From a bacterium (GTDB taxonomy: Bacteria; Verrucomicrobiota; Verrucomicrobiia; Limisphaerales; UBA11358), in contig JAJXXW010000093.1 in assembly GCA_021780905.1 (NCBI GenBank), positions 1,559 to 65,558 on the forward strand: a DNA stretch of 64,000 nt. The letters run 5' to 3'. Positions within the stretch are counted from its first letter, which is position 1. The number at the start of each line of letters is the position of its first letter. Both the position numbers and the translations under genes were made by a program. Under the pieces are notes generated by a model that did no database searches, was not told where the DNA came from, and saw only the letters and a list, made by a program, of their open reading frames with translations. Of this stretch, positions 1 to 64,000 are shown one piece after another.

Positions 1-2439
1 GACAACGAAAACGGCCTTTTCCCGCAATTACGGCAGGCTGCTCGCCCGCTGATCGACCCGATTCAAGCCACGTTCCGTGGTGGCCAAGAGGAGCCTTTAC
101 ACCGTTGGTATCCATACTTGGAAGGGTATTCGCCGCGGTTTGTAGAGCAGGTGCTAAATGAGTTTGCCCCGACTGCATCGCGCGTCTTGGATCCATTTGC
201 AGGAACCGGAACCACCCCGCTAACCGCAGCTCGACTCGGGCGCGAAGCCTTTTTCTGCGAGATCAACCCGTTGCTCCAGTTCCTCGTCGAAGTGAAAACA
301 ACTGCGTTCAACTTGGCGGCGAAGGATCGCGAGCGGTTGGTGGGACGGTTACTTGAACTGGCGGATGATCTGGAGAGCGAAGTTCCCTCGGCGCGCGAAG
401 CCGCTGACCTCCATGACGCTTACCAGAGGACTTTCGGCAGCAGCAGATTCTTCGACGAGCCCGTCTATCGCCAAATTCTGCAAGCACGCAGTTGGACTGA
501 CTCCCTTGCATGTGAGGATCCTCTGGCAGCGAAGTTTCTTACTGTTGCCTTTCTGGCTGCCCTCATCCCCGCATCCCGGCTGATCCGGCGTGGAGACGTG
601 CGTTTCAAGACCGACGCTGAGGCAAAGCGCCTAAAGGCGGATTTGGTTGCAGTGGCCAAGTGTCAACTCCACCTCATCGCGGGCGATTTGAGGGTGGTCG
701 AAGCATTGCCGAACAGCCCGAGGTTGGTGTGCGAAGACGCTCGGCACCTGGATCAATTGTTTCCGCTGGATGTCGATGCCGTTGTCACCAGCCCGCCCTA
801 CCTCAACGGCACGAACTATTTTAGGAACACGAAGGTCGAATTGTGGTTCCTGCGGTGCCTGCGGACCTCCAACGACCTCGCCGATTTTCGCCTGAAGGCT
901 GTGACAGCTGGAATCAACGATGTCACGAACGCCAAGCTAGTGGGGGATCTTCCACAGGCGGCGAGGGCGGTGGTGGCACAACTCGAAGTCGCCGCTTACG
1001 ATGTGCGTATTCCGCGTATGGTCGCCAGCTACTTCACGGAGATGCGGCTGATTTTTGGCGCCATTCGAAAGCACCTAGCCGGACCGGCAACAGTGGTCCT
1101 CGACATCGGCGATTCGGCTTACGGAAACATTCATGTGGCCACTGACCGCATCTTGACCACGATCCTTTCCGAGCTCGGCTTTAACCCGCGGCGCGAGGTG
1201 GTCTTGCGAAAGCGGATGTCTCGAGGAGGTTTTGCGCTTCGGCAGGCTTTGCTGGTGTTTGACGCGCGTCAGGCGGAACCGTCGGCCATCCGCGACCGCG
1301 CCGAATGGCCATCGGCACCATGGGAAAAGGCCTGGCAGCAATTCAAACGTAAATTGCCCCACCAGGAAGTGGAGTTCGCCAAACGAAACTGGGGACATCC
1401 CCTCCATTCCCTCTGCTCCTACCAAGGGAAAATGAAGCCGTCGTTGGCCCACCACCTGGTGAGCATGTTTGTCCCGAAGGGCGGCAGGTTGCTGGATCCG
1501 TTTGCAGGCGTGGGGACGATCCCATTCGAGGCCGCTTTGCAGGGCGCCAGCACTTGGTCTTTCGAGATCAGCCCAGCGGCCCTGCACATCGCAAGCGCCA
1601 AGGTTGGTGCGCCCGACATCGCTGGCTGCGAGCGGGTTTTGGCTGGCTTGGAGCGATTGCTCGACACGGCAAGCCCGGCCGAAAGTGAACGAATTGCGGC
1701 GAGAGAAATCCACTTCAACGGCCCACTTCAGGACTATTTCTCGCCGAAGACGTTTCGCGAGGTTCTCTTGGCCCGGCGGTTCTTTCAAGAGCGTGCGCCC
1801 AGCACGGCATCGGAGTCCCTTGTGTTCGCCTGCTTGCTTCACATCCTGCACGGGAACCGGCCTTATGCGTTGAGTCGCCGTTCGCATCCGATCACTCCCT
1901 TTGCCCCAACTGGCCCAGCCGAATATCGGCCTCTGCTCCCGCGTTTGCGCGAGAAGCTGGCGCGCAGTCTGGAGGCGGCACGGGGCAGCACCTTCGTTTC
2001 GGGCAAGGTCTACTTCCAAGACGCCACCTCTTGGTGGCCACGCGAGGTCGCTGGCCTTGACGCCGTGATAACCTCGCCGCCCTTCTTCGACAGCACACGA
2101 TTCTACCTGGCAAACTGGATACGTCTCTGGTTCAGCGGATGGGAAGCCAGCGACTTCAGAATCCAGCCTTTGTCCTTCGTGGACGAGCGCCAGAAACACA
2201 CCTTCGAGATTTACGAGCCAGTATTTCGCCAAGCCAGAGAGCGATTGAAGCCAGGAGGAGTCATGGTCCTTCACCTTGGCAAGAGCCGGAAATGCGACAT
2301 GGCCCAATCGCTGGCAGGCGTGGCGTTACGCTGGTTCCGCGTGGCCGATTCGTTCACGGAGCAGGTCGCGCACTGTGAATCACACGGTATCCGCGACAAG
2401 GGAACCGTCACCGCGCATCAATTCCTAGTCCTCAGATAG
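1..2439 (+). CDS. DNA methyltransferase with two tandem MTase domains (5' end runs off the window)
   Basis: Frame 1 is open from nt 1 (..HRWYPYLEGYSPRFV..), so the true start is upstream; the track ORF begins at TTG 118. There are two collinear modules, each with an AdoMet FxGxG motif followed by an SPP[YF] catalytic motif: LDPFAGTGTT...VVTSPPYLNG and LLDPFAGVGTI...VITSPPFFDS. Confidence 0.8.
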   Translation, partial: DNENGLFPQLRQAARPLIDPIQATFRGGQEEPLHRWYPYLEGYSPRFVEQVLNEFAPTASRVLDPFAGTGTTPLTAARLGREAFFCEINPLLQFLVEVKTTAFNLAAKDRERLVGRLLELADDLESEVPSAREAADLHDAYQRTFGSSRFFDEPVYRQILQARSWTDSLACEDPLAAKFLTVAFLAALIPASRLIRRGDVRFKTDAEAKRLKADLVAVAKCQLHLIAGDLRVVEALPNSPRLVCEDARHLDQLFPLDVDAVVTSPPYLNGTNYFRNTKVELWFLRCLRTSNDLADFRLKAVTAGINDVTNAKLVGDLPQAARAVVAQLEVAAYDVRIPRMVASYFTEMRLIFGAIRKHLAGPATVVLDIGDSAYGNIHVATDRILTTILSELGFNPRREVVLRKRMSRGGFALRQALLVFDARQAEPSAIRDRAEWPSAPWEKAWQQFKRKLPHQEVEFAKRNWGHPLHSLCSYQGKMKPSLAHHLVSMFVPKGGRLLDPFAGVGTIPFEAALQGASTWSFEISPAALHIASAKVGAPDIAGCERVLAGLERLLDTASPAESERIAAREIHFNGPLQDYFSPKTFREVLLARRFFQERAPSTASESLVFACLLHILHGNRPYALSRRSHPITPFAPTGPAEYRPLLPRLREKLARSLEAARGSTFVSGKVYFQDATSWWPREVAGLDAVITSPPFFDSTRFYLANWIRLWFSGWEASDFRIQPLSFVDERQKHTFEIYEPVFRQARERLKPGGVMVLHLGKSRKCDMAQSLAGVALRWFRVADSFTEQVAHCESHGIRDKGTVTAHQFLVLR

Positions 2440-3414
2440 TCAGGCCAGTCCGAGCATCTTTTTGTTTTGCGCCGAGAGCCTAGCAACCAGATCGTTTTCC
2501 TCCAGTAGCTTTCTCAACTCTTTCAGACGCTTGGCTAGGTTAGAGCGCTCGCGCACCTTCAGGAAACGCGACACGCATCCGTCCACGTCAATGCTCGAAT
2601 TGACTACTGGCGAACGGCTGGCTAGAAGGTTCAGATCTGCTCCGGTGATCCTGCTCAACTCAATCAGTTCGTTGTTGGTGTAGAACTCGCTGGGCCACCG
2701 GTCTCGCTTATTGTTGTTCGCTCCGGCGGACAGAAGGGCGGCGTTCTCAATGGTCAGCGGGTAGAGGTATTTTGAGGGGAGAATATGGTCAATCGCCCAC
2801 GACTGGCGGTCTTTGATGTCGAGCGGCTTCCTCGTTTTGAAGCACTTGCTGCCGAAGCGGGCGAACAGGTCTTCGGGCTTGATCGTTTGGTTTTCGCCTT
2901 CAAGAAGCATGTCCGCGATCCGTCGCCGAACCGATGCTTCGTGAAGCTGTTGTTTCGTTCGCCGGGGATTGAGCACAGCATTGATTGCACCTTTGCAACT
3001 CCGGCATTCCATTTGTCGCTCCAAGGGCCCCCAGCCCGAGTGTTTGCTGAACGCATGAAATGGCAGCACTCGTCCGCAAGTGTTGCATTGTTTCCAATAG
3101 GATTCCGGGTGTTCGGTTGCGATACGGAAGAAACCTAGCCAGAAGCGTTCCGCGCGAACCGACTTGTGTTGAGTGAACTCCGGCGGCCAATTCGCAAAGG
3201 GAAGGTTCGTGGTCCTGCAATGCTTGTAGCCGCATTTCTTGCAGGACCAGCACGCCTCCTGAAAAGCAGTTTCCGGATCGAGAAGTCGAGTCCCGATGTC
3301 CACCGAATTGAGTTCGGAACACTTCAGGCACACGAAAGCGATCCACGCATGGTGAAAAGGAACGCCCTCGATTCGTTGCAGGCCAGTGCGGTTTTTCGTT
3401 TTGCGTCGCGGCAT
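2440..3414 (-). CDS. HNH-family endonuclease with Zn-ribbon CxxC pairs (putative restriction partner of the MTase)
   Basis: 324-aa ORF. C-terminal HNH-like motif IDHILPSKY...NAALLSAGANNNKRDRWP, preceded by CLKC, CWSCKKC, CNTC and CRSC. Its stop abuts the MTase stop (2439/2440) in convergent orientation. Confidence 0.65.
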   Translation of the reverse strand: MPRRKTKNRTGLQRIEGVPFHHAWIAFVCLKCSELNSVDIGTRLLDPETAFQEACWSCKKCGYKHCRTTNLPFANWPPEFTQHKSVRAERFWLGFFRIATEHPESYWKQCNTCGRVLPFHAFSKHSGWGPLERQMECRSCKGAINAVLNPRRTKQQLHEASVRRRIADMLLEGENQTIKPEDLFARFGSKCFKTRKPLDIKDRQSWAIDHILPSKYLYPLTIENAALLSAGANNNKRDRWPSEFYTNNELIELSRITGADLNLLASRSPVVNSSIDVDGCVSRFLKVRERSNLAKRLKELRKLLEENDLVARLSAQNKKMLGLA

Positions 3415-3494
3415 CGACTTTTTCTACCGCAGCCGGGGCCGAGAAACCAGACTAAACCCTGCGCCAATGTGTCGGTTCTCTTGCGAGCTAAGCG

Positions 3495-3525
3495 AAAAGC
3501 CGCCCCGGTTGCCGGGGCGGCTTTC
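3495..3525 (-). terminator. Rho-independent terminator downstream of ppdK
   Basis: Perfect 10-bp GC-rich stem GCCGCCCCGG / CCGGGGCGGC (3499-3508 / 3512-3521) with a 3-nt loop, flanked by AAAA and TTTC. It lies 48 nt after the ppdK stop. Confidence 0.6.
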
Positions 3526-3572
3526 GTGAATTCAGTCAGGGGCTGGCGGAGCTTGCCGCTCCGGAGCGTTGG

Positions 3573-6323
3573 CTACTTCTTCTTCGCCGGTTTGGCGGCC
3601 TTGGCGGCTTCCTCTTCCAGCGCGGCTTGCGCGGCGGCGAGACGGGCCACGGGCACGCGGAACGGCGAGCAGCTCACGTAGGTGAGGCCGAGCTTGTGGC
3701 AGAACTTCACCGAGTTCGGGTCGCCACCGTGTTCGCCACAGATGCCCAGCTTGATGCCAGGGCGGGTCGCATTGCCCTTTTCGACGGCGATCTTCATCAA
3801 CTGGCCCACACCAGCCTGGTCAATCGAGGCGAAGGGGTTGGTCTTGCAGATTTCCAGTTCCGCATAGGGCGGCAGGAAGCTGCCGGAGTCGTCGCGGCTC
3901 ATGCCCAGGCAGGTCTGGGTGAGGTCGTTCGTGCCGAAACTGAAGAACTCGGCCGTCTGCGCGATCTCGTCGGCGGTGAGCGCGCCGCGCGGGACTTCGA
4001 TCATCGTGCCGACCATGTAGTTGAGCTTCACCTTTTGCTCGGCCATGACGGCCTTGGCGGCGGCGTGGACGACGGCGACCTGGAGGTCCAGTTCCTTCTT
4101 GAACCCGACGAGCGGGATCATGACTTCGGGCTTCACCTTGATGCCGGCCTTCTGCACTTCGGCGGCAGCTTCAAAGACGGCGCGGGCCTGCATCTCGGAG
4201 ATTTCGGAATACACGATGCCGAGACGGCAGCCGCGGAAACCGAGCATGGGGTTGAACTCGTGGAGTTCCTTGACGCGCTGTTTGATCTTCGCGACGGGCA
4301 CGCCCATTTTCTTGGCGAGGTCGTTCTGCGCGGCGTCCTCGTGGGGGAGGAACTCGTGCAGCGGTGGGTCGAGGAAGCGAATGGTGGCCGGGAAGCCCTT
4401 CAGCGCCTTGAAGATGCCGACGAAGTCGCCCTTCTGGTAAGGCAGGAGCTTGGCGAGGGCCTTCTTCCGGTCGTCCACATTGTCGGCGAGGATCATCTCG
4501 CGCATCGCGTCAATGCGGTTGCCCTCGAAGAACATGTGCTCGGTGCGCGTGAGGCCGATGCCGGTGGCGCCGAACGCGATGGCGTTCTCGGTCTGCTCGG
4601 GGGTGTCAGCGTTGGTGCGGACCTGGAGCTTGGTGACTTTCGAGCACCAGTTCATCAGGGTGGAATACATGCCGTAGGTCTCGCTCTTCTTGCCGTCGAG
4701 GGACTTCTCGACGAGCACCTGGACGATTTCGGAAGCGGCGGTCGGGAGCTGCCCGGCATAGACGTTGCCGAGCGTGCCGTTGATGGAGAGGAAGTCGCCT
4801 TCCTTGTAGGTCACGCCGTCGGCCGTGAGGGTCTTGGAGGCGTAATCAATCTGCAGCGCGCCGGCGCCGCAGACACAGACCTTGCCCATCTGGCGGGCGA
4901 CGAGCGCCGCGTGCGAACTGACGCCGCCCTTCGCGGTGAGGATGCCTTCGGAGGCGATCATGCCGCGCAGGTCTTCGGGCGTGGTTTCGTTGCGGACGAG
5001 GAGGACCTTTTCGCCCTTGGCCGCGGCCGCGTCGGCGCGGTCGGCGTTGAGATACATCTTGCCAGAGGCGGCACCGGGGCCGGCGGGCAAACCCTTGGCG
5101 ATGACCTTCGCGGCTTTCTCGGCCTTTTGGTCGAAGATCGGGGCCAGGAGCTGGTCGAGCTGATCGGCGGGGTTGCGCTTGATGGCCGTCTTCCAGTCAA
5201 TGAGCTTCTCCTTGCACATGTCCATGGAGAACTTCAGCGCGGCAAACGCGGTGCGCTTGCCGTTGCGGGTCTGGAGCATGAAGACCTTGCCGTCCTGAAT
5301 CGTGAACTCGAAATCCTGCACGTCCTTGAAGTGCTTCTCCAGCGTGGCGCGGATGGTGTCGAGCTCCTTGAACGCGGCGGGCATTTGCTTCGCGAGCTGC
5401 GCGACGGGTTCAGGGGTGCGGACGCCGGCGACGACGTCTTCGCCCTGGGCGTTGATGAGGAATTCGCCGTAGAACTCCTTGGTGCCGTTGGCGGGATTGC
5501 GGGTGAACGCGACACCGGAACCGGAAGTGTCACCGGTGTTGCCATAGACCATCGCCTGCACGTTGACGGCGGTACCCCATTCGGAGGGAATGCCGTATTT
5601 GCGGCGATAGACGATGGCGCGGTCGTTCATCCAGGAGCCGAACACAGCGCCGGTCGCGCCCCAGAGTTGCTTCCACGGATCCTGCGGGAATTCGCCGCCG
5701 GTGCGCTCCTTGATGAGCGCCTGGAACCGCTTCACGAGTTCCTTCTGGTCATCGGCGGTGAGCTTGGAGTCCTCGATGTCGCCGTGATACTTCTCGTGCT
5801 TGAAGCTGTGGATGACGACTTCAAACGGCTCGTGGTCTTCGCCGGCGCGCTTCTGCACGCCCATGACGACGTCGCCATACATCTGGATGAAACGACGGTA
5901 GCAGTCCCACGCGAAACGCTCGTTCTTGGTCGCGGCGACGAGCGCGAGCACAGTCTGGTCGTTGAGGCCGAGGTTGAGAATGGTGTCCATCATGCCCGGC
6001 ATGGAATCGCGGGCGCCGGAGCGGACGGAGACGAGCAGCGGCATCGCGCTCTTGTCGCCGAACTTCGTGCCCATGATCTTCTCGATGTGGGCGACGCCGG
6101 CCTTGACGGCGGGATCGAGGACCTTCGGATAGGTCTTCTTGTTCTGGTAGTAGTAGGTGCAGACTTCGGTGGTGATGGTGAAGCCGGGAGGCACGGGCAA
6201 GCCGATGCGGGACATTTCCGCGAGGTTGGCGCCCTTGCCGCCGAGCAACGGCTTCATCGAGCCGTCGCCGTCAGCTTTCTTGTTTCCGAAGAGATAAACG
6301 TATTTGTTGCTATTTGTTGCCAT
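3573..6323 (-). CDS. ppdK: pyruvate, phosphate dikinase
   Basis: N-terminus [36 protein letters not shown], central GGxxSHAA phospho-His region ([15 protein letters not shown]) and a C-terminal PEP-utilizing domain. ATG at 6323 preferred over the TTG at 6347. Confidence 0.95.
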
Positions 6324-6517
6324 AAAGTCTGTATCGAATCTGCTCAATTACCGGTTCGTGCCGGAAAAATTGAGGGGTGAGACTAACAAAGACGGGGGGG
6401 GTGTCAACGGACGAAGGCGCCTCTCCCACAGGTATCAGGCGGGGGGATTCAGTCCATCAAACACCGCCATCGAAGTGACTCTCAAACGGCCAATGGCGCG
6501 AGTTCCGCCGCCGGGAG

Positions 6518-6940
6518 TCAGGAAGAGGACCGGCGTTTGAGTTCGGCTTGGATCGCTGGCGGAGGGTCGGGCGGCAGATGTCCTGGGGCGTCCCACGCGA
6601 GTCCTTCGGCGGGACGTGCCGGCGGTGTCCCGGCCTTCCCGCTTCGACTCACATGCAGGTTCCAGGCCTGGACGGCCCATTTCGTCTCGTCCGGCAAAGC
6701 CTCCAGAGCGGCCTGATCCGCCTGGCCGGGATAGACGCGGCGAACGCCGGCACAGTCCCGAAGCGCCTCAAGGCGATCCGCGGCGATGGCGACAACCGCC
6801 AGCCAAGGCGGGTAGGAGTGAAGAATGCGAGACCCCAGGGCCGCGACCGCCTCCAGGGTTGACTCGAAGCCCTCCCGGTCCTGCACGCGTAACTCCAGGA
6901 GAACTTCCACAGGCGGTTCAACCGGCGCTTGTTTGCTCAT
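6518..6940 (-). CDS. stand-alone propeptide-like (I9-like) domain protein, paralogue of the N-terminus of the adjacent metalloprotease
   Basis: Collinear similarity to residues 10-140 of the 7040-8539 product: ..LHSYPPWLAVVAIAADRLEAL.. vs ..LHVYPPSVMVASVPADSVGQL..; AVQAWNLHVS vs AMAAWNDHVS; PPDPPP vs PPDPPR. ATG at 6940. Confidence 0.5.
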   Translation of the reverse strand: MSKQAPVEPPVEVLLELRVQDREGFESTLEAVAALGSRILHSYPPWLAVVAIAADRLEALRDCAGVRRVYPGQADQAALEALPDETKWAVQAWNLHVSRSGKAGTPPARPAEGLAWDAPGHLPPDPPPAIQAELKRRSSS

Positions 6941-7039
6941 GCGGATATCATGTGACCGCGGCCGTTGCCGATCAACCCACAGGACCGCCACGGCGGCCGT
7001 GGCGGTCCCGGTGGACCGGTGCGGGTCCCCGGAGCGGGG

Positions 7040-8539
7040 CTATTTGTAGGTCACCCAGGTGATGGCCAGATTGTAGCCGTAGGTATCGATGCGCAATTTC
7101 GCATAGCGTCCGGCGTTGGTTTTGACGGCGATCACGGTGCCGGCCTTGAGCTGGTTGGCGGCGTTGTTGCTGCCGTTGATGGGCGTGGCCGTGTAGGACT
7201 GTTTCTGAAGCGTCTGATAGGACACGGCGTCGAAGTTCGGCTTGCCCATGTGGGCGAGCATCGCTCCGCTTTGGGGAACGAGCAGGCGGGTGACGCTGTT
7301 GACCTGCTCCCACCAGATGTCCGCTCCCGTCGCCGGCCCCTGCGTGCCAGTGTCGAAATCGAAGGTCCAGGTGCCTTTGAGGACCGTGGAGCCTTTGGAT
7401 TTCACCGCCAGTTCGTTCCAGCCGAGCTGCCCGCGGGTATAATCACAAACGGCCGGCGTGTTGTGCGCCATCAGGCAGGGCACGAAGTTGGTGGCGCAGT
7501 TCTCGCAGTTGCCATTGGCGATCTGGTATCGGCCGTGCAGGCTGGTGCAGATACAGCCGCTGGAACCGTACTCGTCGGCACAGCCGAAGATATGCCCCGT
7601 CTCGTGCGCTACCACACGGTGGAACTCATCGATCCCCCAGCCATCCACCCCGAAGTCCATGACGACGTGATTGGCCCACTCGTAACCAAACCAGAACTTG
7701 GGATACTTGGTGACGAAGATGGCGTAGGCCCACTGGGCATTGTTGGCCTGTTTGATACTGTTGATGTATTGGTTCATGCCCGCGAGGTTCGCCGAGTAGC
7801 CCAGCGCGCCCATCGCCGCGTCACGCCAGATATCCTCCCAATTGTTCTGGTTGGCTGGCGTGAACTGAGCCGCCGTGAGGGAGAGCTTGGGTCGCTTGAT
7901 GTCGTAGAACCACTGGATGTTGGCGCGGGGTTCGAAACTGGCCAGCAGGTTGAGACCCTCGGTCGTTTCGGAGACGACTTTGAGCTTCTCCTGATTGGTG
8001 ATGCTGTATTGGGCCACCGTGCTGTCCACGAACACCAACCCGACCGCGACGCGCCCGACCAGCACGGGCACGCTCAGGTTCGGCGCGCCTTCAACCCGCG
8101 AAACGGCGCGAGGACCGAGCAAACTCTGCTCCCGCTGGCGCAGATGCTCCTGGACTTCACGGGGCGGATCCGGGGGCTGCATCCGGGCCGCGCCCCACGA
8201 TTTGCCCAACGTGGGGCTGGCCAGCGCCTGCAAGCGTCGCTCGACGCTGACGTGGTCGTTCCACGCGGCCATGGCTGAGGTGACTTGCGCGTCGGCCGCT
8301 TTCAGCTCGCGTGCCGCGAAGGGTTCGGTTTTCGCAGCGCTGATCCTTGCCACGCCACTCAATTGGCCGACGCTGTCCGCCGGGACGGAGGCGACCATGA
8401 CTGACGGCGGATAAACGTGAAGCGCGCGGCCTCCCAATTTCTCCACGGCTTTGATGGTGTTCTCAATTGCGGCCAGGGTCTTCCCGGTCATGACGATGAA
8501 GACTTCCTGCATTCCGCCAACTTGACGCACTTTTGGCAT
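7040..8539 (-). CDS. zinc metalloprotease (metzincin-like HExxHxxGxxD) with N-terminal propeptide-like domain
   Basis: HETGHIFGCADEY motif. ATG at 8539 is preceded by AGGAGGAG. The upstream part of the track ORF (to 8695) has no coding-like features. Confidence 0.75.
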   Translation of the reverse strand: MPKVRQVGGMQEVFIVMTGKTLAAIENTIKAVEKLGGRALHVYPPSVMVASVPADSVGQLSGVARISAAKTEPFAARELKAADAQVTSAMAAWNDHVSVERRLQALASPTLGKSWGAARMQPPDPPREVQEHLRQREQSLLGPRAVSRVEGAPNLSVPVLVGRVAVGLVFVDSTVAQYSITNQEKLKVVSETTEGLNLLASFEPRANIQWFYDIKRPKLSLTAAQFTPANQNNWEDIWRDAAMGALGYSANLAGMNQYINSIKQANNAQWAYAIFVTKYPKFWFGYEWANHVVMDFGVDGWGIDEFHRVVAHETGHIFGCADEYGSSGCICTSLHGRYQIANGNCENCATNFVPCLMAHNTPAVCDYTRGQLGWNELAVKSKGSTVLKGTWTFDFDTGTQGPATGADIWWEQVNSVTRLLVPQSGAMLAHMGKPNFDAVSYQTLQKQSYTATPINGSNNAANQLKAGTVIAVKTNAGRYAKLRIDTYGYNLAITWVTYK

Positions 8540-8875
8540 ACTGACTCTCCTCCTTTGGTTTGCGGGAGCGGTTGCTCCCGCTGGTTTGTGGTTGTGTCCG
8601 TCAGACAGGAGGAAGGCTCCCCTAAAAAAATTATGCCTCCCCTCTCGCTTGACAGGTCGGATTATGCGTGCTGGAGACTCCCGTGTCAACCGCAAACTTA
8701 GGCTTGCTGCACGGTCAGTTGGCCCACCGCGGGCCGCGCCGATACCGCCGCCGGCGCACGCCGCTGGCGGCGTGAAGTGTTGGCAACCTTCCGGTGGCCG
8801 CCTCCCGCCGCGAAGGACCGAGGCGACGGCGAAGCCCGACCTTTACCGGCTCCCCCCGCCTGCTACTCTGGCTCC

Positions 8876-10702
8876 ATGACGAATTGGAAGCGCATTCTCC
8901 GGGTTCACCTGGCGATCCTCCCGGCCCTGGCTGGCGGCGCAGCCGCGGCAGACTCCGCGCCCGGCCCCATGCCGGTGGGCGTTGCGCAGGCGGCACAAGG
9001 GTTCCTAGACATGTACAATGGCGTTTACCAGGGACTCTACACCGTGGCGCAGGAAGCGGCGTGGAAGGCAAGCACGGACGTCACCCCGGAACACACCGGC
9101 CAGCGCATTGGCGCGGAACAGGCGCAGGCGGTATTCGTCGGCAGCCCGTGGGTCATCGAGCAAACCCGCTCGTTTCTCCAGCAGACCAATGCGCTGGACG
9201 ACCTCACGGTGCGCCAGTTGCGGATGATCTGGCTGCGCGCGGCCGGCGCGCCCGGCACCATCCCGGACGTCGTCGCCGCCCGCGTGGCGGCGGAGGCGCG
9301 GCAAAGCGCCACGCTCGACAGCTTTTCTTTCCAGTGGACGCGCCCGGGCGCCCCGGCCCCGGAGCCCGTCACGGCGAATCAGATCGATGACCTCCTGCAA
9401 AACTCCACGAACCTCGCCGAGCGGCTCGCCGTGTGGAAGGTGTCGAAGCAGTCGGGCGTCGCGTTGAAGCCGGGCCTCGTCGAGTTGCGCGACCTGCGGA
9501 ACCGGGTGGCGCGCGAGATGGGCTTCAGTTCCTTCTTCGGCCTGAACGTGGCGGGCTTCGGCATGACGGTGCCGGAGATGCGGGCCTTGACCGAGCAACT
9601 GGTGCGCGACACGCGGCCGCTCTACGAGCAGTTGCATTGCTGGGCGCGCTACAAACTGGCGGAGCGCTACCACCAGCCGGTGCCTAAACTCATCCCGGCG
9701 CACTGGCTCGGCAACCGCTGGGGCCAGGAATGGCCGGGCCTGGTGGAGAGCGTGGATCTCGATCCGCTGTTCCAAGGCCGCACGCCGGAGTGGATTGTGC
9801 GTCAGGCGGTGAACTACGGCGAATCGCTCGGTCTGCCGAAATTTCCGGAGAGCTTCTGGGTAAAGTCCGATCTCTACGCCCTGCCCGCCGGCACCCCGCG
9901 CAAAAAGAACACCCACGCCTCCGCTTGGGACATCAATCTGACGGGCGACGTGCGTTCGCTGGAAAACGTGGAGCCGGATTTCTACTGGTTCGGCACGGCG
10001 CACCACGAGATGGGGCACGTGTTTTACATGCTGTCCTACGACCGCGCCGAGGTTCCGCTCGGTCTGCGCGACGGCGCCAGTCCGGCCTTCCACGAGGCGA
10101 TGGCGGAGACGCTGGCCACGCCGACGATCCAGTTGCCGTATCTGCGACAGGTCGGCGTGGTGCCGGCGGATCGGAGGTTCGACGAGACCCAGTGGCTGTT
10201 GAACAGCGCGCTCAACCAGGTCGTCTTCGTCCCCTGGTCGGCCGGCGTCATGGCGGCCTGGGAACACGACTTTTATGAAAACAACCTGTCCACCAACGAG
10301 CTGAACCGGCGCTGGTGGCAATACGTCGAGCAGTATCAAGGCATCGCTCCGCCGGAGCCGCGCGGCGAGGAGTTCTGTGATGCCGCCACCAAGACGCACA
10401 TCAACGATGATCCGGCCCAGTACTACAAATACGCCATCGCCTTCGCCATCAAGTACCACCTCCATCTCTACATCGCGAAGCACCTCCTCCACCAGGACCC
10501 GCGCAACTGCAATTTCTACGGCAACAAGGAAGTCGGCGCGTTCCTCTACCGCATCATGAAAGTCGGTGCCACGCGCGACTGGCGGCAGTTGATCCGGGAA
10601 GCGACCGGCGAAGACCTCAGCGCCAAGGCGATGCTGGAATACTACTCGCCGCTCCTGAAGTACCTCCAGGAACAGAACCGCGGGCGCGAACTCGGCTGGT
10701 AG
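8876..10702 (+). CDS. M2-family peptidyl-dipeptidase (ACE-like)
   Basis: HHEMGH plus downstream FHEAMAE (third Zn ligand). Signal-peptide-like start MTNWKRILRVHLAILPALAGGAAAA at ATG 8876. Confidence 0.75.
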   Translation: MTNWKRILRVHLAILPALAGGAAAADSAPGPMPVGVAQAAQGFLDMYNGVYQGLYTVAQEAAWKASTDVTPEHTGQRIGAEQAQAVFVGSPWVIEQTRSFLQQTNALDDLTVRQLRMIWLRAAGAPGTIPDVVAARVAAEARQSATLDSFSFQWTRPGAPAPEPVTANQIDDLLQNSTNLAERLAVWKVSKQSGVALKPGLVELRDLRNRVAREMGFSSFFGLNVAGFGMTVPEMRALTEQLVRDTRPLYEQLHCWARYKLAERYHQPVPKLIPAHWLGNRWGQEWPGLVESVDLDPLFQGRTPEWIVRQAVNYGESLGLPKFPESFWVKSDLYALPAGTPRKKNTHASAWDINLTGDVRSLENVEPDFYWFGTAHHEMGHVFYMLSYDRAEVPLGLRDGASPAFHEAMAETLATPTIQLPYLRQVGVVPADRRFDETQWLLNSALNQVVFVPWSAGVMAAWEHDFYENNLSTNELNRRWWQYVEQYQGIAPPEPRGEEFCDAATKTHINDDPAQYYKYAIAFAIKYHLHLYIAKHLLHQDPRNCNFYGNKEVGAFLYRIMKVGATRDWRQLIREATGEDLSAKAMLEYYSPLLKYLQEQNRGRELGW

Positions 10703-10740
10703 CGGCGGCGAACTGGACGGCTCTGCGCCGGAGTGGCGGG

Positions 10741-11820
10741 CTATTGCCGGGGCGGGCGCGCTCCCGGTGGCCCGTTGGTGGCACTGCCGCGGCGCCGCGC
10801 GACAAAGTCGGGCGCGCCAGAGTCGGGGTTCACCGCCTGGGCAGAAGCAGCCAAGTCGGGCGGCAATTCGATCCGGCATTGACCCATTACGTAGCCCTTC
10901 TCGCTGTCGCCCAGGCCGAGATGCAAGGAGGCCGCGCACGCGCTGTTCTCCGGCTGGCTCAACACCAGCCGCAGTCCGGCGCGCTCACCGAGATCAAGTT
11001 GCTGACGGGCGGATCGGTAGCGCACGGCGAAATGGCTGTTCATGCGGCCGTTGCCCAGGACCAGGCTGTGGACTCTGAACCGCGCCGCGTTTCGCACGCC
11101 GTCCCGCAAGCCCAGAGGCGCGCCACCGCCCCCGGTGCCGTGACCGGCGAGGCGCAGCTCGGGCAACTCCTCGCTCGCACTGCCGCTGAGCACCAGATCG
11201 TCGCCCACCAGCCTTGCCCGTTTCACGGTGAAGGCCTCGCCTGCGACAACGCCCTGGGCCGGCTGCTGGGGAATGCGCGCTTCCCGTTCGTTGATCGTCC
11301 ACGCCTCGGCGGGCATTTCTCCGGCGGCCTCCGCCAGTACGTTGCCGGCCGCCGGACGCGCTGCGCCCCGTGGCGGCAAGGTGCTGGCCAGTTGTTGCGC
11401 CGTGCGCACCGTCAGCGCCGCCACGAGCGCCGTCACGACCAAGCCGACGGCGAGCAGCACGTAACCGACCACCAAACCAGCCGTCGCCAAGCCGCGTCCG
11501 CCCAGACTGGGATCGCGGCGCATTGCGCGCCGGGCCAGGTGCCCGCACACGATGCCCGGCGCACAGCCAAACGGCCCCAGGACGACGGTCGCGAGCGACA
11601 GAATCAGCGACCAGATGGCGAGCGGCGAAGTACGCGGGCGGGTCGCGCGGTTGGGCGCCTGGGGCACCCGCCGGACGGCGGGCGCCGCCGCGAGGGGACG
11701 GACCGACGCGGCGCTCGGCACGGCGAAACCTTGCCCGCAGGCAGGGCAGTTGATGGTGCGACCGGCGTAGCCAGCTTCCCCGTCCAAGTGCTGGCCGCAT
11801 TGGGGGCAGGCGAATTTCAT
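10741..11820 (-). CDS. zinc-ribbon / DUF4190-like membrane protein
   Basis: MKFACPQCGQHLDGEAGYAGRTINCPACG zinc ribbon, followed by two hydrophobic helices. ATG at 11820. Confidence 0.55.
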   Translation of the reverse strand: MKFACPQCGQHLDGEAGYAGRTINCPACGQGFAVPSAASVRPLAAAPAVRRVPQAPNRATRPRTSPLAIWSLILSLATVVLGPFGCAPGIVCGHLARRAMRRDPSLGGRGLATAGLVVGYVLLAVGLVVTALVAALTVRTAQQLASTLPPRGAARPAAGNVLAEAAGEMPAEAWTINEREARIPQQPAQGVVAGEAFTVKRARLVGDDLVLSGSASEELPELRLAGHGTGGGGAPLGLRDGVRNAARFRVHSLVLGNGRMNSHFAVRYRSARQQLDLGERAGLRLVLSQPENSACAASLHLGLGDSEKGYVMGQCRIELPPDLAASAQAVNPDSGAPDFVARRRGSATNGPPGARPPRQ

Positions 11821-12084
11821 GGGGGCGAATTGGATTGCTCCAGTGTTTGTCCCCTTGTACGCCTCCCCGGCCCTGGGCACAAGCGTAAAACGGCTTTCGC
11901 CCCCGGGTTCTTTCCCGCCCCGCGCTCGGATAACGGTTGCTTTGGGCGCACTACGGGTGGGGCTGCCTGGATTTGGCGGCCCGCTCCGTCGGATCTTCGG
12001 CCCTCCCTGAAGACGGCCTGGCGCCAGCGGGGGCGTGACCGGCTCCGTCTCGACTGGGCCGGCCCGCTTTGCTAGGTTCTCCGC

Positions 12085-13281
12085 GTGAGTTTTGTCGCCG
12101 AGTACCATTCACTGCCGCTCCCATCGTTGGTGCGGCGATCACTGTCCGCCACAACGGAGGCGGTGAGCGCGAGCCTGTCCAAGTCGAAGCTGTCGCTGGC
12201 GGATTTCCCGCACCTGATTTCCCCGGCGGCCGGCGGCTTGTTGGAGTCGCTGGGCCGGCGCGCGCACGTCTTGACGCAGCAGCGGTTCGGGAAAGTGATC
12301 CGCCTCTTCGCCCCGCTCTACCTCTCCAACGAGTGCGTCAACAACTGCACGTACTGCGGTTTCTCGCGCGACAATCCGATCCTCCGCGTGACGCTCACCG
12401 TGGACGAAGTGGTCCGGGAGGCGCGGGCGCTTCAAAACCAGGGCTTCCGCAACCTGCTCCTCGTCTCCGGCGAGCACCCGAAGTTCGTCTCCAACCACTA
12501 CCTGAAAGACTGCCTCGCCGCGCTCCATCCCGAATGGCCGGGCCTCTCACTGGAAATCAGTCCGATGGAAACCGACGATTACCGCCCGCTCGTCGCGGCC
12601 GGCGCGGACGGGTTGGTCGTTTACCAGGAGACGTACGATCGGGCCGTCTATGCCGATCTGCACACGGCCGGGCCGAAACGGGATTTCGATTGGCGCCTGG
12701 AGACCCCCGAACGCGCCTACGCGGCGGGTTTCCGCCGCCTGGGCATTGGCGCGCTCTACGGCTTGGGCGACTGGCGGGCCGAGGCAATCGGCGTGGCCGC
12801 CCACGCGGAGTATCTGCTGCGCCACTGCTGGAAGGCCTCCCTCACGATTTCGCTGCCGCGGCTGCGCCCCTGCGCCGGCGAATTCCAGCCGCTCACCCAC
12901 CTGGCCGACCGCGAACTGGTGCAACTGGTCTGCGCCTTCCGGTTGCTGTTTCCGGATGTCGGCCTGGTGCTTTCGACGCGGGAACCGGCGAAACTGCGCG
13001 ACGGGCTGATCCCGCTCGGCATCACGTTGATGAGCGCGGGCAGCCACACCGAACCGGGCGGCTACACCGGCGCGGGCCAGGAACACCTGCATCGGACGGA
13101 GCGCGGGCGCATTGTCGAACTGGGCGCCAGTGAATGGGCGGCGGCCAACGGCAACGGCCGTCACGCCACCGGCCAGTTCCACATCGCCGACGAGCGCCCG
13201 GCGCAGGAAGTGGCCGCCCACATCCGCCGCCTCGGTTACGAGCCGGTGTGGAAGGATTGGGACGCGGCCCTGACGGCGTGA
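12085..13281 (+). CDS. thiH: 2-iminoacetate synthase ThiH (radical SAM)
   Basis: CVNNCTYCGF radical-SAM cluster motif, ThiH-like length, linked to thiS. GTG start. Confidence 0.85.
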   Translation: MSFVAEYHSLPLPSLVRRSLSATTEAVSASLSKSKLSLADFPHLISPAAGGLLESLGRRAHVLTQQRFGKVIRLFAPLYLSNECVNNCTYCGFSRDNPILRVTLTVDEVVREARALQNQGFRNLLLVSGEHPKFVSNHYLKDCLAALHPEWPGLSLEISPMETDDYRPLVAAGADGLVVYQETYDRAVYADLHTAGPKRDFDWRLETPERAYAAGFRRLGIGALYGLGDWRAEAIGVAAHAEYLLRHCWKASLTISLPRLRPCAGEFQPLTHLADRELVQLVCAFRLLFPDVGLVLSTREPAKLRDGLIPLGITLMSAGSHTEPGGYTGAGQEHLHRTERGRIVELGASEWAAANGNGRHATGQFHIADERPAQEVAAHIRRLGYEPVWKDWDAALTA

Positions 13282-13282
13282 A

Positions 13283-13786
13283 ATGACAACTCTGGAGCGC
13301 TTTTCCTGGCAAGTCTTCTTTGGATTCCTGCTGCCGGTGGTTGGCGTCCAGTTGCTTTTGCCAACGCTGGCGCTTTCGGGGAACCTTCGTGGCAACAACT
13401 TTGACCGCTTCCAGTGTCGGGCCTACCTGCGAACCGCTTGGCTGGTGGCTCAAACGAATGGTCTGCAATTTGACGTGTCACACATGCCAGATCCGCTCCA
13501 GTCTGGTTTGCAGGGACTGTTAATCGGAGGCGATTGGAACTTTCTGATAAAGACCAATTTCTCCTTCAACCAAGGGCGCAAGGAGATTGTCGTTGTTCGC
13601 CAGCAACCGTCGGAAGATGTGCCACGGAGATTGTGGAACTTCTACCGACGTAACCCGGCCCATGCTGTCGGATACTCTGACGGGACTGCGGGGCTGATCT
13701 ACCCGGACGAGTTTGGACACCTGAATCTCACCGGTTTTATTCGTCTCTCAAGTTTGGTGACGAACGATTCCGTCCGACGACGTTGA
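13283..13786 (+). CDS. hypothetical protein wedged between thiH and thiS (possibly a degenerate H-X9-DG/DUF1559-like paralogue)
   Basis: Starts 1 nt after the thiH stop, and its TGA overlaps the thiS TTG. Visibly lower GC than its neighbours. ..LLLPTLALSGNLRGNNFDRFQCRAYL.. and ..NPAHAVGYSDGTAGLI.. loosely echo the pseudopilin-like proteins at 17083 and 60866. Confidence 0.45.
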   Translation: MTTLERFSWQVFFGFLLPVVGVQLLLPTLALSGNLRGNNFDRFQCRAYLRTAWLVAQTNGLQFDVSHMPDPLQSGLQGLLIGGDWNFLIKTNFSFNQGRKEIVVVRQQPSEDVPRRLWNFYRRNPAHAVGYSDGTAGLIYPDEFGHLNLTGFIRLSSLVTNDSVRRR

Positions 13787-13998
13787 CCATGAGTCCGCAA
13801 TTTATCACTGCCAACGACAAGAAAGTCGAAGCTGATCTGCCAACCACCATCGAGGGTTTTCTGGTCGCCCAGCGCCTGCTGCCCCGCAGCGTGGTGGTGG
13901 AGCACAACGGCGAGGCCGTCGCGCCGTCGGAGTTCGCCCGGCGTCCACTTCAGGCGGGCGACCGGCTGGAGATTGTCAAAATCGTCGCCGGCGGGTAA
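13783..13998 (+). CDS. thiS: sulfur carrier protein ThiS
   Basis: About 70 aa, ending ..IVKIVAGG (C-terminal GG). Alternative ATG at 13789. Confidence 0.8.
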   Translation: MTMSPQFITANDKKVEADLPTTIEGFLVAQRLLPRSVVVEHNGEAVAPSEFARRPLQAGDRLEIVKIVAGG

Positions 13999-14083
13999 GC
14001 CCAGGCAACCACCCCGGTGACGGGACCGAAATAAACTCCACCGCGTTGACGCGGCTCCGGAAGCCGCATGGACCGCGAAACGC

Positions 14084-14563
14084 TTACTGAAGTTTCGCTA
14101 GCGTGGCCTTGATCGCGTTGAAATTCGGCAGATCCTTCGGCGTCGGCGTCTGCTCGCTGTAGCGGACCACGCCGCCCTTGTCGATCACGAACGCCGCGCG
14201 GGCGCTCACCGAGCCGAGTCCCATCAGGTCGGGCAGCAGCGTGCCGTAAGCCTGCGCGGTCGTTTTGTTGAGGTCGCTGGCCAGTGTCAAGGTGATTTTC
14301 TCCTTGTGCGCCCAGGCCTCCTGGGCGAAGGGGCTATCCACGCTCACGGCGATGACCTCCGCGCCGAGGCCGGTGTAGGCGTTCAGCCCGGCAGTGACGT
14401 CGCACATTTCCTGGGTGCAAACGCCGGTGAAGGCAAGCGGGAAGAACAGGAGGACGGTGTTCTTCTTGCCGAAATGGCTGCTTAACTTCACGTCCACGAT
14501 CCCGGTTGCCTGCTTGGATTTGAGCGTGAAGTCCGGTGCTTGGGTGCCGACTGGAATGGCCAT
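14084..14563 (-). CDS. peroxiredoxin (AhpC/TSA family)
   Basis: FFPLAFTGVCTQEMC peroxidatic-Cys context; 159 aa. Confidence 0.8.
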   Translation of the reverse strand: MAIPVGTQAPDFTLKSKQATGIVDVKLSSHFGKKNTVLLFFPLAFTGVCTQEMCDVTAGLNAYTGLGAEVIAVSVDSPFAQEAWAHKEKITLTLASDLNKTTAQAYGTLLPDLMGLGSVSARAAFVIDKGGVVRYSEQTPTPKDLPNFNAIKATLAKLQ

Positions 14564-14635
14564 AATGGTTTTGCTGGTTTGGTTCAGGTTTTGGATTGGA
14601 GTTTCGTTTGTCTTTGAACGGCTGTCAAATGGCGG

Positions 14636-15109
14636 TTACAACGCCGCCAGCACTTCTTCCACATGTGCCTCGGGTTTCACCTGCGGCCAGATCTTCTTGA
14701 TCCGGCCGTCCGGCCCGATCAGGAACGTGACGCGGTGCGTGCCCTGGTAAGTGCGGCCCATGAAGGATTTTTCGCCCCACACGCCGTAAGCCGTGACGAT
14801 CCGCCGGTCTGCGTCCGCCAGGAGGGGGAACGGCAACTGGTATTTCTGCACGAACTTGTCGTGCGACTTCACCGGATCAACGCTCACCCCCAGAATGACC
14901 GCGCCCTTCCGGGCGAACTCGGCGAAATGGTCGCGGAAGGCGCACGCCTCTTTCGTGCAGCCGGGCGTGTCGTCCTTCGGGTAGAAATAGAGGACCACGT
15001 TCCGGCCCGTGAAATCGGAGAGCGACACGTTGGCGCCGGCCTGGGTGGCCGCCGAGAAGGCGGGCGCCCGGTCCCCTTCCTTGAGTTTCAAGGCCAGTGT
15101 CGTTGCCAT
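14636..15109 (-). CDS. bcp: thioredoxin-dependent peroxiredoxin Bcp
   Basis: YFYPKDDTPGCTKEACAFRD motif. ATG at 15109 (MATTLALKLKEGD); the upstream extension is Arg/Pro-rich and non-coding-like. Confidence 0.85.
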   Translation of the reverse strand: MATTLALKLKEGDRAPAFSAATQAGANVSLSDFTGRNVVLYFYPKDDTPGCTKEACAFRDHFAEFARKGAVILGVSVDPVKSHDKFVQKYQLPFPLLADADRRIVTAYGVWGEKSFMGRTYQGTHRVTFLIGPDGRIKKIWPQVKPEAHVEEVLAAL

Positions 15110-15164
15110 GGTGCGGGCAATGTTGTCTGCGCCGGACCGGCGCGCAAATGCCGCCGTGGAAGAC

Positions 15165-15764
15165 TCAACTTCGCGGCGGCGCGGCCTTGCCGGGGGAGGC
15201 CACGCTCTTCGGGCTGGTGCTGAGTTGGAGCGCGCCGTCACGCACGTACAGCAAGCCGGACACGCCGGTGCAGACCGCCGCCGCGGCGCTGAGCACCACC
15301 ATCCAGGTGCTGTGCCACTTCAGGAGCACCCAGAGCACCGCCACCATCTGCAGCACCGTCGCCACTTTACCGAGCCCACGCGGCTGGACGGTGACCTTGC
15401 CGCAAACCGAGTGGACGACGAACCAGCCGATGACCAGCAGAACGTCGCGCCCCACAATCGTCATGACCAGCCAGAGCGGCAACGGTTCCAGCCGGGGGGT
15501 GTGATCGAAACTCAGCAGCACCACGCCGGACACCAGCAGGAGTTTGTCGGCGAGCGGATCGAGGATCGTGCCCAGTTCGCTGCGCTGGTGGTAGCGGCGC
15601 GCGATGTAGCCATCCAAGGCGTCCGTCGAGGCGCACAGCGCAAAGGAGAGGACCGCGAGGAGTCGGTAGCCCTCGCCGCCGCCGTTGACGTAGTACAAGA
15701 CCACCGCGATAAAGAAAGGCACCAGCAGGATGCGCAGAATGGTGATCTTGTTGGCCGTCGTCAT
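15165..15764 (-). CDS. pgsA: CDP-diacylglycerol--glycerol-3-phosphate 3-phosphatidyltransferase
   Basis: CDP-alcohol phosphatidyltransferase motif DALDGYIARRYHQRSELGTILDPLADK. ATG at 15764. Confidence 0.8.
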   Translation of the reverse strand: MTTANKITILRILLVPFFIAVVLYYVNGGGEGYRLLAVLSFALCASTDALDGYIARRYHQRSELGTILDPLADKLLLVSGVVLLSFDHTPRLEPLPLWLVMTIVGRDVLLVIGWFVVHSVCGKVTVQPRGLGKVATVLQMVAVLWVLLKWHSTWMVVLSAAAAVCTGVSGLLYVRDGALQLSTSPKSVASPGKAAPPRS

Positions 15765-15893
15765 GCCGCCTGCCCCCCAATCTTCCGCCCGCCGGCCAAA
15801 TGTCAAACCTTCTCCGGCCAGGACGCCGGTAGGACGGAAGACCGTCTGCGCGCCGCGATGGCCGGGGCCGGCCGGCCCTCGGCGGCGTGCGGC

Positions 15894-16901
15894 TCACCGT
15901 TTCAGATAGCCGTTGCTCCGGAACCAAGCCACCGCGTCCGCCAGCGCCTGCTCGGGCGACGTCTGCGGCAGACCGAGTTCGCGGACGGCCTTGGCGGGGT
16001 TGAAGAACATTTTGTATTTCGCCATGCGCACCCCGGCCAGCGGCGCCTTGGGCGGCCGGCCGGTGAATGAGGCAACGGCTTCATTCGCGTAGGCGGCCAG
16101 CAGGGCCACCCGGTAAGGAACCCGCACATTCGGGGCGCGGACGCCCGTGAGGCGCTCCAGCACGGTGAAGGCTTCCTTCATCGTCCAGTTGCCTTGCGCG
16201 TGGCCGAGAATGTACCGCTCGCCCACCTTGCCGCGCTCCGCTGCCAGGATGTGGCCGACCGCGACGTCGCGGACGTGGACGAAGTTCAGGCCGGTGTCCA
16301 GATAGGCCGGCATCCGGCGGTTCAGGAAATCCACGATCACCTGTCCGGTCGGCGTGGGTTTCACGTCGCGCGGGCCGACCGGCGCGCTGGGATTGACGAT
16401 GACCACCGGCGCTCCCCGGCGCGCGAGGTCCAGGGCCACCTGCTCGGCCCGCCACTTGGAACGCTTGTAGTGGTTGCTCATCTGCGCCTCGGAAACCGGC
16501 GCGTTCTCGTCCGTCGGCACGACGCGGCGGTCCGTTTCCCGCGGCAGCCCGATGCAGCCGACGGTGCTCGTATAAACGATGCGCGTGCAGCCCGCCGCGG
16601 CCGCCGCTTCGATCACGTGGCGCGTGCCCTCGACATTGGCCGCGTACATCGGCCCGTAATCCCGCAGCCACAAGTGGTAACTCGCGGCGACGTGAAAACA
16701 CCACTCGCAGCCGCGCAGGGCGGCGGTGAGGCCCTCGCGGTCCGAGACGTCCCCGGTCACGGCCTCGAACTCCACCCCGCGCAAGCCGCGCCGGTCGCTG
16801 GCGGGACGCAGCAGCGCCTTCACGCGATGGCCGCGCGCCGCCAACTCCTGCGCCAGGTTCGCGCCGATGAAGCCGGAGGCGCCTGTGACAAAGCATTTCA
16901 T
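15894..16901 (-). CDS. NAD-dependent epimerase/dehydratase (dihydroflavonol-reductase/HpnA-like)
   Basis: MKCFVTGASGFIGANL Rossmann motif and YKRSK catalytic motif. ATG at 16901. Confidence 0.8.
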   Translation of the reverse strand: MKCFVTGASGFIGANLAQELAARGHRVKALLRPASDRRGLRGVEFEAVTGDVSDREGLTAALRGCEWCFHVAASYHLWLRDYGPMYAANVEGTRHVIEAAAAAGCTRIVYTSTVGCIGLPRETDRRVVPTDENAPVSEAQMSNHYKRSKWRAEQVALDLARRGAPVVIVNPSAPVGPRDVKPTPTGQVIVDFLNRRMPAYLDTGLNFVHVRDVAVGHILAAERGKVGERYILGHAQGNWTMKEAFTVLERLTGVRAPNVRVPYRVALLAAYANEAVASFTGRPPKAPLAGVRMAKYKMFFNPAKAVRELGLPQTSPEQALADAVAWFRSNGYLKR

Positions 16902-17082
16902 TGCCGTCGCCGCCCGGAGGGAAATCACCCGCCCAGGCGGACCACAGTTTCATGGCGGATCGACGCCCCCGCCAGCGAGCAAAAAATGAAAGACCCGCTC
17001 CCGGGGAGAGCGTTCACCGGCCCCGTTAAAGCTCTTGCCCGCCGGGCGGGACGGTGGTTCACTGCTGTGAGTCTTGGGAAAA

Positions 17083-17970
17083 ATGAAACTGTCTTCCCAG
17101 CAGCGGGCCGCGCGCGGGGTCCGAGGAGCCTCCGCACCGACTCAGCGCGCTCACGCCTTCACGCTGATCGAGTTGCTGGTGGTCATCGCCATCATTGCCC
17201 TGCTGGCGGCCCTGCTGTTGCCGGCGTTGTGGCGCGCCAAGGACAAAGCGCGGCAGATCGCCTGCCTGAGCAACGAGCGGCAGATCGGCTTAAAATACAT
17301 CATGAGCAAGGACGATGAGGGCAACGGCCGGCTCGACGGCTGGGGCGTCGAGGATTGGCTCGCGCGGGATCTGGGTCGAGCAGACCGCGGTTGGCTTTGC
17401 CCCAACGCTCAAGTTTCCAACGACCGGCGCGCCTTCCAGGCCTCCGATTTGCTCACTTTCGGGACCGTGGATTCTGCTTGGGAGCAGCGGAACTGGCCTA
17501 CTCTTAGCATCTATGCCACGTGGTATCCCAATATGGTCCCCGATAATCGCGCCGGCAGTTATGCGTTCAACGCTTATTTCGAACCGTTGACGCGAGCGAG
17601 CGAATTTCGTGCTCCGCCGTTCGTCAGCGAGAGCCAAATCACCCATCCGGAATTAACCCCGGTCATATCGGACGCGGTTCTCGATCACGCGATGCCCTTG
17701 GCAAACGATCCCCCGCCGCGCGATTTCTTCAATGGCATCCAGGACGGCGGGTGGGTGGGGGTCCACGGCATGTGGGAGGTGGCGACGCCGCGTCACGGTA
17801 AGCGGCCCAGCCCAGTCCCGGAAAAGTGGCCACAGAACCAGCCCTTGCCTGGAGCTTGCGACGTCTTCTTCTTCGACGGTCATGCCGAGGCGGTGAAACT
17901 GGACTTGCTCTGGCAACTTTACTGGCATGTCGGGTACGTGCCGCCGGCCAAGCGCCCCGGATTGCCCTGA
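17083..17970 (+). CDS. prepilin-type N-terminal cleavage/methylation domain protein (H-X9-DG family)
   Basis: ..[25 protein letters not shown].. N-terminus and C-terminal ..[10 protein letters not shown].. Confidence 0.8.
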
Positions 17971-18094
17971 GCGGCTACAAACCCACCCCAGGGGCCGTGT
18001 GTGGATTGGCCACGAGGCCGAGAACCTGGCCACACTGCGCCGGCCCCGCGGCCCTTGACTTGTCTGCGGTTCGTGGGACTATCGCCACCGAATT

Positions 18095-18511
18095 ATGCCG
18101 GACAACAATCGTGCGCCAAAGAAGCTGTCCCCGCGCCAGCAGCAGGAACTCGATGTGGAGATCGAGTTCCTCGAAGGCCTGGTCCGCCGCGCTCCCGAAT
18201 ACGTCGAGGCCCTGCAACTGCTGGGCAACACCTACACGCGGCGCGGGCGCCCCACCGACGGCATGCGGGTGGACGAACAGTTGTCGCACCTTCAGCCCGA
18301 GAATCCGGTGGTCCATTACAACCTGGCCTGCAGTTGCGCGCTCACCGGCCAGATGGACCGGGCCGCCGGAGCGCTCCAGCGCGCTTTGGACCTGGGCTTC
18401 CACGATTTCCAATGGCTGGTCCGCGACCCTGACCTCCAGCGTCTGCGCGAGCACCCGGCTTACCAGCGCATTGCGGCCCGCCTCCGCGCGATCCAGATTC
18501 ACATCGGGTGA
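18095..18511 (+). CDS. TPR-like repeat protein
   Basis: 138-aa ORF with helical-repeat-like segments (..EALQLLGNTYTRRGR.., ..VHYNLACSCALTGQMDRAAGAL..). Occupies the 5' part of the 17826-19682 track ORF in another frame. Confidence 0.5.
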   Translation: MPDNNRAPKKLSPRQQQELDVEIEFLEGLVRRAPEYVEALQLLGNTYTRRGRPTDGMRVDEQLSHLQPENPVVHYNLACSCALTGQMDRAAGALQRALDLGFHDFQWLVRDPDLQRLREHPAYQRIAARLRAIQIHIG

Positions 18512-18548
18512 AGTCCGCCCGCGCCGGCTCGGCCCCAGTCACACCACC

Positions 18549-19682
18549 ATGAACGTCACGATCCGGGGTCGCGTGCGCCATCACCGCACCGTCACCTTTG
18601 ACGGCGCGCGCAACGCGGTCCAACTCATCGAACAGCGCCTGCTGCCCCACGAATTTCGGATCGTCGCCACGCGGGATTTCCGCGAAACCGCCGCCGCCAT
18701 CCACGACATGATTGTGCGTGGCGCGCCGGCCATCGCGGCCACCGCCGCTTACGGTCTGGCGCAGGGGGCGCGGGCCTTTCGGGAACGTGGTCTGCGCGCT
18801 TTCACCCGACACCTCGAGTCCGTTTACGAAACGCTCCAGGCTGTGCGGCCCACTGCCATCGACCCGGTCAACGCGATGGACCAGGTCCGGGCGCGGATGC
18901 AGGCGGGCGAGACGGTCGCGGAACGGCAGGCCCTGGCGTTGGCCGCGGCCGAGGATTTCGCCCAGCGCAGCGTCGAGGAATGTCGTCGGATCGGCAAGCA
19001 CAGCGCGCGGCTGATCCGGGACGGCGCCCGGGTGCTCACGCACTGCAACGCCGGCTGGCTGGCGTGCGTGGACATCGGCACCGCCACCGCGCCCATGTAT
19101 CAGGCGCAAGCGCAAGGGAGGCGTTTTCACGTATTCTGCGACGAAACGCGTCCCCGGTGCCAAGGAGCCAGCCTGACTGCCTGGGAATTGGCGCAGCAAG
19201 GGATTTCACACGAGGTCATCGCCGACAACGCCGCCGGGCACCTCATGCAACGGGGCGAAATTGACCTGGTGATCGTCGGCGCCGACCGCGTCCTGGGCCG
19301 TACCGGCGAAGTGGCGAACAAGATTGGCACCTATACCAAGGCGGTGCTCGCGCACCGGCATGGGATTCCTTTCTTTGTCGCCGTACCCCTGTCCACGCTC
19401 GACTGGCGGCTCAAATCGGGCGTTGACATTCCGATCGAGGAGCGGGATCAACGCGAAGTCCTCGGTGCGTGGGGCCTGGCACAGACGCCCAGTTCTGGGA
19501 TCCGAACTCCGAAAGGGGCGGAACGCGTGTATGTACGCGTGGCCAATCCGGGCAGCGGTGCGCGAAATCCGGCCTTCGACGTGACGCCCGGAGAATTGGT
19601 GAGAGGCATTATCACGCCGCGGGGAATTTTGGACCCCGCCGAACTCTGGCCGCGCCGGCGCGAGATGGTTCCGCGGGTCTGA
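18549..19682 (+). CDS. mtnA: S-methyl-5-thioribose-1-phosphate isomerase
   Basis: ..LIEQRLLPHE.., ..VRGAPAIAATAAYG.., ..GADRV...GEVANKIGTY.. eIF-2B/MtnA family signatures. ATG at 18549. Confidence 0.85.
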   Translation: MNVTIRGRVRHHRTVTFDGARNAVQLIEQRLLPHEFRIVATRDFRETAAAIHDMIVRGAPAIAATAAYGLAQGARAFRERGLRAFTRHLESVYETLQAVRPTAIDPVNAMDQVRARMQAGETVAERQALALAAAEDFAQRSVEECRRIGKHSARLIRDGARVLTHCNAGWLACVDIGTATAPMYQAQAQGRRFHVFCDETRPRCQGASLTAWELAQQGISHEVIADNAAGHLMQRGEIDLVIVGADRVLGRTGEVANKIGTYTKAVLAHRHGIPFFVAVPLSTLDWRLKSGVDIPIEERDQREVLGAWGLAQTPSSGIRTPKGAERVYVRVANPGSGARNPAFDVTPGELVRGIITPRGILDPAELWPRRREMVPRV

Positions 19683-19754
19683 ACCAGGGCCAGTTCGGGG
19701 CGGCGGTGAAACTTGCGCTTGGGAAGGGTGCTGACTATTCTCGTGCGGTTTGGC

Positions 19755-19829
19755 GGCGGGGTAGCCAAGTGGTAAGGCAGGGCTCTGCAAAAGCCTTATG
19801 CGTCGGTTCGATTCCGACCCTCGCCTCCA
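19755..19829 (+). tRNA. tRNA-Cys (GCA)
   Basis: Manual fold. Acceptor GGCGGGG/CCTCGCC (one G-U), U8. Anticodon stem GGGCT/AGCCT with loop CTGCAAA. T arm GTCGG-TTCGATT-CCGAC. U73 discriminator and encoded CCA. Confidence 0.9.
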
Positions 19830-19989
19830 AACCTAACCAGTTGGAACTGTAAGGTTTGGTTAGCTTCCACAGATGAGTGCCAGCGGAAGTGCCAGCAGGA
19901 TTTAACTCTGGCCTGCCCTGCGTAACTCCCACCTGCTCCCTACCGGAGTCGAGATCAACCGTCGTAAACTCATCGCTGTGAATACAGTT

Positions 19990-21039
19990 ATGAGACAACG
20001 ATACCGGCTCTACCGCCGCAAAAAAGGCGGACGCTACTACATTCACGATGACGTGACCGGCAAGCAGGACAGCTTGCACACCACCGACCGCGCCACGGCT
20101 CTGCGGTTGTTCCATTCGCGCGGCGAAGCGCAGCAGCAGCCCGCCGTGAACCTGCAAATCGCCCGCGCCTATCTCGCCGCCAGCGACCCGCAGATTGCCA
20201 CCCGCAACTGGCAGTTCGTCATGGAGGAAATGGTCAAACTCAAAAAGGGCGAGACGCAACATCGCTGGCAGACCGCCATCAAGGACAAGGCGTTTGACTT
20301 GATTCGGCACCTGCCGGTTTTGGAAACGCGGCCGGAAAACTTTTTGCGCGTGCTCGAAACCGGGAAAGTTTCGACAAATGTATATTTGCGACGCATCCAC
20401 AACTTCGCCCTGGACATGACATGGTTGCCGTGGCCGGTCATCGTAAAACGGCAATGGCCGAAAGTTGAGTTCAAGGACAAACGGGCCATCACTTGGGAGG
20501 AACATCAGGCCATTGTCACCCGCGAACTGAATCCCGAACGCAAAGCGTTCTATAAACTGGCGTGGCACCTGGGCGCGTCGCAGTCCGATCTCGCGGGCCT
20601 CGAAGCTGAAAACATTGATTGGGAACACAACGTCATCAGCTTCGCGCGCAAGAAAACCGGCTCCATTGCCATCATGCGTTTCGATGATGAAGTGGCGGAG
20701 ATACTGCGGGATTTGCCGGGGAGCGGCCCGCTGTTTCCGTATCTGCGCTCGGTGCGTTCCGGCGACCGGGCGACGGAGTTTCATCAGCGCATCGCGGGCT
20801 TGGGCATCAAAGGCGTCAGCTTGCATTCGTATCGGTATGCGTGGGCGGAACGTGCCAAAAAAGCCGGTTATCCCGAACGGTTCGCGCAGGAGGCGTTGGG
20901 GCACAACAGCAAAGCCATCCACCGCGCGTATGCACGTCGGGCGCAGGTTGAACTGCCGCCCTTGAGCGAATTTGAACGGATGCGAAGCAAGTTCGCGGAA
21001 ATGTCCAAAGCCGTTGAGCCAGTGATGGCCAGCGCGTAA
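19990..21039 (+). CDS. tyrosine-type site-specific integrase
   Basis: C-terminal catalytic region ..LHSYRYAWAERA...LGHNSKAIHRAYAR.. (R..HxxR..Y-type signature), directly next to a tRNA. ATG 19990 (GTG 19978 possible). Confidence 0.85.
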   Translation: MRQRYRLYRRKKGGRYYIHDDVTGKQDSLHTTDRATALRLFHSRGEAQQQPAVNLQIARAYLAASDPQIATRNWQFVMEEMVKLKKGETQHRWQTAIKDKAFDLIRHLPVLETRPENFLRVLETGKVSTNVYLRRIHNFALDMTWLPWPVIVKRQWPKVEFKDKRAITWEEHQAIVTRELNPERKAFYKLAWHLGASQSDLAGLEAENIDWEHNVISFARKKTGSIAIMRFDDEVAEILRDLPGSGPLFPYLRSVRSGDRATEFHQRIAGLGIKGVSLHSYRYAWAERAKKAGYPERFAQEALGHNSKAIHRAYARRAQVELPPLSEFERMRSKFAEMSKAVEPVMASA

Positions 21040-21053
21040 CCGGAGGAAAGCAC

Positions 21054-21323
21054 ATGAACTTGAATCCTGCCACAGTGCTCGATCCGGTGTTCCAGTTTCT
21101 CGATTGGATCATCGCAGAATGGGGAGTTTATCTGTTTCTCGCGTTCGTCTGGCTGTCGGTTTTGGTGCTGGCCTGGGTGTTCAGCGGCGGGTTGCGCCGG
21201 AAATTCCCCAATCAACCGCACGTCAGCGCCAGGATCGGCATTATCATTCAGCCGCACACACCACCACCGCCACCAACAATCATCATCCAAGAATATCACT
21301 CGCCGGATGATGGTATGGATTAA
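21054..21323 (+). CDS. small membrane protein with proline-rich tail
   Basis: 89-aa ORF with hydrophobic segment VYLFLAFVWLSVLVLAWVF followed by HTPPPPPT. No recognised family. Confidence 0.4.
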   Translation: MNLNPATVLDPVFQFLDWIIAEWGVYLFLAFVWLSVLVLAWVFSGGLRRKFPNQPHVSARIGIIIQPHTPPPPPTIIIQEYHSPDDGMD

Positions 21324-21435
21324 ACCAAGTGTCGTTTGATAATGATTTGTGGGACGGGCGAGCGGCAGCGCGAAAGCTCCGAGCCTACTACTCGTCGCGC
21401 CGCCGGTCGCTGCTGCGTAACGGACTCGCCCGTCC

Positions 21436-21735
21436 TCATGCTGGTTGGGCCTGCCGTGCCCGTTTCCGCGCGTTCTTGTTGCGCCAGTGCCGGTGAATGG
21501 CCGCCGCCACTCTATCGAGCCATTCCGGGCTGGCAAATTTCTCGGCGAGCGCGTCACGCGAAAAATGCTTCACGCAATAGCGCCCCGGATGGCCGAGCGG
21601 CTTGAGCAGGCCCGACCGCACCAGTGGCGGGATGGTATGCGTGGCAACACCCAGCGCTTCGGCCACTTTCTCCTTGGTCATCAAGACCGGAAATTTATCC
21701 AGCGTCTGTAATTTCAATGACGATTCGGGATTCAT
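21436..21735 (-). CDS. excisionase/AlpA-like helix-turn-helix protein
   Basis: ..VLMTKEKVAEALGVATHTIPPLVRSGLL.. HTH_17-like segment. Position between integrase and relaxase. Confidence 0.6.
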   Translation of the reverse strand: MNPESSLKLQTLDKFPVLMTKEKVAEALGVATHTIPPLVRSGLLKPLGHPGRYCVKHFSRDALAEKFASPEWLDRVAAAIHRHWRNKNARKRARQAQPA

Positions 21736-22115
21736 ACTTTCTCCTTGGTAAAAGCGATGGCGACGGCGGCAACATGGGTTTTGAACGCGGCGGCGTAACG
21801 CCGGTCAGCCGCCTTCACAAATTTCAATTCATATTTCTGAATCGCCCGTTCAACGGCCTTGAGTCCGCTCCCCAGCACCGCAACTTCGGCCACGGCAAAA
21901 CAGAGCAACAGCTTTTCGGGCGGGGCATCCGGCTTCGTTTCCAACGCCGGATTGGAAATCATCTCTGCATACAAAAATTGCGCGTAAGGCAGTTGGAAAC
22001 TCCTGCCGTCGTCGGCCACCACGTTCAAAGTGGCGACCGTGGAATCCGTGCCGTAAGAAGGATTGTCGCGCGGGTTAGACGCCGATTCGGTGGGTGGAGC
22101 TTCGTTGGTGTTCAT
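21732..22115 (-). CDS. hypothetical protein (relaxase operon)
   Basis: 127-aa ORF overlapping the relaxase 3' end by 41 nt, and ATGA-coupled to the HTH gene. Confidence 0.4.
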   Translation of the reverse strand: MNTNEAPPTESASNPRDNPSYGTDSTVATLNVVADDGRSFQLPYAQFLYAEMISNPALETKPDAPPEKLLLCFAVAEVAVLGSGLKAVERAIQKYELKFVKAADRRYAAAFKTHVAAVAIAFTKEKV

Positions 22116-24801
22116 AACGGGGTGGTTTCATTTGAGGGCTGCGATTGTCAGGTAAAATGGTCTGTTGCAGTCCGAGGCGCTGGCGGAACTGTTTCAGAAA
22201 GCGATGACCGCGCTGTAAAACAGTCAGGATGAATTTTCGGCGGTGGGCGGACGGGACCACTTCCACCGCCGCCAGCCGCGCGCTGGAACGGGTGACGTGC
22301 GAGCGCAACCGTTCAGCATCGTCAGTGAAAATCTGACAGCGTTCGCGACCGCGCGAGATGCTGACGTAAAATTGCTGCTGATTGATCGCCGGCAGCGAAC
22401 GGGACGATGCCACGACCAACACTTCATCCACCGTTTTGCCCTGGGCGGCGTGCGATGTGACGGCGTAGCCGTGCGTGAACGTGCGATAGTTTTCTGGAAT
22501 CACCCGGCCATCGGCCAACACCACAGAATCACCTTGAATCGTCCGCACCTCGACCAGTTCGCCATTGACGAATTTTTTGCGCCAGTTGGCCTGCAACAGC
22601 AGTTTGTCGCCAGCGGCCACTTTCAACTTCCGTTTCTCCCCCACATCAAAGCAGGCGCAGCCTGCACCCAATGGGAAAAGGCTTTCAGAACCATCCGCAC
22701 GTTGGACTTTCAAGGCGTCATTTTCGACGGCGACCACCGCGACGGTTTCATCTTTTGCAAAACCAGTTTTTTGCCGGTGAAACCGAATCGCCAGGCCGGG
22801 ACGATATTGCCGCGCATCCCGCTTCTGTGCTTCCGTCCATGACAGCGAATCAAAAACTTGAAACTCCTTTTCGCCACCCGCCAGCCGACCGAACGTTTTC
22901 AGCGTGGCACGGACTTTTTCCGTCACCGCCTCGATTTCTGCCCACGTCGGCGCGACCAGCAGCGCGGATTGGTTTTGCTGCAATGCTTTTACATACGATT
23001 GCGCAGCTTCACCGTGTAATTGATCGCCTGAAAATTCTGTTACCACTCCCATGCGTTCCAGTTGAGCGAACGCTTCATTGGTATTTTTCTGCGCGGCCAG
23101 TTCAACGGCCCGGCGATATTCGACTTTGCGTTGCCGCCGGATGCGGGTCAATTGGCCGGATTGAAAATCCGAATGATTCTCCAAAATCCGCAGCGCATCG
23201 CCACGCGCGACCGAGGCGTGCTGGCCGGTGTCGCCCGACAGCACAATGCGGGCGTCCCGCGCCAGGTCAAACAGCCGCTTCATGTCGTCCATCCCGACCG
23301 CCCCGGCCTCATCCAGCACCACCAACTGACGGGCCGACAACGCCGGTTTCGTCAGCAGCAAACTTTGCAGTGTCACCGCCTCGAATCCTTCTTTTCGCAA
23401 AACATCCGTTGCCGCCGCAGTCGGCGCGCAGAACAGCGGTTCAACGCGGGCTTCCTTGCAGGCGGCGACCAGCTCGCGCAACGCCGTGGTTTTGCCGCTG
23501 CCGGCCAGACCGCGCAGGCCGGTGATGCGGTCACTGGTGCGCAGGACATGGTAAATCGCCCGTTTCTGATCCTCACCCAGCCAGTCAGCAGTCCGGTAGC
23601 CTGGATGCAACGGCGCGACCGCATCGCAACCCGCGTTGACCGTCTGAATTAAATCCAGTTCCGTTGCCAAAATCTGCCGGGTGGAAAATCCGCGCTCGGT
23701 TTTCACCAAGTCTGGCGAATACTTCACCGCCGCTTTCAGCGCCGGTAAATCCACTTCGCCCGGGCGCTGCGACAGGGCCACGTTCAACAGTTCATGCTCC
23801 GGCACGACCGACTTGCGCTCGAACACATGTGCGACGGCCTGGTTCAGGGCTTGGTTTTCTGGTTCAAAGACACGGACTGGCCGGACGTGTTGAACCGATG
23901 CCGAGAGTTTTTTCAGCGCCTGTAATTCATCGGGCTGTAATTGTGCCAGTTGGCGTTCGCGCACTTCCGCCGTCGAGATGCCTTTGACCTTTTCTGCCCG
24001 GCTCTGGTGGACCGCGAGAGAAATTGCATTGTTGGAAAGTTTGCGCCCCAGCTTTTGTTCCATCTCCTGCGCCACCGCGTCACGCTGTTGCGACCGCTTG
24101 GAAAATCGTTTCAACACCTCATCGCTGACGCCATCAATTTGAAAGCCATGTTTGGACGGTTGAATCCGGTAGCCGATTTGTCGCACCCGCTTCGCGAGTT
24201 CGTTCCGATAAACCGCCGTGCCGTAACGGATGGCGTCATACATTCCGCCCGCTTGCAGGGCTTTCCAGGACCGTTCGCGGTCATCAAAGGTGGCGTTGAA
24301 CACTGTGAGGTGGGTATGCAACTGCGGGTCAAGCGCGCGGCTGCTCGTGTGCGTGAACGCGGCGGCGGCGAGATTGCCGGTTGTCCGGTCTCTTTGGTTG
24401 CCTTGTTTTCTGACTCGCGTGGCGGCGAAGGTTTCGAGTTCGCGGAACGCAATGCGCGTGGCCTCCTCGTGCGCCGTCACCAGTCGTTCATCCGCCAGCG
24501 TCACCGCCAGGACCGAAACTGATTTCGGCGCGGAACAGGTGAAATCATAGAATACCCGCCGCTGACCCTCCTTGAGTTGTCGCTGCGTCAGCCGTTCGCC
24601 GGTTTCAGGATTTCGATTTTCGCATAGCGCATGAAATTGTTCGCGGGTGACGGCTTGGTTTAATCCCAACCGTTCCGCGCCCGCGCCGTTCCATTGACCG
24701 GGGCGGATTTCACCGGCGGCATAGTAGTCGTTTTGCGCGAGATGCTCGTCGAAGTAGCTCTCGGCATCGGCCAGATTTTTATGCGCGACGGCAGTGAACA
24801 T
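22075..24801 (-). CDS. MobF-type conjugative relaxase (TrwC/TraI-like) fused to a RecD-like helicase
   Basis: N-terminus ..AESYFDEHLAQNDYY..GQWNGAGAERLGL.. and ..HTSSRALDPQLHTHLTVFN.. (3-His relaxase motif). Walker A GLAGSGKTT in the C-terminal half. Confidence 0.85.
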   Translation of the reverse strand: MFTAVAHKNLADAESYFDEHLAQNDYYAAGEIRPGQWNGAGAERLGLNQAVTREQFHALCENRNPETGERLTQRQLKEGQRRVFYDFTCSAPKSVSVLAVTLADERLVTAHEEATRIAFRELETFAATRVRKQGNQRDRTTGNLAAAAFTHTSSRALDPQLHTHLTVFNATFDDRERSWKALQAGGMYDAIRYGTAVYRNELAKRVRQIGYRIQPSKHGFQIDGVSDEVLKRFSKRSQQRDAVAQEMEQKLGRKLSNNAISLAVHQSRAEKVKGISTAEVRERQLAQLQPDELQALKKLSASVQHVRPVRVFEPENQALNQAVAHVFERKSVVPEHELLNVALSQRPGEVDLPALKAAVKYSPDLVKTERGFSTRQILATELDLIQTVNAGCDAVAPLHPGYRTADWLGEDQKRAIYHVLRTSDRITGLRGLAGSGKTTALRELVAACKEARVEPLFCAPTAAATDVLRKEGFEAVTLQSLLLTKPALSARQLVVLDEAGAVGMDDMKRLFDLARDARIVLSGDTGQHASVARGDALRILENHSDFQSGQLTRIRRQRKVEYRRAVELAAQKNTNEAFAQLERMGVVTEFSGDQLHGEAAQSYVKALQQNQSALLVAPTWAEIEAVTEKVRATLKTFGRLAGGEKEFQVFDSLSWTEAQKRDARQYRPGLAIRFHRQKTGFAKDETVAVVAVENDALKVQRADGSESLFPLGAGCACFDVGEKRKLKVAAGDKLLLQANWRKKFVNGELVEVRTIQGDSVVLADGRVIPENYRTFTHGYAVTSHAAQGKTVDEVLVVASSRSLPAINQQQFYVSISRGRERCQIFTDDAERLRSHVTRSSARLAAVEVVPSAHRRKFILTVLQRGHRFLKQFRQRLGLQQTILPDNRSPQMKPPRYEHQRSSTHRIGV

Positions 24802-25113
24802 ACGCGGTCAGGCTATCGAATTCCCGACTCCGGCAGGTGTGCGTCGCGCACAACCTGTGTTTCGACCAATTCAGTCATGCCGGGCAGTTTGCCTGAATCA
24901 TCTCCCGTGCGCGTGTAGCTGATACACAAAACGCAAACCTCCATCGGTTTGCTCCCGCCCGACGCTCACAACCGCCTCGATGCCATCGCGGTTTTCAACG
25001 GTTGACCAGAGTTTGGCAGGAAACCGTGTTTCTGAACTTCGTCCGCGCGAACAAATTGCTGACGGCACGGCGCGGATGCGCTACGCTCACCGCGTCAGTT
25101 GAATCAATCGCCC

Positions 25114-27468
25114 ATGCCAACCGAAGCCGACGCTAGAATTGTGGTTGACCGCCTCTTGCGCGAGGCGGATTGGGACATTGAAAACAAGTCGATCGTCTCC
25201 ACGGAAGAAGCCGCAGCAGATGGCCGCGCTGATTACCTCCTGAAAAATTCCCGCACACGGCCACTGTGCGTCGTCGAAACGAAACGGTTTTCCATTGATC
25301 CATACTCGGCGAAGACGCGGACCAAGGAATACGCCGTCAGTCTCGGCGCTCCGTTCATCATCTTGAGCAACGGGCGCGAGCATTACTTCTGGGATTACGA
25401 GAACGGCGACGCGCGGCCTATCATCGGTTTTCCCACGCAGGCCGACCTCGAAAGCCGCGCCAATCTCCGCCAGCACCGGCAGGGCGACCTGGCAACTTCC
25501 ATCCGGGCAGTGCCCATGCCGACGCATTTTCGTTTTAAGGGCGAAGACATTGAGGCGCGGCCCTATCAAATCCGCTGCCTCAAAGCCACCGATGAGGCGC
25601 TGATTGCCGGGCGGCGGCGGATGTTGTTGGAGAAAGCGACCGGCACGGGCAAAACGCTCACCATCGCCATGCTCATAAAACGGTGGATGCAGGCGGCCGT
25701 GATTTCGCGCGTCCTGTTCCTGGCCGACCGCATTGAACTGGCGCGACAGGCCAAGCAGGACACATTTGACGACTACCTCCGCGAATATCCATCCACGCTG
25801 CTTTTCGGCGGCAAAAAATCGCTCGAAGGCCAAATCGTCGTCGGCACGCTGGACACGATTGCCGGACAGCTTGGGCCGGGCGGTTTCGGCCATGCCTATT
25901 TTGATCTCGTTATCACGGACGAGTGCCATCGCTCCATTTACAACACGCACCGCGCGACGCTGGCGCACTTTGACGCCATCCATATCGGCCTTACCGCCAC
26001 GCCGAATCCCGGCGAACTCCATTGGGTGAGCGAACACGAACGCCAGCTCATCCGCAGCACCTACATGTTTTTCGATTGCTGGGACAGCGCCGCGCAGGAA
26101 GGCCGACCAACCTTCGCCTATACCATCCGCGAGGGCATCAAGGAAAAATATCTCGCCGACTACAAAATTTATTCCGCCGAATCCGTCCTCACCTTCGAGG
26201 GCACGGACTGGGAAGACGAGGAAATCGGCTTTGGCGATTGGGGACGCACCGCCGAGAGCGAAGACCGGCTCAAGCTCATCGTTGATGAATACTTCCGCGT
26301 CGAGGAAGAGCGCCCGCAGCCGCATCCGCGCAAAACCATCGTGTTTGCCGTCAGTGAAAAACAGGCCGTGATTTTGGAACGCCTGTTCAACCAGCTTCTA
26401 CCCGATGCCGCGTGCCTGCGCATTGCGCAGCAGACGAATCGCTCACCCGCCGAAGTCCGCCAGAGTTTCGCGCAGAAAATCACCTGCTACTCAAACAACG
26501 GCAATCCGAAGCCCATTATAGACCGCTTCAAATTCGACCCGTTCCCCATTATCGCGGTTTCGGTGGATATGCTCGACACCGGCTACGACCACAAGGAAAT
26601 TGAAAATCTCGTGATGCTCCGTCCGACAAATTCCGCGATCAAATACGCGCAGATGCGCGGGCGCGGCAGCCGCCTGTGTCCACGCATTGGCAAGACTTCA
26701 TTCCTGATTTACGATTTCGTCGGCAATCATGCACGGTTCAACGACCCCGGCGCGCAGTATCACCGGCCCAGGCAAGTCGGCAAACGTCCGAAGCCGGGCG
26801 ACACAGAACCCGAACCCGGCCCGGAGCCAGCACCACCGCCGCCCGGCCCGCCGCGACCACCGCGCGAATTTACCGTCATTCCGCTGGGCGAAAAGGAAGA
26901 TGCCATCCGCCGCCGCGAACTCATTCACGTCGGCCCGGAGGGCATGGCGATTGACCGCAAGACCTATCAGGACGGCTGGCTCAAGCGGATTCAGGAATTG
27001 CGCGACACCGACCCAGCTGTCCGCAAAATCATGGCGGGCGAATCTCTGACCGAAAACGAGTGGGAAGAACTCGCTCAGAAACTCAACTCGCCCGAATTCT
27101 GGTTTGATGAACCCGCGCTCCGTAAAGCGTTCGAGCAGCCGTCCGGCTCGCTTTCCGACTTCATCCGCGCCGCGCTCGGCTTGTATGAACTGCCCACGCG
27201 CCAACAGCGTGTCGAACGCGCTTTCAACGCCTGGGTGGCTGAAAATTCCAGCAGCATCAATCCCGATCAGGCGCGGCTCTTGAGCCTGTTGCGCAATGTC
27301 GTCTCCGCCGCCGTGACCGAGACGAAATACGTCCCGCTCGGCCCCAGCATTTTCACCCGCCCGCCATTCACCTTCCAAGGCGGACGCGCCCGCGCCGAAG
27401 CCCTGTTTGGCCGCGACCGGCTGGCGGCGATCATGGACGAACTCAACCAACTCGTTCAGTCGGCATGA
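25114..27468 (+). CDS. hsdR: type I restriction enzyme R subunit (EcoEI-like C-terminus)
   Basis: N-terminal nuclease-like ..ADYLL...VVETK.., ATGTGKT Walker A, DECHR box, helicase C motifs (QMRGRGSR), a Pro-rich linker and a C-terminal helical domain. Confidence 0.85.
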   Translation: MPTEADARIVVDRLLREADWDIENKSIVSTEEAAADGRADYLLKNSRTRPLCVVETKRFSIDPYSAKTRTKEYAVSLGAPFIILSNGREHYFWDYENGDARPIIGFPTQADLESRANLRQHRQGDLATSIRAVPMPTHFRFKGEDIEARPYQIRCLKATDEALIAGRRRMLLEKATGTGKTLTIAMLIKRWMQAAVISRVLFLADRIELARQAKQDTFDDYLREYPSTLLFGGKKSLEGQIVVGTLDTIAGQLGPGGFGHAYFDLVITDECHRSIYNTHRATLAHFDAIHIGLTATPNPGELHWVSEHERQLIRSTYMFFDCWDSAAQEGRPTFAYTIREGIKEKYLADYKIYSAESVLTFEGTDWEDEEIGFGDWGRTAESEDRLKLIVDEYFRVEEERPQPHPRKTIVFAVSEKQAVILERLFNQLLPDAACLRIAQQTNRSPAEVRQSFAQKITCYSNNGNPKPIIDRFKFDPFPIIAVSVDMLDTGYDHKEIENLVMLRPTNSAIKYAQMRGRGSRLCPRIGKTSFLIYDFVGNHARFNDPGAQYHRPRQVGKRPKPGDTEPEPGPEPAPPPPGPPRPPREFTVIPLGEKEDAIRRRELIHVGPEGMAIDRKTYQDGWLKRIQELRDTDPAVRKIMAGESLTENEWEELAQKLNSPEFWFDEPALRKAFEQPSGSLSDFIRAALGLYELPTRQQRVERAFNAWVAENSSSINPDQARLLSLLRNVVSAAVTETKYVPLGPSIFTRPPFTFQGGRARAEALFGRDRLAAIMDELNQLVQSA

Positions 27469-27493
27469 TATGAACCGAACGCCTTTCTTCGCC

Positions 27494-27561
27494 GTAGCAG
27501 CCGACGTAAGGAGGCTCATTCATTCCCGAAATAGTCAGAGCCTCGTCACCTCGGCTGCTAC
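27494..27561. repeat. 68-nt nested palindromic element in the hsdR-hsdM spacer
   Basis: Outer arms GTAGCAGCCGA (27494-27504) / TCGGCTGCTAC (27551-27561). Inner arms GAGGCTC (27511-17) / GAGCCTC (27538-44). Translates as AVAADVRRLIHSRNSQSLVTSAAT. Confidence 0.6.
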
Positions 27562-27574
27562 GAAATTTTGAATC

Positions 27575-29161
27575 ATGGATAACGCCTCGCTCCAAAATCT
27601 GCTCAAACGTCTCTGCAAAGTGATGTGGGAAGCCAACGTCACCAACCCCATCACCTACGTCACGCAGATTTCCTATCTGCTGTTTTTGAAGATGCTCGAA
27701 GAAATGGACACCGAGCAGACGGAGTTCGGAGTTCCGCCTTCAGGCGGCAGCGGACCGGCTAAAGCCGGAACTCCAAACAGCGGGCAACGCTCTCCCATCT
27801 TCACCAAGGTCAAAATCGCTGGCGACTTCGTGGATTTCGGCAAACTCCGCTGGTCGGTGCTCACGTCCGACCCCGACAACGCCCGGATGCTCGAAACGCT
27901 CCGCACCCTGCTTCCGAAACTCGCGCTGCACCCCGCTTTGTCGCCCGCCGCCCGCGCCTTGTTTGAAGATTCCGCCGTCGTCATCCCGGACGGCGCGACG
28001 CTGCGCAAGGCCGTGGACACGCTCAAAGGCCAGAACTTGCTGGGCGAAGATGCCGACGTGAAGGGCGACCTGTTTGAAATTCTCGTCAACGACCTCGGCA
28101 GCCAGAAGAAGGCCGCGCAATTCCGCACGCCGCGCCATCTCATCCGCGTCATCGTTGAAATGGTGAATCCGCAGATCGGCCAGACCGTGTGCGACTCCGC
28201 CGGCGGCACGGGCGGATTTGCCATCGCCGCCTACGAACACATTTTGCTGGCAAACAGTTCGCCGGAATTTATCCGCGAAGTGCCCGCGCCCTACGGCCTG
28301 CCGGTCAAGCGCGGCTTGGGCGACCGCCTCAAGCCGTCGCAGTGGAAATTTTTGCAGTCCGGCACAATTCACATTTTCGAGGGCGACAAGGACATCATCC
28401 GCATGGCCGCCATGAACGCCGTGCTGCACGGCTTTGACCAGTCGCCCATCGTGCGGCGCGATTCCATCTGCGGCGGCGAGGACAAGTGGGACGAAGTGCA
28501 GTTCGACGTGATTCTGGAAAACCCGCCGTTCTCCGGCCAGCGCGGCGACGCCAAGCGTTCCCTGCGCGTCGAGAAAGGTGACAAATACGTTTTGTTTCTG
28601 GCCGCCGCGCTCCGCAGTCTGCGGCCCGGCGGACGCGCCGGCATCGTTTTCCCCAACGGCATTTTGTTCGGCGACTCCAACTCGCACATTGAGGTGAAAA
28701 AACGCCTGCTCGCCGAGTGCGATTTGCAGGCCGTCATCACGCTGCCCAAGGGCATGTTCGAGCCTTACACGCCCAACCCGACGTGCTTCCTGATTTTTGA
28801 AAAGACCGGCAAGCCCACCAGGGAAACCTGGTTTTACAACGTGCGCGGCGACGGCTCATCGCTCAAAAAGGCGCGCAAGTTCGGCCCGCAATTCCCGAAC
28901 GACTTTCCCGACCTGCTGAAAAAATGGCCCAAGCGCCAGACCGCCGACGGCGTGGCGTGGCGCGTGCCCGCCGGGAAAATCATCGCCAACGGCTACAACC
29001 TCACGCTCGCCAGCCTCGGCCTCGTCGAGCCGCAGAAAACCGACCACGCCGAACCGGAGGAAATTCTTGCGTCCGTGGCTGGGAAAGAACAAAAGATTTT
29101 GGACATCATCGGGGAAATGCAGGAACTCGTCTTGGAGGAAAATGGCAATGGAACTCGATGA
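27575..29161 (+). CDS. hsdM: type I restriction-modification system M subunit (N6-adenine MTase)
   Basis: HsdM N-terminal region ..ITYVTQISYLLFLKMLEE.., ..CDSAGGTGGF.. AdoMet motif, and NPPF catalytic motif. Confidence 0.9.
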   Translation: MDNASLQNLLKRLCKVMWEANVTNPITYVTQISYLLFLKMLEEMDTEQTEFGVPPSGGSGPAKAGTPNSGQRSPIFTKVKIAGDFVDFGKLRWSVLTSDPDNARMLETLRTLLPKLALHPALSPAARALFEDSAVVIPDGATLRKAVDTLKGQNLLGEDADVKGDLFEILVNDLGSQKKAAQFRTPRHLIRVIVEMVNPQIGQTVCDSAGGTGGFAIAAYEHILLANSSPEFIREVPAPYGLPVKRGLGDRLKPSQWKFLQSGTIHIFEGDKDIIRMAAMNAVLHGFDQSPIVRRDSICGGEDKWDEVQFDVILENPPFSGQRGDAKRSLRVEKGDKYVLFLAAALRSLRPGGRAGIVFPNGILFGDSNSHIEVKKRLLAECDLQAVITLPKGMFEPYTPNPTCFLIFEKTGKPTRETWFYNVRGDGSSLKKARKFGPQFPNDFPDLLKKWPKRQTADGVAWRVPAGKIIANGYNLTLASLGLVEPQKTDHAEPEEILASVAGKEQKILDIIGEMQELVLEENGNGTR

Positions 29162-30380
29162 ATTGCCAGACGGCTGGAAACAAAAGCCGCTTTCTGACCC
29201 CGGCGTTGCAACGCTGAATCCGAAAAAATCTGAGGTCAGCAGTTTGAACGCACGGCTGGAAGTTACGTTCGTGCCAATGGCTGCGGTTGATGACGGCAGC
29301 GGCACGATTGCCCGGCCTGGCGTTCGCAGGCTCGGTGAAGTCAAAAAGGGCTACACCTACTTCAAAGAGGGAGACGTAATCTTCGCCAAAATCACTCCCT
29401 GCATGGAGAATGGCAAAAGTGCCATTGCACGCGGACTCCGCAACGGAATCGGTTTTGGCTCAACCGAATTTCACGTTGTTCGCGCCGGCCCAGAAACCCA
29501 ACCTGAATGGCTTCATTTAATTCTCCGCAGCCAGCAGGTGCGCGATGACGCCGAGAATGCGATGCACGGCGCAGCAGGACAGCAACGTGTGCCGATAGAA
29601 TTTCTTGAGCAACTTGAAATCCCCGTTCCGCCGCTGGCAGAGCAGCGGCGGATTGTGGCGCGGGTGGAAGCGTTGGCCAGTCGTCTCGACCAAGCCCGCC
29701 AAGCCCGCCAAGCCGCCCTCGCCGAAGCCGAGTCGTTGCTTTCGTCGACGGTGTCGAAAGCGCAGAAGAAATTTCGGCGAACGGGAAAATCCACCGTGCT
29801 TGGAGAAATTCTTACTGACCTCCAATATGGAACTTCCGCCAAAGCGAGTGTTCATCCAGTGGGCACGCCGGTAATTCGCATGGGCAATATCCAGAACGGG
29901 CGAATTTTAACGGACAATTTGAAATATCTCCAACTGCCTCCGGTGGAGTTCAAGCGTTATCGGCTCGATCAAGGCGACGTTTTAATCAATCGAACAAACA
30001 GCGCCGAGTTGGTTGGCAAGACTGGACTCTTTGATCTCGCGGGAGATTTTGTTTTTGCGTCTTACCTGATTCGTTTGCGAGTCAACCGCAGCATCGCAGA
30101 CCCGGCGTTCGTGAACTACGCCATCAATTCCGACGACGGCTTGGCTTATCTGCGAAGCCAAGGCAAAGACGCAATCGGCCAGACAAACATCAACACGAAA
30201 CAGATTCGCCAAATGCCGATTACAATTCCACCGCTGCCAGCGCAGCGTGAACTCGTCGCCCGGCTGGATGCGCTGCGCGGGAAGCTGGACGAATTGCAGC
30301 GGTTGCAGCGGGAGGTGGCAGCGGAGCTGGCGGCGTTCACGCCCGCGCTGCTGGCCAAAGCCTTCCGGGGCGAATTGTGA
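29142..30380 (+). CDS. hsdS: type I restriction-modification system S subunit
   Basis: Two target-recognition halves separated by the conserved ..PPLAEQRRIVARVEAL.. and ending ..PPLPAQRELVARLDALRGKLDEL...LLAKAFRGEL. Overlaps the hsdM stop. Confidence 0.85.
   Translation: MAMELDELPDGWKQKPLSDPGVATLNPKKSEVSSLNARLEVTFVPMAAVDDGSGTIARPGVRRLGEVKKGYTYFKEGDVIFAKITPCMENGKSAIARGLRNGIGFGSTEFHVVRAGPETQPEWLHLILRSQQVRDDAENAMHGAAGQQRVPIEFLEQLEIPVPPLAEQRRIVARVEALASRLDQARQARQAALAEAESLLSSTVSKAQKKFRRTGKSTVLGEILTDLQYGTSAKASVHPVGTPVIRMGNIQNGRILTDNLKYLQLPPVEFKRYRLDQGDVLINRTNSAELVGKTGLFDLAGDFVFASYLIRLRVNRSIADPAFVNYAINSDDGLAYLRSQGKDAIGQTNINTKQIRQMPITIPPLPAQRELVARLDALRGKLDELQRLQREVAAELAAFTPALLAKAFRGEL
30253..30365 (+). 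repeat. 113-bp direct repeat, copy A (3' end of hsdS)
   Basis: 111/113 nt identical to 31141-31253. Confidence 0.9.
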
Positions 30381-30445
30381 TTTGCGCCAGGAAATGAAAA
30401 CCGAACCGGCTTGAGTTTTCTCCGGTTTGCCGTTATTAAATCACC

Positions 30446-30757
30446 ATGAGCGTCGCCGAACTGCCCATCCAGCTTGACCGCGAGAAGATAGCGGAGTTCT
30501 GCCGCGCCCGGGGCATCCGCAAGTTGAGCCTGTTCGGTTCGGTGTTGCGGGATGACTTCGATCCGCAACGCAGCGACGTGGACGTGCTGGCGGAGTTCGA
30601 GCCGGACGCGCTGAAGGGGGTTGGGTTTCGTTACTTTGGCTATGGCGAGGCGCTGGCCGCCATCATTGGCCGCAAGGTGGATTTTTGTTCACGCCTCAAC
30701 AAATACATCGAAGCGGCCGTCCGCCGGGAAGCGATTCCAATTTATGAGCGTGCATGA
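30446..30757 (+). CDS. mntA: MNT-type nucleotidyltransferase antitoxin
   Basis: ..LSLFGSVLRDDFDPQRSDVDVL.. (GSx10-ish DxD nucleotidyltransferase motif). 14-nt overlap with the DUF86 gene. Confidence 0.8.
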   Translation: MSVAELPIQLDREKIAEFCRARGIRKLSLFGSVLRDDFDPQRSDVDVLAEFEPDALKGVGFRYFGYGEALAAIIGRKVDFCSRLNKYIEAAVRREAIPIYERA

Positions 30758-31103
30758 TCCGCAGGCGACGTTGCGGCAAATTCAAGACGCGGCCCGCCGT
30801 CTCCAGATGATTTGCGTGGGCAAGACCAAGGAGCGGTTGTTGGCCGACTGGCTGGCGACCGCCGCGTTGGAACGTTTCCTGGAAATCGTGGGCGAGGGCG
30901 TGAAGCGGCTGCCGATGGATTTGCGGGCGCGGCATCCGTCCGTGCCGTGGAAGGAAATCGCCGGCACGCGCGACCATTTGAGCCACGGCTACGATGACGT
31001 GGATTATCAGGTGTTGTGGGACGCGGTGCAAAAGGATTTGCCGGTGCTGCTCGCGACGGTCGAGCAGATGCTGAAGGATTTGGATTCCGGCGGAAAAAAG
31101 TGA
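30744..31103 (+). CDS. hepT: HepT (DUF86) RNase toxin
   Basis: Rx4HxY motif in ..AGTRDHLSHGYDDV..; about 119 aa; paired with MNT. Confidence 0.8.
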   Translation: MSVHDPQATLRQIQDAARRLQMICVGKTKERLLADWLATAALERFLEIVGEGVKRLPMDLRARHPSVPWKEIAGTRDHLSHGYDDVDYQVLWDAVQKDLPVLLATVEQMLKDLDSGGKK

Positions 31104-31268
31104 GCGTTGCGCGTGGAACACGAGTCGAAGCAACGCGCCATCGTCGCCCGGCTGGATGCGCTGCGCGGGAAGCTGGACGAATTGCAGCGGTGGCAGCGGG
31201 AGGTGGCAGCGGAGCTGGCGTCGTTCACGCCCGCGCTGCTGGCCAAAGCCTTCAAAGAAGAATCGTAA
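31104..31268 (+). pseudogene. 3'-terminal remnant of a second hsdS allele
   Basis: Begins immediately after, and in frame with, the hepT stop. Encodes ALRVEHESKQRAIVARLDALRGKLDELQRWQREVAAELASFTPALLAKAFKEES*. No TRD and no start codon. Confidence 0.75.
31141..31253 (+). repeat. 113-bp direct repeat, copy B
   Basis: 111/113 nt identical to 30253-30365 (offset 888 nt). Confidence 0.9.
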
Positions 31269-31270
31269 CG

Positions 31271-32092
31271 ATGGCAGCCCACCCCACATTTCCAGCGGCG
31301 GAGCTTGAGAGTGTGTGCCGGGTGCTGGCAGATACAGACAACGGCTTGAGCGGTTCGGAGATTGGTCGCCTGCTCGCGCAACAGGGAATCGCAGACCCCG
31401 CCCCTGACCTTACCAAATGGAAGCGGCTGTCATTGGCTTTGGGCCAGCAACAGCAGCGGGACGGATGCGGCAACCGCGTCGTGAGCTTCATCCTCGAAGC
31501 CATGAAGCCAGTGCGTTATGTGGGGAAAACTGAAATCTTTGAAGCACGGCGTGTCGAATTGAACCATGTGCTGATCTTCACGGGCCTTGAACTCGGCAGC
31601 GATGGTCAATTACGCCCACGCGAGGCGGCCAAGACTCTGACAGAAGCCGACCAGCGTGCCGGACGTTTGCGCGCAGAACTACTTAAACGCAACGTCCATC
31701 CCGACGTTTTGCGTTTTTGCCGGTCCGAACTGCTACAAGAAAACTGTTTTCACGCCGTTCTGGAGGCAACCAAGAGTGTCGCCGACAAAATCCGGACGAA
31801 GACCGGTTTGACTGGCGACGGGCAGGAACTGGCCGATGCAGCCCTGGCACTCGGAAAGTCGGGGATGCCATTTCTAGCCTTCAACAGCCTGCAAACCGAG
31901 TCGGAGCAGTCGGAGCAGAAGGGACTGCTAAACTTGATGAAAGGCATGTTCGGAACTTTCCGTAACCCCACCGCCCACGCGCCGAAGATTTCGTGGAACA
32001 TGACCGAGCAGGATGCACTCGACCTGCTCACGATGGCTTCATTTTGTCATCGCCGGTTGGACAGCGCGGCTAGAACACCGAGGACGGCATGA
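31271..32092 (+). CDS. TIGR02391-like (Hypoth_ymh / Abi-like) protein
   Basis: ATG sits 2 nt after the hsdS-remnant stop. C-terminal ..LMKGMFGTFRNPTAHAP.. resembles the RNxxAH signature I associate with TIGR02391 proteins found in R-M loci. Confidence 0.5.
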   Translation: MAAHPTFPAAELESVCRVLADTDNGLSGSEIGRLLAQQGIADPAPDLTKWKRLSLALGQQQQRDGCGNRVVSFILEAMKPVRYVGKTEIFEARRVELNHVLIFTGLELGSDGQLRPREAAKTLTEADQRAGRLRAELLKRNVHPDVLRFCRSELLQENCFHAVLEATKSVADKIRTKTGLTGDGQELADAALALGKSGMPFLAFNSLQTESEQSEQKGLLNLMKGMFGTFRNPTAHAPKISWNMTEQDALDLLTMASFCHRRLDSAARTPRTA

Positions 32093-32411
32093 AACCCCGA
32101 CAGAACCATTCTGACGAATTGCAGCAGTTGGACAATGGCGACAAAACACCAATGGGTGTTTCCAACTGACGTAAAATCCGGCGTTTTGACTGCCCGGCTT
32201 TGCTCGTGCCTCACAAACCGGTCAGACAAATCGCCTCAAATGAAACCTAGACGGTCACGCACTCATCGGTCGTTCTAAAACCGCGCTCAACTCCGCCGTC
32301 GTCCGTTCATGCCACTTCCGACCTGCTCCGTTTCGCTGCCGGTTTCAGAACGCCCGTTCAGTGCGCCCATCATCATCCAATTTGATACGTTCAGCCGAAC
32401 GCGATTGTGAC

Positions 32412-32443
32412 GGCTTTCTGAAACTTGAAAGCCTTGATTTTTT
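32412..32443 (+). terminator. Rho-independent terminator-like hairpin plus T6
   Basis: GGCTTTC-tgaaactt-GAAAGCC followed by TTGATTTTTT. Lies about 320 nt downstream of the 31271-32092 stop, in an ORF-free stretch. Confidence 0.5.
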
Positions 32444-32502
32444 CGAGACACCATCCCCTACCTAGACCGGTAGGAAAAAATGCGGACCGAAACCAGGCAA
32501 CT

Positions 32503-32612
32503 AAAAGCGACGAAAAGCGACAACGCATTTGTCACTTTTCGTCGCATCCACTCCTGACATTTCGTCGGCACTCGCCGCTTTTCGTCACTTGAATTTGTCG
32601 CCATTCGTTGCC
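32503..32612 (+). repeat. iteron-like array (TTTTCGTC / GACGAAAAG cores)
   Basis: Tandem AAAAGCGAC x2 (32503-32521). 15-bp inverted repeat GCGACGAAAAGCGAC (32507-21) / GTCACTTTTCGTCGC (32531-45), 1 mismatch. Further same-sense copies CATTTCGTCGG (32558), GCTTTTCGTCAC (32577), ATTTGTCGCC (32593) and CATTCGTTGCC (32602). Confidence 0.55.
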
Positions 32613-32704
32613 CTTTGCCGCTACCTGCGGCGTGATTTCATCTCACTTTAACTTTCACCTGCTCTCTTCCACCGTTTTTCATTATCGGGCTATGCTGTCC
32701 GGCG

Positions 32705-33067
32705 ATGACTGAAACGGCACATCAAAAACGCGGCGGCAAACCGTTCCACAGTATTTTGGAACCGCACTACGATTTCATCCGCGAGCTGCGCCAACGGCGA
32801 AAGACGTGGCAGGAAATCGCCGACTTGCTGTTGAGTGAAAAGGGCATCCGCGTCACGTTTCATGCTCCGTATCTATTTTACCGGCGCCGATTGAGGCGGG
32901 CGGCCAAACCGCATTGGGAAGATGCGGGAACTATTGTCGAAGCCCAACCCGTCCGCCGCAACGAAGCGGCCAGCCGGCCACAATCACGCCAATCGCCGTT
33001 GCCGAAACCAAGCCCATTTACTCGCCCAAACATCAAAAACATTAACACCGATCGAGAATTCACATGA
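32705..33067 (+). CDS. small basic putative DNA-binding protein
   Basis: 120-aa ORF. ..RKTWQEIADLLLSEKGIRVT.. looks HTH-like. ATGA-coupled to the next gene. Confidence 0.4.
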   Translation: MTETAHQKRGGKPFHSILEPHYDFIRELRQRRKTWQEIADLLLSEKGIRVTFHAPYLFYRRRLRRAAKPHWEDAGTIVEAQPVRRNEAASRPQSRQSPLPKPSPFTRPNIKNINTDREFT

Positions 33068-33891
33068 ACACGAACATCACCAAGCGCATCCATATCAATC
33101 CCCAATCCAAAGGCAGCCTGGGCAAAAGTTTCGAGGCCGAGTTCCGCACCGCCTGGCTCGACTATCACGACATCCATTGGAACGGCTCCGACCTCGATGA
33201 CCGGCACCATTCGTTTGCCGACCGCCATCCCGAACAGGTGCAGTCCTACACGCTCGGCAATGACGACGACAGCAAATCCACCCTGCTCGGATTGTTTCGC
33301 AACGTGTCGCGCAGTGACGCACCGGTTCATGTCATTGATTGCCGGGCGCAGGCCGACGGCCTCATCGTGCAGGCATTGGAATCGTTACAACTGCTCGAAT
33401 CGCTCGCCACGCAAGGCATCCGGTTCACTTTTTTCCTGTTTCCCAGCGAAGATACCGAGAGCATGAACAATCTGCTCGACCTGTTTTATTTCGCGGGCGA
33501 CCGCGTGGATTACATCGTCGTCCACAACCCAGCCAAGGTCAGAACCAATCTGTTTAAGAAATCCAACATCGAGGCTGAGTTGAAAAAGTTTGGCGCGAAG
33601 GAACTGGCGTTGCCGGTGGTGACTTCCATCACGCTGCTAGCGATCAAACGTGCCGAGGCCAAGGCGGGCCGAAAATTGAGTTTCGCGGAAGTGGCGACTC
33701 CCAGAGCCTCGCATTTGGAATTGATGCTGGCCGGTGAAATACAATGGGCAATGCAGCAGATGTTTCGGCAATACGACGCCATCGCCGATCTGCTGGTGCC
33801 AGAGCAACAGGTGCCGGAGGTCGAATCACAGCCGGAACCGTCTGCAAAACCTGCCCGTTCCAAACAGCCGATGCTCAACCTCGGCGAATGA
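33064..33891 (+). CDS. putative ParA/TraL/VirC1-like P-loop protein (deviant Walker A)
   Basis: ..INPQSKGSLGKSF.. near the N-terminus resembles KGGxGKS; 275 aa. Assignment is tentative. Confidence 0.35.
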   Translation: MNTNITKRIHINPQSKGSLGKSFEAEFRTAWLDYHDIHWNGSDLDDRHHSFADRHPEQVQSYTLGNDDDSKSTLLGLFRNVSRSDAPVHVIDCRAQADGLIVQALESLQLLESLATQGIRFTFFLFPSEDTESMNNLLDLFYFAGDRVDYIVVHNPAKVRTNLFKKSNIEAELKKFGAKELALPVVTSITLLAIKRAEAKAGRKLSFAEVATPRASHLELMLAGEIQWAMQQMFRQYDAIADLLVPEQQVPEVESQPEPSAKPARSKQPMLNLGE

Positions 33892-34472
33892 GCATGGACT
33901 TGGACAAAGATGATTTGGCGGCGCTGTGCGCCGGGCTGACGACGGATGAAGTGGATCGGGTTCACCGGCTGTTGCATGAATGGAACGTCGGGCCGGACAG
34001 CAGTTTTCCGGTGCAACTATCGCTGCTGACCAGGGCGCAATGGCGCATCGCCGCCAATCTGCCGCGCTTGATGAATGATTCCCGCAAATTGATCGAACTG
34101 CATCTGGCCGAATACCGGCGACAGAGTCAAGCGATGGCCGATGATTTCGCCGGCACGGTGGACGGCCAGAATAAGGAGTTTAAGAAAACCGTCGAAATTC
34201 ACATTCAGGCAACCCGGCAGGCGGCGGAACAAATCCAGATGCAGCTTGCCGACGCGCAGGCAGTCGCGAAGCGGGTGAAGGATTTGATGGAAAGCGCTGC
34301 GTCTGAATGGGAAAACATCAAGGCCAGCACCACGGCTCAATGCGAACGGTTGGAACTGGTCTCCAATGACTTGCAAGACCGTTTCGCGTGGCGGGTGATG
34401 CTTCGGTCGGTCGCTTGGTTTTTTCTGGCTCTCGGCTATGGAATTTGCATCGGCCATTACTGGATTCATTGA
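33888..34472 (+). CDS. coiled-coil protein with C-terminal membrane anchor
   Basis: ATG 33888 overlaps the previous stop (ATGA). Long helical Q/A/E-rich middle. C-terminal VAWFFLALGYGICIGHYWI hydrophobic segment. Confidence 0.4.
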   Translation: MSMDLDKDDLAALCAGLTTDEVDRVHRLLHEWNVGPDSSFPVQLSLLTRAQWRIAANLPRLMNDSRKLIELHLAEYRRQSQAMADDFAGTVDGQNKEFKKTVEIHIQATRQAAEQIQMQLADAQAVAKRVKDLMESAASEWENIKASTTAQCERLELVSNDLQDRFAWRVMLRSVAWFFLALGYGICIGHYWIH

Positions 34473-34698
34473 GCTTTGCTCATGGCGCAGTCGCGCCGGC
34501 AATGACGCGCGTCAATCCAGATTCGATTGTATGTCGCCGGTCAGTTTGTCAAGGTAGTCCGCCCTGTCCCCTGCGGCTCCACCTATGACAAACTGTCCGG
34601 CTCCGGGGCTTTTGCGTCTAGGATTTGGCGCGTGGAGAACGGTTCGCCAAATGCAAATTGGTTCAAAGTTAACACCACGACAATAAACTATAAGGATC

Positions 34699-35598
34699 TT
34701 AATTACGACTTATCGTTATTTTACCATCGAGCCGTTTGGACAGATCAACCGAATCACCCACGGAAACTTCCTGCGGATTTACCTGATAGGCCCACACTTG
34801 AAAATGCGTCAGGGTCGCTTCGCCATAAATCGTCGCAAACGCACCATCCACGGCATCCGCGCCGTGAGCAACTTTGACGCGGCCGATGCGCGGGACGTTG
34901 AAACGCGGATCAAACGTGAGCCATTCGTTGCCGAGATACACTTCGCAGTAGGCGTGAAAATCCATCGGCGTGCCGGGGTCAATAAAGCCGATGTCCGGCA
35001 AATGGCCGGTGACGTAGCGCGCGGGTAAATTAAACGCGCGACACAACGCAATCGCCGCGTGCGCGAAATCTCGGCACACGCCGTAGCGGCGCTCAATGAC
35101 CTCGGACGCGGACAAATCGGCACGACCGGACATATAGCGATACTCGATATTGTTGTGAACCCAGTCGCAAATGGCCTGCACGCGCGGGAGGCCGTGGGGA
35201 ATCTGGCCGAATTGTTGCCATGCAAAATTCATCAGCTTGTCGGAATCGCAATAGCGGCTCGGCAACGTGTAGCGCAACAGTTCAAACGGCAGTTGTCCCA
35301 AGGGCAGAATGTCGCCGAAAATATCCCGGCTGTCGGGCAACGAGGAAACGGCGACGAGCGCGTCGTGGCGGACTTCATTTCTTCCCGGCATGAAAGTGGA
35401 GCGATAAGTGATGTTGCCGTGGCTGTCCTGAAATTCATACGACGGCAGACCGATGCCAAAAGAAAGTTTCTCCTGCATCACCAGCACCCGGCCTTCGAGC
35501 CGTGGTTTCAGCACAAACAGCACAGGCGTTGGCAGGGTGGTATCGTAAGCGAGGTTACAGCCGACGCGGACGGTGAGATTAAGCGGAGACCAGTTCAT
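34699..35598 (-). CDS. transglutaminase-family protein
   Basis: Cys-His-Asp core context ..YGVCRDFAHAAIALCRA.., ..DFHAYCEVYL.., ..TFDP..; 299 aa. Confidence 0.85.
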   Translation of the reverse strand: MNWSPLNLTVRVGCNLAYDTTLPTPVLFVLKPRLEGRVLVMQEKLSFGIGLPSYEFQDSHGNITYRSTFMPGRNEVRHDALVAVSSLPDSRDIFGDILPLGQLPFELLRYTLPSRYCDSDKLMNFAWQQFGQIPHGLPRVQAICDWVHNNIEYRYMSGRADLSASEVIERRYGVCRDFAHAAIALCRAFNLPARYVTGHLPDIGFIDPGTPMDFHAYCEVYLGNEWLTFDPRFNVPRIGRVKVAHGADAVDGAFATIYGEATLTHFQVWAYQVNPQEVSVGDSVDLSKRLDGKITISRN

Positions 35599-37547
35599 TT
35601 TGATTTGATTCCGGGTGGCCGCATCGGCGTGAGAGCGGCGAGAATGGATTTTTGCACCGTCGGATTGACCAGATTTCCGAGATGTCCGCCCCGGTCGAAA
35701 ACCGTCAACTGATTCGGCACGAACGTCGCATGGAGCCAGAGCAGGTCGTCGTCTGTCAGCAGAAAATCATTTTCATTGGTGATGAGGCGGATGTCGGGAT
35801 TGGCGCGCAAACCGGATTCATACGTCCGCAAGTCGCCGGCTTTTGTCAACGCCGCCGCAGTCGGTTCGCCCAGATTTCTGGTCGCATAATAGGGAATCGC
35901 AACTGGTCGAAATAACCTGATAGGAGAATTGCAAAATTTCCTGATACACCGGGTTGCGCCGGAAATTGTGAATCGGGTGGTGCAGCACGCGCTGCTTGTT
36001 TCGTTCCTGACTGCTGTAAATGATGTCCCGCAGCGCGAGCCGGAAGGTCAGGCCGATGAGAAATTTGGATTCAACGGCGCTGAACGGCAGCGACGTTTGC
36101 GGCGTGAGCGTGCTGCGGCTCAACGCAGCACCTTCAAAAAAACATTTTCCAAATCGTTGCCGCGCTCGGCAACCGGCCAGTCCAGCGGCGCGGAATAAAA
36201 TTCGTCCAGCTTGGAAATTCCCTGCGCTAGCCGCACCGGCGAATTGATGGCGACATAACGGTCGAAGTGCAGCAGCGAATTGGTCGCGCCGGTGGCCGCG
36301 ATGAACAAAGTTTCCAGCGCGCCCATGGAATAACCCATCAGCGCTCTGTTGCCCAAACGCTGCGGATATAATTTGTGCAGTCGCCGATCAATCTCGGTGA
36401 GCGCGACGTGCAAGTCGTGTCCGTCCACCGGCAGATACGCGGGCAGCGCGGCGGTCGAGGCGTGTTCCATGAATTCAGAATTGAACGGGCTGCTGACGAC
36501 CACGGCGGAAAAACCATTTTTGAAAACCAGTTCCGCCAGCGCAAGCGACGTTTCCGCCAGCCGATGCCCGCCGAGTCCGGGAACAATGTAAACCACGTTC
36601 GCCGAACCGGGTTGCAGCCAGAAAGTAAATTTCAAATCCTTGCCCGTCGCCGGAATCCGCACCGACTTGGTCGTGCCGTGCTTGGGAAATTCCGGGTCTT
36701 GGAACGTGAAGAATACCGTTTGGAGTGTTTCGAGCGAGGCGGCATCCGGTTCGCCTTTCACCTGAAAATCCGCGACCTGATTGGCGCGCGCGAACGTCCA
36801 CGCATATTGAATCTCCGAATATGGATCGGCCTCGGCCCGGCTGAAACGCACATATTCATCCACGCTGTCGGACAAATCATTATACATGACCGCGTAGGTG
36901 AAATACGAGTAAGGCCCGAAATACGTCAGCGGATTGTCCGCGACGAAACTGTAGGGCGCGATGTAAAGCAGCGGATTCGCGGCGGTGTCGGCGGCGAGGC
37001 CAAGCGTATCGCGTTCATTGCTCGGCCCGAACAGCGGCAGCATGAGAAAAAACTGCGGCTGCCAACCCCACTGGCCAAACGTCTGGCCGAAATCCGCGTC
37101 CGATTTGGGAATGTTCCATTTCGTGGCCGGATCAAACAACCCAACGATGCCAACGGTGGTGGCGCAGGCGAACCGCCACGTCTCGTCCCGCGCGCCCAGC
37201 CATTTTCCTTGCAGCAAATTATTTATCAGCCGTCCGGGATAAGTGAGGTTGTGACCAAAGTTTCCGATGCTTGTCCGCGCCGGTTTTAAGACGACGAAAC
37301 GATAGACGCGGCTGGTCGGCTTGATGATATCGGTCATCAACGCCTTGTTGAAACCCCACATCACGCGGTTGAACGGCTCGATGGGATCAGGAACGGATTT
37401 CGGAAGAACCACTTTTTCCGCTACCGGCAAATTTGTAAAGCTGGCGACATTCCCCTGTCCGCGCGCAAATTGTGCGAAGCTCAGCATCAAAGCCGCCAGC
37501 ATCGAAATGCGGCGGCAATGGCGCGATGATATATTTCTCACGCGCAA
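35595..37547 (-). pseudogene. MlaA/VacJ-like lipoprotein domain fused to an alpha/beta-hydrolase, split by two frameshifts
   Basis: Three consecutive, collinear ORFs (36120-37547, 35818-36123, 35595-35849). N-terminal VacJ-like ..PIEPFNRVMWGFN...GRLINNLLQGK.. Hydrolase GYSMGA nucleophile elbow. First break is at an A7 run (36136-36142; 8 A would restore the frame). Second break is between about 35850 and 35920. Confidence 0.7.
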
Positions 37548-37625
37548 TTTTTCAGACGGCGGAATCTTTTCCAGCTTTAATCATCTGGTCGCGCTCCGCA
37601 TCAGCGATGCCTTTTTCAACAAGCC

Positions 37626-38782
37626 GAGACCTCTGAAAAACTCATTTGAACAGGATGTGATGAAGGGAGTCTGAGAGACATGCACACGACGACCAATCCC
37701 CAGCTTGGACTTTTGGACAGCTTCATGCCTTCGGCTCCGGCCAATGATTTTCTGGAAACGCTCGACACGGCACTGGACTGGAAGCCCATCGAGCAGACCT
37801 TGCAGGCCATGTATCCGGCGACGACGGGACGTCCGCCGTGTGCCCCGCTGGTGCTCTTCAAGATGAGTTTGTTGCAGCATTGCTACGGCCTGTCGGATCT
37901 ACAATGCGAGGAACTGGTGGGCGACCGTTTGAGCTGGCGGCGCTTTGTCGGTCTGGGATTGCAGGATGCCGTGCCAGATGAAACCACGCTGGTCAACTTC
38001 CGCAAGCGGCTGCGCCAATATGGGCAGCACGAAAACCTGCTGACCTTGATCAATCAACAGTTGCAAGCCAAGGGATTGATTTTGAAGACCTGCACGCTGG
38101 TGGATGCGACGCTGTTGCAGGCGGCGCGCCGCGCCCCGGCCAAGGAAGCTACGACCGGCGGGGATGATGATGCGGGCTACACGGTCAAACGGGGCCAGCC
38201 GCATTATGGCTACAAGGCGCATGTGGCGGTGGACGAAACCCACACGTTGATTCGCGCCGTCACGTTGACCAGTGCCAACGTGCATGACAGCCAGGAATTT
38301 GAAACGGTGGTCAAGGGCGACGAGGAAATGGTGATGGCCGACAAGGCGTATTGGAGCCGGGAACGCAGTGAATGGTGCGGCGAGCGTGGCATGGCCAACG
38401 GAATTTTGGAGAAGCCGGGCCGGGGCAAAGAACTGCGGCCGGCGGCGGTGCGGATGAACCGGCTGTTCAGTTCGATCCGCTGCAAGATTGAGAAAGTGTT
38501 TGGCTGGTGGAAACGGAGTGCGGGCTACCGCCGGGTGCGGTATGTGGGCCACGAACGCAACCGGCTGGAACTGGAGTTCAAATCCGTGTGTTGGAACCTG
38601 AAACGGCTGGCCACTTTGAGCGCGGCATGAACCACCATGCCGCCAGCGCCCGCCAGCGGGCGAAAACAACCGGCTGCGCGGGGCCAAAGCGCCTCGGTTT
38701 TCAGTTGGGCAGGCCATTTTCACGTTGAAAAATGTCGAGGACATCAAAACAAACAACTCAAACAGCCTTTTTCAGAGGTCTC
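37626..38782 (+). mobile_element. IS5-family insertion sequence (apparently intact)
   Basis: Perfect 15-bp terminal inverted repeats GAGACCTCTGAAAAA (37626-40) / TTTTTCAGAGGTCTC (38768-82), flanked by 5-bp direct repeat AAGCC (37621-25 / 38783-87). Single 316-aa DDE transposase ORF. Confidence 0.85.
37680..38630 (+). CDS. IS5-family DDE transposase
   Basis: InsH-like N-terminal domain (..GRPPCAPLVLFKMSLLQHCYGLSD..ELVGDRLSWRRF..) plus DDE core (..VDATLL.., ..GYKAHVAVD.., ..MADKAY...IEKVFGWWK..). Confidence 0.9.
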   Translation: MHTTTNPQLGLLDSFMPSAPANDFLETLDTALDWKPIEQTLQAMYPATTGRPPCAPLVLFKMSLLQHCYGLSDLQCEELVGDRLSWRRFVGLGLQDAVPDETTLVNFRKRLRQYGQHENLLTLINQQLQAKGLILKTCTLVDATLLQAARRAPAKEATTGGDDDAGYTVKRGQPHYGYKAHVAVDETHTLIRAVTLTSANVHDSQEFETVVKGDEEMVMADKAYWSRERSEWCGERGMANGILEKPGRGKELRPAAVRMNRLFSSIRCKIEKVFGWWKRSAGYRRVRYVGHERNRLELEFKSVCWNLKRLATLSAA

Positions 38783-39054
38783 AAGCCGTTCCTGATTGCT
38801 GCGGCCTTCGTCATCCTCGTCAGCGCTTGGTGTCGTTGGCATTATTTGTCCGGCTGAACCTGGCACCGGATCCCAGCGTTCCGATTCCGGAACGGCTTCG
38901 AGCGCGGCGGTTTTTGCGCCCACATCCGGCTTCGATGGATTCGTATTCATAAAACAAAAATTACTTTCCGTGGGAAAATGTCTGCGCGCTCTTCGACGCC
39001 TTCATTTCCCGCGTGCAATGACAGCTTGTTGAGTTTTGGATAATTTACGGTGTT

Positions 39055-39795
39055 TCATGGAGCCAGAATGGGTTCGGCTGAAATGACCGTTCCGTTTGGG
39101 GACACATGCTGTGCGGGACTTTTTTCGACGGCATCTTTGGTGAGCTTCACGAAGACGGTGGAATCCTGATAACTGATCCGGTCAATCTGGCTCATCGGTA
39201 TCTGCACATCTTTGCCGGTGAATCGGTGGCCGACTTTGATGACCAGTTGCTGGATGGCCCAGTTCTTCTCGTCCACCATAAAATCACAGACACGACCAGC
39301 GAACCCGTCAGTGGCTTGAAGGCTGTAGCCATTCACGGCCTGCGTGCTGCGCAGATGCGCGTCGGCACGTTCGGCTTTGGGGTCGGTCGCCGCCGGCGGC
39401 TGGCCGGAGGCAAACTTGGGCGGCAGTTCCAAAATCGGAAAGTCACGCATCCCGCCCCACAGTCCGTCACCCTCCCAGTAATAAGGCCAGCCGTAATACC
39501 GATGATAGTCTTCTTCGTATTGGCGCGACACCGGCTTATGCGTTTCAATCGCCGGGCTGTCCTCAATCTGTTTTCGGGTCAGCTTCACGAGCATGGCTTT
39601 GCCGGCGGGATAGACGCTGCCGAAAGCGTGGGGCGAAATCAGCACCTGTCGTCCCGGCAACCAATTGCCCGTGTCCGCAACGACATAACGAACCGCCCAG
39701 GTGAGATCGTTGAAATAAAAATCTTTCACCTGGCCGATGTCGCCATCCGACGCGCCGAGTTTGCTTCCGTATAGTTTTTGAATGCTTCGTAACAT
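39055..39795 (-). CDS. PRC-barrel domain protein (two PRC barrels)
   Basis: ..LGASDGDIGQVKDFYFNDLTWAVRYVVADTG.. and a second ..LQATDGFAGRVCDFMVDEKNWAIQQLVI.. module. Confidence 0.8.
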   Translation of the reverse strand: MLRSIQKLYGSKLGASDGDIGQVKDFYFNDLTWAVRYVVADTGNWLPGRQVLISPHAFGSVYPAGKAMLVKLTRKQIEDSPAIETHKPVSRQYEEDYHRYYGWPYYWEGDGLWGGMRDFPILELPPKFASGQPPAATDPKAERADAHLRSTQAVNGYSLQATDGFAGRVCDFMVDEKNWAIQQLVIKVGHRFTGKDVQIPMSQIDRISYQDSTVFVKLTKDAVEKSPAQHVSPNGTVISAEPILAP

Positions 39796-39832
39796 AAATT
39801 TGCCTGTTGTTTGGATTGTGTGAGCCGCAGGG

Positions 39833-39988
39833 TCAAATTCTGCCCAGCAACAGCAGGACCAGCAGAATCACCGCAACCAAGCCGAGTCCGCCGCTGGGAT
39901 AGTAACCCCAAGTCCGGCTGTGCGGCCACGTCGGCAGCGCGCCGAGCAGCATGAGAACGAGCAGCACCAATAAGATAGTTCCTAACAT
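39833..39988 (-). CDS. DUF3309-family small membrane protein
   Basis: [56 protein letters not shown] sits 5 nt upstream of the ATG. No stop separates it from the upstream reading frame. Confidence 0.7.
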   Translation of the reverse strand: MLGTILLVLLVLMLLGALPTWPHSRTWGYYPSGGLGLVAVILLVLLLLGRI

Positions 39989-40290
39989 AATGTTCCTTTC
40001 AATCTGTGGTTGTGGTTGGTGAAAATATTTTCCGCGATTGTCGTCACGCCGATCGTCCTTCCGGCTCTGGCCTTGGTTTTCACCAGACGGCTTCCAGTTC
40101 TTGGGATATTGCTTGACCACTTCAGTGTGATGCTGGGCTGGCGAGTCGTGGAAATTCATCTTCACCGACGGCGACGCCCGCAGCACGTTCTCCGAGATTC
40201 CGCGCGGCGCGGACCGGGAAACCCACGCGTTGCCTTCGCGGTAGGCGTATTGATGCCGACTGACGCTGTAATAACATTCATAATTCGGGT

Positions 40291-41521
40291 CACAAATGTC
40301 CCCCAGCTTTGAGGGTTGGGTGAGGTAAAAAAGAGTTGGCTTGCGGGTTTGAACCCGGCCACAAGGTCGGGGATGAAAAAAAACAACGCGCCGCCAACCA
40401 ACGCGCAGCAGATTCACCCTCCTGCACCAACTCTGCGATCTGATTCCGACGCACCTCGTGCCCCAACTGGCCCGGGACACCGGGGTCGAGGAAAAGTCCC
40501 GCACCTTCACCCCGGCTTTGGCGGTCGCCGCCGGCCGAAGTTCGCCTTCCGCTTCCAACGCGCCATCCACCTCGTGGACACCACCCCCATCCCACTCATC
40601 GCCCGCTGTAGGGACTGGGCCCAACACCGCCGCCGCAAGGCCGCCGCCCAATGCCATCTCCGCCTGGATCTGCAAACCTTCCTGCCCCGCTTTGCCATCG
40701 GCGGCACCGCCGGCGAACACGACAGCCTCCGCGCCCGCGAACTCTGCGCGGGCGTGCGGGCCGGGGAAATCGTCATTTTCGCCAAGGCGTATCTGGACTT
40801 CGCCCATCTGGCTGACCTGGCGATGCGCGGCGCTTTCTGGGTCACCCGCGCCAAGGACAATTGGCGCTGCCGGGGGGGGCGCAAGTTCCAGCGCGGTCGC
40901 CACGGAAACATTCTTCGCGACGACCTGATCCACCTCACCGGTCCGGCCCGCAAGTATTACCCCGTCGAGCTGCGCCGGGTGGTCGCGCTCGTCGAGGGGG
41001 ACGGCCAAATGCGCGAGATGACTTTTCTGACGAACCACTTGGAATGGAGCGCGCCGACCATCGCCGACCTCTACCGCTGCCGCTGGGAGATCGAGGTGTT
41101 CTTCAAGCAGATCAAACAAACGCTGCAACTGGCGGACTTCTTGGGCAACAGCGCCCACGCCGCGCAGTGGCAAATCTGGACCGCGCTGCTGACCTACGTG
41201 CGGCTGCGCTGCTGCGCGTGGCTTAGGCAGTGGACGCACAGTTTCACCCGCCTCTTTGCGTTGTTGCGCTCGGCCCTGTGGCAGAAACTCGACCTGCGCA
41301 GCCTGCGGGAAGTCTGTGGGACAGCCGGAGGCGGCGGTCGCTTTTGGGGCACGCCCCAGCAGGCTTTTCTTGCCGGATTCGGATGAAGCTAGGGGACAGC
41401 CGCTTCGCATGAACACGTGACCGATTCAAAAATCCTTAAACTCGTTTTCGCTGCCGCCCCTCGATTCCTTCGGAAAACCATGCCGAAAGGCGAGAATCAC
41501 GCGGCTATTGGGACGACACTG
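40291..41521 (+). mobile_element. decayed IS4-family element (non-autonomous relic)
   Basis: Flanked by a perfect 9-bp direct repeat AATTCGGGT (40282-90 / 41522-30). Only imperfect terminal inverted repeats (CACAAATGTCCCCC.. vs CAGTGTCGTCCC..). The transposase is frameshifted and internally deleted. Confidence 0.75.
40316..41386 (+). pseudogene. IS4-family DDE transposase, disrupted
   Basis: Core ..AIHLVDTTPI.., ..FWVTRAK.., ..YRCRWEIEVFFKQIKQ.. in one frame. The N-terminal-domain-like peptide RSRFTLLHQLCDLIPTHLVPQLARDTGVEEKSRTFTP is in another frame, behind an A8 run (40376-83). About 90 aa appear to be missing between the two parts. Confidence 0.75.
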
Positions 41522-41693
41522 AATTCGGGTAATAAATATAGTCGTCCTGCACGACAGCTACCCCCGGCTGCGCATAATATCCGGCGCGCGGCCCATCCAC
41601 ATAACCCACGCAGCCAGTCAGCGTGACCAAGAATGTAAAGCATAGCGCGAGCCCGACTTTGTTTGTTCCGAGAAAAATTTGTTTCTTGTTTAT

Positions 41694-41742
41694 AAGTTGA
41701 GAATAGTCCCGCCACGCATTGTCCGCTATGGGGTGTAACCCT
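41694..41742 (-). promoter_or_regulatory. motif site A: AGGGTTACACCCCATAG-N20-TATTCT-N6-ATA
   Basis: 17-nt block 41726-41742 is identical to 50127-50143. A -10-like TATTCT follows, and the ATA codon at 41693 lies 32 nt from the motif. Confidence 0.55.
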
Positions 41743-41754
41743 GCCGGCGGGTTC

Positions 41755-43212
41755 TTACTCCATTGCGGCCAGCAGTTCGTCCAGCGGCACGGTGGCGAAG
41801 CTGGTGGCGGAGTCACTCATCGCATAGGGAATGATGAGTTCGCGTCCATGCAGCAGCGCGCCGCAGGTATAAACCACGTTCGGCACATAGCCTTCGCGCT
41901 CGGCTTCGTTCGGACACAGAAACGGCTCGCGCAGGCGGCCAATGACGCGCGTGGGATCGTTCAAATCAAGCAGGATGGCACCGAGGCAATACTTGCGCAT
42001 CGCGCCGACGCCGTGAGTCAGCACTAGCCAGCCCGTCTCGGTTTCAAGCGGCGAACCGCAGTTGCCCAGCTTGATGAATTCCCACGGTTGCACGGGGGTG
42101 AGCAAGATTTTAGGCGTCTGCCAGAAATGGAGGTTGTCCGAAAACATCAGCAAAATGTTCTCGTCATCCTGGCGCGAGAGCATGGCGTAATGCCCGTTGA
42201 TTTTGCGCGGAAACAGCGCCATGCCCTTGTTCTGCACGGCGGGGCCGTTGAGCGTGCGAAATTTGAAATGCAGGAAGTCCGGCGTCTCCAGTAATTGCGG
42301 CAGGGTGATCTTGCCGTCGTAGGCCGTGTAGGTCGCGTAGTAAGCGAAACTGCCGCCCTCGTTCAAAAAGCGGACGAAGCGCGCATCTTCGATGCCGTTG
42401 CTCTGGCTGGGCGCGGACGGAAAAAGCACGCGCTGCGAAATTTTGCTCCCAGGCGCGAAGTGGACTTCGTAATTTGATTCCGCCAGCAGCAGGATGCCGC
42501 GCGCGGCGCGGGCCGCAGTGGCGTCGGAAGTGTCCGTCAGGCCGAACGCCACCAGAACCGCATGCAGTTCCTTGAGGGTGAAATCCTCATGCAGCTTGTC
42601 CAGCACGCGCCGGCAAAAATCATTTTGCACGCCGGCCTCCTCCAGTTTGTGGGCGAACAATCCCTTGACGTAGGCGACGTCGGGCACGCGCTCCGGCTCG
42701 GCCACAAACGGCACGGGCGGCGTGAGCGTGATGCGCTGATGGGCGCTGACGACGCCGACGCGGAAGGTGATGGAGGAAATGTGTCCCTCGCCCGTGGCGC
42801 GCAAACTCAAAATGAAACGCAGCGCGCCTTTGGGCAATCCGCTCTGATCGGGATGCGGCACGATGGACGGATTGAAGAGGGCCGCTGATTCCGGCGAATA
42901 CTCGTGCGTGAAGTAAGCGCCGATGAGCATCTGCCGTTCGGGCGAGAGCAACACGCCGGGTTCGAGATAAATCTTCACCTGCTCGAAACGGTTGCGAAAA
43001 GTAACGTCCACTTGCTCGTGCCGGTCCGTGAACTCGCCGAGCACACGGACGAGCAACCTGGCGACTTCCTGCTCCGGCAAGACCATGACCCGCGCGACGA
43101 TCCGCCGCGAGATGTCATCGGTGGTCGGACGAAACGGGCGCAGCAGCACGCGCGAACGATCTGGAATCAGCGTCGGCCCGATGCGTTTGGCGTGGAGGGT
43201 GGTGGTTTTCAA
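41755..43212 (-). CDS. GH130-family glycosidase/phosphorylase-like protein with long N-terminal extension
   Basis: ..GIEDARFVRF.., ..GYVPNVVYTCG.. beta-propeller GH130/DUF377-like signatures in the C-terminal 300 aa. Confidence 0.7.
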   Translation of the reverse strand: MKTTTLHAKRIGPTLIPDRSRVLLRPFRPTTDDISRRIVARVMVLPEQEVARLLVRVLGEFTDRHEQVDVTFRNRFEQVKIYLEPGVLLSPERQMLIGAYFTHEYSPESAALFNPSIVPHPDQSGLPKGALRFILSLRATGEGHISSITFRVGVVSAHQRITLTPPVPFVAEPERVPDVAYVKGLFAHKLEEAGVQNDFCRRVLDKLHEDFTLKELHAVLVAFGLTDTSDATAARAARGILLLAESNYEVHFAPGSKISQRVLFPSAPSQSNGIEDARFVRFLNEGGSFAYYATYTAYDGKITLPQLLETPDFLHFKFRTLNGPAVQNKGMALFPRKINGHYAMLSRQDDENILLMFSDNLHFWQTPKILLTPVQPWEFIKLGNCGSPLETETGWLVLTHGVGAMRKYCLGAILLDLNDPTRVIGRLREPFLCPNEAEREGYVPNVVYTCGALLHGRELIIPYAMSDSATSFATVPLDELLAAME

Positions 43213-43291
43213 TCAGGTAAAGTCTCGGTTACATGGGCGGGAAAGCGAGCATTGATTTCCGCTGCTTGATTCCCATGATGTTCGCGGCGGT

Positions 43292-45922
43292 TTATTTTCG
43301 CGGTTCGTTTTTCCGAATCTCCTGTTCCGCCTGCTCCCAATTCTGAACCGCATGACCGTCGTGGCGGCCTTGCTGCTCGTAGGCGCGCTTGGCGATCTCT
43401 GGTGTCACATCAACCGGTTTCCTGGCCCCAGCCTTGACCACGCGCCATTTGATCAGCACGACCTTCACCGCGTCGTTGACCAGCAGGCACGCGACCAGCG
43501 CATAGACGAAAATCACGAGCGTCTGCCCCCAAGGCAAGGGCAGGAGTCCCGGAAGACCCACCAACGTCAGCACGGTGCCCGCGAGCGCGCCCGCCAGGAG
43601 CGACGCCAGGAAGGACTTGCTCGGCAGTGTCGCCCAGAACCAGCGTCGCTCTCGCACCGACACGGCGGAAAAAACGCAAAAATAAAGCAGCGTCAGGAAG
43701 CTGAAGGTGCCGAGCGCATGGCTATCCGTCGCCAAACCGAAACGTGACCAGCCGATCCATAAGAAGAAAAGTGTTTCCGCGACCATCGCGACGCCGAGGA
43801 CCACGGAGACTAAGATGAAGCTCCCGATCACCCACGTCTCCGGTTTCCTGGAGGGTTGAACGCGGTCGGTGGCCAGGGCGATGGTCGCGAAGTCCAGCAC
43901 GAACACGAGCAGCAGCATCGCCAGGACGGAGACCACAAACTTGCCGGTCACCATGAACGCGATGGCGACGAACGCCGCCTTCAGGATCGTCCGGCTGATC
44001 TTGTTGATGATCCACGTCAGAATGCGCTGGTAAATCGTCCGCCCCTGCTCAACCAGCGCCACGATATTCGTCAATCCCGCTTCGGTCAGGACGACGCTTG
44101 CGGCACCCTTGGCCACGTCCGTCGCGGTGCTGACGGCGATGCCGACTTCGGCCTGGCGGAGCGCGGGCGCGTCGTTGACGCCATCGCCCGTCATGCCGGT
44201 GACATGCCCCGCAGCTTGCAGGTGTTTCACCACGGTGTATTTGTCTTCGGGAAATACTTCCGCGAAACCATCGGCACCCGCGAACAGGTCAACTGTTTGG
44301 TTGCCGGCCGCCGCGCTCGCCGCTTTCAACTCCGCCACGCGCTTGATGTTGGGCAATCCGACGCCGCTCCCGATCTCACACGCCACGGGCAGCGCGTCGC
44401 CGGTGAGCATCTTCACCGGCACGCCAAGATCGTGAAGCGTGGCGATAAGTTGCTTGGCGTCCGGCCGCGGCGGATCATACAACGACACCAATCCGACCAA
44501 AGTGAGAGCGCCTGTCTCAGGGCCGTGCGCCACCGCCAGTGTCCGATAGCCCTTTACCGCCGCCGCGCTGACCCGCGCCTCCAACGCCTCGATGGCCGGG
44601 GGCTGGAATCCGCAGGCTTCGGCGATGGTGCGCACGGCGCCTTTCATCACGCGCAGCCGCTGACCGCTCTGTTCCACCACGGCTTCCGTCCGCCGGTTTT
44701 TTGCCTCAAACGGTGCGAACGAAACCGGCGTGACCTTGGGCAGATTGTCGAAGACGTGCCGGTCTTTGGCTGCCGTGAGAAACGCGAGGTCTATCGGGTC
44801 TTGGTTGGCTTCCTGCGATGCGAGCGCGCCGGCGAACAGCACATCGGCTTCCGTCGCGTGCTCCAGCGGAATCACGCCGGTGACAGCGAGTTGGTTCATC
44901 GTGATCGTGCCCGTCTTGTCCACGCAGAGCACGTCCATCGTCGCGGCATCCTCCGCCGCGCTAAGACGAGTCACCAGCACGCCGCGCTTCGCCAGTTCTT
45001 TCGACCCGACAGCCATGCTGACTGTGAACATGACCGGGAGTGCGACCGGCACCGCGCTCATCAGCAGGACGAGCATGAGCGGAATCATTTCCATGAGCGG
45101 CGTGCCGCGAACCAGCGACAGCACGATCACCACGCCCAGCAGCGCGCCGACGATGACGAAGAGCCAGCGGACGACCTTGGTTACAACTGCTTCGATGTGA
45201 AGTTTTGGCCGCGCCTCCTGCACGAGTTGCGTCGTGCGGCCAAAATAGGTTTTCGCCCCGGTCAACATCACCACGCCGTTGCCTTCGCCCCGGCGGACGA
45301 CCGACCCGGACGAGAGCACTTCGCCCGGCTTCTTGTCGGCGTCCTTCGATTCGCCGGTGAGTGCCGATTGGTCAACACTCATCGCGCCGGTCAGAAGCTT
45401 CACGTCCGCCGGAATGATGTCGCCGGGGCGAACACGGACGATGTCGCCGGGAACCAGTTCGCGGGCGGGAATGACCTGCCAGCTTGAATCACGCAAGACG
45501 CGCGCATTGACCTGCAACCGTTTTCGCAGCGCCTCAACCACACCAGCGGCCCGGCTTTCCTGCATGAAACTCAACACCGCGTTGATCACCAGCAGCGCGC
45601 CCACGACGGCGAGGTCTGAATAATTTCCCAGCACGGCGGACAGCACCATGATCAGTTCGAGCATCCACGCGGAGATGCCCCAAAACTTCTTCAGGAATTT
45701 GAGGATCGGGTGGCCTTTGGTTTTGGCCACTTCGTTGAAGCCGTTTTCTTTCCGGCGGGTTTCCACCTCGGTCCGCGCCAGCCCGGTGTCGGGGTTGACT
45801 TTGAGCGACGCCAGCGTGTCGGGAACCGACGCCGAGGCAATGTCCGGCGGCTTGGTGCCGGCGGGCTGGGCGGGTGGCGGCTTGGTTTCGGGCTTATTTG
45901 GCGGCGTTGGCATAGTGGACAT
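43292..45922 (-). CDS. P-type ATPase, plasma-membrane H+-ATPase (P3A) type
   Basis: CVDKTGTITMNQL phosphorylation site and MTGDGVNDAPALRQAEVGIAV hinge; 10-TM-like layout. ATG 45922 preceded by GGAGAG. Confidence 0.9.
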   Translation of the reverse strand: MSTMPTPPNKPETKPPPAQPAGTKPPDIASASVPDTLASLKVNPDTGLARTEVETRRKENGFNEVAKTKGHPILKFLKKFWGISAWMLELIMVLSAVLGNYSDLAVVGALLVINAVLSFMQESRAAGVVEALRKRLQVNARVLRDSSWQVIPARELVPGDIVRVRPGDIIPADVKLLTGAMSVDQSALTGESKDADKKPGEVLSSGSVVRRGEGNGVVMLTGAKTYFGRTTQLVQEARPKLHIEAVVTKVVRWLFVIVGALLGVVIVLSLVRGTPLMEMIPLMLVLLMSAVPVALPVMFTVSMAVGSKELAKRGVLVTRLSAAEDAATMDVLCVDKTGTITMNQLAVTGVIPLEHATEADVLFAGALASQEANQDPIDLAFLTAAKDRHVFDNLPKVTPVSFAPFEAKNRRTEAVVEQSGQRLRVMKGAVRTIAEACGFQPPAIEALEARVSAAAVKGYRTLAVAHGPETGALTLVGLVSLYDPPRPDAKQLIATLHDLGVPVKMLTGDALPVACEIGSGVGLPNIKRVAELKAASAAAGNQTVDLFAGADGFAEVFPEDKYTVVKHLQAAGHVTGMTGDGVNDAPALRQAEVGIAVSTATDVAKGAASVVLTEAGLTNIVALVEQGRTIYQRILTWIINKISRTILKAAFVAIAFMVTGKFVVSVLAMLLLVFVLDFATIALATDRVQPSRKPETWVIGSFILVSVVLGVAMVAETLFFLWIGWSRFGLATDSHALGTFSFLTLLYFCVFSAVSVRERRWFWATLPSKSFLASLLAGALAGTVLTLVGLPGLLPLPWGQTLVIFVYALVACLLVNDAVKVVLIKWRVVKAGARKPVDVTPEIAKRAYEQQGRHDGHAVQNWEQAEQEIRKNEPRK

Positions 45923-45948
45923 TCTCTCCGTGGCTGCTCGGTTGACCG

Positions 45949-48231
45949 CTATTTCCCATTGGGATCCTTGAAGCTGGTGAGCGTGTTTTGCAGCGCCCGC
46001 ATTTCCGCGAGCGACAGCAGAAAGGCCAGCGTGGATTCCGCACCTTGATTCTGGCTCAACCGGTCCATGTGCAAACCGTCGCGACAACCGCCGGTGCCCG
46101 CGTCGTAGAGCGCCAAGCCCAGATCGTTGCGGCCAAGAAACCACTCGAACGCTCGGCGCGCTTCCGCGACCCAGACCATGTCGCCCGTGGCATGATACGC
46201 TTCAATGCAGGCCGAAACCGTGGCTTGCGCCTCGATGGGTTGCTGGTCGAAGACCGCGCGTTCCTGGCCGCGCAGAAAAAATCCATTGGAACCGACAGGC
46301 CGGAATGAGCCGGCATCCGAGGTTTGAATTTTGGTCAGCCAGCGCAACGCTTTGATCCCGGTGTCCAGCAGCGGCGCGGCATTCAGACAGCGCCCGCTTA
46401 AAATCAGCGCGTGTGGCAGCTTGGCGTTCGCATACGAAACCACTTCTTCAAACCAGTGCCAGTCGTCGCGTGCAGTGTCGCCGTAGCTCTGCATCAGCCG
46501 CGTCGTAAGCGTTTCGCGAATGTGGTTCGCGCGTCGGTCGCCGCTGAACCGTCGCAGATATTCGTCAATGCCGATGAGCGTGAAGGCCCACGCGCGCGGC
46601 GACGAAAATTCGGCGGCCACCGGCAGCGCCTGCTCGAAGAGTTGCGCCGCGAGCATTTGAAAACTTCCCTGACCGGCCTGCGACACGCACAAGCCCAGCG
46701 CCCACAACGCATGGCCCTGGCAATCCTCCGAGCCGACTTCCTCCAGCCAACGCCGTTCGAAGCTCATGAAATTGCGGAAGCGTCCGCGCTGGCGGTCGAA
46801 GGCGTGGTTGAGAAACGCCGCATAAGTCGCAGCCCGCGTGCCAAGACACGGCGAACCATGCCCCAGCTTTTGCAGCAACAACGCCAACACCAGGGCGCGG
46901 GCGTTGTCGTCCGTGCAATAGCCTTCGGCAAAGTTCGGCACGGTGAAGCTCGCGTGTTGGAAAATCCCGGTTGAGTCGCTCATGCGAAACAGGTGATCCA
47001 GTTTTAGTTCTGGCAATTGCCCGGGCGATTCGTCGAGCGTTTTAATAGGCGAAGATTTTCTGCCGACGAAACTGTGGTCGTGCCGCGCCTGTTCGAAAGA
47101 TTTTGCGTAGAGCTGGGCCACGCGGCTCCAGATCATGTCACGGCCAATCTTGTAGGCGTTCTTGCGCATCAAATGACGCAACGGTTCGTCGCGCAGCAGC
47201 TCGACGACCGCGACCGCGATGGCCTTGGCGTCGCGGAACGGCACGAGTTTGCCGCGCTCCGCTGCGAGCATTTCCGTCGCGTGCCAGTAAGGCGTGGATA
47301 CGACGGCATTGCCGTTGCCGAACGCATACGCCAGCGTGCCCGAAGTAATTTGCGTTTCGGTCAAATACGGCGTCAGGTAAATATCCGCCGCGCCGATGAA
47401 GCGCATCAGTTCTTCCAGTTCGACGAAGCGGTTGAAGAACACCACGTTTTTTTGCACGCCGAGGTCTTTCGCCAACCGCTCCAAACTCAAGCGGTAAGCC
47501 TCGCCTTCGTGGCGCAGCAGATTCGGATGCGTCTGCCCGACCACGATATAGACGATGTTGGGAAATTCGCGGATGATTTCCGGCAGCGCCCGCAGCGCAT
47601 ATTCGATGCCCTTGTTCGGCGACAACAAACCGAACGTGAGCAGCACCTGTTTGCCCGCCACGCCGAATTCGTCCTTGAAATAATTTGGGTCGGCGAACGG
47701 CATATCGGGAATGCCGTGCGGAATGAGGTCAATTTTATTTTCCGGAGCGTGATAAACTTCGCGCAGAAATTCCTTGCCGCGCTCGCTCATCACAATCAGG
47801 CGCGTCGAAAGCCGGATCAATTCGCGCATCACGCGGCGCTGTTCGTCGTTTGGTTCGCGCAGGACCGTGTGCAGCGTAGTGACGATGGGCATTTGCAATT
47901 CGCGCAGCAGCGCCAGCACATGGCTGCCCGCCGGCCCGCCGAAAATGCCAAACTCATGTTCCACGCACACCACGTCCACATCCGTGATGTTCAGAAAATC
48001 CGCCGCGCGCAAATATGAAGTCAGGTCTTGCTCGGCGATTTCAAAACGCACTTCTGCCGGGTAATTGTAGCCCTCTGCGAGATCATTGACCGGCACAACG
48101 AGACATTGCAGTTGTGGAAATTCCTTTGCCACGGCGCAACGCAAGTCGGTGGTGAACGTGGCAATGCCACATTTTCTCGGCAGATAGTCGCCGAGAAAGG
48201 CGACCTTGCGAATGGGAGCGGCGAACTGCAT
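45949..48231 (-). CDS. GT4-family glycosyltransferase with large C-terminal domain
   Basis: N-terminal 400 aa resemble glycosyl transferase group 1 (..FGLLSPNKGIEYAL.., ..SERGKEF..). A further 350-aa C-terminal domain of unknown function follows. Confidence 0.75.
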   Translation of the reverse strand: MQFAAPIRKVAFLGDYLPRKCGIATFTTDLRCAVAKEFPQLQCLVVPVNDLAEGYNYPAEVRFEIAEQDLTSYLRAADFLNITDVDVVCVEHEFGIFGGPAGSHVLALLRELQMPIVTTLHTVLREPNDEQRRVMRELIRLSTRLIVMSERGKEFLREVYHAPENKIDLIPHGIPDMPFADPNYFKDEFGVAGKQVLLTFGLLSPNKGIEYALRALPEIIREFPNIVYIVVGQTHPNLLRHEGEAYRLSLERLAKDLGVQKNVVFFNRFVELEELMRFIGAADIYLTPYLTETQITSGTLAYAFGNGNAVVSTPYWHATEMLAAERGKLVPFRDAKAIAVAVVELLRDEPLRHLMRKNAYKIGRDMIWSRVAQLYAKSFEQARHDHSFVGRKSSPIKTLDESPGQLPELKLDHLFRMSDSTGIFQHASFTVPNFAEGYCTDDNARALVLALLLQKLGHGSPCLGTRAATYAAFLNHAFDRQRGRFRNFMSFERRWLEEVGSEDCQGHALWALGLCVSQAGQGSFQMLAAQLFEQALPVAAEFSSPRAWAFTLIGIDEYLRRFSGDRRANHIRETLTTRLMQSYGDTARDDWHWFEEVVSYANAKLPHALILSGRCLNAAPLLDTGIKALRWLTKIQTSDAGSFRPVGSNGFFLRGQERAVFDQQPIEAQATVSACIEAYHATGDMVWVAEARRAFEWFLGRNDLGLALYDAGTGGCRDGLHMDRLSQNQGAESTLAFLLSLAEMRALQNTLTSFKDPNGK

Positions 48232-48234
48232 GGA

Positions 48235-48462
48235 TCATTTCTGGACCGGCGGAGTGTGGTCATTACCACTGGCCGACACAATCGCGGCGGCTTTCAACAA
48301 GCCCTTGGATTTCTGCTGCCAGACTTTGGCTTCCGCCTCATTCTTTTCCTTCTCGGAGGATTCGCCGGTCAAAGATTCTTCAATGATGTCTTTCGCGACA
48401 GTCGCGCAGACTTTTGCCTTTTGCTGCATCGCTTCGGAAAGCTTGGTGGGTTCGGGGTTCAT
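48235..48462 (-). CDS. small hydrophilic protein
   Basis: 75 aa from ATG 48462, which overlaps the upstream stop (ATGA). Ends 3 nt before the GT start. Confidence 0.4.
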   Translation of the reverse strand: MNPEPTKLSEAMQQKAKVCATVAKDIIEESLTGESSEKEKNEAEAKVWQQKSKGLLKAAAIVSASGNDHTPPVQK

Positions 48463-48755
48463 GTCTGGTGGCTTGGTTTGGGCGGCGAACGGAATTCCGA
48501 CCAGAGCGAGCCGGCGAGCTGCACGCCTTTGAGGATGGATTCCAGCCACGATGTTATTTTAACGGCGGGCTGTCGTAGCTTCACCAGTTCGGAAACCAGC
48601 ACTACGGACGCGGACGCCAGGAAACGGAGGGTGGCCGTCTGCTGCGCCAGCTCGTTCGCTTCGCCCGCCAGCGTCTGCCAGTCTTGAGCCAGTTGGGCGC
48701 GGTTGAGTTCGCTTTCCGCAATCAACAGTTGTTTGCGCGAGGCGAGCGGGTTCAT
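48459..48755 (-). CDS. YqjK-like small protein
   Basis: MNPLASRKQLLIAESELNRAQL.. then a hydrophobic segment. Occupies the third position after the DUF883 and DUF1469-like genes, as in E. coli yqjD-yqjE-yqjK. ATGA overlaps on both sides. Confidence 0.45.
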   Translation of the reverse strand: MNPLASRKQLLIAESELNRAQLAQDWQTLAGEANELAQQTATLRFLASASVVLVSELVKLRQPAVKITSWLESILKGVQLAGSLWSEFRSPPKPSHQT

Positions 48756-49138
48756 GCGAGAAAATTTCCCAGGCAAGCGCGGTCTTTGCGCAGTTGATCC
48801 AGCGAGGCGGAAAGCGTCTGCCAGTTACGGAGCAAACCCGTCAGCCGCTGATAAAGAAAAATTCCGGCGGCGGCGTAGATGCCGGTCAAAATCAGCAGCA
48901 CAGCCACGGGCGAATATGCCTAAAGTAAAACCGCGATGGCGGTTGTGAGCGCGATGCCGGCGAGCAGGCCGAACGCAGCCACGCCGAGCGCCAGCAGGAA
49001 CGCGTGCAGGATTCGCTCGCGCTCCTCCTGCACCCTCACCGCCAGCAATTCCAGCCGGTTTTCGCCGATGGTCGCCAGTCGCCGCACGAATTTTTTCGAG
49101 GTTGTGGCCAACTGCCGCAAGCTGGTGGAGTTTTCCAT
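48752..49138 (-). pseudogene. YqjE / Holin-X (DUF1469)-like membrane protein with an in-frame TAG
   Basis: 72 codons (..ENRLELLAVRVQEERERILHAFLLALGVAAFGLLAGIALTTAIAVLL), then TAG at 48920-22, then 55 in-frame codons (AYSPVAVLLILTGIYAAAGIFLYQRL..). The second stretch supplies the expected second TM helix, and its TGA overlaps the next ATG. Confidence 0.6.
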
Positions 49139-49145
49139 GGTTTTA

Positions 49146-49454
49146 TCAATCGCAATTGCGCGAGGAACAGCGGCGACCAAGGAGATAACCGATGACCGCA
49201 CCAACGCCCACGCCGATGGCGATGGCCTGATACGGATTTGCGCGAACGGTTTCGTCGGCGACCTTTGCGCCAGCAATGGCCTGGTCGCGGACGCAACCGG
49301 CAACCTCCTTGGCGCTGTCCAGCGCGGCGGCAAGACGCTTGCGCGCGGCACCGACTTTTTCCCCGGCCACATCGGCGGTGGCGGACAATAATTCGCGCGC
49401 GTCCGCCGCGAGGGTGCCGAGGTCATTACCGGCGCCTTTGATTTCTTGGTTCAT
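49146..49454 (-). CDS. DUF883 (ElaB/YqjD-like) stress-associated membrane-anchored protein
   Basis: ..LLSATADVAGEKVGAARKRLAAALDSAKE.. and C-terminal ..NPYQAIAIGVGVGAVIGYLLGRR. ATG 49454 overlaps the upstream stop. Confidence 0.8.
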   Translation of the reverse strand: MNQEIKGAGNDLGTLAADARELLSATADVAGEKVGAARKRLAAALDSAKEVAGCVRDQAIAGAKVADETVRANPYQAIAIGVGVGAVIGYLLGRRCSSRNCD

Positions 49455-49831
49455 AATTTTTCTGTTTTTGTTTTGTTGGTGTTTTTCAACGGTAAATTTT
49501 CCGCTTTGGCGAGGTGTTTTGCTTCCGGCGAATCCGCCACCGTCAAAATGGAATTTCTTCCGCCGAACGGATTCGGCACGGACTCGCGTGCGCGCGGATC
49601 GGGTATCCACTTGCCGTCCACGATGAAGCAATACTCGTAAGTGCCGGTGGCGAGATTGGTTTTCTTCCACCAGTTGCTGGTGCCGGAGGAATGCAGCGTC
49701 TTGGCTTCAGGTTTCCAATTATTGAAACTGCCCGCCACACAAACGGTGATGGCGGTGGGATGTTTGAACTCAAAACGAACCGGCACGAGTTGCGGGCTGG
49801 TGACGTTGTCATGATTGTGATTATGTTTCAT
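49451..49831 (-). CDS. CBM48 / AMPK-beta glycogen-binding-domain protein
   Basis: ..VRFEFKHPTAITVCVAGSFNNWKP...TGTYEYCFIVDGKWIPDP.. Confidence 0.75.
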   Translation of the reverse strand: MKHNHNHDNVTSPQLVPVRFEFKHPTAITVCVAGSFNNWKPEAKTLHSSGTSNWWKKTNLATGTYEYCFIVDGKWIPDPRARESVPNPFGGRNSILTVADSPEAKHLAKAENLPLKNTNKTKTEKL

Positions 49832-49858
49832 ATTTTTAATTTATTTGATTGCGACGGG

Positions 49859-50056
49859 TCACCGGACTTGCGGCACATGGATGTCGCCCGCATGGCCGAT
49901 GATGCCAAACACAGATAGCAGCCACACGACGACGCAGATGACGACAACGATGTTGAGGATTTTTTTGATCTTCCCGTCCATCGGGATGTAGGTGTTGACC
50001 AGCCACAAGAGCACACCGATGACAATCAGGGTGACGACGAGAGAAATTAGTGACAT
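49859..50056 (-). CDS. Thivi_2564-like small membrane protein
   Basis: 65 aa with two hydrophobic helices: MSLISLVVTLIVIGVLLWLVNTYIPMDGKIKKILNIVVVICVVVWLLSVFGI.. Confidence 0.6.
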   Translation of the reverse strand: MSLISLVVTLIVIGVLLWLVNTYIPMDGKIKKILNIVVVICVVVWLLSVFGIIGHAGDIHVPQVR

Positions 50057-50094
50057 AGGTTGCCTTGGTTTGGAGTGGATGAATTATTTTTCAT
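50047..50094 (-). CDS. candidate 15-codon leader ORF (MKNNSSTPNQGNLCH*)
   Basis: Its ATG lies 32 nt from motif site B, the same spacing as the other three sites. Its stop lies 5 nt past the ATG of the 49859-50056 gene, in another frame. Confidence 0.3.
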   Translation of the reverse strand: MKNNSSTPNQGNLCH

Positions 50095-50143
50095 GTCGTG
50101 AGATTAGGCGGAAGCGACGGCACGGACTATGGGGTGTAACCCT
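50095..50143 (-). promoter_or_regulatory. motif site B: AGGGTTACACCCCATAG-N20-TAATCT-N6-ATG
   Basis: 17-nt block 50127-50143 is identical to 41726-41742. Overlaps the stop codon of the receiver gene. Confidence 0.55.
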
Positions 50144-50657
50144 ACCGCGCAGAATCACCACCGAGCCACGTCTGCAAAGGCAAGCGATTCCAGTTTGGCG
50201 GCGGCGTGGACTCCTGACGGTCGTGGGCGTCCATGTGCAAGACGTGCTTCACCGTTTCCAGCAATTCATCGAACGAATAAGGCTTGAGCAGGACAGCCTT
50301 GATTTCCAGCCACGGATGCCGGGCCAACTGATCCTCCTGCAAGGTTCCCGTGGCCATGATGACCGGCAGCTTCATGCTGGAATCGTGAAGCCTCTTCAGC
50401 AGTTCAATGCCGGACACCTTCGGCATATCATGGTCGGTGATCAACAAATCGTAGTTGTCTAGTTGCAACGCGTCCCAGGCGGCCGCCCCGTCTTCAGCGG
50501 CGTCCACATGATAGCCGGAGGAAATCAGCACTTCAGTGTTCAGACGGCGAATGTCCGGGTCATCCTCCGCCACGAGAATGCGCTGGCATGGATTTGCTTC
50601 AAGCAAAGGTAATGCGCTGGAAAATTCTCCGGCCCGCGAAAGTTGGTTGTTCTTCAC
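50142..50657 (-). CDS. single-domain response regulator (CheY-like receiver)
   Basis: ..ILVAEDDPDIRRL...DLLITDHDMPKVSG..LPVIMATG..; GTG start. Confidence 0.8.
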   Translation of the reverse strand: MKNNQLSRAGEFSSALPLLEANPCQRILVAEDDPDIRRLNTEVLISSGYHVDAAEDGAAAWDALQLDNYDLLITDHDMPKVSGIELLKRLHDSSMKLPVIMATGTLQEDQLARHPWLEIKAVLLKPYSFDELLETVKHVLHMDAHDRQESTPPPNWNRLPLQTWLGGDSAR

Positions 50658-50711
50658 GGTGCAACTATAAGCCGCAATCCCAGGCGGCAGCTATGGGGTG
50701 TTTTCCCCATG
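50658..50711 (-). promoter_or_regulatory. motif site C: CATGGGGAAAACACCCCATAG-N21-TATAGT-N6-GTG
   Basis: 50691-50711 is a half-palindromic copy. The GTG start of the receiver gene lies 33 nt from the motif. Confidence 0.55.
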
Positions 50712-50783
50712 CCCGATTTGATGAATCCGGCCCAGAATTGATTGCAAAATGGAAACGGGAATGAGGACGAAACCTGACGCGGA

Positions 50784-51035
50784 CTAATGCCCCTTGCTTT
50801 TGGATGCCGGAGGCGGCTTGGTTTCCAGATTTTCCGTAACCACGGCAATCATCGCTTCCATCCCTTCCTGGATTTCGTTGACCTGCGGATGCACCTCCTT
50901 GATGAGGTCGTGTTCCAATTTGGTAAGTTTTTCGATGCGTTTACCCTGATCGCGCAACTGATCCAGCAGAAACTTTGTTTGATGGAAATCACCGCATCCA
51001 CCAAAAGCAAATGCCTCAACAAATCGTGCCGACAA
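50784..51035 (-). CDS. hypothetical small helical protein
   Basis: 83-aa ORF with a TTG start, between the two regulator genes. No recognised family; weak support. Confidence 0.25.
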   Translation of the reverse strand: MSARFVEAFAFGGCGDFHQTKFLLDQLRDQGKRIEKLTKLEHDLIKEVHPQVNEIQEGMEAMIAVVTENLETKPPPASKSKGH

Positions 51036-51081
51036 CCGTCATCCAGAAAGCGAGATTGTTTTCGTTCATCCCAGAACTCGC

Positions 51082-51783
51082 CTAGACAATCGTCAACTGC
51101 ACGCTGCTTTCGATGATGCCCGCGCTGATGGCGTAGCGCGTGAGTCCGGCGGTGTCGTGGATGTCCAGCTTCTGCATCAGATGCTCGCGGTGTTTCTCAA
51201 CCGTCTTGATGCCGATGCCAAGGGCGTCCGCCGTTTCCTTGTTGGCCTTGCCTTCGGCGATAAGTTGCAGAACTTCCATTTCGCGCGAAGTCAGTTGGGC
51301 AATTTTCGAGTTCAGCTTGCCCGTTTTGCTGGGCAACTGCGGATTGAGACGGTTAAAATGTCTGGCAATCGAAGGGCTGAAAAAAGTTTTCCCCGCGTGA
51401 ACTTCCCGGATCGCCCGGCAAACGTCCTGCGCGGAAGTTTGCTTCAGCAGAAAGCCCACCGCGCCGGACTCGGTGGTGTTTTGCACATACGCGTCATCAC
51501 TGTGAGCGGAGAGCATGAGCACCTTGGTGCCGGGGATGGTTTTAAGAATCTGCCGCGTCGCTTCCAGGCCATTGAGCTGGGGCATGGCAATGTCCATCAG
51601 CACCACGGCGGGCCGGAGTTTTTTGGCGAGCGCCACCGCCTGACGTCCGTCCTGCGCTTCGCCCACCACTTCAAAATCGGCTTCCAGTTCCAGCATGTTG
51701 CGAAACCCCTCGCGCACGATCATGTGGTCTTCGGCCAGCAGCACGGTGATTTCTTTCATAGGCATTTCAATGGCTGATTTCAT
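51082..51783 (-). CDS. NarL/FixJ-family response regulator (receiver + LuxR HTH)
   Basis: ..VLLAEDHMIVREG...VVLMDIAMPQLNG.. receiver, and ..LTSREMEVLQLIAEGKANKETADALGIGIKTVEKHR.. LuxR-type HTH. Confidence 0.9.
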   Translation of the reverse strand: MKSAIEMPMKEITVLLAEDHMIVREGFRNMLELEADFEVVGEAQDGRQAVALAKKLRPAVVLMDIAMPQLNGLEATRQILKTIPGTKVLMLSAHSDDAYVQNTTESGAVGFLLKQTSAQDVCRAIREVHAGKTFFSPSIARHFNRLNPQLPSKTGKLNSKIAQLTSREMEVLQLIAEGKANKETADALGIGIKTVEKHREHLMQKLDIHDTAGLTRYAISAGIIESSVQLTIV

Positions 51784-52928
51784 TGGGTTTTTCTACCCCC
51801 CCCCCCCGGTTTTCCGAACGGAATTTGCGCCGTGATGGTGGTGCCTTGGCCGGGCGCGGATTCGACGCCAAATTTGCCGCCGACCATTTCCATGCGTTCC
51901 CTCATGCCGAGCAGGCCGAGACGCTTGCCGCCATTCGCGTGCAACGTGCGTTCCACCTGAAACGATTTGCCGTCGTCCTTGATTTTCATGCAGACGCCAT
52001 CGGGCAGTTTCTGGATGCTTACTTCCACGCGGCTGGCTTGCGCGTGGCGGGCGACATTGGTGAGCGCTTCCTGGGCGACACGAAACATCACCGTGCGCCG
52101 GGCCGTATCCAATTCTTCGATGCCGGCAAACGCTTTCAAATGCGTGCGGACGCCGGTGCGCGTGGTGAAATTTTTCATGAACGAATGCAGCGCGGGAATC
52201 AGGCCGAGATCGTCCAGCACGGCCGGGCGCAGTTCGCGCGCGAACCGATGCACGATGTCCACCGATTTTTCCACCAGCCGTTGCGTGCGCGCGATGTTGC
52301 GGTCAAGACCCTTGGTGTTGATCGCGGCTTCCTTGGACAGCGCCGCGAGCCGGACGTTGATGCCGGTCAATGTCTGGGCAATAACATCGTGCAGTTCGCG
52401 GCTGATTTCCCGGCGCTCTTCTTCCTGCGCGGTGAGAATCTGCCGCGATAACTGCCGCAACTGTTCCTGCAACCGGTCCGATTGCTCCAGCAGTTCGGAA
52501 TAATGACGCTCGCTCTTTTTGAGCGCCGCCTCCGCCGCCTTGCGGTGGCTGATTTCCTGATTCAATTCCAGATTCGACGCGGCCAGTTCCACCGTGCGTC
52601 GGCTCAACGTCTCGATGATTTTTCGCAGATAGACAGCGGCATCCTGGGTGCTGGTGTGTGTCTTCTCCAGCGGAAGAATCGCCTCGGCAAAAAAACTTCC
52701 CGCCTGCTTGATGAGCGCGGCGCGTTTGCCGGCCGGGACGCCGGGCAACAACTCGGTAACGAGCGTCTGCTCATGGAGCTTGGCCAGGTCCAGCGTTTGC
52801 AGTCCGGCGGCGTGAGCCAGACCGCCGACGCTGCGCGCTGAAGCCAAGCCCGCCTGCTTGCCCTGCTTTATTTGGATGCGCAACGCGTCCTGATAGCGGC
52901 GCGACGAATTGAAATGTTTGCGTTTCAT
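51780..52928 (-). CDS. cytoplasmic sensor histidine kinase (HisKA_3 + HATPase_c)
   Basis: H-box ..EEERREISRELHDVIAQTL.. and ATPase N/G boxes (..EALTNVARHA.., ..DDGKSF.., ..GLLGMRERMEMVGG..). No TM segments. Stop overlaps the RR start (ATGA). Confidence 0.85.
   Translation of the reverse strand: MKRKHFNSSRRYQDALRIQIKQGKQAGLASARSVGGLAHAAGLQTLDLAKLHEQTLVTELLPGVPAGKRAALIKQAGSFFAEAILPLEKTHTSTQDAAVYLRKIIETLSRRTVELAASNLELNQEISHRKAAEAALKKSERHYSELLEQSDRLQEQLRQLSRQILTAQEEERREISRELHDVIAQTLTGINVRLAALSKEAAINTKGLDRNIARTQRLVEKSVDIVHRFARELRPAVLDDLGLIPALHSFMKNFTTRTGVRTHLKAFAGIEELDTARRTVMFRVAQEALTNVARHAQASRVEVSIQKLPDGVCMKIKDDGKSFQVERTLHANGGKRLGLLGMRERMEMVGGKFGVESAPGQGTTITAQIPFGKPGGGGRKTQ
51796..51807. repeat. 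12-nt homopolymeric C/G tract
   Basis: 12 consecutive C on the + strand. Encodes PGGGG in the last 9 codons of the kinase. Lies 13-24 nt upstream of the RR ATG. Confidence 0.95.
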
Positions 52929-53623
52929 GCTTTTCGAAATTCGCGGGCGGCCCGCCGCACGGAGCTGGCCGACTTGGCCACCAGCCGTTGCGTGCTGGCA
53001 ATTTCCAGCTTAAGCCCCTTTGTGTTGATCCGCGACTCCTGTTTCAAGGAGAGCAGCCGAACATTGATGCCCAGCAGGGTTTGGGCGACTTCATCCTGAA
53101 GTTCCAGGCTGATCTTTTTCCGTTCCTCCTCCTGGGCCGCCAGCACTTGATGCGTCAGTTGCCGCAAACCTTCTTGCAGGTGCAGGGAATCTTTTAACAG
53201 CTTGGTGTAATGCACCCCGCTTTTCTTGAGCGCGGCCTCCACGCGCTTGCGCCGGAGGACGCCGCGCTTCAACTGCCGGTTGGTGACGGCCAGTTCCAGC
53301 GTGCGCCGGCCGAGCGTTTCCTTCAACCGGTGCAAATCGGTTTTGTTCTGTCGCGCGGCACGATGCGTCTCCACAATCGGCGTGAGCGCTTCGGTGAAAA
53401 AAATTTCCGCCCGCTGGATAAAGCCGTTTTTACTGGTGGTTAATTCAAGTGTATTCAGCGCCCGTTCGTGAATCCGCGCCAGTTCCAATGTCTCCACGCC
53501 GAGGGCGACCGCCTGGCGTCCCAGTTCCAGTGCCGGCTGTAAACTCGCACGTGCGCCTGGTTTAAGGTGCGTCCGCAATGCCGTCGCATAACGTTGCGAC
53601 AGCTGAATTAGTTTTTGCTTCAT
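52925..53623 (-). CDS. truncated histidine-kinase paralogue (sensor + DHp only, H-box His replaced by Gln)
   Basis: Collinear with the first ~230 aa of the 51780-52928 kinase. The H-box reads ..EEERKKISLELQDEVAQTL.. Ends ..RRAAREFRKA* just after DHp helix 2, with no HATPase_c domain. Stop overlaps the kinase start (ATGA). Confidence 0.7.
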   Translation of the reverse strand: MKQKLIQLSQRYATALRTHLKPGARASLQPALELGRQAVALGVETLELARIHERALNTLELTTSKNGFIQRAEIFFTEALTPIVETHRAARQNKTDLHRLKETLGRRTLELAVTNRQLKRGVLRRKRVEAALKKSGVHYTKLLKDSLHLQEGLRQLTHQVLAAQEEERKKISLELQDEVAQTLLGINVRLLSLKQESRINTKGLKLEIASTQRLVAKSASSVRRAAREFRKA

Positions 53624-53721
53624 ATTGGCATCCTGATGGCGGCGGGAATGGGCGAAAAGCTTTAACTTTCGCGGGCGGGCCGCCAATGCAAAACAAACAT
53701 CAGATAATTTTCCCGATTTGG

Positions 53722-53776
53722 CTATGGGGTGAACACCCCATAGTTCCAGTCCGCATTTCAGGCGATGCTATGAGCT
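53722..53776 (+). promoter_or_regulatory. motif site D: perfect palindrome CTATGGGGTG-AA-CACCCCATAG-N22-TGCTAT-N5-ATG
   Basis: 53722-53743, in the divergent spacer between the kinase operon and the lipoprotein gene. The ATG at 53777 lies 33 nt from the motif. Confidence 0.55.
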
Positions 53777-54223
53777 ATGAAAAATAAAGCATTGCTCATC
53801 ACGTTCCTTTCCGCCGCGCCCCTTGCCGTGGGATGCGATAAGGAAAAATCCACCGCGCAACAGATCGAGACGGTCAAAGCCGAATCCAAGCAGGCTGCGT
53901 CGGACATGAAGGATTATACCTTTGCTCAAAAGGATGAATTCGTCAAAGCCATGCAAGCCCAGTTAGCCGCGCTGGACAAAGATCTGGATACGCTCTCGGC
54001 CAAAATTGACAAATCGAGCGACGCCATCAAGGCCGAAGCCAAACCCAAGTTGCAGGCTTTGCGCGATCAGGCCGCGAAGTTAAATACGCAGCTCGCCGAT
54101 GCCCAGAACGCCACGGAATCCACCTGGGACAGCGTCAAGGCCGGCACCAAAACAGCTTACGAATCGGTGGTGAAAGGTTTCAATGACGCTCGCCAGTGGG
54201 TGAGCGACAAAATCGCGCCTTAA
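53777..54223 (+). CDS. lipoprotein with apolipoprotein/LEA-like helical repeats
   Basis: MKNKALLITFLSAAPLAVGC lipobox, then an A/K/D/Q-rich amphipathic repeat region. Confidence 0.6.
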   Translation: MKNKALLITFLSAAPLAVGCDKEKSTAQQIETVKAESKQAASDMKDYTFAQKDEFVKAMQAQLAALDKDLDTLSAKIDKSSDAIKAEAKPKLQALRDQAAKLNTQLADAQNATESTWDSVKAGTKTAYESVVKGFNDARQWVSDKIAP

Positions 54224-54571
54224 ACCGGACGGTTTGTCACATCCGGCGGCGATGTGCCCGTGGCACCGCTGCCGGGCATCGGAATCGAAAACGCCCGGTC
54301 CTCGCCGCCTTTGGGCGCGGCAAACGTGATTATATTTTCCACCAGATCAACGCAGTCGCGGGCAATGCGCGTCTCGCGCAGTCGGCAAAGGCATGCGCTG
54401 GCTGCAAGACAGCGGTTCCTAGCTTCCGGGCCCTGTATGACTTTTTGAGGCTTTAAGGACCAGACCACAAGAGACGGCAAGAGCAGAGAAGCGCACAAGC
54501 TTCAAATAGAAGTTCAGATAGAACCATTGATTTTATTGTCTAAAACACCGATTCCCCTTGAAAAGAAAGAG

Positions 54572-54656
54572 TGGTGGTAGGTGATGGATTCGAACCATCG
54601 AAGGCATAGCCAGCAGATTTACAGTCTGCCCCCGTTGGCCACTTGGGTAACCTACC
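54572..54656 (-). tRNA. tRNA-Tyr (GTA), class II with long variable arm
   Basis: Manual fold of the reverse complement: acceptor GGTAGGT/ACCTACC, anticodon loop CTGTAAA, long variable arm, T arm GATGG-TTCGAAT-CCATC, A73, encoded CCA. Confidence 0.9.
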
Positions 54657-54828
54657 AAAACCGGAGGGGAGTCGAAAAAAATCGCCTTTTACCTGTCGCA
54701 AGACGGCAAAGGGCGGTCGCTTCCTAAAGCCCCGAAGCTGCTTCAATACGTCAGCAGCGCCACATATTATGTGCCGCTGCTGATGGGCGGCAAGATTATT
54801 CGTCAAAGCTTGGGAGCACCGGGGCATC

Positions 54829-55122
54829 TCAATTTTTTGCGGGGTTGAATGACGTGTGAGGGAAGAGCCGGTGCCAGCGGCCGTTGCGCCAGAAGATTTC
54901 CAGACCGAGCAAGGCTTCGTCGCCTTTGTCACTCCAGAACTGGCCCGTGCGTTTGAAGCGGGATTGGGCTTGCCGGCAGGTGGCTTCCACTGGACCGCTG
55001 CCCATCGGTTCCTCGTGGTGTTCGGAGACCAAAACAAGTCGAAATATTTTCTTTTGAACGGCCAGTCTTCGATGGGTTTGCAAAGCTTCTCGCGCAGCGG
55101 ATTCTACTGAACGTGTAGCCAC
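54829..55122 (-). pseudogene. C-terminal remnant of a transposase (family uncertain)
   Basis: ..PMGSGPVEATCRQAQSRFKRTGQFWSDKGDEALLGLEIFWRNGRW.. resembles the conserved (P)IGSGxVE..CK...R.K..G..W C-terminus of several IS transposase families. No N-terminal catalytic part is present. Confidence 0.35.
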
Positions 55123-55239
55123 TTTTCAGAATAGCTTTCGTCGTCGCGCAGGTGATGAAGCCAGCCGCGCGATTGAAACTTCCACTCCGGCAGGATAGTT
55201 CGGCTCGCGAGGACGCCCGCCCCACCCTCTCCACCAAGT

Positions 55240-56454
55240 TCACTTCGGCATTTCCAATTTCACTTTCGCCGCCACTTGCGCCACGTCTTTGTCGCCGCGA
55301 CCGGAGAGGTTCACGATGATGAGCGCGTCCTTGCCCAGCTTCGGCGCGCGCACCATGCACTCGGCCACGGCGTGGGCGCTTTCCAGCGCGGGGATGATGC
55401 CTTCGAGCCGCGCGAGTTTCATGAAGGCGGCGAGCGCCTGGTCGTCGGTGGCGTAGGTGTATTCGGCGCGGCTGGCGTCGCGTAACCACGCATGTTCCGG
55501 TCCGACGGCGGCGTAATCCAGTCCGGCGCTGACGCTGTGCGTGGATTGGATCTGGCCGAATTCGTCCTGCAAAATGTAGCTGCGCGTGCCTTGCAACACG
55601 CCGAGCGAACCGCCCTGAAACCGCGCCGCGTGCTGTTCCGGCTTGATGCCGAGGCCGCCGGCTTCCACGCCGACGAGCTTCACGGATTTATCGTCGAGGA
55701 ACGGATAAAACAGTCCGATGGCGTTCGAGCCGCCGCCGACGCACGCGATGAGTATTTCGGGCAGGCGCTTTTCCTTTTCCAAAATCTGCGCGCGCGCCTC
55801 GTCGCCGATGATGCGCTGAAAATTCCGCACCATCACCGGATACGGATGCGCGCCGTAGGCCGTGCCGAGAATGTAATGCGTGCTGCGGAGGTTCGTCACC
55901 CAGTCGCGCATGGCTTCGTTGACGGCTTCCTTCAAGGTCTTCTGGCCCGCGTGAACCGGCACGACTTCCGCGCCGAGCATTTTCATGCGATAAACATTGA
56001 GTTCCTGCCGCTGGCAATCCACCGCGCCCATGTAGATGACGCATTTCATCCCAAACATCGCCGCGACAGTTGCGGAGGCAACGCCATGTTGCCCCGCGCC
56101 GGTCTCGGCGATGATGCGCGTCTTGCCCATGCGCTTGGCGAGCAGGATCTGGCCGAGGGCGTTGTTGATCTTGTGCGCGCCGGTGTGGTTCAAATCCTCG
56201 CGCTTGAGATAAATCTTCGCGCCGCCGAGTTCCTGGGTGAGGCGTTCGGCAAAATAGAGCGGCGAGGGGCGGCCGACAAATTCCGTGAGGTAATACGAAA
56301 GTTCGCGTTGAAAATCCGGGTCGTGCTGCGTGCGGAAATATTCGGCCTCCAGTTCCTGCAACGGGTGCATCAAGGTTTCGGGCACGTAACGTCCGCCGTA
56401 GGGCCCAAAATGGCCTTGGGCGTCGGGTAAATTTTTGGTGACAACTGAACTCAT
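55240..56454 (-). CDS. trpB: tryptophan synthase beta chain
   Basis: ..[16 protein letters not shown].., ..[11 protein letters not shown].. (PLP lysine), ..GGGSNAIG.. Confidence 0.95.
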
Positions 56455-56577
56455 AGAATGATTTTCAACGCAAAGACGCTACGACGCAAAGGAATTTTAT
56501 TCCACTGCGGATAAACGCGGATTTTGAAACCACAACGGTTTTATCCGTGTGCATCTCATGTTGGTCCGTGGTTGAAT

Positions 56578-57627
56578 TTAGCGCGCCGCGTGCTTGCGCT
56601 GCTTGCGCAGTTCGCGGAGGGCGCGATAGCCGACCAGCCTCTTGTTCTTCTCATCCCAAAGCCGGTAGGTGGCGGATTTGAGACTGGAGCACAGCGTGAT
56701 GGGCTTCACTTGTTGGAACAGCGGGTCAGCCCGATGGCATCGCTCCAGATTGTAATTGGGAATACGAGGGCTTAAATGGTGGATGTGGTGAAAACCGATG
56801 TTGCCGGAGAACCATTGCAGAATGCGCGGCAGCTTGTAGAACGAACTTCCTTCCAATGCGGCGGAAACGTAGCTCCAGTCCTCGCCGCGTTCCCAATAGA
56901 CGTCCTCGAACTGGTGCTGGACGTAGAACATCCACACGCCCGCGCCGCCGGCGACCATGATGATGATCAACTGGATCAGCAGATACGCCTTGAAGCCAAA
57001 CATCCAGATCAACCCGAGCGCCAGGCCCAGAATGGCGGCGTTCATGGCCCAGACGGAATGCCGTTCCCGCTGGCTGGCCTTGGCCGAAGGGAAGCGCTGC
57101 TGGACCACGAACAGATACATCGGCGCGATGACAAACAGAATGAACGGATTGCGCGCCAGCCGATAGGCGAATTTTTTCCAGCGCGACGACTCCAGATATT
57201 CCTGCACCGTCATGGTCCAAACGTCCCCGACGCCGCGCTTGTCGAGGTCGCCCGCGCTGGCATGGTGGATGGCGTGTTCCCAGCGCCAGTGATAATAGGG
57301 CGTGAACGTCAGAATGCCCGTGAAAAACCCCACGGCATCATTGGCGACCGACGATTTGAAAAACGAGCCGTGGCCGCAGTCATGAAAAATAATGAATAGC
57401 CGCACCAGAAAACCGCCAGCCACGATCGCCAGCGGCACCACCAGCCACCACGAGACGGCCAGGCTCAAATACATCAGATACCACAACGCGCCATACGGCA
57501 CGACCGTGTTGACGATCTGCCACAACGCCCGCCATAAGGATGGTTTTTGATATTGTAGAACGATCGCCTTCCAGGCGGCATTGTCGGAACCGGGCGGTGA
57601 CGAAGTCGAACGGGCTTCGGTGGTCAT
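56578..57627 (-). CDS. membrane fatty-acid desaturase
   Basis: Three His boxes: HDCGHGS, HWRWEHAIHH, HHIHH. ATG at 57627. Confidence 0.85.
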   Translation of the reverse strand: MTTEARSTSSPPGSDNAAWKAIVLQYQKPSLWRALWQIVNTVVPYGALWYLMYLSLAVSWWLVVPLAIVAGGFLVRLFIIFHDCGHGSFFKSSVANDAVGFFTGILTFTPYYHWRWEHAIHHASAGDLDKRGVGDVWTMTVQEYLESSRWKKFAYRLARNPFILFVIAPMYLFVVQQRFPSAKASQRERHSVWAMNAAILGLALGLIWMFGFKAYLLIQLIIIMVAGGAGVWMFYVQHQFEDVYWERGEDWSYVSAALEGSSFYKLPRILQWFSGNIGFHHIHHLSPRIPNYNLERCHRADPLFQQVKPITLCSSLKSATYRLWDEKNKRLVGYRALRELRKQRKHAAR

Positions 57628-57753
57628 AATTCTGATCAAATCTTACCCCAATTTTTCATAAGAGCAACCCGGACTTGGCCCGCCCGGAAAAAAATATGTC
57701 CGGCGACTGACGGATGCGCGAGAACTTCCGGCCGACCGGTTTTGCGTCAATCC

Positions 57754-59193
57754 TCAACTCGCTTTCACCGCCGCAACGAGCGCGTTGAGCGACGCCTTCG
57801 CATCGCCGAACAACATGCGCGTGTTGTCCTTGTAGAAGAGGTGATTTTCGATGCCGGCGAAACCGGCGGCCATCGAGCGTTTCATTACGATGGTCATCTT
57901 GCAACGGTCGGCTTCGATGATGGGCATGCCATAGATCGGCGAAGTTTTTTCCTCGCGCGCGGCGGGATTCACCACGTCGTTCGCACCGATGACGAGACAG
58001 ACGTCCACGCGATCCATCGAAGGATTGATCTGCTCCATTTCGATGAGCTGGTCGTAGGGAACGTTGGCTTCGGCGAGAAGAACGTTCATGTGGCCGGGCA
58101 TACGACCGGCGACGGGATGGATGGCGAATTGCACTTCCACGCCGCGCTTGCCCAGTTCCTCGGTGAGTTCGCGGACGGAATGTTGCGCCTGCGCCACGGC
58201 CATGCCGTAGCCGGGCACCACCACGACGCGTTGCGCGTAGGCCAGTAGCAACGCCACTTCATCCGCTTGAATCGGTTTGACCGTGCCGACCACGCCCGCC
58301 ACCGCCGCTTGCGCGGCACTGCCGGAACCGAACGCGCCGAACAAAACATTCGTGACCGGACGATTCATCGCTTTGCACATGAGCAGCGTGAGCAGCGTGC
58401 CGGAGGAACCGACCAAGGTTCCCGCCACAATCATCGCGGTGTTGTTGATGGCGAAACCGTCGGCGGCCACCGCCAAACCGGTGAAGGAGTTGAGCAGCGA
58501 GATGACCACCGGCATGTCAGCGCCGCCGATTGGCATGACCATCGCGATGCCGAAAAACAGCGCCAGCGAGAACATCACGAGAAAGGCGATAACGGCGTTG
58601 TGGCCGGTGGCATTGAACGTCAGCCAGCCGCACAGGCCGAGAATCACAAGGCCGATGAGGCCGTTCAAAATGTTTTGGCCGGGGAAGGTGTGCGGCTTCT
58701 CAAATTTTCCCTCCAGTTTGAGATAGGCGATGGTGCTGCCGGAAAATGACAGCGAACCGATGAGTGTCGCGAAGAGCATCGGTATCGTGATCGCCGCCGA
58801 CGGATCGTGCAACACCGGCACTTCGATGCCAGCGATTTGGGTGGGCTGCGCACCTTTCAAAAACTCCAGACTCGCCACCAGCGCCGCTGCGCCGCCGCCA
58901 AGGCCGTTGAACAGCGCGACCATTTGCGGCATGGCCGTCATCTTCACCGAATACGCGCCGAACGCGCCGATGACCAGGCCGACCAAAATGCCGATGGCGA
59001 TGAGCAGATAATTATGGCCATGCAGCCAGATGTTCGCGCCCTCCCGGTTGCACAGGATGATGAGGCCAATGGTCATGCCCGCCGCAGCGACAAGATTTCC
59101 CTGCCGCGCGGTTTTTGGCGATGAGAGAAACTTGATGCCGAGGATGAACAGAACCGCGACGCCGATAAGAATTAAAGCAATGGTGGAGCTCAT
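57754..59193 (-). CDS. pntB: NAD(P) transhydrogenase subunit beta
   Basis: Multi-TM N-terminal half plus C-terminal dIII domain (..VVVPGYGMAVAQAQH...GRMPGHMNVLLAEA..). ATG at 59193. Confidence 0.9.
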   Translation of the reverse strand: MSSTIALILIGVAVLFILGIKFLSSPKTARQGNLVAAAGMTIGLIILCNREGANIWLHGHNYLLIAIGILVGLVIGAFGAYSVKMTAMPQMVALFNGLGGGAAALVASLEFLKGAQPTQIAGIEVPVLHDPSAAITIPMLFATLIGSLSFSGSTIAYLKLEGKFEKPHTFPGQNILNGLIGLVILGLCGWLTFNATGHNAVIAFLVMFSLALFFGIAMVMPIGGADMPVVISLLNSFTGLAVAADGFAINNTAMIVAGTLVGSSGTLLTLLMCKAMNRPVTNVLFGAFGSGSAAQAAVAGVVGTVKPIQADEVALLLAYAQRVVVVPGYGMAVAQAQHSVRELTEELGKRGVEVQFAIHPVAGRMPGHMNVLLAEANVPYDQLIEMEQINPSMDRVDVCLVIGANDVVNPAAREEKTSPIYGMPIIEADRCKMTIVMKRSMAAGFAGIENHLFYKDNTRMLFGDAKASLNALVAAVKAS

Positions 59194-59194
59194 G

Positions 59195-59476
59195 TTATTT
59201 CTTTTTCTTGAACATTTGCAGCATGCGGTCCGTGACCATGAAACCGCCGAACACGTTGGCCGAACCGAAAACCACCGCGACGAACCCGAGCACTTGTTGC
59301 AACCCGGTGGTCGCATCGGCCAGCACCAGAATGCCGCCAAACAAAATGATGCCGTGAATCGCGTTCGTGCCGGACATCAGCGGCGTGTGCAGCATGGACG
59401 GCACTTTCGAGATGACCTCGAAGCCGACGAAGATCGCGAGGATGAAAACAAACAGGGTCAGGATTTCTGCGGTCAT
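59195..59476 (-). CDS. pntAB: NAD(P) transhydrogenase subunit alpha part 2
   Basis: 93-aa 3-TM protein ..PLMSGTNAIHGIILFG.., located between pntAA and pntB. Confidence 0.85.
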   Translation of the reverse strand: MTAEILTLFVFILAIFVGFEVISKVPSMLHTPLMSGTNAIHGIILFGGILVLADATTGLQQVLGFVAVVFGSANVFGGFMVTDRMLQMFKKKK

Positions 59477-59480
59477 AAAA

Positions 59481-60608
59481 TTATTTGGCGATGAGTTTTT
59501 CGTTCACGATTTTGCCGCCGTGCGTGACCAGGCAGCCCTTGATGATTTCGTCGTCGAGCTTGAGGTTGAAAACTTTTTCCTTCTTGTCCCAAAACTCTTC
59601 GAGGAGATTCACGAGATTCGCGGCGTAAACCTGACTGGCGTGCAGCGGCGCGCGGCCGGGCAGATTGGCGATGCCGACGATCTTCACGCCGTTGCGATCA
59701 ACGATTTCATTGTATTTCACGCCCTCGACGTTGCCGCCGGTTTCCACGGCCATATCCACCACCACGCTGCCGGGCTTCATGGCATTGAGCATTTCGGCGG
59801 TGACGAGCACCGGGGCTTTGCGGCCGAACACCTGCGCGGTGGTGATAACGACGTCGGAATCACCGCAGGTCTTGTTCATTGCGGCGCGCTGGGTCTGGAT
59901 CTGTTCCTCCGAGAGGGCCTTCGCATAGCCGTCCTTCGTCTGGCCGGTTTCGCCAAGATCAATTTTCAAAAACTGGGCACCGAGTGACTTTACCTGTTCC
60001 TCGACGACCGGTCGCGTGTCGTAAGCCGTCACCTTCGCGCCCAGCCGTTTCGCGGTGGCGATGGCCTGCAAACCGGCCACGCCGACGCCGATGATGAAGA
60101 CTTTCGACGGCAAAATCGTTCCCGCCGCCGTGGTCATCATGGGAAAAATCTTGTTGGAATAACGCGCGGCGAGAATCACCGCCTCGTAACCGCCGAGGTT
60201 CGCCTGCGACGACAGCACATCCATCTTCTGCGCGCGGGTGGTGCGCGGAATGAATTCCATGCTGATGGCGCTCACGCCGAGTTCGGCGAATTTCTGGACG
60301 AGTTCCTTTTCGTTGAACGGATCGAGGAGGCTGACGTGAATGGCACCGGACTTGAGCCAGGCAATTTCTTCCACCGGCGGTTTGCGCAAGCGCAGCACGA
60401 TGTCACCGGAGCCGACGAGCGCCGGACGGTCGGTGGTAATCGTCGCGCCGGCTTTGGTGTAGGCGTCATCGGTAAATCCGGCGCCGGTGCCGAGGCCGGC
60501 CTCGACTTCGACCTGCGCCCCGAGCTTGACGAGTTTGGCGACGGCCTCCGGCGTCAGGGGCGCGCGGGTTTCACCCGGGTCGGTCTCGCGAGGAACGGAA
60601 ATTTTCAT
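59481..60608 (-). CDS. pntAA: NAD(P) transhydrogenase subunit alpha part 1
   Basis: Alanine-dehydrogenase/PNT fold, ..VFIIGVGVAGLQAIATAKRLGA.. Rossmann motif. Confidence 0.9.
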   Translation of the reverse strand: MKISVPRETDPGETRAPLTPEAVAKLVKLGAQVEVEAGLGTGAGFTDDAYTKAGATITTDRPALVGSGDIVLRLRKPPVEEIAWLKSGAIHVSLLDPFNEKELVQKFAELGVSAISMEFIPRTTRAQKMDVLSSQANLGGYEAVILAARYSNKIFPMMTTAAGTILPSKVFIIGVGVAGLQAIATAKRLGAKVTAYDTRPVVEEQVKSLGAQFLKIDLGETGQTKDGYAKALSEEQIQTQRAAMNKTCGDSDVVITTAQVFGRKAPVLVTAEMLNAMKPGSVVVDMAVETGGNVEGVKYNEIVDRNGVKIVGIANLPGRAPLHASQVYAANLVNLLEEFWDKKEKVFNLKLDDEIIKGCLVTHGGKIVNEKLIAK

Positions 60609-60865
60609 AGTTCAAAAACTGGAGGGAAGCTACCAGCCCCAAATCCCGGGGAAAGTCCTTTTTTGCCTTTTCCCGTCCGCATTTTGCCCACCGGCCGGAC
60701 GCACCACCGCCGTTTTTACCCCGCTCGACGGCCGGAGAAGGTTGCCAGGCGGTGGCGGACTCCGTTACTTTGGACCACCCGCCACGGGGGCCAGCTCGAC
60801 GCGATAAGTTTGGCCTGCCGACCTTGCCGTCAAAACACCGTGAAGTCCAAGCGGCACTCGCAAAA

Positions 60866-61633
60866 TCATCGGGTGCCGCCGGAGATCAGGTAGCTGGATT
60901 TGGATGCAAGCCAGTCCACATCCAAATCGTTGGGCAGCGGGGTCCTTAGCGGAACGGGAAGCTGCTGGCAGGCCTTGATGGTGCGGCCGTCGTGCCACTG
61001 GTGCGTTTCCGAATGGCCGTCGGCAAAGGAAAAACCGCAGGCGTTGATGTGATAGACGCCCGGACAATCACCAAATTCATAGAGGCTCGGATTCAGCGGA
61101 TCATAGCCAAACATATGGGGCGCGAAGAAGCCGTCATTGATGCCGGGACACTCATCCAAAATGACAAATGTGCTGGCGGGACCGGGCTTGTTCATGCCGG
61201 CCAACTTGTAGTAAGCCGTGAACGTCGGTTCCCAAAAGTTGTAGCCGATGAAGGCGTTCATCGAATAGCTGCGAACATGCACCGAGGTATCGCTAGGACA
61301 TTTAAACACGCGATAGCTGTTGCCGAGGTAGGTGTGAAGCAAGCTGATCCGAAGCAGGGTGGTGTTTGTGGCGTCGGAAGCATTTTGCATATTGCCGGAC
61401 ATCCAGGATCCAGAAGTCGCCAGATTATCACTGTTGTCATGCGCATACAGGATCCAAGCCAGGGTAATCTGCTTGGTATTGTTCATGCAACTGATGCCCT
61501 GGGTTTTGATTTTGGCCTTGGTCAGCGCCGGCAGCAGCAGCGCCGCCAAGATGGCGATTATGGCAATGACGACCAAAAGTTCAATCAAGGTGAAGCCCTG
61601 GTGCCGCGCAACAATTGGTTTCGCAATTGTCAT
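60866..61633 (-). CDS. prepilin-type N-terminal cleavage/methylation domain protein (H-X9-DG family)
   Basis: ..[25 protein letters not shown].. and C-terminal [12 protein letters not shown]. Confidence 0.8.
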
Positions 61634-61969
61634 GGTGGGGTGAATATTCTTTTGTTTTCCGACTTTGCATACCTTGCGGTTACCATGTCAAGAATTTTTT
61701 GGGAAATAATATTTGCTATGGTGGAAAGCGCTCCGGACGGGTTAAAATTCAATCCTCTGTTTTTAAGGCCGAAGGTCGCTGTTACCGACCCGCCGCTTAG
61801 CCAGCGCAAGCTATCGCTGAGGGCGCTCCACAGACTTCCGAGGTTCGCGTGTTCCCGGTTGTTTTAGGCGAATTTTTATCCTTGACTTCCGGCCAGAAAA
61901 ATGCATTAGTCATAATAACGTTATTACATTACCACCTGTAAAAGTGAAAATTAATAACGCAGTCAACTC

Positions 61970-64000
61970 ATGATTCTTCCGATTATGAAAACCAATAAAT
62001 TGTTCCCCATTCCTAATCTCCTCGCCGCTGTCCTGACGGGGCTGGCTGTGTTGCTGTTGCCGGCGGCGGCCCAAGCCCAAGGCCTGACCTGGGACCCCGC
62101 TGGTGGTGGCGCCAGTGATGGCGCAGGCACATGGGACAGCGGTCTTCTTTGGTGGAATGGATCAGCCGACGTTACTTGGACCTCCGGCTCGGGCGCCATG
62201 TTTGGCAATGGTGGCACCGGCAATGCCGTCACCTTGGGGGCGGCAACCACGGTCAATTCACTGACAATGAATGCCTTTTCCGGCACCTACACGCTCGGCT
62301 CATCTGGAAGCACGATCACACTCAACAACGGCATCACAAACACCGTCAGCGCCGGCGCGACAACGATCATCAGCCCGATCACGCTGGGGGCGGCGCAGAC
62401 CTGGCAGAACGATTCGGGCAATCCGCTCACCATCGGCACTGACCCGGTGAACAATAACGGCGATCTGCTGACCTTCAGCGGCGGCGGCAATATTACGGTG
62501 TCCAGCGCCATCAGTGGCGGAGGCGGCTTGCTTATGATCGGCAGCGGCATCGTGACGCTTTCCGGCACCAATAACTATGCCGGGGCCACCATTGTCAGTG
62601 CCGGCACGCTGGCGGCTGCCTACCTCGCCAATGCGGGAGCGCCCAGCAGCATTGGCGCTTATACGGGCACGGACAGCGGCGGCTTGATTCTTACCAATGG
62701 CAGCATCTTTTCCTACACCGGCAGCGCGGGTGGTTCCACCACCCGTGGTTTTCGGATCAGCGGTGCCGCTAACGGGACTGCCGACTTTAACATTGTAAAT
62801 GCCGTCAATCTGACCATGGGAAATTATGAGCCGACTGTAACCGGCAACTTGAGCGTGGGAGGCAGCGGAAACTTACTGGAGATCACTCGCGACACGGTTG
62901 ATTCCGGGATCAACTCCCAGATCATTGCCAATATTCCAGTGACTGTAGATGAAGTAAGATTCACAGTCAGTTCTTCCTCCGTCAGTCCCAATTTTAGCCC
63001 GGTAACGGCTCCTTACCAGGTCACGATTGGAAACGTGACCAACACCGTGGCCAACGGGAATGTGGTGGTGGGCGGCTCGCAGGGTGGCACGATTACCAAT
63101 AGCGTCAATATCGGCACCGGCACCTTTTACAAGGCGGGGGGTGCCCTTTGGACATTCACGGGTTCCACCTTCAAATGTGGGACGCTCGCTTGCAATGGCA
63201 GCGCCGGAGGTTTTACCTTTTCCTCACCGAATCCGATTAACAATGGAAATTTCTCGGGCAAAATATCCTTTAACAACACCGGCACCTTTACCTACAACAG
63301 TCCCGCAGACCAAGCGTTCGGATCTGCCATCAGCGGCCCGGGTCAACTGGTCCAACAAGGCCCCGGCACTCTTACGCTTTACGGTGCCTGCACCTACACC
63401 GGACCAACCACTGTGAATGGCGGTAAATTGGTGGGGGTGGTGGGCGGCGCCTGCAAAAACAGCGCGGTGACGGTGAGCGCCAACGGTGGATGCACCCTTG
63501 GCATCTACGTCACTGACAACACCAAGCAGTGGACTTGCGCCAGCCTCACGTTTGCGGACGCAAGCGGCGGTCTGCAATTTGGCTTCAATACGACGCCCAG
63601 TGCCTCGCTGGCACCGCTCAGTGTGACCAATCTGACGTTTACCGGCACCCCGACCCTCTACGTTGATCCAGCCAATCTGGTTTCCGGGAACTCCTATCCT
63701 TTGCTCGTCTATAGCGGCACCCTTACCGGGACAGCACCAACCTCGGCCACCATTGGCGGAGGGCTGTCCGGAACGCTGGCTTGGGGGACTGGCTCGCCCT
63801 ACAGCGCCAACACTCTGGTTTTGACTGTTTCCGGGACTTCCACCCAGCCGCTCACTTGGAACAGTTCCGGCACCGGACCATGGGACATCAACCTCACCCA
63901 GGATTGGAAGGATAATACCGGAGCCGCAGCCTATTATCAGCAAGGGTTTTTAGGCTACGCGGTGCAATTCACGGATGCCAATCTTTCGGCTGATACGGTG
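61970..64000 (+). CDS. autotransporter-associated beta-strand-repeat (PATR) giant surface protein, 3' end beyond the window
   Basis: Not in the ORF track because no stop lies in the window; translated by hand. Begins MILPIMKTNKLFPIPNLLAAVLTGLAVLLLPAAAQAQGLTWDPAGGG..GTWDSG..WWNG.., then repeated ..G.LT.SG.NNY.G.T.V..GTL.. units. The frame was spot-checked open at the 5' end and at 63902-64000. Alternative ATG at 61985. Confidence 0.75.
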   Translation, partial: MILPIMKTNKLFPIPNLLAAVLTGLAVLLLPAAAQAQGLTWDPAGGGASDGAGTWDSGLLWWNGSADVTWTSGSGAMFGNGGTGNAVTLGAATTVNSLTMNAFSGTYTLGSSGSTITLNNGITNTVSAGATTIISPITLGAAQTWQNDSGNPLTIGTDPVNNNGDLLTFSGGGNITVSSAISGGGGLLMIGSGIVTLSGTNNYAGATIVSAGTLAAAYLANAGAPSSIGAYTGTDSGGLILTNGSIFSYTGSAGGSTTRGFRISGAANGTADFNIVNAVNLTMGNYEPTVTGNLSVGGSGNLLEITRDTVDSGINSQIIANIPVTVDEVRFTVSSSSVSPNFSPVTAPYQVTIGNVTNTVANGNVVVGGSQGGTITNSVNIGTGTFYKAGGALWTFTGSTFKCGTLACNGSAGGFTFSSPNPINNGNFSGKISFNNTGTFTYNSPADQAFGSAISGPGQLVQQGPGTLTLYGACTYTGPTTVNGGKLVGVVGGACKNSAVTVSANGGCTLGIYVTDNTKQWTCASLTFADASGGLQFGFNTTPSASLAPLSVTNLTFTGTPTLYVDPANLVSGNSYPLLVYSGTLTGTAPTSATIGGGLSGTLAWGTGSPYSANTLVLTVSGTSTQPLTWNSSGTGPWDINLTQDWKDNTGAAAYYQQGFLGYAVQFTDANLSADTV

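Follow-up and report, generated by a model that had tools for sequence, protein, structure and literature searches.

Judging from sequence comparisons, the motif CACCCCATAG is the conserved half of a DNA site of about 20 bp that keeps a constant spacing to the stress-protein genes downstream of it, and this site is found in many soil and peat Verrucomicrobia. It was noticed in a 64,000-nt stretch of a verrucomicrobial genome (the window). The original prediction described a motif that goes with promoters, keeps a constant spacing to start codons, and marks a regulon. Overall, that observation was confirmed, and it extends well past the window: the same gene families lie downstream of the site across related loci. 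We think it probable that a dimeric activator binds a 20-22 bp operator here and that the motif forms the half of it nearer to the promoter; the activator is most likely the response regulator encoded at 51082-51783 of the window.

Sites in the window, in related loci, and in metagenomes

The window contains five exact copies of CACCCCATAG at four places, against 0.03 copies expected. (Four copies are on the minus strand, at 41726-41735, 50127-50136, 50691-50700, and 53722-53731; the fifth is on the plus strand, at 53734-53743.) None of 100 shuffled versions of the window reached five exact copies, and permitting one mismatch gave no further copies in the window. We also scanned the window with a 23-nt weight matrix that was trained on related loci only. 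The five oriented sites scored 27-32 bits. The next-best score was 12.8, which is the 50691 site read in reverse; after that, the window drops to 4.1, and the control maximum was 4.3. On reading the sequence, we agree that 41726-41742 and 50127-50143 share a 17-nt identity (AGGGTTACACCCCATAG), that 53722-53743 is a perfect palindrome (10-2-10), and that the motif-to-start spacings are 32, 32, 33, and 33 nt.

The motif had been described as a 10-bp element. In fact, conservation extends upstream into a second half-site in every case, with GG at -6/-5, and the full element measures about 20-22 bp. We distinguish two classes of sites. Class P, with about 140 sites in the related loci and the window, is a palindrome, ATGGGGTG-WW-CACCCCAT. 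Class R is asymmetric (GGTAGGGTWA-CACCCCATRG) and only partly symmetric: its left arm is 1 bp closer and differs in sequence while being conserved in its own right (GGTAGGGT). This left arm is not accounted for by a simple homodimer model. About half of the sites in related loci have dyad symmetry. The inverted repeat expected for a dimer's operator is seen in the window palindrome, in the class P sites, and in arms that change together: in a variant lineage, L060, both arms are altered (ATAGGGTG-TT-CACCCTAT), and the arms in L048 also co-vary (ATCAGGTG and CACCTGAT).

In the window, the class P operator is the perfect palindrome, CTATGGGGTG-AA-CACCCCATAG (53722-53743). It lies between two divergent promoters, with a lipoprotein gene of the sll1863 family to its right and the operon for a pseudo-kinase, a kinase, and the regulator to its left. 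The site at 50691-50710 (minus strand; ATGGGGAAAA-CACCCCATAG) is of the class P type and lies upstream of the gene for a CheY-like receiver. There are two class R sites, both on the minus strand: GGTAGGGTTA-CACCCCATAG at 50127-50146 and GGCAGGGTTA-CACCCCATAG at 41726-41745. The latter begins 9 nt past the stop codon of the gene for a GH130-like protein and would be an internal promoter.

With a relaxed form of the motif, we found 309 sites in the window and 80 related loci from Verrucomicrobia subdivision 3, and 1 site in a reversed-sequence control. The 1.23 Mb surrounding the regulator's orthologues has 133 exact copies. Scanning these relatives for positional bias, as the original prediction had proposed, gave both a peak in the distance to the start codon (see below) and a depletion of sites from long ORFs: 11% of sites are inside long ORFs, versus 53% for random positions. 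In metagenomes, the motif is in at least 120 contigs. We also considered an independent metagenome set, whose contigs were picked by the 20-mer alone. Here, TAnnnT lies at 19-22 nt in 89 of 128 sites (at exactly 20 nt in 65 of them), and the start-codon peak and the downstream gene families recur. The regulon had been called compact, which does not hold: the sites are dispersed, and the regulator is present in only 5 of the 28 metagenome loci of at least 8 kb.

Promoter geometry and predicted leaderless starts

Downstream of the 20-22 bp site come, in order, a spacer of 20-21 nt, a TAnnnT hexamer, a gap of 6-7 nt, and, in about a third of cases, the start codon of a long ORF. The hexamer is 20 nt from the motif in 92 sites and 21 nt away in 51, and in 50 of 63 cases, 6-7 nt separate the hexamer from the start codon. 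The start codons at these promoters are ATG (74), GTG (21), or TTG (6). Counted from the first base of the motif, the starts of long ORFs cluster in a sharp peak at +42 to +44 (80 of 305 sites). A rough look at another 795 long ORFs of the same loci showed no comparable peak, a comparison that is weak because the start assignments are noisy.

The end of the operator lies 20-21 bp upstream of the -10 hexamer, which would place its centre near -44. More precisely, if the transcript starts 6-7 nt after TAnnnT, that is, at the start codon, then the operator is centred at -43.5/-44.5. At the -35 position (the hexamer 17 bp from the -10), regulon promoters have TAGCnn and the autoregulated promoter has TATACA.

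Many of these transcripts appear to begin with the start codon itself: the -10 hexamer is 6-7 nt from the start, and there is no Shine-Dalgarno sequence. The proposal that these are leaderless units holds in part. The geometry of hexamer and start codon is fixed, but a long ORF begins at the predicted transcript start in only about a third of sites. At the remaining sites, either a short ORF opens where the transcript is predicted to begin, or the message would carry 30-90 nt of A-rich leader. (Around 40% of sites lack any start codon at that position.) The arrangement resembles leaderless genes in Actinobacteria and Deinococcus, in which TANNNT likewise sits 6-7 nt ahead of an ATG or GTG, too close to leave space for a Shine-Dalgarno sequence. 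Unlike in those groups, the predicted leaderless arrangement here is bound to one regulon. In the literature, we found no report of leaderless genes in Verrucomicrobia.

Three of the -10-like hexamers in the window had been identified correctly. These are TATTCT (41700-41705), TAATCT (50101-50106), and TATAGT (50664-50669), all on the minus strand. They lie 20, 20, and 21 nt past the motif and 6 nt before ATA (41693), ATG (50094), and GTG (50657), respectively. For the site at 53734, the proposed hexamer was TGCTAT, at 22 nt. The hexamer that is consistent with the family is GATGCT (53764-53769, plus strand), which is 20 nt past the motif and 7 nt before the ATG at 53777; orthologous promoters keep gATGCT at this spacing. 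In the other direction, GATGTT (53696-53701, minus strand) lies 20 nt past the leftward half-site, which gives a predicted transcript start near 53689 and a leader of about 65 nt. Most of 48 orthologous own-operon sites have GATGTT, GATATT, or GATAGT at +20.

Genes downstream of the sites

In related loci, the target families are BON (x3; BON/OsmY-like), YflT, OsmC, PRC+BON, DUF883/ElaB, DUF2934, the sll1863 family (NCBIfam), PRC-barrel, and DUF3309. (Dps-like, dodecin-like, and Spy-like targets were judged by eye.) Judged by this content, the targets are typical general-stress proteins.

In the window, the gene to the right of the palindrome (53777-54223, plus strand) has its start codon at the predicted transcript start, and its orthologues have starts at +42/+43. 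Its product had been described as an LEA-like lipoprotein. The translation has a lipobox (LAVGC), and it belongs to the sll1863 family (NCBIfam NF052504, 56.9 bits versus a cutoff of 35). The CheY-like receiver (50142-50657, minus strand; 171 aa; Pfam Response_reg) is a single-domain protein whose acidic pocket, phospho-Asp, and Lys are all present. This gene also starts at the predicted transcript start, and its orthologues have starts at +42 to +48. The equivalent of the 50691 site precedes this receiver family at 46 sites in 35 loci.

At the 50127 site, the predicted transcript start is the start of a 15-codon ORF (50047-50094, minus strand), whose stop overlaps the beginning of the gene that follows (ATGTCACTAA). 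A short leader ORF is present in 15 of 19 homologues (and in 2 more by eye), with 14-16 codons and the frame kept, and its stop is always at +7 of the main ATG. The string of genes behind this site (41755-50056, minus strand) encodes Thivi_2564 (49859-50056), AMPK1_CBM/CBM48 (49451-49831), a DUF883 ElaB/YqjD-like protein (49146-49454), a small membrane protein (48920-49138), a 105-aa ORF (48459-48776), a GT4 glycosyltransferase (45949-48231), a P-type ATPase with a C-terminal DUF2934 (43292-45919), and the GH130-like protein (41755-43212). In some other genomes, CBM48 and GT4 have sites of their own.

The 41726 site precedes a gene for a Tyr-rich lipoprotein that is split by an insertion sequence (40298-41521, plus strand, with approximate boundaries; the DDE_Tnp_1 transposase is at 40316-41386). 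Using tblastn with an intact orthologue, we placed the 5' fragment (residues 1-60) at 41526-41693 on the minus strand. Beyond the insertion, at 39055-40288 (minus strand), are the 3' fragment (residues 60-134; 40064-40288), DUF3309 (39833-39988), and PRC-barrel (39055-39795). Because of the insertion, all three are about 1.2 kb further from the 41726 promoter. Intact orthologues of the lipoprotein (149 aa) have their ATG at +41 to +43. ATA (41691-41693) had been read as the start codon, but it aligns with Met1, encoded by ATG, in these orthologues. We therefore reject the odd start codon: the gene is a pseudogene, split by the insertion sequence, and its ATG has decayed to ATA.

The regulator operon and the proposed reader of the site

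The operon to the left of the palindrome is on the minus strand and encodes a pseudo-kinase (52925-53623; 232 aa), a histidine kinase (51780-52928; 382 aa), and the proposed reader of the motif, a NarL/FixJ (LuxR)-family response regulator (51082-51783; Pfam Response_reg, 2.9e-28, and GerE, 5.3e-18). According to Pfam, the pseudo-kinase has an RsbU_N-like domain (33.3 bits versus a cutoff of 25.5) and HisKA_3, with no ATPase domain. Its phospho-acceptor His is replaced by Gln (ELQDE), and Gln is found in about 40 of 51 orthologues. The pseudo-kinase and the N-terminal half of the kinase are 49.6% identical over 236 residues. In the kinase, Pfam found HisKA_3 (4e-13) and HATPase_c (1.5e-14) and no other domain; RsbU_N matches the kinase itself with only E = 0.062, and the N-terminal domain of the kinase is paralogous to the RsbU_N-like domain of the pseudo-kinase. 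The kinase's His box (ELHD) is conserved in 45 of 45 orthologues. In the window, no RsbR-RsbS-RsbT module adjoins the operon, which has the divergent lipoprotein gene as its neighbour on the upstream side.

The regulator is well conserved (74-89% identity across 80 species). Its nearest solved structures are VraR (7e-42), NarL, DesR, and DevR, and VraR is closer than DevR. It falls under every NCBIfam equivalog cutoff (MctR, NarL, UvrY/GacA, UhpA, and others). The best was MctR (202 bits versus 300), and NarL gave 136 bits versus 250. The window holds no second REC + GerE regulator, and this is the sole helix-turn-helix regulator that is consistently in the related loci. In 48 of 50 loci, a site precedes the regulator's own operon, with 72-128 nt separating it from the ATG of the pseudo-kinase (mode 107-108 nt). 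These sites are usually palindromic, and in 25 of the 48, the left arm is at least 7/8 complementary. So the adjacent HisKA_3/LuxR system remains the likely candidate that the original prediction proposed. A caveat is that the recognition helix (KTVEKHREHLMQKL) hardly varies, not even in a sublineage with sites CACC[G/T]NATRG. A Met-to-Ile change in the helix occurs in 5 of 7 variant loci and also in 1 canonical locus, so it tracks the variant imperfectly, and there is no clean covariation between protein and DNA.

This system has much in common with DosR/DevR from Mycobacterium tuberculosis (with kinases DosS and DosT). Each pairs a NarL-family REC+GerE regulator with a HisKA_3 kinase, has an inverted repeat of about 20 bp whose G-rich core precedes a C-rich core by about one helical turn, carries a site at the operon of the regulator itself, and comprises a regulon of stress or dormancy proteins. 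Many mycobacterial transcripts are leaderless. The DosR half-site has the consensus AGTCCCSAA, compared to CACCCCATAG here. The sensors differ: DosS and DosT have GAF domains, whereas the kinase here has a probable RsbU_N-like domain and, by Pfam, no GAF domain. The gene content differs as well: well-known members of the DosR regulon are USPs and HspX, and here we see BON, DUF883, OsmC, YflT, and sll1863. DosR boxes are centred at about -43.5/-44.5, with a poor -35 and a good -10, as we predict here; at hspX, the box is centred at -43.5 and the -35 is suboptimal (PMC13486717). DosR/DevR belongs to a different phylum, and only the operon here includes a pseudo-kinase that lacks both the His and the ATPase domain.

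Other known systems share single features. NarL-family dimers bind inverted repeats with G/C cores one helical turn apart. NarL itself, from the same regulator family, binds 7-2-7 sites (consensus TACYYMT-NN-AKRRGTA) that have a C-rich heptamer core (xACCCCx) and a 2-bp central spacer. However, the arms are arranged the other way round (here, G-rich precedes C-rich on the top strand), and the half-sites here are about 10 bp rather than heptamers. The target families overlap strongly with the regulons of sigma B (Bacillus), sigma S (E. coli), and EcfG (Alphaproteobacteria), whose members include OsmY/BON, ElaB/YqjD (DUF883), OsmC, YflT, Dps, and PRC-barrel proteins. In contrast to those regulons, control here appears to come from an activator at -44 of housekeeping-type promoters rather than from a dedicated sigma factor.

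Could the operator be read by a different protein, encoded elsewhere, with the adjacent two-component system being a target? Most metagenome sites are away from the regulator gene, so linkage alone cannot identify the reader. The recognition helix does not covary cleanly with the motif variants, and the left arm of class R suggests a second specificity. Nevertheless, the most symmetric sites are upstream of this regulator's own operon, nearly all loci have a site there, and no other helix-turn-helix regulator is consistently present. Also, the G/C cores of the inverted repeat are spaced by one helical turn, which suits a NarL-family dimer (PMC13486717 for DosR). We consider a different reader unlikely.

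We give even less credence to the idea, also raised originally, that an alternative sigma factor encoded elsewhere is the reader, with the motif as its -35 element. This would fit a strongly conserved sequence at a fixed distance from a -10-like element, the sigma control of general-stress regulons in other phyla, and the probable RsbU_N-like domain on the kinase, which is a domain of the sigma B pathway. But the conserved block runs from about -54 to -33 and leaves 20-21 bp before the -10, more than the 16-19 bp that separate the two elements in sigma-70-family promoters, and the -10 is the housekeeping TAnnnT, not ECF-type. Dyad symmetry in about half of the sites, and the co-change of arms in variant lineages, also argue against a -35 element. 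An RpoE-seeded search, which used a single sequence and had limited sensitivity, turned up an ECF sigma gene in just 1 of about 200 loci. The least probable alternative is a repressor: the regulator or another protein would hold the promoters off until stress. Palindromic operators at regulators' own promoters are common for repressors, but this site is upstream of the -10 and the transcript start and overlaps neither. Without a recognisable -35, the promoters should be weak unaided, and the geometry agrees with the DosR activation complex.

We favour activation by the adjacent regulator. On a presumed signal, the cytoplasmic HisKA_3 kinase would phosphorylate the regulator, and the regulator dimer would then bind the operator and recruit RNA polymerase, in the class II mode, as for DosR/DevR. 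The operator would end 20-21 bp before a sigma-70-type -10 hexamer ((T/G)AnnnT) and stand in for the -35 element, and transcription would begin 6-7 nt downstream of the hexamer. For roughly one promoter in three, the transcript would open directly with the start codon of a long ORF, yielding a leaderless mRNA; the others would have a short ORF or a short A-rich leader, mostly without a Shine-Dalgarno sequence. The regulator's own operon would be autoactivated from its usually palindromic site, and the partial -35 there (TATACA) could supply basal expression. The single-domain receiver would also be induced, and it probably feeds back on phosphotransfer. Altogether, this is probably a general-stress or dormancy-type regulon that is dispersed over the genome.

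The element in the window and among its relatives

We found five exact copies of the 10-mer CACCCCATAG at four places in the window, where 0.03 copies would be expected in 64 kb, and none of the shuffled sequences reached five. The copies lie at 41726-41735 (-), 50127-50136 (-), 50691-50700 (-), and, as the two arms of a palindrome, 53722-53731 (-) and 53734-53743 (+). Allowing one mismatch gave no further copies in the window. The upstream half is also conserved at all four places, so the full element is 20-22 bp long. Reading the sequence bore out the original prediction that the sites at 41726 and 50127 are identical over 17 nt and that 53722-53743 is a perfect palindrome (CTATGGGGTG-AA-CACCCCATAG). 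When we scored the window with a weight matrix that was trained on related loci only, leaving the window out, the five oriented sites scored 27-32 bits; the next unrelated match scored 4.1, which is the level of the reversed-sequence control.

To obtain related loci, we scanned a genome collection with the regulator gene at 51082-51783. More than 547 relatives exist, and our related set comprises 80 loci (1.23 Mb) whose regulators are 74-89% identical. Most are titled as MAGs of Verrucomicrobia subdivision 3, Limisphaerales, or Verrucomicrobiia. (Eleven loci that retain synteny, with regulators that are 75-82% identical, are labelled as Bifidobacteriaceae, Baltobacteraceae, Limnocylindrales, Terracidiphilus, Kapaibacterium, or Akkermansia: L026, L027, L048, L058, L065, L070, L074, L075, L076, L081, and L085. 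Mis-binning or mislabelling of these MAG contigs is the probable cause.) The 1.23 Mb contain 133 exact copies of the 10-mer. A relaxed motif, which requires GG at -6/-5 (positions count from the first base of the 10-mer) and allows up to one mismatch, has 309 sites in the 80 loci and the window, versus 1 in the reversed sequences. Just 11% of sites are in ORFs of at least 900 nt, versus 53% of random positions, so the sites avoid long ORFs. The sites have a set orientation, stand before orthologous genes in 80 species, and are not flanked by repeats, so we rejected a mobile or repetitive element.

By their upstream halves, the sites divide into two discrete classes. Class P, with about 140 sites, is the palindrome ATGGGGTG-(AA/TT)-CACCCCAT. 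Class R, with about 100 sites, is the asymmetric GGTAGGGT(T/A)A-CACCCCATRG, whose left arm resembles the palindromic arm shifted 1 bp closer. The window has two sites of each class, namely 53722-53743 and 50691-50710 of class P and 50127-50146 and 41726-41745 of class R. Class P precedes CheY-like receivers and the regulator's own operon; class R precedes BON proteins, Thivi_2564, the Tyr-rich lipoprotein, and in most cases the sll1863-like lipoprotein as well. Two related loci (L031, ~7478-7496, and L054, ~7476-7494) have overlapping tandem sites between a BON gene and the regulator operon. The class P site comes first and the class R site 15 nt later (ATGGGGTGAACACCCCATAGGGTTACACCCCATGG), and the end of the first supplies part of the left arm of the second. 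We did not adopt the idea that class R is a degenerate tandem repeat, because the bases upstream of GGTAG are not conserved outside these two loci.

The element also varies between lineages. In one sublineage (L037, L038, L048, L063, L070, and L072), CACC[G/T]NAT[A/G]G stands in for CACCCCATAG, with unchanged positions and downstream genes (for example, at 7978, 11196, and 11913 in L070 and at 8075 and 11702 in L048). Before the regulator's operon, both arms are altered in L060 (ATAGGGTG-TT-CACCCTAT) and in L048 (ATCAGGTG ... CACCTGAT), as predicted if a symmetric dimer binds the site. (In L048 and L063, the arms at this site are about 17-18 bp apart instead of 2 bp.) The regulator's recognition helix is nearly invariant across 80 orthologues. 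A Met-to-Ile change tracks the variant motif loosely and imperfectly, and comparing these helices with the motif variants gave no protein-DNA covariation that could be used as proof.

Promoter anatomy and predicted leaderless starts

The logo of 138 exact sites reads RKKRGGKNWA-CACCCCATAG-C, followed by a non-conserved stretch, T/A at +30/+31, T at +35 (a -10-like TAnnnT hexamer), and A-rich sequence from about +44. Motif and hexamer are separated by 20 nt at 92 sites and by 21 nt at 51. Within the 10-mer, A8 to G, C0 to T, and G9 to T are tolerated. In the window, the hexamers TATTCT, TAATCT, and TATAGT indeed lie 20, 20, and 21 nt from the motif and 6 nt before ATA, ATG, and GTG, as had been proposed. 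For the lipoprotein promoter, GATGCT, 20 nt from the motif, is a better fit than the TGCTAT named originally.

Start codons cluster at a fixed distance from the element. Across 305 sites, ORFs of at least 60 codons start 22 times at +42, 45 times at +43, and 13 times at +44, against a background of about 3-6 per position. The distance from hexamer to start codon is 6-7 nt in 50 of 63 cases. By type, the start codons number 74 ATG, 21 GTG, and 6 TTG, and Lys and Asn abound in codons 2-5. A start codon 6-7 nt after the hexamer leaves no space for a Shine-Dalgarno sequence; this is the arrangement of a leaderless gene, which is how we predict these genes to be expressed. Among 308 sites, the predicted transcript start coincides with a long ORF at 101, a short ORF at 77, and neither at 130; the last group has leaders of about 30-90 nt. 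The fraction of A after the hexamer is 0.41 with a start codon there and 0.32 without, versus a background of 0.22, so the A-richness belongs to the first transcribed bases and not to the codons alone. In a crude survey with noisy start assignments, 795 long ORFs without the motif in the same loci gave no clear TAnnnT peak and a faint Shine-Dalgarno signal.

At BON-gene promoters (such as L008 5791, L015 4672, and L029 5644), a GTG is kept at +43 in caaGTGttaaaaaccaacaac; the real ATG is about 40 nt beyond, and the GTG frame is sometimes shut immediately by TAA. An A-rich leader without a Shine-Dalgarno sequence suggests that selection acts on the first transcribed bases themselves. Upstream of Thivi_2564, which has a 15-codon ORF before it in the window, ATG or GTG is at +42/+43 in 15 of 19 homologues, and in 2 more by eye. 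This mini-ORF has 14, 15, or 16 codons, differing by whole codons, and its stop is always 7 nt inside the main gene (ATGTCACTGA). In most cases, the main gene is itself preceded by GGAGG at 6-8 nt. Conservation of the peptide is low outside the parts that are constrained by the Shine-Dalgarno sequence and the overlap. The likeliest explanation is that the mini-ORF is leaderless and, if translated as we infer, that its termination is coupled to initiation of the main gene.

As an independent set, we scanned metagenomes with the class R 20-mer GGTAGGGTWACACCCCATRG alone, which matched at least 120 contigs. Among the matches listed, TAnnnT follows the motif by 19-22 nt at 89 of 128 sites (by exactly 20 nt at 65), start codons are most frequent from +41 to +44, and the families of the related loci recur downstream, together with new ones. 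Among these same matches, the regulator is present on just 5 of the 28 contigs that are 8 kb or longer, so this is a dispersed regulon and not the compact one first proposed.

Genes downstream of the element and the regulator's own operon

In the window, the products of the putative regulon are a CheY-like receiver, Thivi_2564, an AMPK1_CBM/CBM48 protein, a DUF883 protein (49146-49454), a GT4 glycosyltransferase and a GH130-like protein, a P-type ATPase with a DUF2934 segment at its C-terminal end (43292-45919), a DUF3309 protein and a PRC-barrel protein, and a stress lipoprotein of the sll1863 family (53777-54223). The last is also encoded on MAG and metagenome contigs, such as GCA_021837905.1. 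(Elsewhere, DUF2934 is a free-standing 85-aa protein with a predicted leaderless start behind the motif; regulon cluster C23.) The commonest downstream family is the CheY-like receiver, at 46 sites in 35 loci. In the related loci, the pseudo-kinase operon follows 29 sites and a three-BON OsmY-like protein follows 25. Other frequent families are Thivi_2564, the sll1863-like lipoprotein, CBM48, the Tyr-rich lipoprotein, YflT, OsmC, PRC+BON, DUF883, DUF2934, an outer-membrane barrel, a B12-radical-SAM enzyme, and a fatty-acid desaturase (the desaturase was judged by eye). Dps-like, dodecin-like, old-yellow-enzyme-like, and Spy-like proteins and small lipoproteins were added, by eye, from the metagenome set.

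The Tyr-rich lipoprotein gene of the window is split at ...YYP|N... by an insertion sequence (~40298-41521, with a DDE_Tnp_1 transposase at 40316-41386), which leaves residues 1-60 at 41526-41693 and residues 60-134 at 40064-40288. The ATA at 41691-41693, originally read as a start codon, falls at the position of Met1 in intact orthologues, where ATG stands at +41 to +43; it is a decayed ATG. As judged from these alignments, this is a decaying gene with an intact promoter. The insertion also pushed the DUF3309 and PRC-barrel genes about 1.2 kb further from the promoter. A second, IS5-like element at 37626-38782 (DDE_Tnp_1/DUF772 transposase, 37680-38630) is bounded by perfect 15-bp inverted repeats, GAGACCTCTGAAAAA / TTTTTCAGAGGTCTC.

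The regulator's operon runs pseudo-kinase, kinase, regulator, and this order is conserved in related loci. The regulator (51082-51783, -) has REC and GerE domains; its nearest solved relatives are VraR, NarL, DesR, and DevR, and it is not a member of any named NCBIfam equivalog. The kinase (51780-52928, -) has HisKA_3 and HATPase_c. The pseudo-kinase (52925-53623, -; 232 aa) is a truncated paralogue of the kinase with RsbU_N and HisKA_3 and no ATPase domain. Its phospho-acceptor His is Gln in the window and in about 40 of 51 orthologues (L007-L086), while a few keep His; the kinase retains its His in 45 of 45 orthologues.

A site lies 72-128 nt before the ATG of the pseudo-kinase (mode 107-108 nt) in 48 of the 50 loci with enough upstream sequence, and in 25 of those 48, at least 7 of 8 positions of the left arm are complementary. 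Most of these sites have GATGTT, GATATT, or GATAGT at exactly +20. They typically read ...CACCCCATATACAGATTG..., which yields TATACA, 18 nt from the hexamer and a 4/6 match to the -35 consensus TTGACA; in regulon promoters, this position reads TAGCnn. We infer that the partial -35 would permit basal expression of the regulator operon, as a positively autoregulated system requires. In the window, the palindrome is common to this promoter and that of the divergent lipoprotein gene. The leftward hexamer GATGTT (53696-53701, -) would give a leader of about 65 nt to the ATG at 53623, which is preceded by AGGA. Across species, this leader (window ~53624-53689) contains conserved blocks, gataaagctttc or gagagatcaa...ccgga depending on the lineage, and has no match in Rfam. 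The only Rfam matches in the window are two tRNA genes (19755-19826, +, and 54575-54656, -), with nothing at the sites or leaders.

The candidate reader of the element and its significance

The motif ends 20-21 bp from the -10, which puts the dyad centre at -43.5 to -44.5 if transcripts begin at the start codon. In the activation complex at hspX, the DosR box has the same position, with a suboptimal -35 and a consensus -10 (PMC13486717). DosR and the regulator in the window belong to one family, and the DosR box and the element described here are placed alike, so we propose class II activation: a phosphorylated dimer of the regulator would activate the regulon promoters. The original prediction left room for an alternative sigma factor as the reader, which we now consider unlikely. 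The conserved block is too long and too distant from the -10, the -10 itself is of the housekeeping type, and about half of the sites are palindromic. Also, sigma genes are not linked to the loci, as judged from a single-sequence phmmer search of limited sensitivity, seeded with RpoE, which had one match among the ORFs of 110 aa or more in about 200 loci. A repressor operator fits this geometry poorly. It is possible that the reader is a different, unlinked DNA-binding protein.

If the two-component regulator is the activator, the system would also activate its own operon, and the induced single-domain receiver would feed back on it. The pseudo-kinase may modulate the kinase. The RsbU_N-like domain hints at input from an RsbT-like partner; such input to domains of this kind has been discussed in other phyla (PMC9237108).

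Taking these results together, we tentatively suggest, with rather less than even confidence, that in this large, mostly uncultured branch of Verrucomicrobia a two-component activator, in place of an alternative sigma factor, controls the general stress response. The activator would replace the -35, and leaderless or A-rich 5' ends free of Shine-Dalgarno sequences, including the leaderless coupling mini-ORF, would replace ribosome-binding sites. The parts would be a cytoplasmic RsbU_N-type kinase, a His-less pseudo-kinase, a NarL-type regulator, and a feedback receiver. All that we say about function is grounded in the comparison of sequences.

Members of Verrucomicrobia subdivision 3 (Pedosphaerales/Limisphaerales-like) abound in soils, peat, and freshwater, and nearly all are uncultured. 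A literature search with the two 10-mers found no relevant paper (all matches were primers). Nothing in the literature searched ties Verrucomicrobia to leaderless transcripts or a stress regulon. Nor did we find in the literature a described regulon, promoter class, or stress-response regulator for subdivision 3. A NarL-family activator with a box at -44 is a well-known kind of system; what would be new are the motif and its two site classes, the predicted regulon, the proposed tie to leaderless starts, and the putative pseudo-kinase.

The element is a sequence-defined marker by which a stress regulon can be recognised in at least 80 species. The genes it marks include BON/OsmY, ElaB-like, OsmC, Dps-like, and sll1863-like proteins, a glycosyltransferase/GH130/proton-pump cluster, and a desaturase, and it singles out one two-component system as the candidate switch. 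The predicted leaderless genes are the first comparative evidence of such genes in the phylum Verrucomicrobia that we are aware of. The element can be used to annotate start codons, as with the decayed ATG of the Tyr-rich lipoprotein gene, and to interpret metatranscriptomes from peat and soil, and it could inform the design of inducible promoters in the few cultured relatives. If our tentative account of a two-component stress response is true, these bacteria would make their stress proteins via a dedicated transcription-plus-translation route.

Follow-up and report, generated by a model that had tools for sequence, protein, structure and literature searches.

The question raised by this locus is whether ten closely packed genes, in which YqjD- and YqjE-type proteins, a glycogen-binding module, two sugar enzymes and a proton pump stand almost end to end, make up one dedicated programme or a joining of units that are conserved separately. 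The window, meaning the whole 64-kb stretch of DNA that was analysed, carries these ten ORFs on its minus strand (Table 1). All ten were found and every junction agreed with the figures of the original prediction: the leader uORF overlaps the start of the Thivi_2564-family gene, a gap of 27 nt precedes CBM48, ATGA overlaps join CBM48 to DUF883, DUF1469 to the ORF in the yqjK position and this ORF to the 75-aa ORF, and gaps of 7, 3, 26 and 79 nt precede the DUF1469, GT4, ATPase and GH130 genes respectively. The original view of the row as a single compact block, with all genes in one direction and one regulatory motif in front, is supported. The family assignments held under profile HMMs for eight of the ten ORFs; the 'YqjK-like' and 75-aa proteins matched no family.

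Table 1. Features of the gene row and its surroundings, with positions numbered from the first letter of the window.
Feature	Position	Strand	Remarks
Full row	motif 50126-50148 to GH130 stop 41755	minus	ten ORFs, compact, co-directional
Operator/promoter-like motif 'site B', GCGGTAGGGTTACACCCCATAGT	50126..50148	minus	imperfect 22-bp palindrome
Upstream ORF (uORF), 15 codons, MKNNSSTPNQGNLCH	50047..50094	minus	10-nt overlap with Thivi_2564 start codon
Thivi_2564-family small membrane protein, 65 aa	49859..50056	minus	NF041949, 78.6 bits vs cutoff 33
Free-standing cytoplasmic CBM48 (AMPK-beta type glycogen-binding module), 126 aa	49451..49831	minus	PF16561
DUF883/YqjD-ElaB-type C-tail-anchored protein, 102 aa	49146..49454	minus	PF05957 and PF19029
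DUF1469 (PF07332)/YqjE-like two-TM protein	48752..49138	minus	in-frame TAG 48920-48922
98-aa protein in yqjK position	48459..48755	minus	N-terminal charged helix and hydrophobic segment
75-aa Lys/Glu/Ala-rich orphan ORF	48235..48462	minus	coding status uncertain
760-aa two-domain enzyme, N-terminal GT4 (PimA-like GT-B) and C-terminal all-helical domain	45949..48231	minus	HMM
P3A-type H+-efflux P-type ATPase, 876 aa (873 aa from ATG 45913)	43292..45922	minus	TIGR01647
GH130 enzyme, 485 aa	41755..43212	minus	PF04041, 100.6 bits vs 26
Second motif copy	41725..41747	minus	7 nt past GH130 stop
Receiver-only response regulator, 171 aa, GTG start 50657	50142..50712	minus	PF00072
Candidate regulator locus	51082..53744	minus	perfect palindrome, RsbU_N+HisKA_3 ORF, kinase, NarL/LuxR-type regulator

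The motif in front of the row stands 32 nt 5' of the uORF ATG and is an imperfect copy of a 22-bp inverted repeat whose ideal form is CTATGGGGTG-TT-CACCCCATAG. Five exact matches to CACCCCATAG were found in the window at four sites, a palindrome at 53.7 kb being counted on both strands. Scanning the 64 kb with a weight matrix returned only those four sites. Each marks a unit boundary; the row itself contains none, and copies stand before it and directly after it. The copy after the row opens the next unit, a small lipoprotein gene whose expected ATG reads ATA, and in L001 the motif is likewise placed after GH130. The response-regulator gene has a copy of its own at 50690-50712, its GTG lying 33 nt past the motif. 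The perfect palindrome, CTATGGGGTGTTCACCCCATAG at 53722-53743, heads the regulator locus and is followed in order by an RsbU_N+HisKA_3 ORF, a HisKA_3+HATPase_c kinase and a NarL/LuxR-type response regulator. Outside the window, 32 exact copies were counted in 1.38 Mb of related loci against 2.6 expected, counts which overstate independence, since some of the instances are orthologous. In these relatives the motif precedes Thivi, CBM48, DUF883 and GT4 units, the Thivi_2564 gene sitting behind its own copy, and a 15-codon ORF in the equivalent position was found in L001, L007, L017 and L019.

An ATG or GTG was present 31-33 nt downstream in 22 of 39 motif instances, where a rough estimate of chance gives about 3.6, and the uORF ATG coincides with the predicted transcription start. 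From this spacing, initiation at the motif promoters appears to be leaderless: the 22-bp repeat would overlap the -35 position and transcripts would begin at or beside the start codon. The HisKA_3 kinase and NarL-type regulator adjoin a palindromic candidate operator that recurs before several units, and this adjacency, together with the autoregulation-like placement of the palindrome, makes them the most likely reader of the motif. The closest solved relatives of the regulator are VraR (7e-42), NarL, DesR and DevR (3e-26). A true DosR orthologue was considered and rejected, given that VraR scored 7e-42 and DevR 3e-26. Genes of a stress type, DUF3309 and PRC barrel, lie in the neighbourhood, joined in relatives by BON, KaiC and RRM.

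Conservation of the row was examined in 167 related loci, with 79 evaluable GT4 loci, 80 loci holding ATPase homologues, and 67 loci in which the place of the cassette formed by CBM48, DUF883, DUF1469 and the small protein was scored. The only broadly conserved link was that between GT4 with its C-terminal domain and the GH130 gene following it, adjacent with a gap below 150 nt in 66 of the 79 loci, which came from bins labelled Verrucomicrobiota, Acidobacteriota, Spirochaetia, Phycisphaerae and Hydrogenedentes. Of the 67 loci, nine had the cassette immediately 5' of GT4, and all nine were from close Verrucomicrobiota relatives; six had it elsewhere within 10 kb, and 52 lacked it. Two loci, L010 and L019, have the order of the window minus the 75-aa ORF and the ATPase, and the linkage of cassette, GT4 and GH130 is also seen in L005 and L008 and, with a 7.3-kb insert, in L001. 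Thus the linkage put forward in the original prediction recurs for the cassette with GT4 and GH130 in several other species-level genomes, but the ten-gene unit as such is not conserved: the ATPase was found in its position in none of the 79 loci, the cassette was adjacent in only nine of 67, and no relative has the 75-aa ORF. Where the last of these stands, relatives have merely spacers of 22-52 nt. It matched no family (Pfam, E<=10) and gave no tblastn match in the 167 loci; a cluster of strain SNPs falls within it, four synonymous and three non-synonymous in its frame.

By profile the ATPase is of the P3A type, scoring 695.7 bits against the TIGR01647 cutoff of 615.5, with the PMR1-type (329.6 vs 798.3) and Mg-type (286.9 vs 610.75) models far behind. 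The DKTGT, TGES and GDGVNDAPAL motifs are readable in this predicted proton pump, and its C-terminus carries a DUF2934. Neither GT4 nor GH130 was present near ATPase homologues in any of the 80 ATPase loci, where the commonest neighbours of those tested were PPK2 (17/80) and XFP phosphoketolase (10/80). The suggestion that such a pump is exotic for a bacterium was not borne out: the 120 relatives listed were 81-100% identical and came from soil, peat and other metagenomes, and many were named proton-efflux P-type ATPase by their sources. In L002 and L014 the GH130 start, TTGAAAACCACC, is shared with the window and lies 13 nt past the GT4 stop; the insertion is therefore the size of one gene and the tight spacing has been kept. 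Searches of the literature found no description of a cluster of GT4, GH130 and a P-type ATPase.

A gene this highly conserved, shared by members of the community, could have joined unrelated sequences into an assembly chimera, and there is a spike in depth at 44073-44369 within the ATPase as well as an independent 4.4-kb assembly (L083/L084) whose contig stops just beyond it. The spike, however, coincides with the universal GDGVNDAPAL hinge region, and the same assembly, 99.9% identical, runs from GT4 through the ATPase into GH130, of which it has the first 24 nt. Both ATPase junctions are moreover spanned without mismatch by contigs from three to four separate runs. Given the junctions in separate runs and the independent assembly, the arrangement is not an artefact; the chimera was rejected, and its probability is practically negligible. 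The junctions, like the stop codon described below, are present in four mine-drainage metagenomes. The ATPase is a lineage-specific insertion of a single gene into the GT4-GH130 spacer in this mine-drainage lineage only.

The row is probably co-transcribed as one unit, judging from its geometry, which fits an operon, and from sequence scans that gave no internal motif and no excess of terminators. In a consensus promoter and terminator scan of the row, terminator-like and sigma-70-like sites were no more frequent than in shuffled sequences, and an Rfam search of 41.0-54.5 kb found no RNA family. It might instead be held that the genes are simply neighbours without a shared function or transcript, put together by compaction and chance insertion, with internal promoters driving GT4, the ATPase and GH130. 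The GT4-GH130 spacer of relatives has also received methylase-like, ParA-like and 7.3-kb inserts, and the position of the ATPase could therefore be neutral; the ATPase is usually found in other contexts; and the three public metatranscriptomes of the same study gave no single-transcript signal, with nothing on the region attributable to this genome and one 45-nt fragment, on a single contig, from the conserved ATPase core. Against this, spacers of 3 and 26 nt and ATGA overlaps are too short to hold promoters or terminators, and the 79-nt spacer between the ATPase and GH130 has no terminator-like site. Whereas the inserts of relatives are of greater length and in part run on the other strand, the ATPase is co-oriented and tightly fitted, and the presence of the modules of relatives behind the same motif indicates common regulation. 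We consider chance neighbourhood an unlikely account of the row.

The cassette was also examined gene by gene. CBM48, its first gene, exceeded the cutoff of PF16561 (AMPK1_CBM, 50.6 bits vs 26.8) and was borderline for PF02922 (22.2 vs 22.4). Its nearest solved structures are the AMPK beta CBMs and the SEX4 CBM, and in the alignment to the former this predicted glycan-binding module retains GSFNNW, VDGxW and N. The DUF883 protein matched PF05957 (38.6 vs 25.4) and PF19029 (48.6 vs 27) and is 31% identical to E. coli YqjD (BLASTP, E=5e-14). Binding of the 50S subunit and inhibition of translation at the membrane are known for the E. coli proteins of this type only (bioRxiv 10.1101/2024.08.16.608256, PMC11302039). 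The next gene reached 40.8 bits against the PF07332 cutoff of 28.4 when its TAG was read as Trp, and its alignment to E. coli YqjE, weak but co-linear, covers the same Trp. The homology of the DUF883/DUF1469 core to E. coli yqjD/yqjE was thereby upheld.

The DUF1469-like gene is nonetheless not intact. The TAG leaves an N-terminal product of 72 aa, with a GTG at 48907 that could restart a C-terminal half of 51 aa, and the position of the TAG is Trp in 12 of 12 relatives and in E. coli YqjE. The same TAG recurs on a 615-bp contig in four metagenome runs. The original prediction had made no mention of it. Recoding of the codon was considered and rejected: the GT4 gene also closes with TAG, at the point where its homologues end, so that TAG is an ordinary stop codon in this genome. 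The translational coupling supposed to run through DUF1469 is thus interrupted. The 98-aa protein that follows is conserved within the cassette (13 orthologues could be aligned) but the label 'YqjK-like' did not survive, with no Pfam match at E<=10 and a probability of 0.14% when the 13-sequence profile was compared with E. coli YqjK (PF13997) by hhalign; only position and size agree.

These results bear on the strongest form of the original proposal, that all ten genes evolved together as a programme dedicated to dormancy or osmotic stress. Its activities, from the silencing of ribosomes and membrane and the binding of glycans to the synthesis and phosphorolysis of glycosides and the pumping of protons, would depend on one another functionally and be coupled in translation. 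The tight junctions with their three ATGA overlaps, the single upstream motif with none inside the row, the order of cassette, GT4 and GH130 common to L010, L019, L005 and L008 and the stress-type neighbourhood would all suit such a programme. No other locus examined has the ATPase link, however, and the cassette link goes no further than close relatives, with frequent breaks and inversions; the 75-aa ORF has no counterpart in the related loci, and the modules of relatives have promoter motifs of their own. To judge by the fixed stop in the DUF1469 gene and the ATA start of the next unit, this population may be losing parts of the regulon. This weakens the idea of a tuned whole-row programme, an account that we regard as improbable.

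Both GT-B halves of the GT4 domain scored above the cutoffs (PF13439 41, PF00534 61.8, PF13692 62.7) and its best solved relatives are PimA-type enzymes, which are soluble or peripheral. The profile of the C-terminal domain matches PDB 7tem with E=2e-8, and Foldseek likewise placed 7tem first, followed by GH76, GH127 and epimerase barrels, using a low-confidence model with TM ~0.4. The signal, weak but consistent, points to a domain of the (alpha/alpha)6-barrel type. This domain family has some 5000 cluster representatives at 50% identity, mostly GT4 fusions. The structure predictions called for in the original prediction gave pLDDT 55.6 for this domain and 57.7 for the 255 N-terminal residues of GH130, both models being of low confidence; the only admissible homologues were 80-92% identical. 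A fold search with the GH130 N-terminal part returned nothing meaningful, and Pfam at E<=10 found nothing for either region.

The TTG start at 43212 gives GH130 a length of 485 aa, in agreement with relatives and with gene call P0241, and leaves about 250 N-terminal residues beyond the Pfam match. The best PDB matches were 9fj8 (E=6e-32), then 7fip and 9eqq. The IEDAR sequence aligns with the catalytic ED of phosphorylases, and when read with PMC12814180 the NK, Arg, His and Lys positions were also aligned, including the Glu and Lys of the beta-1,2 determinant and the Arg, His and Lys that bind phosphate. The GH130 core resembles the beta-1,2-mannoside phosphorylases. Scores against the NCBIfam equivalogs for EC 2.4.1.339 and 2.4.1.340 were far below the cutoffs (141.5 vs 550 and 138.4 vs 450). 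We infer that GT4 and GH130 would make and re-mobilise a cytoplasmic mannose-containing oligosaccharide or solute.

Synthesis of an envelope polysaccharide or cell-wall glycan would be another use for the pair, in place of a cytoplasmic storage or solute cycle. Homologues are annotated 'glycosyltransferase involved in cell wall biosynthesis', GT4 weakly matches NCBIfam EPS and LPS transferases, and 14 distant loci have another GT4 gene after GH130. Yet none of the ten ORFs has a Pfam match to a transporter, flippase, polymerase or lipid-carrier domain, and no such family was prominent among the recurrent neighbours annotated in related loci. The phosphate-binding and beta-1,2 signature read in GH130 is that of cytoplasmic phosphorylases. 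Characterised phosphorylases lack signal peptides (PMC7660257). The GT4, GH130 and CBM48 translations, judged by eye, also lack a signal-peptide-like N-terminus, and the soluble or peripheral PimA-type relatives of GT4 point the same way. An envelope role is quite improbable.

The explanation we favour, and hold to be reasonably probable, is that the row is a compact and probably co-transcribed unit formed by the lineage-specific joining of separately conserved units of one stress regulon. The regulon would be defined by the 22-bp inverted repeat as read by the adjacent kinase and NarL-type regulator. Its units would be the uORF with the Thivi_2564 membrane protein; the cassette of CBM48, the YqjD-type and YqjE-type proteins and the small protein; the widely conserved GT4-(alpha/alpha)6 and GH130 pair; and the P3A proton-efflux ATPase, a one-gene insertion in the short spacer between GT4 and GH130, made in the acid-mine-drainage population only. 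The insertion, which may be adaptive, would make proton extrusion answer to the stress signal that governs the other units.

A bolder reading, which we put forward as speculative and rather doubtful, is that the stress-regulated GT4-(alpha/alpha)6 and long-form GH130 enzymes run a cytoplasmic beta-1,2-mannoside ('mannogen-like') cycle of many soil and peat bacteria, serving as a reserve or compatible-solute cycle in several phyla. One verrucomicrobial clade would have wired this cycle to the glycogen-binding and YqjD-type cassette through the NarL-type regulator and leaderless promoters, and the acid-mine-drainage lineage would further have recruited the proton pump into that transcript.

On the favoured explanation, the locus would be a stress regulon rearranged in nature, modules that share an operator in related genomes having been fused here into one operon, and the pump dropped precisely into it in a mine-drainage population would be a concrete example of adaptation by operon accretion. 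The enzyme pair, present in hundreds of genomes, and the cassette are both uncharacterised and reach far wider than this window. In the cassette a glycogen-binding module is linked with a protein family that is now known for silencing ribosomes; syntenic blocks with DUF883 in the PVC group are already in the literature (bioRxiv 10.1101/2024.08.16.608256, PMC11302039), while literature searches found no account of the link between CBM48 and DUF883.

Each part of the locus can be set beside a known system. The closest parallels to the predicted regulation are the dormancy regulon of DosS/DosT-DosR (DevR) in Mycobacterium and further stress regulons of the NarL family (VraSR/LiaSR), which likewise have a HisKA_3 kinase with a NarL/LuxR regulator. 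Their operator is also a palindrome, some 20 bp long and built around GGG...CCC, and is repeated before many small stress units and before the regulator's own genes. The regulator of the window is nearer to VraR than to DevR, the sensor here has an RsbU_N domain, the motif sequence is not the same, and the promoters of the window, read from sequence alone, are apparently leaderless.

The cassette recalls yqjD-yqjE-yqjK of E. coli and PA3040-3042 of P. aeruginosa, a block concerned with ribosome hibernation and envelope stress. In both, the DUF883 protein has a Gly-zipper C-tail anchor, and tightly coupled genes for a PF07332 two-TM protein and for a third protein, some 100 aa long, come after it in a stress-regulated context. 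Here, however, the block is headed by a free CBM48 and fused to sugar enzymes, the YqjE-like gene is interrupted by a stop, the type of regulator is predicted to differ, and no similarity to YqjK could be detected in the third protein. PA3042 of Pseudomonas is likewise without a recognised domain (bioRxiv 10.1101/2024.08.16.608256, PMC11302039).

For GH130 the comparison is with the beta-1,2-mannoside phosphorylases Teth514_1788/1789, Lin0857 and Uhgb_MS, to which the catalytic core aligns with E ~1e-30, with the Glu-Asp pair of IEDAR and the Lys of the beta-1,2 determinant pair kept, as are the phosphate-binding Arg and His and the Lys that Teth514_1789 has. As in these enzymes and in the mannogen cycle of Leishmania (GT108), the protein looks cytoplasmic and plausibly belongs to a cycle in which a reserve sugar is synthesised and phosphorolysed. 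The window protein differs in falling far under the equivalog cutoffs and in its 250 or so extra N-terminal residues, modelled as a helical domain and an insertion, and its partner is a GT4-(alpha/alpha)6 fusion rather than uptake or catabolic genes. Finally, the ATPase shares with plant AHA2, fungal Pma1 and the archaeal and bacterial P3A pumps both the motifs and a score above the TIGR01647 equivalog cutoff, but differs from them in carrying a C-terminal DUF2934 and in having its gene within a probable bacterial operon.

The ten consecutive minus-strand ORFs at 50094-41755 (the row) were re-checked in the sequence and have exactly the spacings of the original prediction, in which the row was taken as one coupled stress operon. 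Their positions are collected in the table with those of the motif, a 22-bp palindromic promoter-like element. The TTG chosen as the start of GH130 agrees with relatives of 484-489 aa and with the database gene call P0241.

Positions of the ORFs of the row and of the motif sites in the window
Feature	Position	Strand	Junction or context
15-codon uORF	50094-50047	-	overlaps start of the 65-aa Thivi_2564 gene
Thivi_2564-family gene, 65 aa	50056-49859	-	27 nt to CBM48 gene
CBM48 gene, 126 aa	49831-49451	-	ATGA overlap with DUF883 gene
DUF883 gene, 102 aa	49454-49146	-	7 nt to DUF1469-like gene
DUF1469-like gene	start 49138	-	ATGA overlap with 98-aa gene
98-aa gene in yqjK position	48755-48459	-	ATGA overlap with 75-aa ORF
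75-aa ORF	48462-48235	-	3 nt to GT4 gene
GT4 gene, 760 aa	48231-45949	-	26 nt to ATPase gene
P3A ATPase gene, 876 aa	45922-43292	-	79 nt to GH130 gene
GH130 gene, 485 aa	TTG 43212 to 41755	-	start backed by relatives and gene call
Motif site B	50126-50148		upstream of row
Motif site	41725-41747		7 nt past GH130 stop
Motif site	50690-50712		precedes receiver-only regulator
Motif site, perfect palindrome CTATGGGGTGTTCACCCCATAG	53722-53743		divergent region ahead of RsbU_N/HisKA_3 ORF, HisKA_3 kinase and NarL/LuxR regulator

Most of the family names were borne out by HMM searches: Thivi_2564 scored 78.6 bits (cutoff 33), AMPK1_CBM/CBM48 50.6 (cutoff 26.8), PF07332, formerly DUF1469, 40.8 (cutoff 28.4) and GH130 100.6 (cutoff 26). 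Both DUF883 domains were matched, and the DUF883 protein shares 31% identity with E. coli YqjD (E=5e-14); the alignment of the DUF1469-like protein with E. coli YqjE is weak but co-linear. The GT4 domains span residues ~69-361 of their protein. The ATPase belongs to TIGR01647, the plasma-membrane H+-ATPases (695.7 vs 615.5), with the Ca and Mg subfamilies far behind. Two names failed. The protein in the yqjK position, previously called YqjK-like, had no Pfam match at E<=10, and no similarity to E. coli YqjK was found with a profile of 13 of its sequences (probability 0.14%). The 75-aa ORF gave no match in family or homologue searches, the related loci included.

Conservation of the links was examined in 80 genome loci fetched around GT4 homologues of 65-91% identity (L-numbers below denote fetched loci), in which all ten proteins were located. 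GH130 followed GT4 on the same strand within less than 150 nt in 66 of the 79 evaluable loci, and this adjacency was seen in bins labelled Verrucomicrobiota, Acidobacteriota, Spirochaetia, Phycisphaerae and Hydrogenedentes. Inserts of 0.9-7.3 kb separate GT4 from GH130 in 7 further loci; the inserted DNA is unrelated and includes genes of methylase-like and ParA-like type. In relatives the GT4-GH130 spacer is a repeated insertion point (L001 12281-19623, L015 2513-5680, L021 12281-15349, L051 12281-14722, L053 12281-13565). Neighbours recurring around the pair in other phyla, namely PAS kinases, NarL regulators, BON, RRM, KaiC, GroEL and a second GT4, fit a stress role. In 14 distant loci, mostly labelled Acidobacteriota (L054-L080 type), the second GT4 of 376 aa comes after GH130 (e.g. 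L069 13712-14842), giving a three-enzyme module.

The CBM48-DUF883-DUF1469-small-protein cassette is an independent unit. Of the 67 evaluable loci, 9 have it immediately upstream of GT4, every one with a GT4 at least 78% identical; 6 have it within 10 kb but in another place or inverted, and 52 lack it. Loci L019 and L010 have the motif, uORF, Thivi_2564, CBM48, DUF883, DUF1469, small protein, GT4 and GH130, which is the window order without the 75-aa ORF and the pump gene. L001 has this order too, with a 7.3-kb block in its GT4-GH130 spacer and the same next unit after GH130, a motif and a lipoprotein gene.

No P3A ATPase was found between or beside GT4 and GH130 in any of the 79 evaluable GT4 loci. 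Conversely, GT4, GH130 or the cassette was found in 0/80 metagenome loci around ATPase homologues of 76-87% identity. Of the neighbours tested there, PPK2 (17/80) and phosphoketolase (10/80) were the commonest; in the four ATPase-homologue loci that were inspected, phosphoketolase was accompanied by different combinations of PPK2, acetate kinase, aldolase, aquaporin or an additional ATP synthase. Relatives of the ATPase are 81-100% identical among the 120 listed, and many are named proton-efflux P-type ATPase by their sources. The link of the pump to the row is unique to this lineage.

The GT4-ATPase-GH130 arrangement is real. Each ATPase junction is spanned by contigs of three to four of the public metagenome runs that hold the window sequence, and a 4.4-kb contig of another assembly, GCA_027452585.1, covers GT4, the ATPase and the opening 24 nt of GH130 with 99.9% identity. 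In both L002 and L014, 13 nt separate the GT4 stop from the GH130 start (TTGAAAACCACC...), a start that the window shares. The ATPase was thus inserted alone into a very short spacer, with tight spacing kept on both sides. All four runs holding the sequence are labelled mine drainage metagenome. That a mine-drainage organism recruited the pump suggests selection for pH homeostasis, though its position may also be of neutral origin because relatives carry other inserts at the same spot. The C-terminus of the ATPase is a DUF2934 module (43292-43400, minus strand); near ATPase homologues DUF2934 is also found attached to an ATP-synthase b subunit and alone, in a protein of 90 aa (L085 20528-21574; L087 9546-9818), and it may act as a common tag for regulation or targeting. 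The depth of mine-drainage contigs rises five- to ten-fold at 44073-44369, the ATPase hinge region (GDGVNDAPAL), where near-identical words are shared by other community members.

The row and the unit after it also show signs of change. An in-frame TAG at 48920-48922 (minus strand), overlooked in the original prediction, interrupts the DUF1469-like gene at a position that is Trp in E. coli YqjE and in 12/12 relatives. This genome uses TAG as an ordinary stop, since GT4 ends with TAG where its homologues end, and the TAG is not an assembly slip, since a 615-bp contig spanning 48733-49347 matches the window without a difference in four separate mine-drainage runs. Downstream of the TAG the sequence has hardly diverged from that of relatives, which leaves two readings: a recent change, or re-initiation of the second half, for which a GTG at 48907, 12 nt downstream of the TAG, could serve. 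Given the TAG, translational coupling to the next gene through ATGA cannot work as had been assumed. The lipoprotein gene after GH130 has ATA at 41691-41693 (minus strand), 32 nt past the motif, where the L001 orthologue has ATG. As the ATA, like the TAG, is a G-to-A change on the coding strand, this gene may be another regulon member that has been inactivated. The 75-aa ORF is missing from every relative, with spacers of 22-52 nt instead, and its region has nine strain-level substitutions in ~190 nt among metagenome contigs, three of which alter an amino acid. The YqjE-like stop, the ATA start and the orphan ORF with its SNP cluster all point the same way, to a regulon copy in flux and not to a precisely adjusted machine of ten genes. 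At 37680-38630 (plus strand), 3 kb past the stress genes downstream of GH130, there is a gene for an IS-type DDE transposase.

The ten-gene unit is a local mosaic. The original interpretation is supported in part: a stress regulon link is credible, and the cassette-GT4-GH130 order recurs in a clade. The parts that merit experiments are the GT4-(alpha/alpha)6/GH130 pair, which is widespread, the CBM48-YqjD/E cassette and the putative leaderless NarL-type regulon.

Among solved structures the GT4 half is closest to PimA-type GDP-mannose transferases. The C-terminal 370 residues define a large separate family (~5000 clusters at 50% identity), mostly as GT4 fusions, sometimes free and rarely joined to a GFO/IDH/MocA oxidoreductase or an alpha/beta hydrolase. 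Their profile matched the uncharacterised Yersinia protein 7tem alone (E=2e-8), and a low-confidence all-helical model retrieved 7tem first, then GH76, GH127 and sugar-epimerase (alpha/alpha)6 barrels. The GH130 core aligned with the beta-1,2-mannoside phosphorylases Teth514_1788, Teth514_1789 and Uhgb_MS (E 6e-32 to 3e-27). Read against PMC12814180, the alignment conserves the catalytic-site Glu-Asp, the Lys of the beta-1,2 determinant pair, the phosphate-binding Arg and His, and the Lys of Teth514_1789, while the score is well under the equivalog cutoffs for mannoside phosphorylases. The N-terminal ~250 residues received no assignment from a low-confidence structure model or fold search. No signal-peptide-like N-terminus was seen by eye in the GT4, GH130 or CBM48 translations. 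We infer that the pair may make and phosphorolyse a cytoplasmic mannose-containing oligosaccharide or solute.

Site B is an imperfect palindrome, ggTAGGGTtACACCCCATAG, and a weight matrix found just four sites in the 64-kb window and none within the row. In the related loci exact half-sites numbered 32 in 1.38 Mb against 2.6 expected. There the motif lies ahead of Thivi_2564 (L001, L007, L017, L019), CBM48 (L007, L008, L016), DUF883 (L009), GT4 (L012, L025) and also small lipoproteins; the modules joined in the window thus exist elsewhere as separate units under similar control. An ATG or GTG occurs 31-33 nt after the CACCCCATAG half-site in 22 of 39 motif instances, where ~3.6 are expected by our own start-codon-frequency estimate, with a TAnnnT-like element a few bases upstream of the motif-spaced start codon. 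This geometry, present in the window at the receiver gene (GTG 50657), a lipoprotein gene (ATG 53777) and the uORF (50094), suggests that the regulon transcripts are leaderless. The uORF length of 15 codons is kept in four other genomes. A-rich second to fourth codons (MKNK, MNKK) recur after motif-spaced starts. In CBM48 cassettes with a motif of their own, a conserved ~65-70 nt leader (gggaaatggaa...ctcttccaaaatcaagag...) separates promoter and start codon (L007 ~5504-5603, L008 4000-4100, L009 ~17752-17867, L016 ~19594-19694); it could be a structured 5' UTR and is absent from the window.

The most likely mechanism is that the adjacent kinase senses a signal and the NarL-type regulator (51783-51082) then activates the motif-bearing promoters, one of which would drive the whole row in this genome. 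Expression of the row would yield a small membrane protein, a glycogen-binding module, a YqjD-type tail-anchored protein and the sugar enzyme pair, with the proton-efflux pump added in this lineage only. In E. coli the YqjD-type family silences ribosomes at the membrane (bioRxiv 10.1101/2024.08.16.608256, PMC11302039). At 51780-53686 (minus strand) a 253-aa RsbU_N+HisKA_3 ORF without an ATPase domain has an ATGA overlap with a 382-aa HisKA_3+HATPase_c kinase, and the two are either separate proteins or a split sensor kinase. The architecture is like that of the DosR regulon; however, the regulator in the window is a generic NarL-family member, nearer VraR than DevR, and the likeness is therefore one of architecture only.
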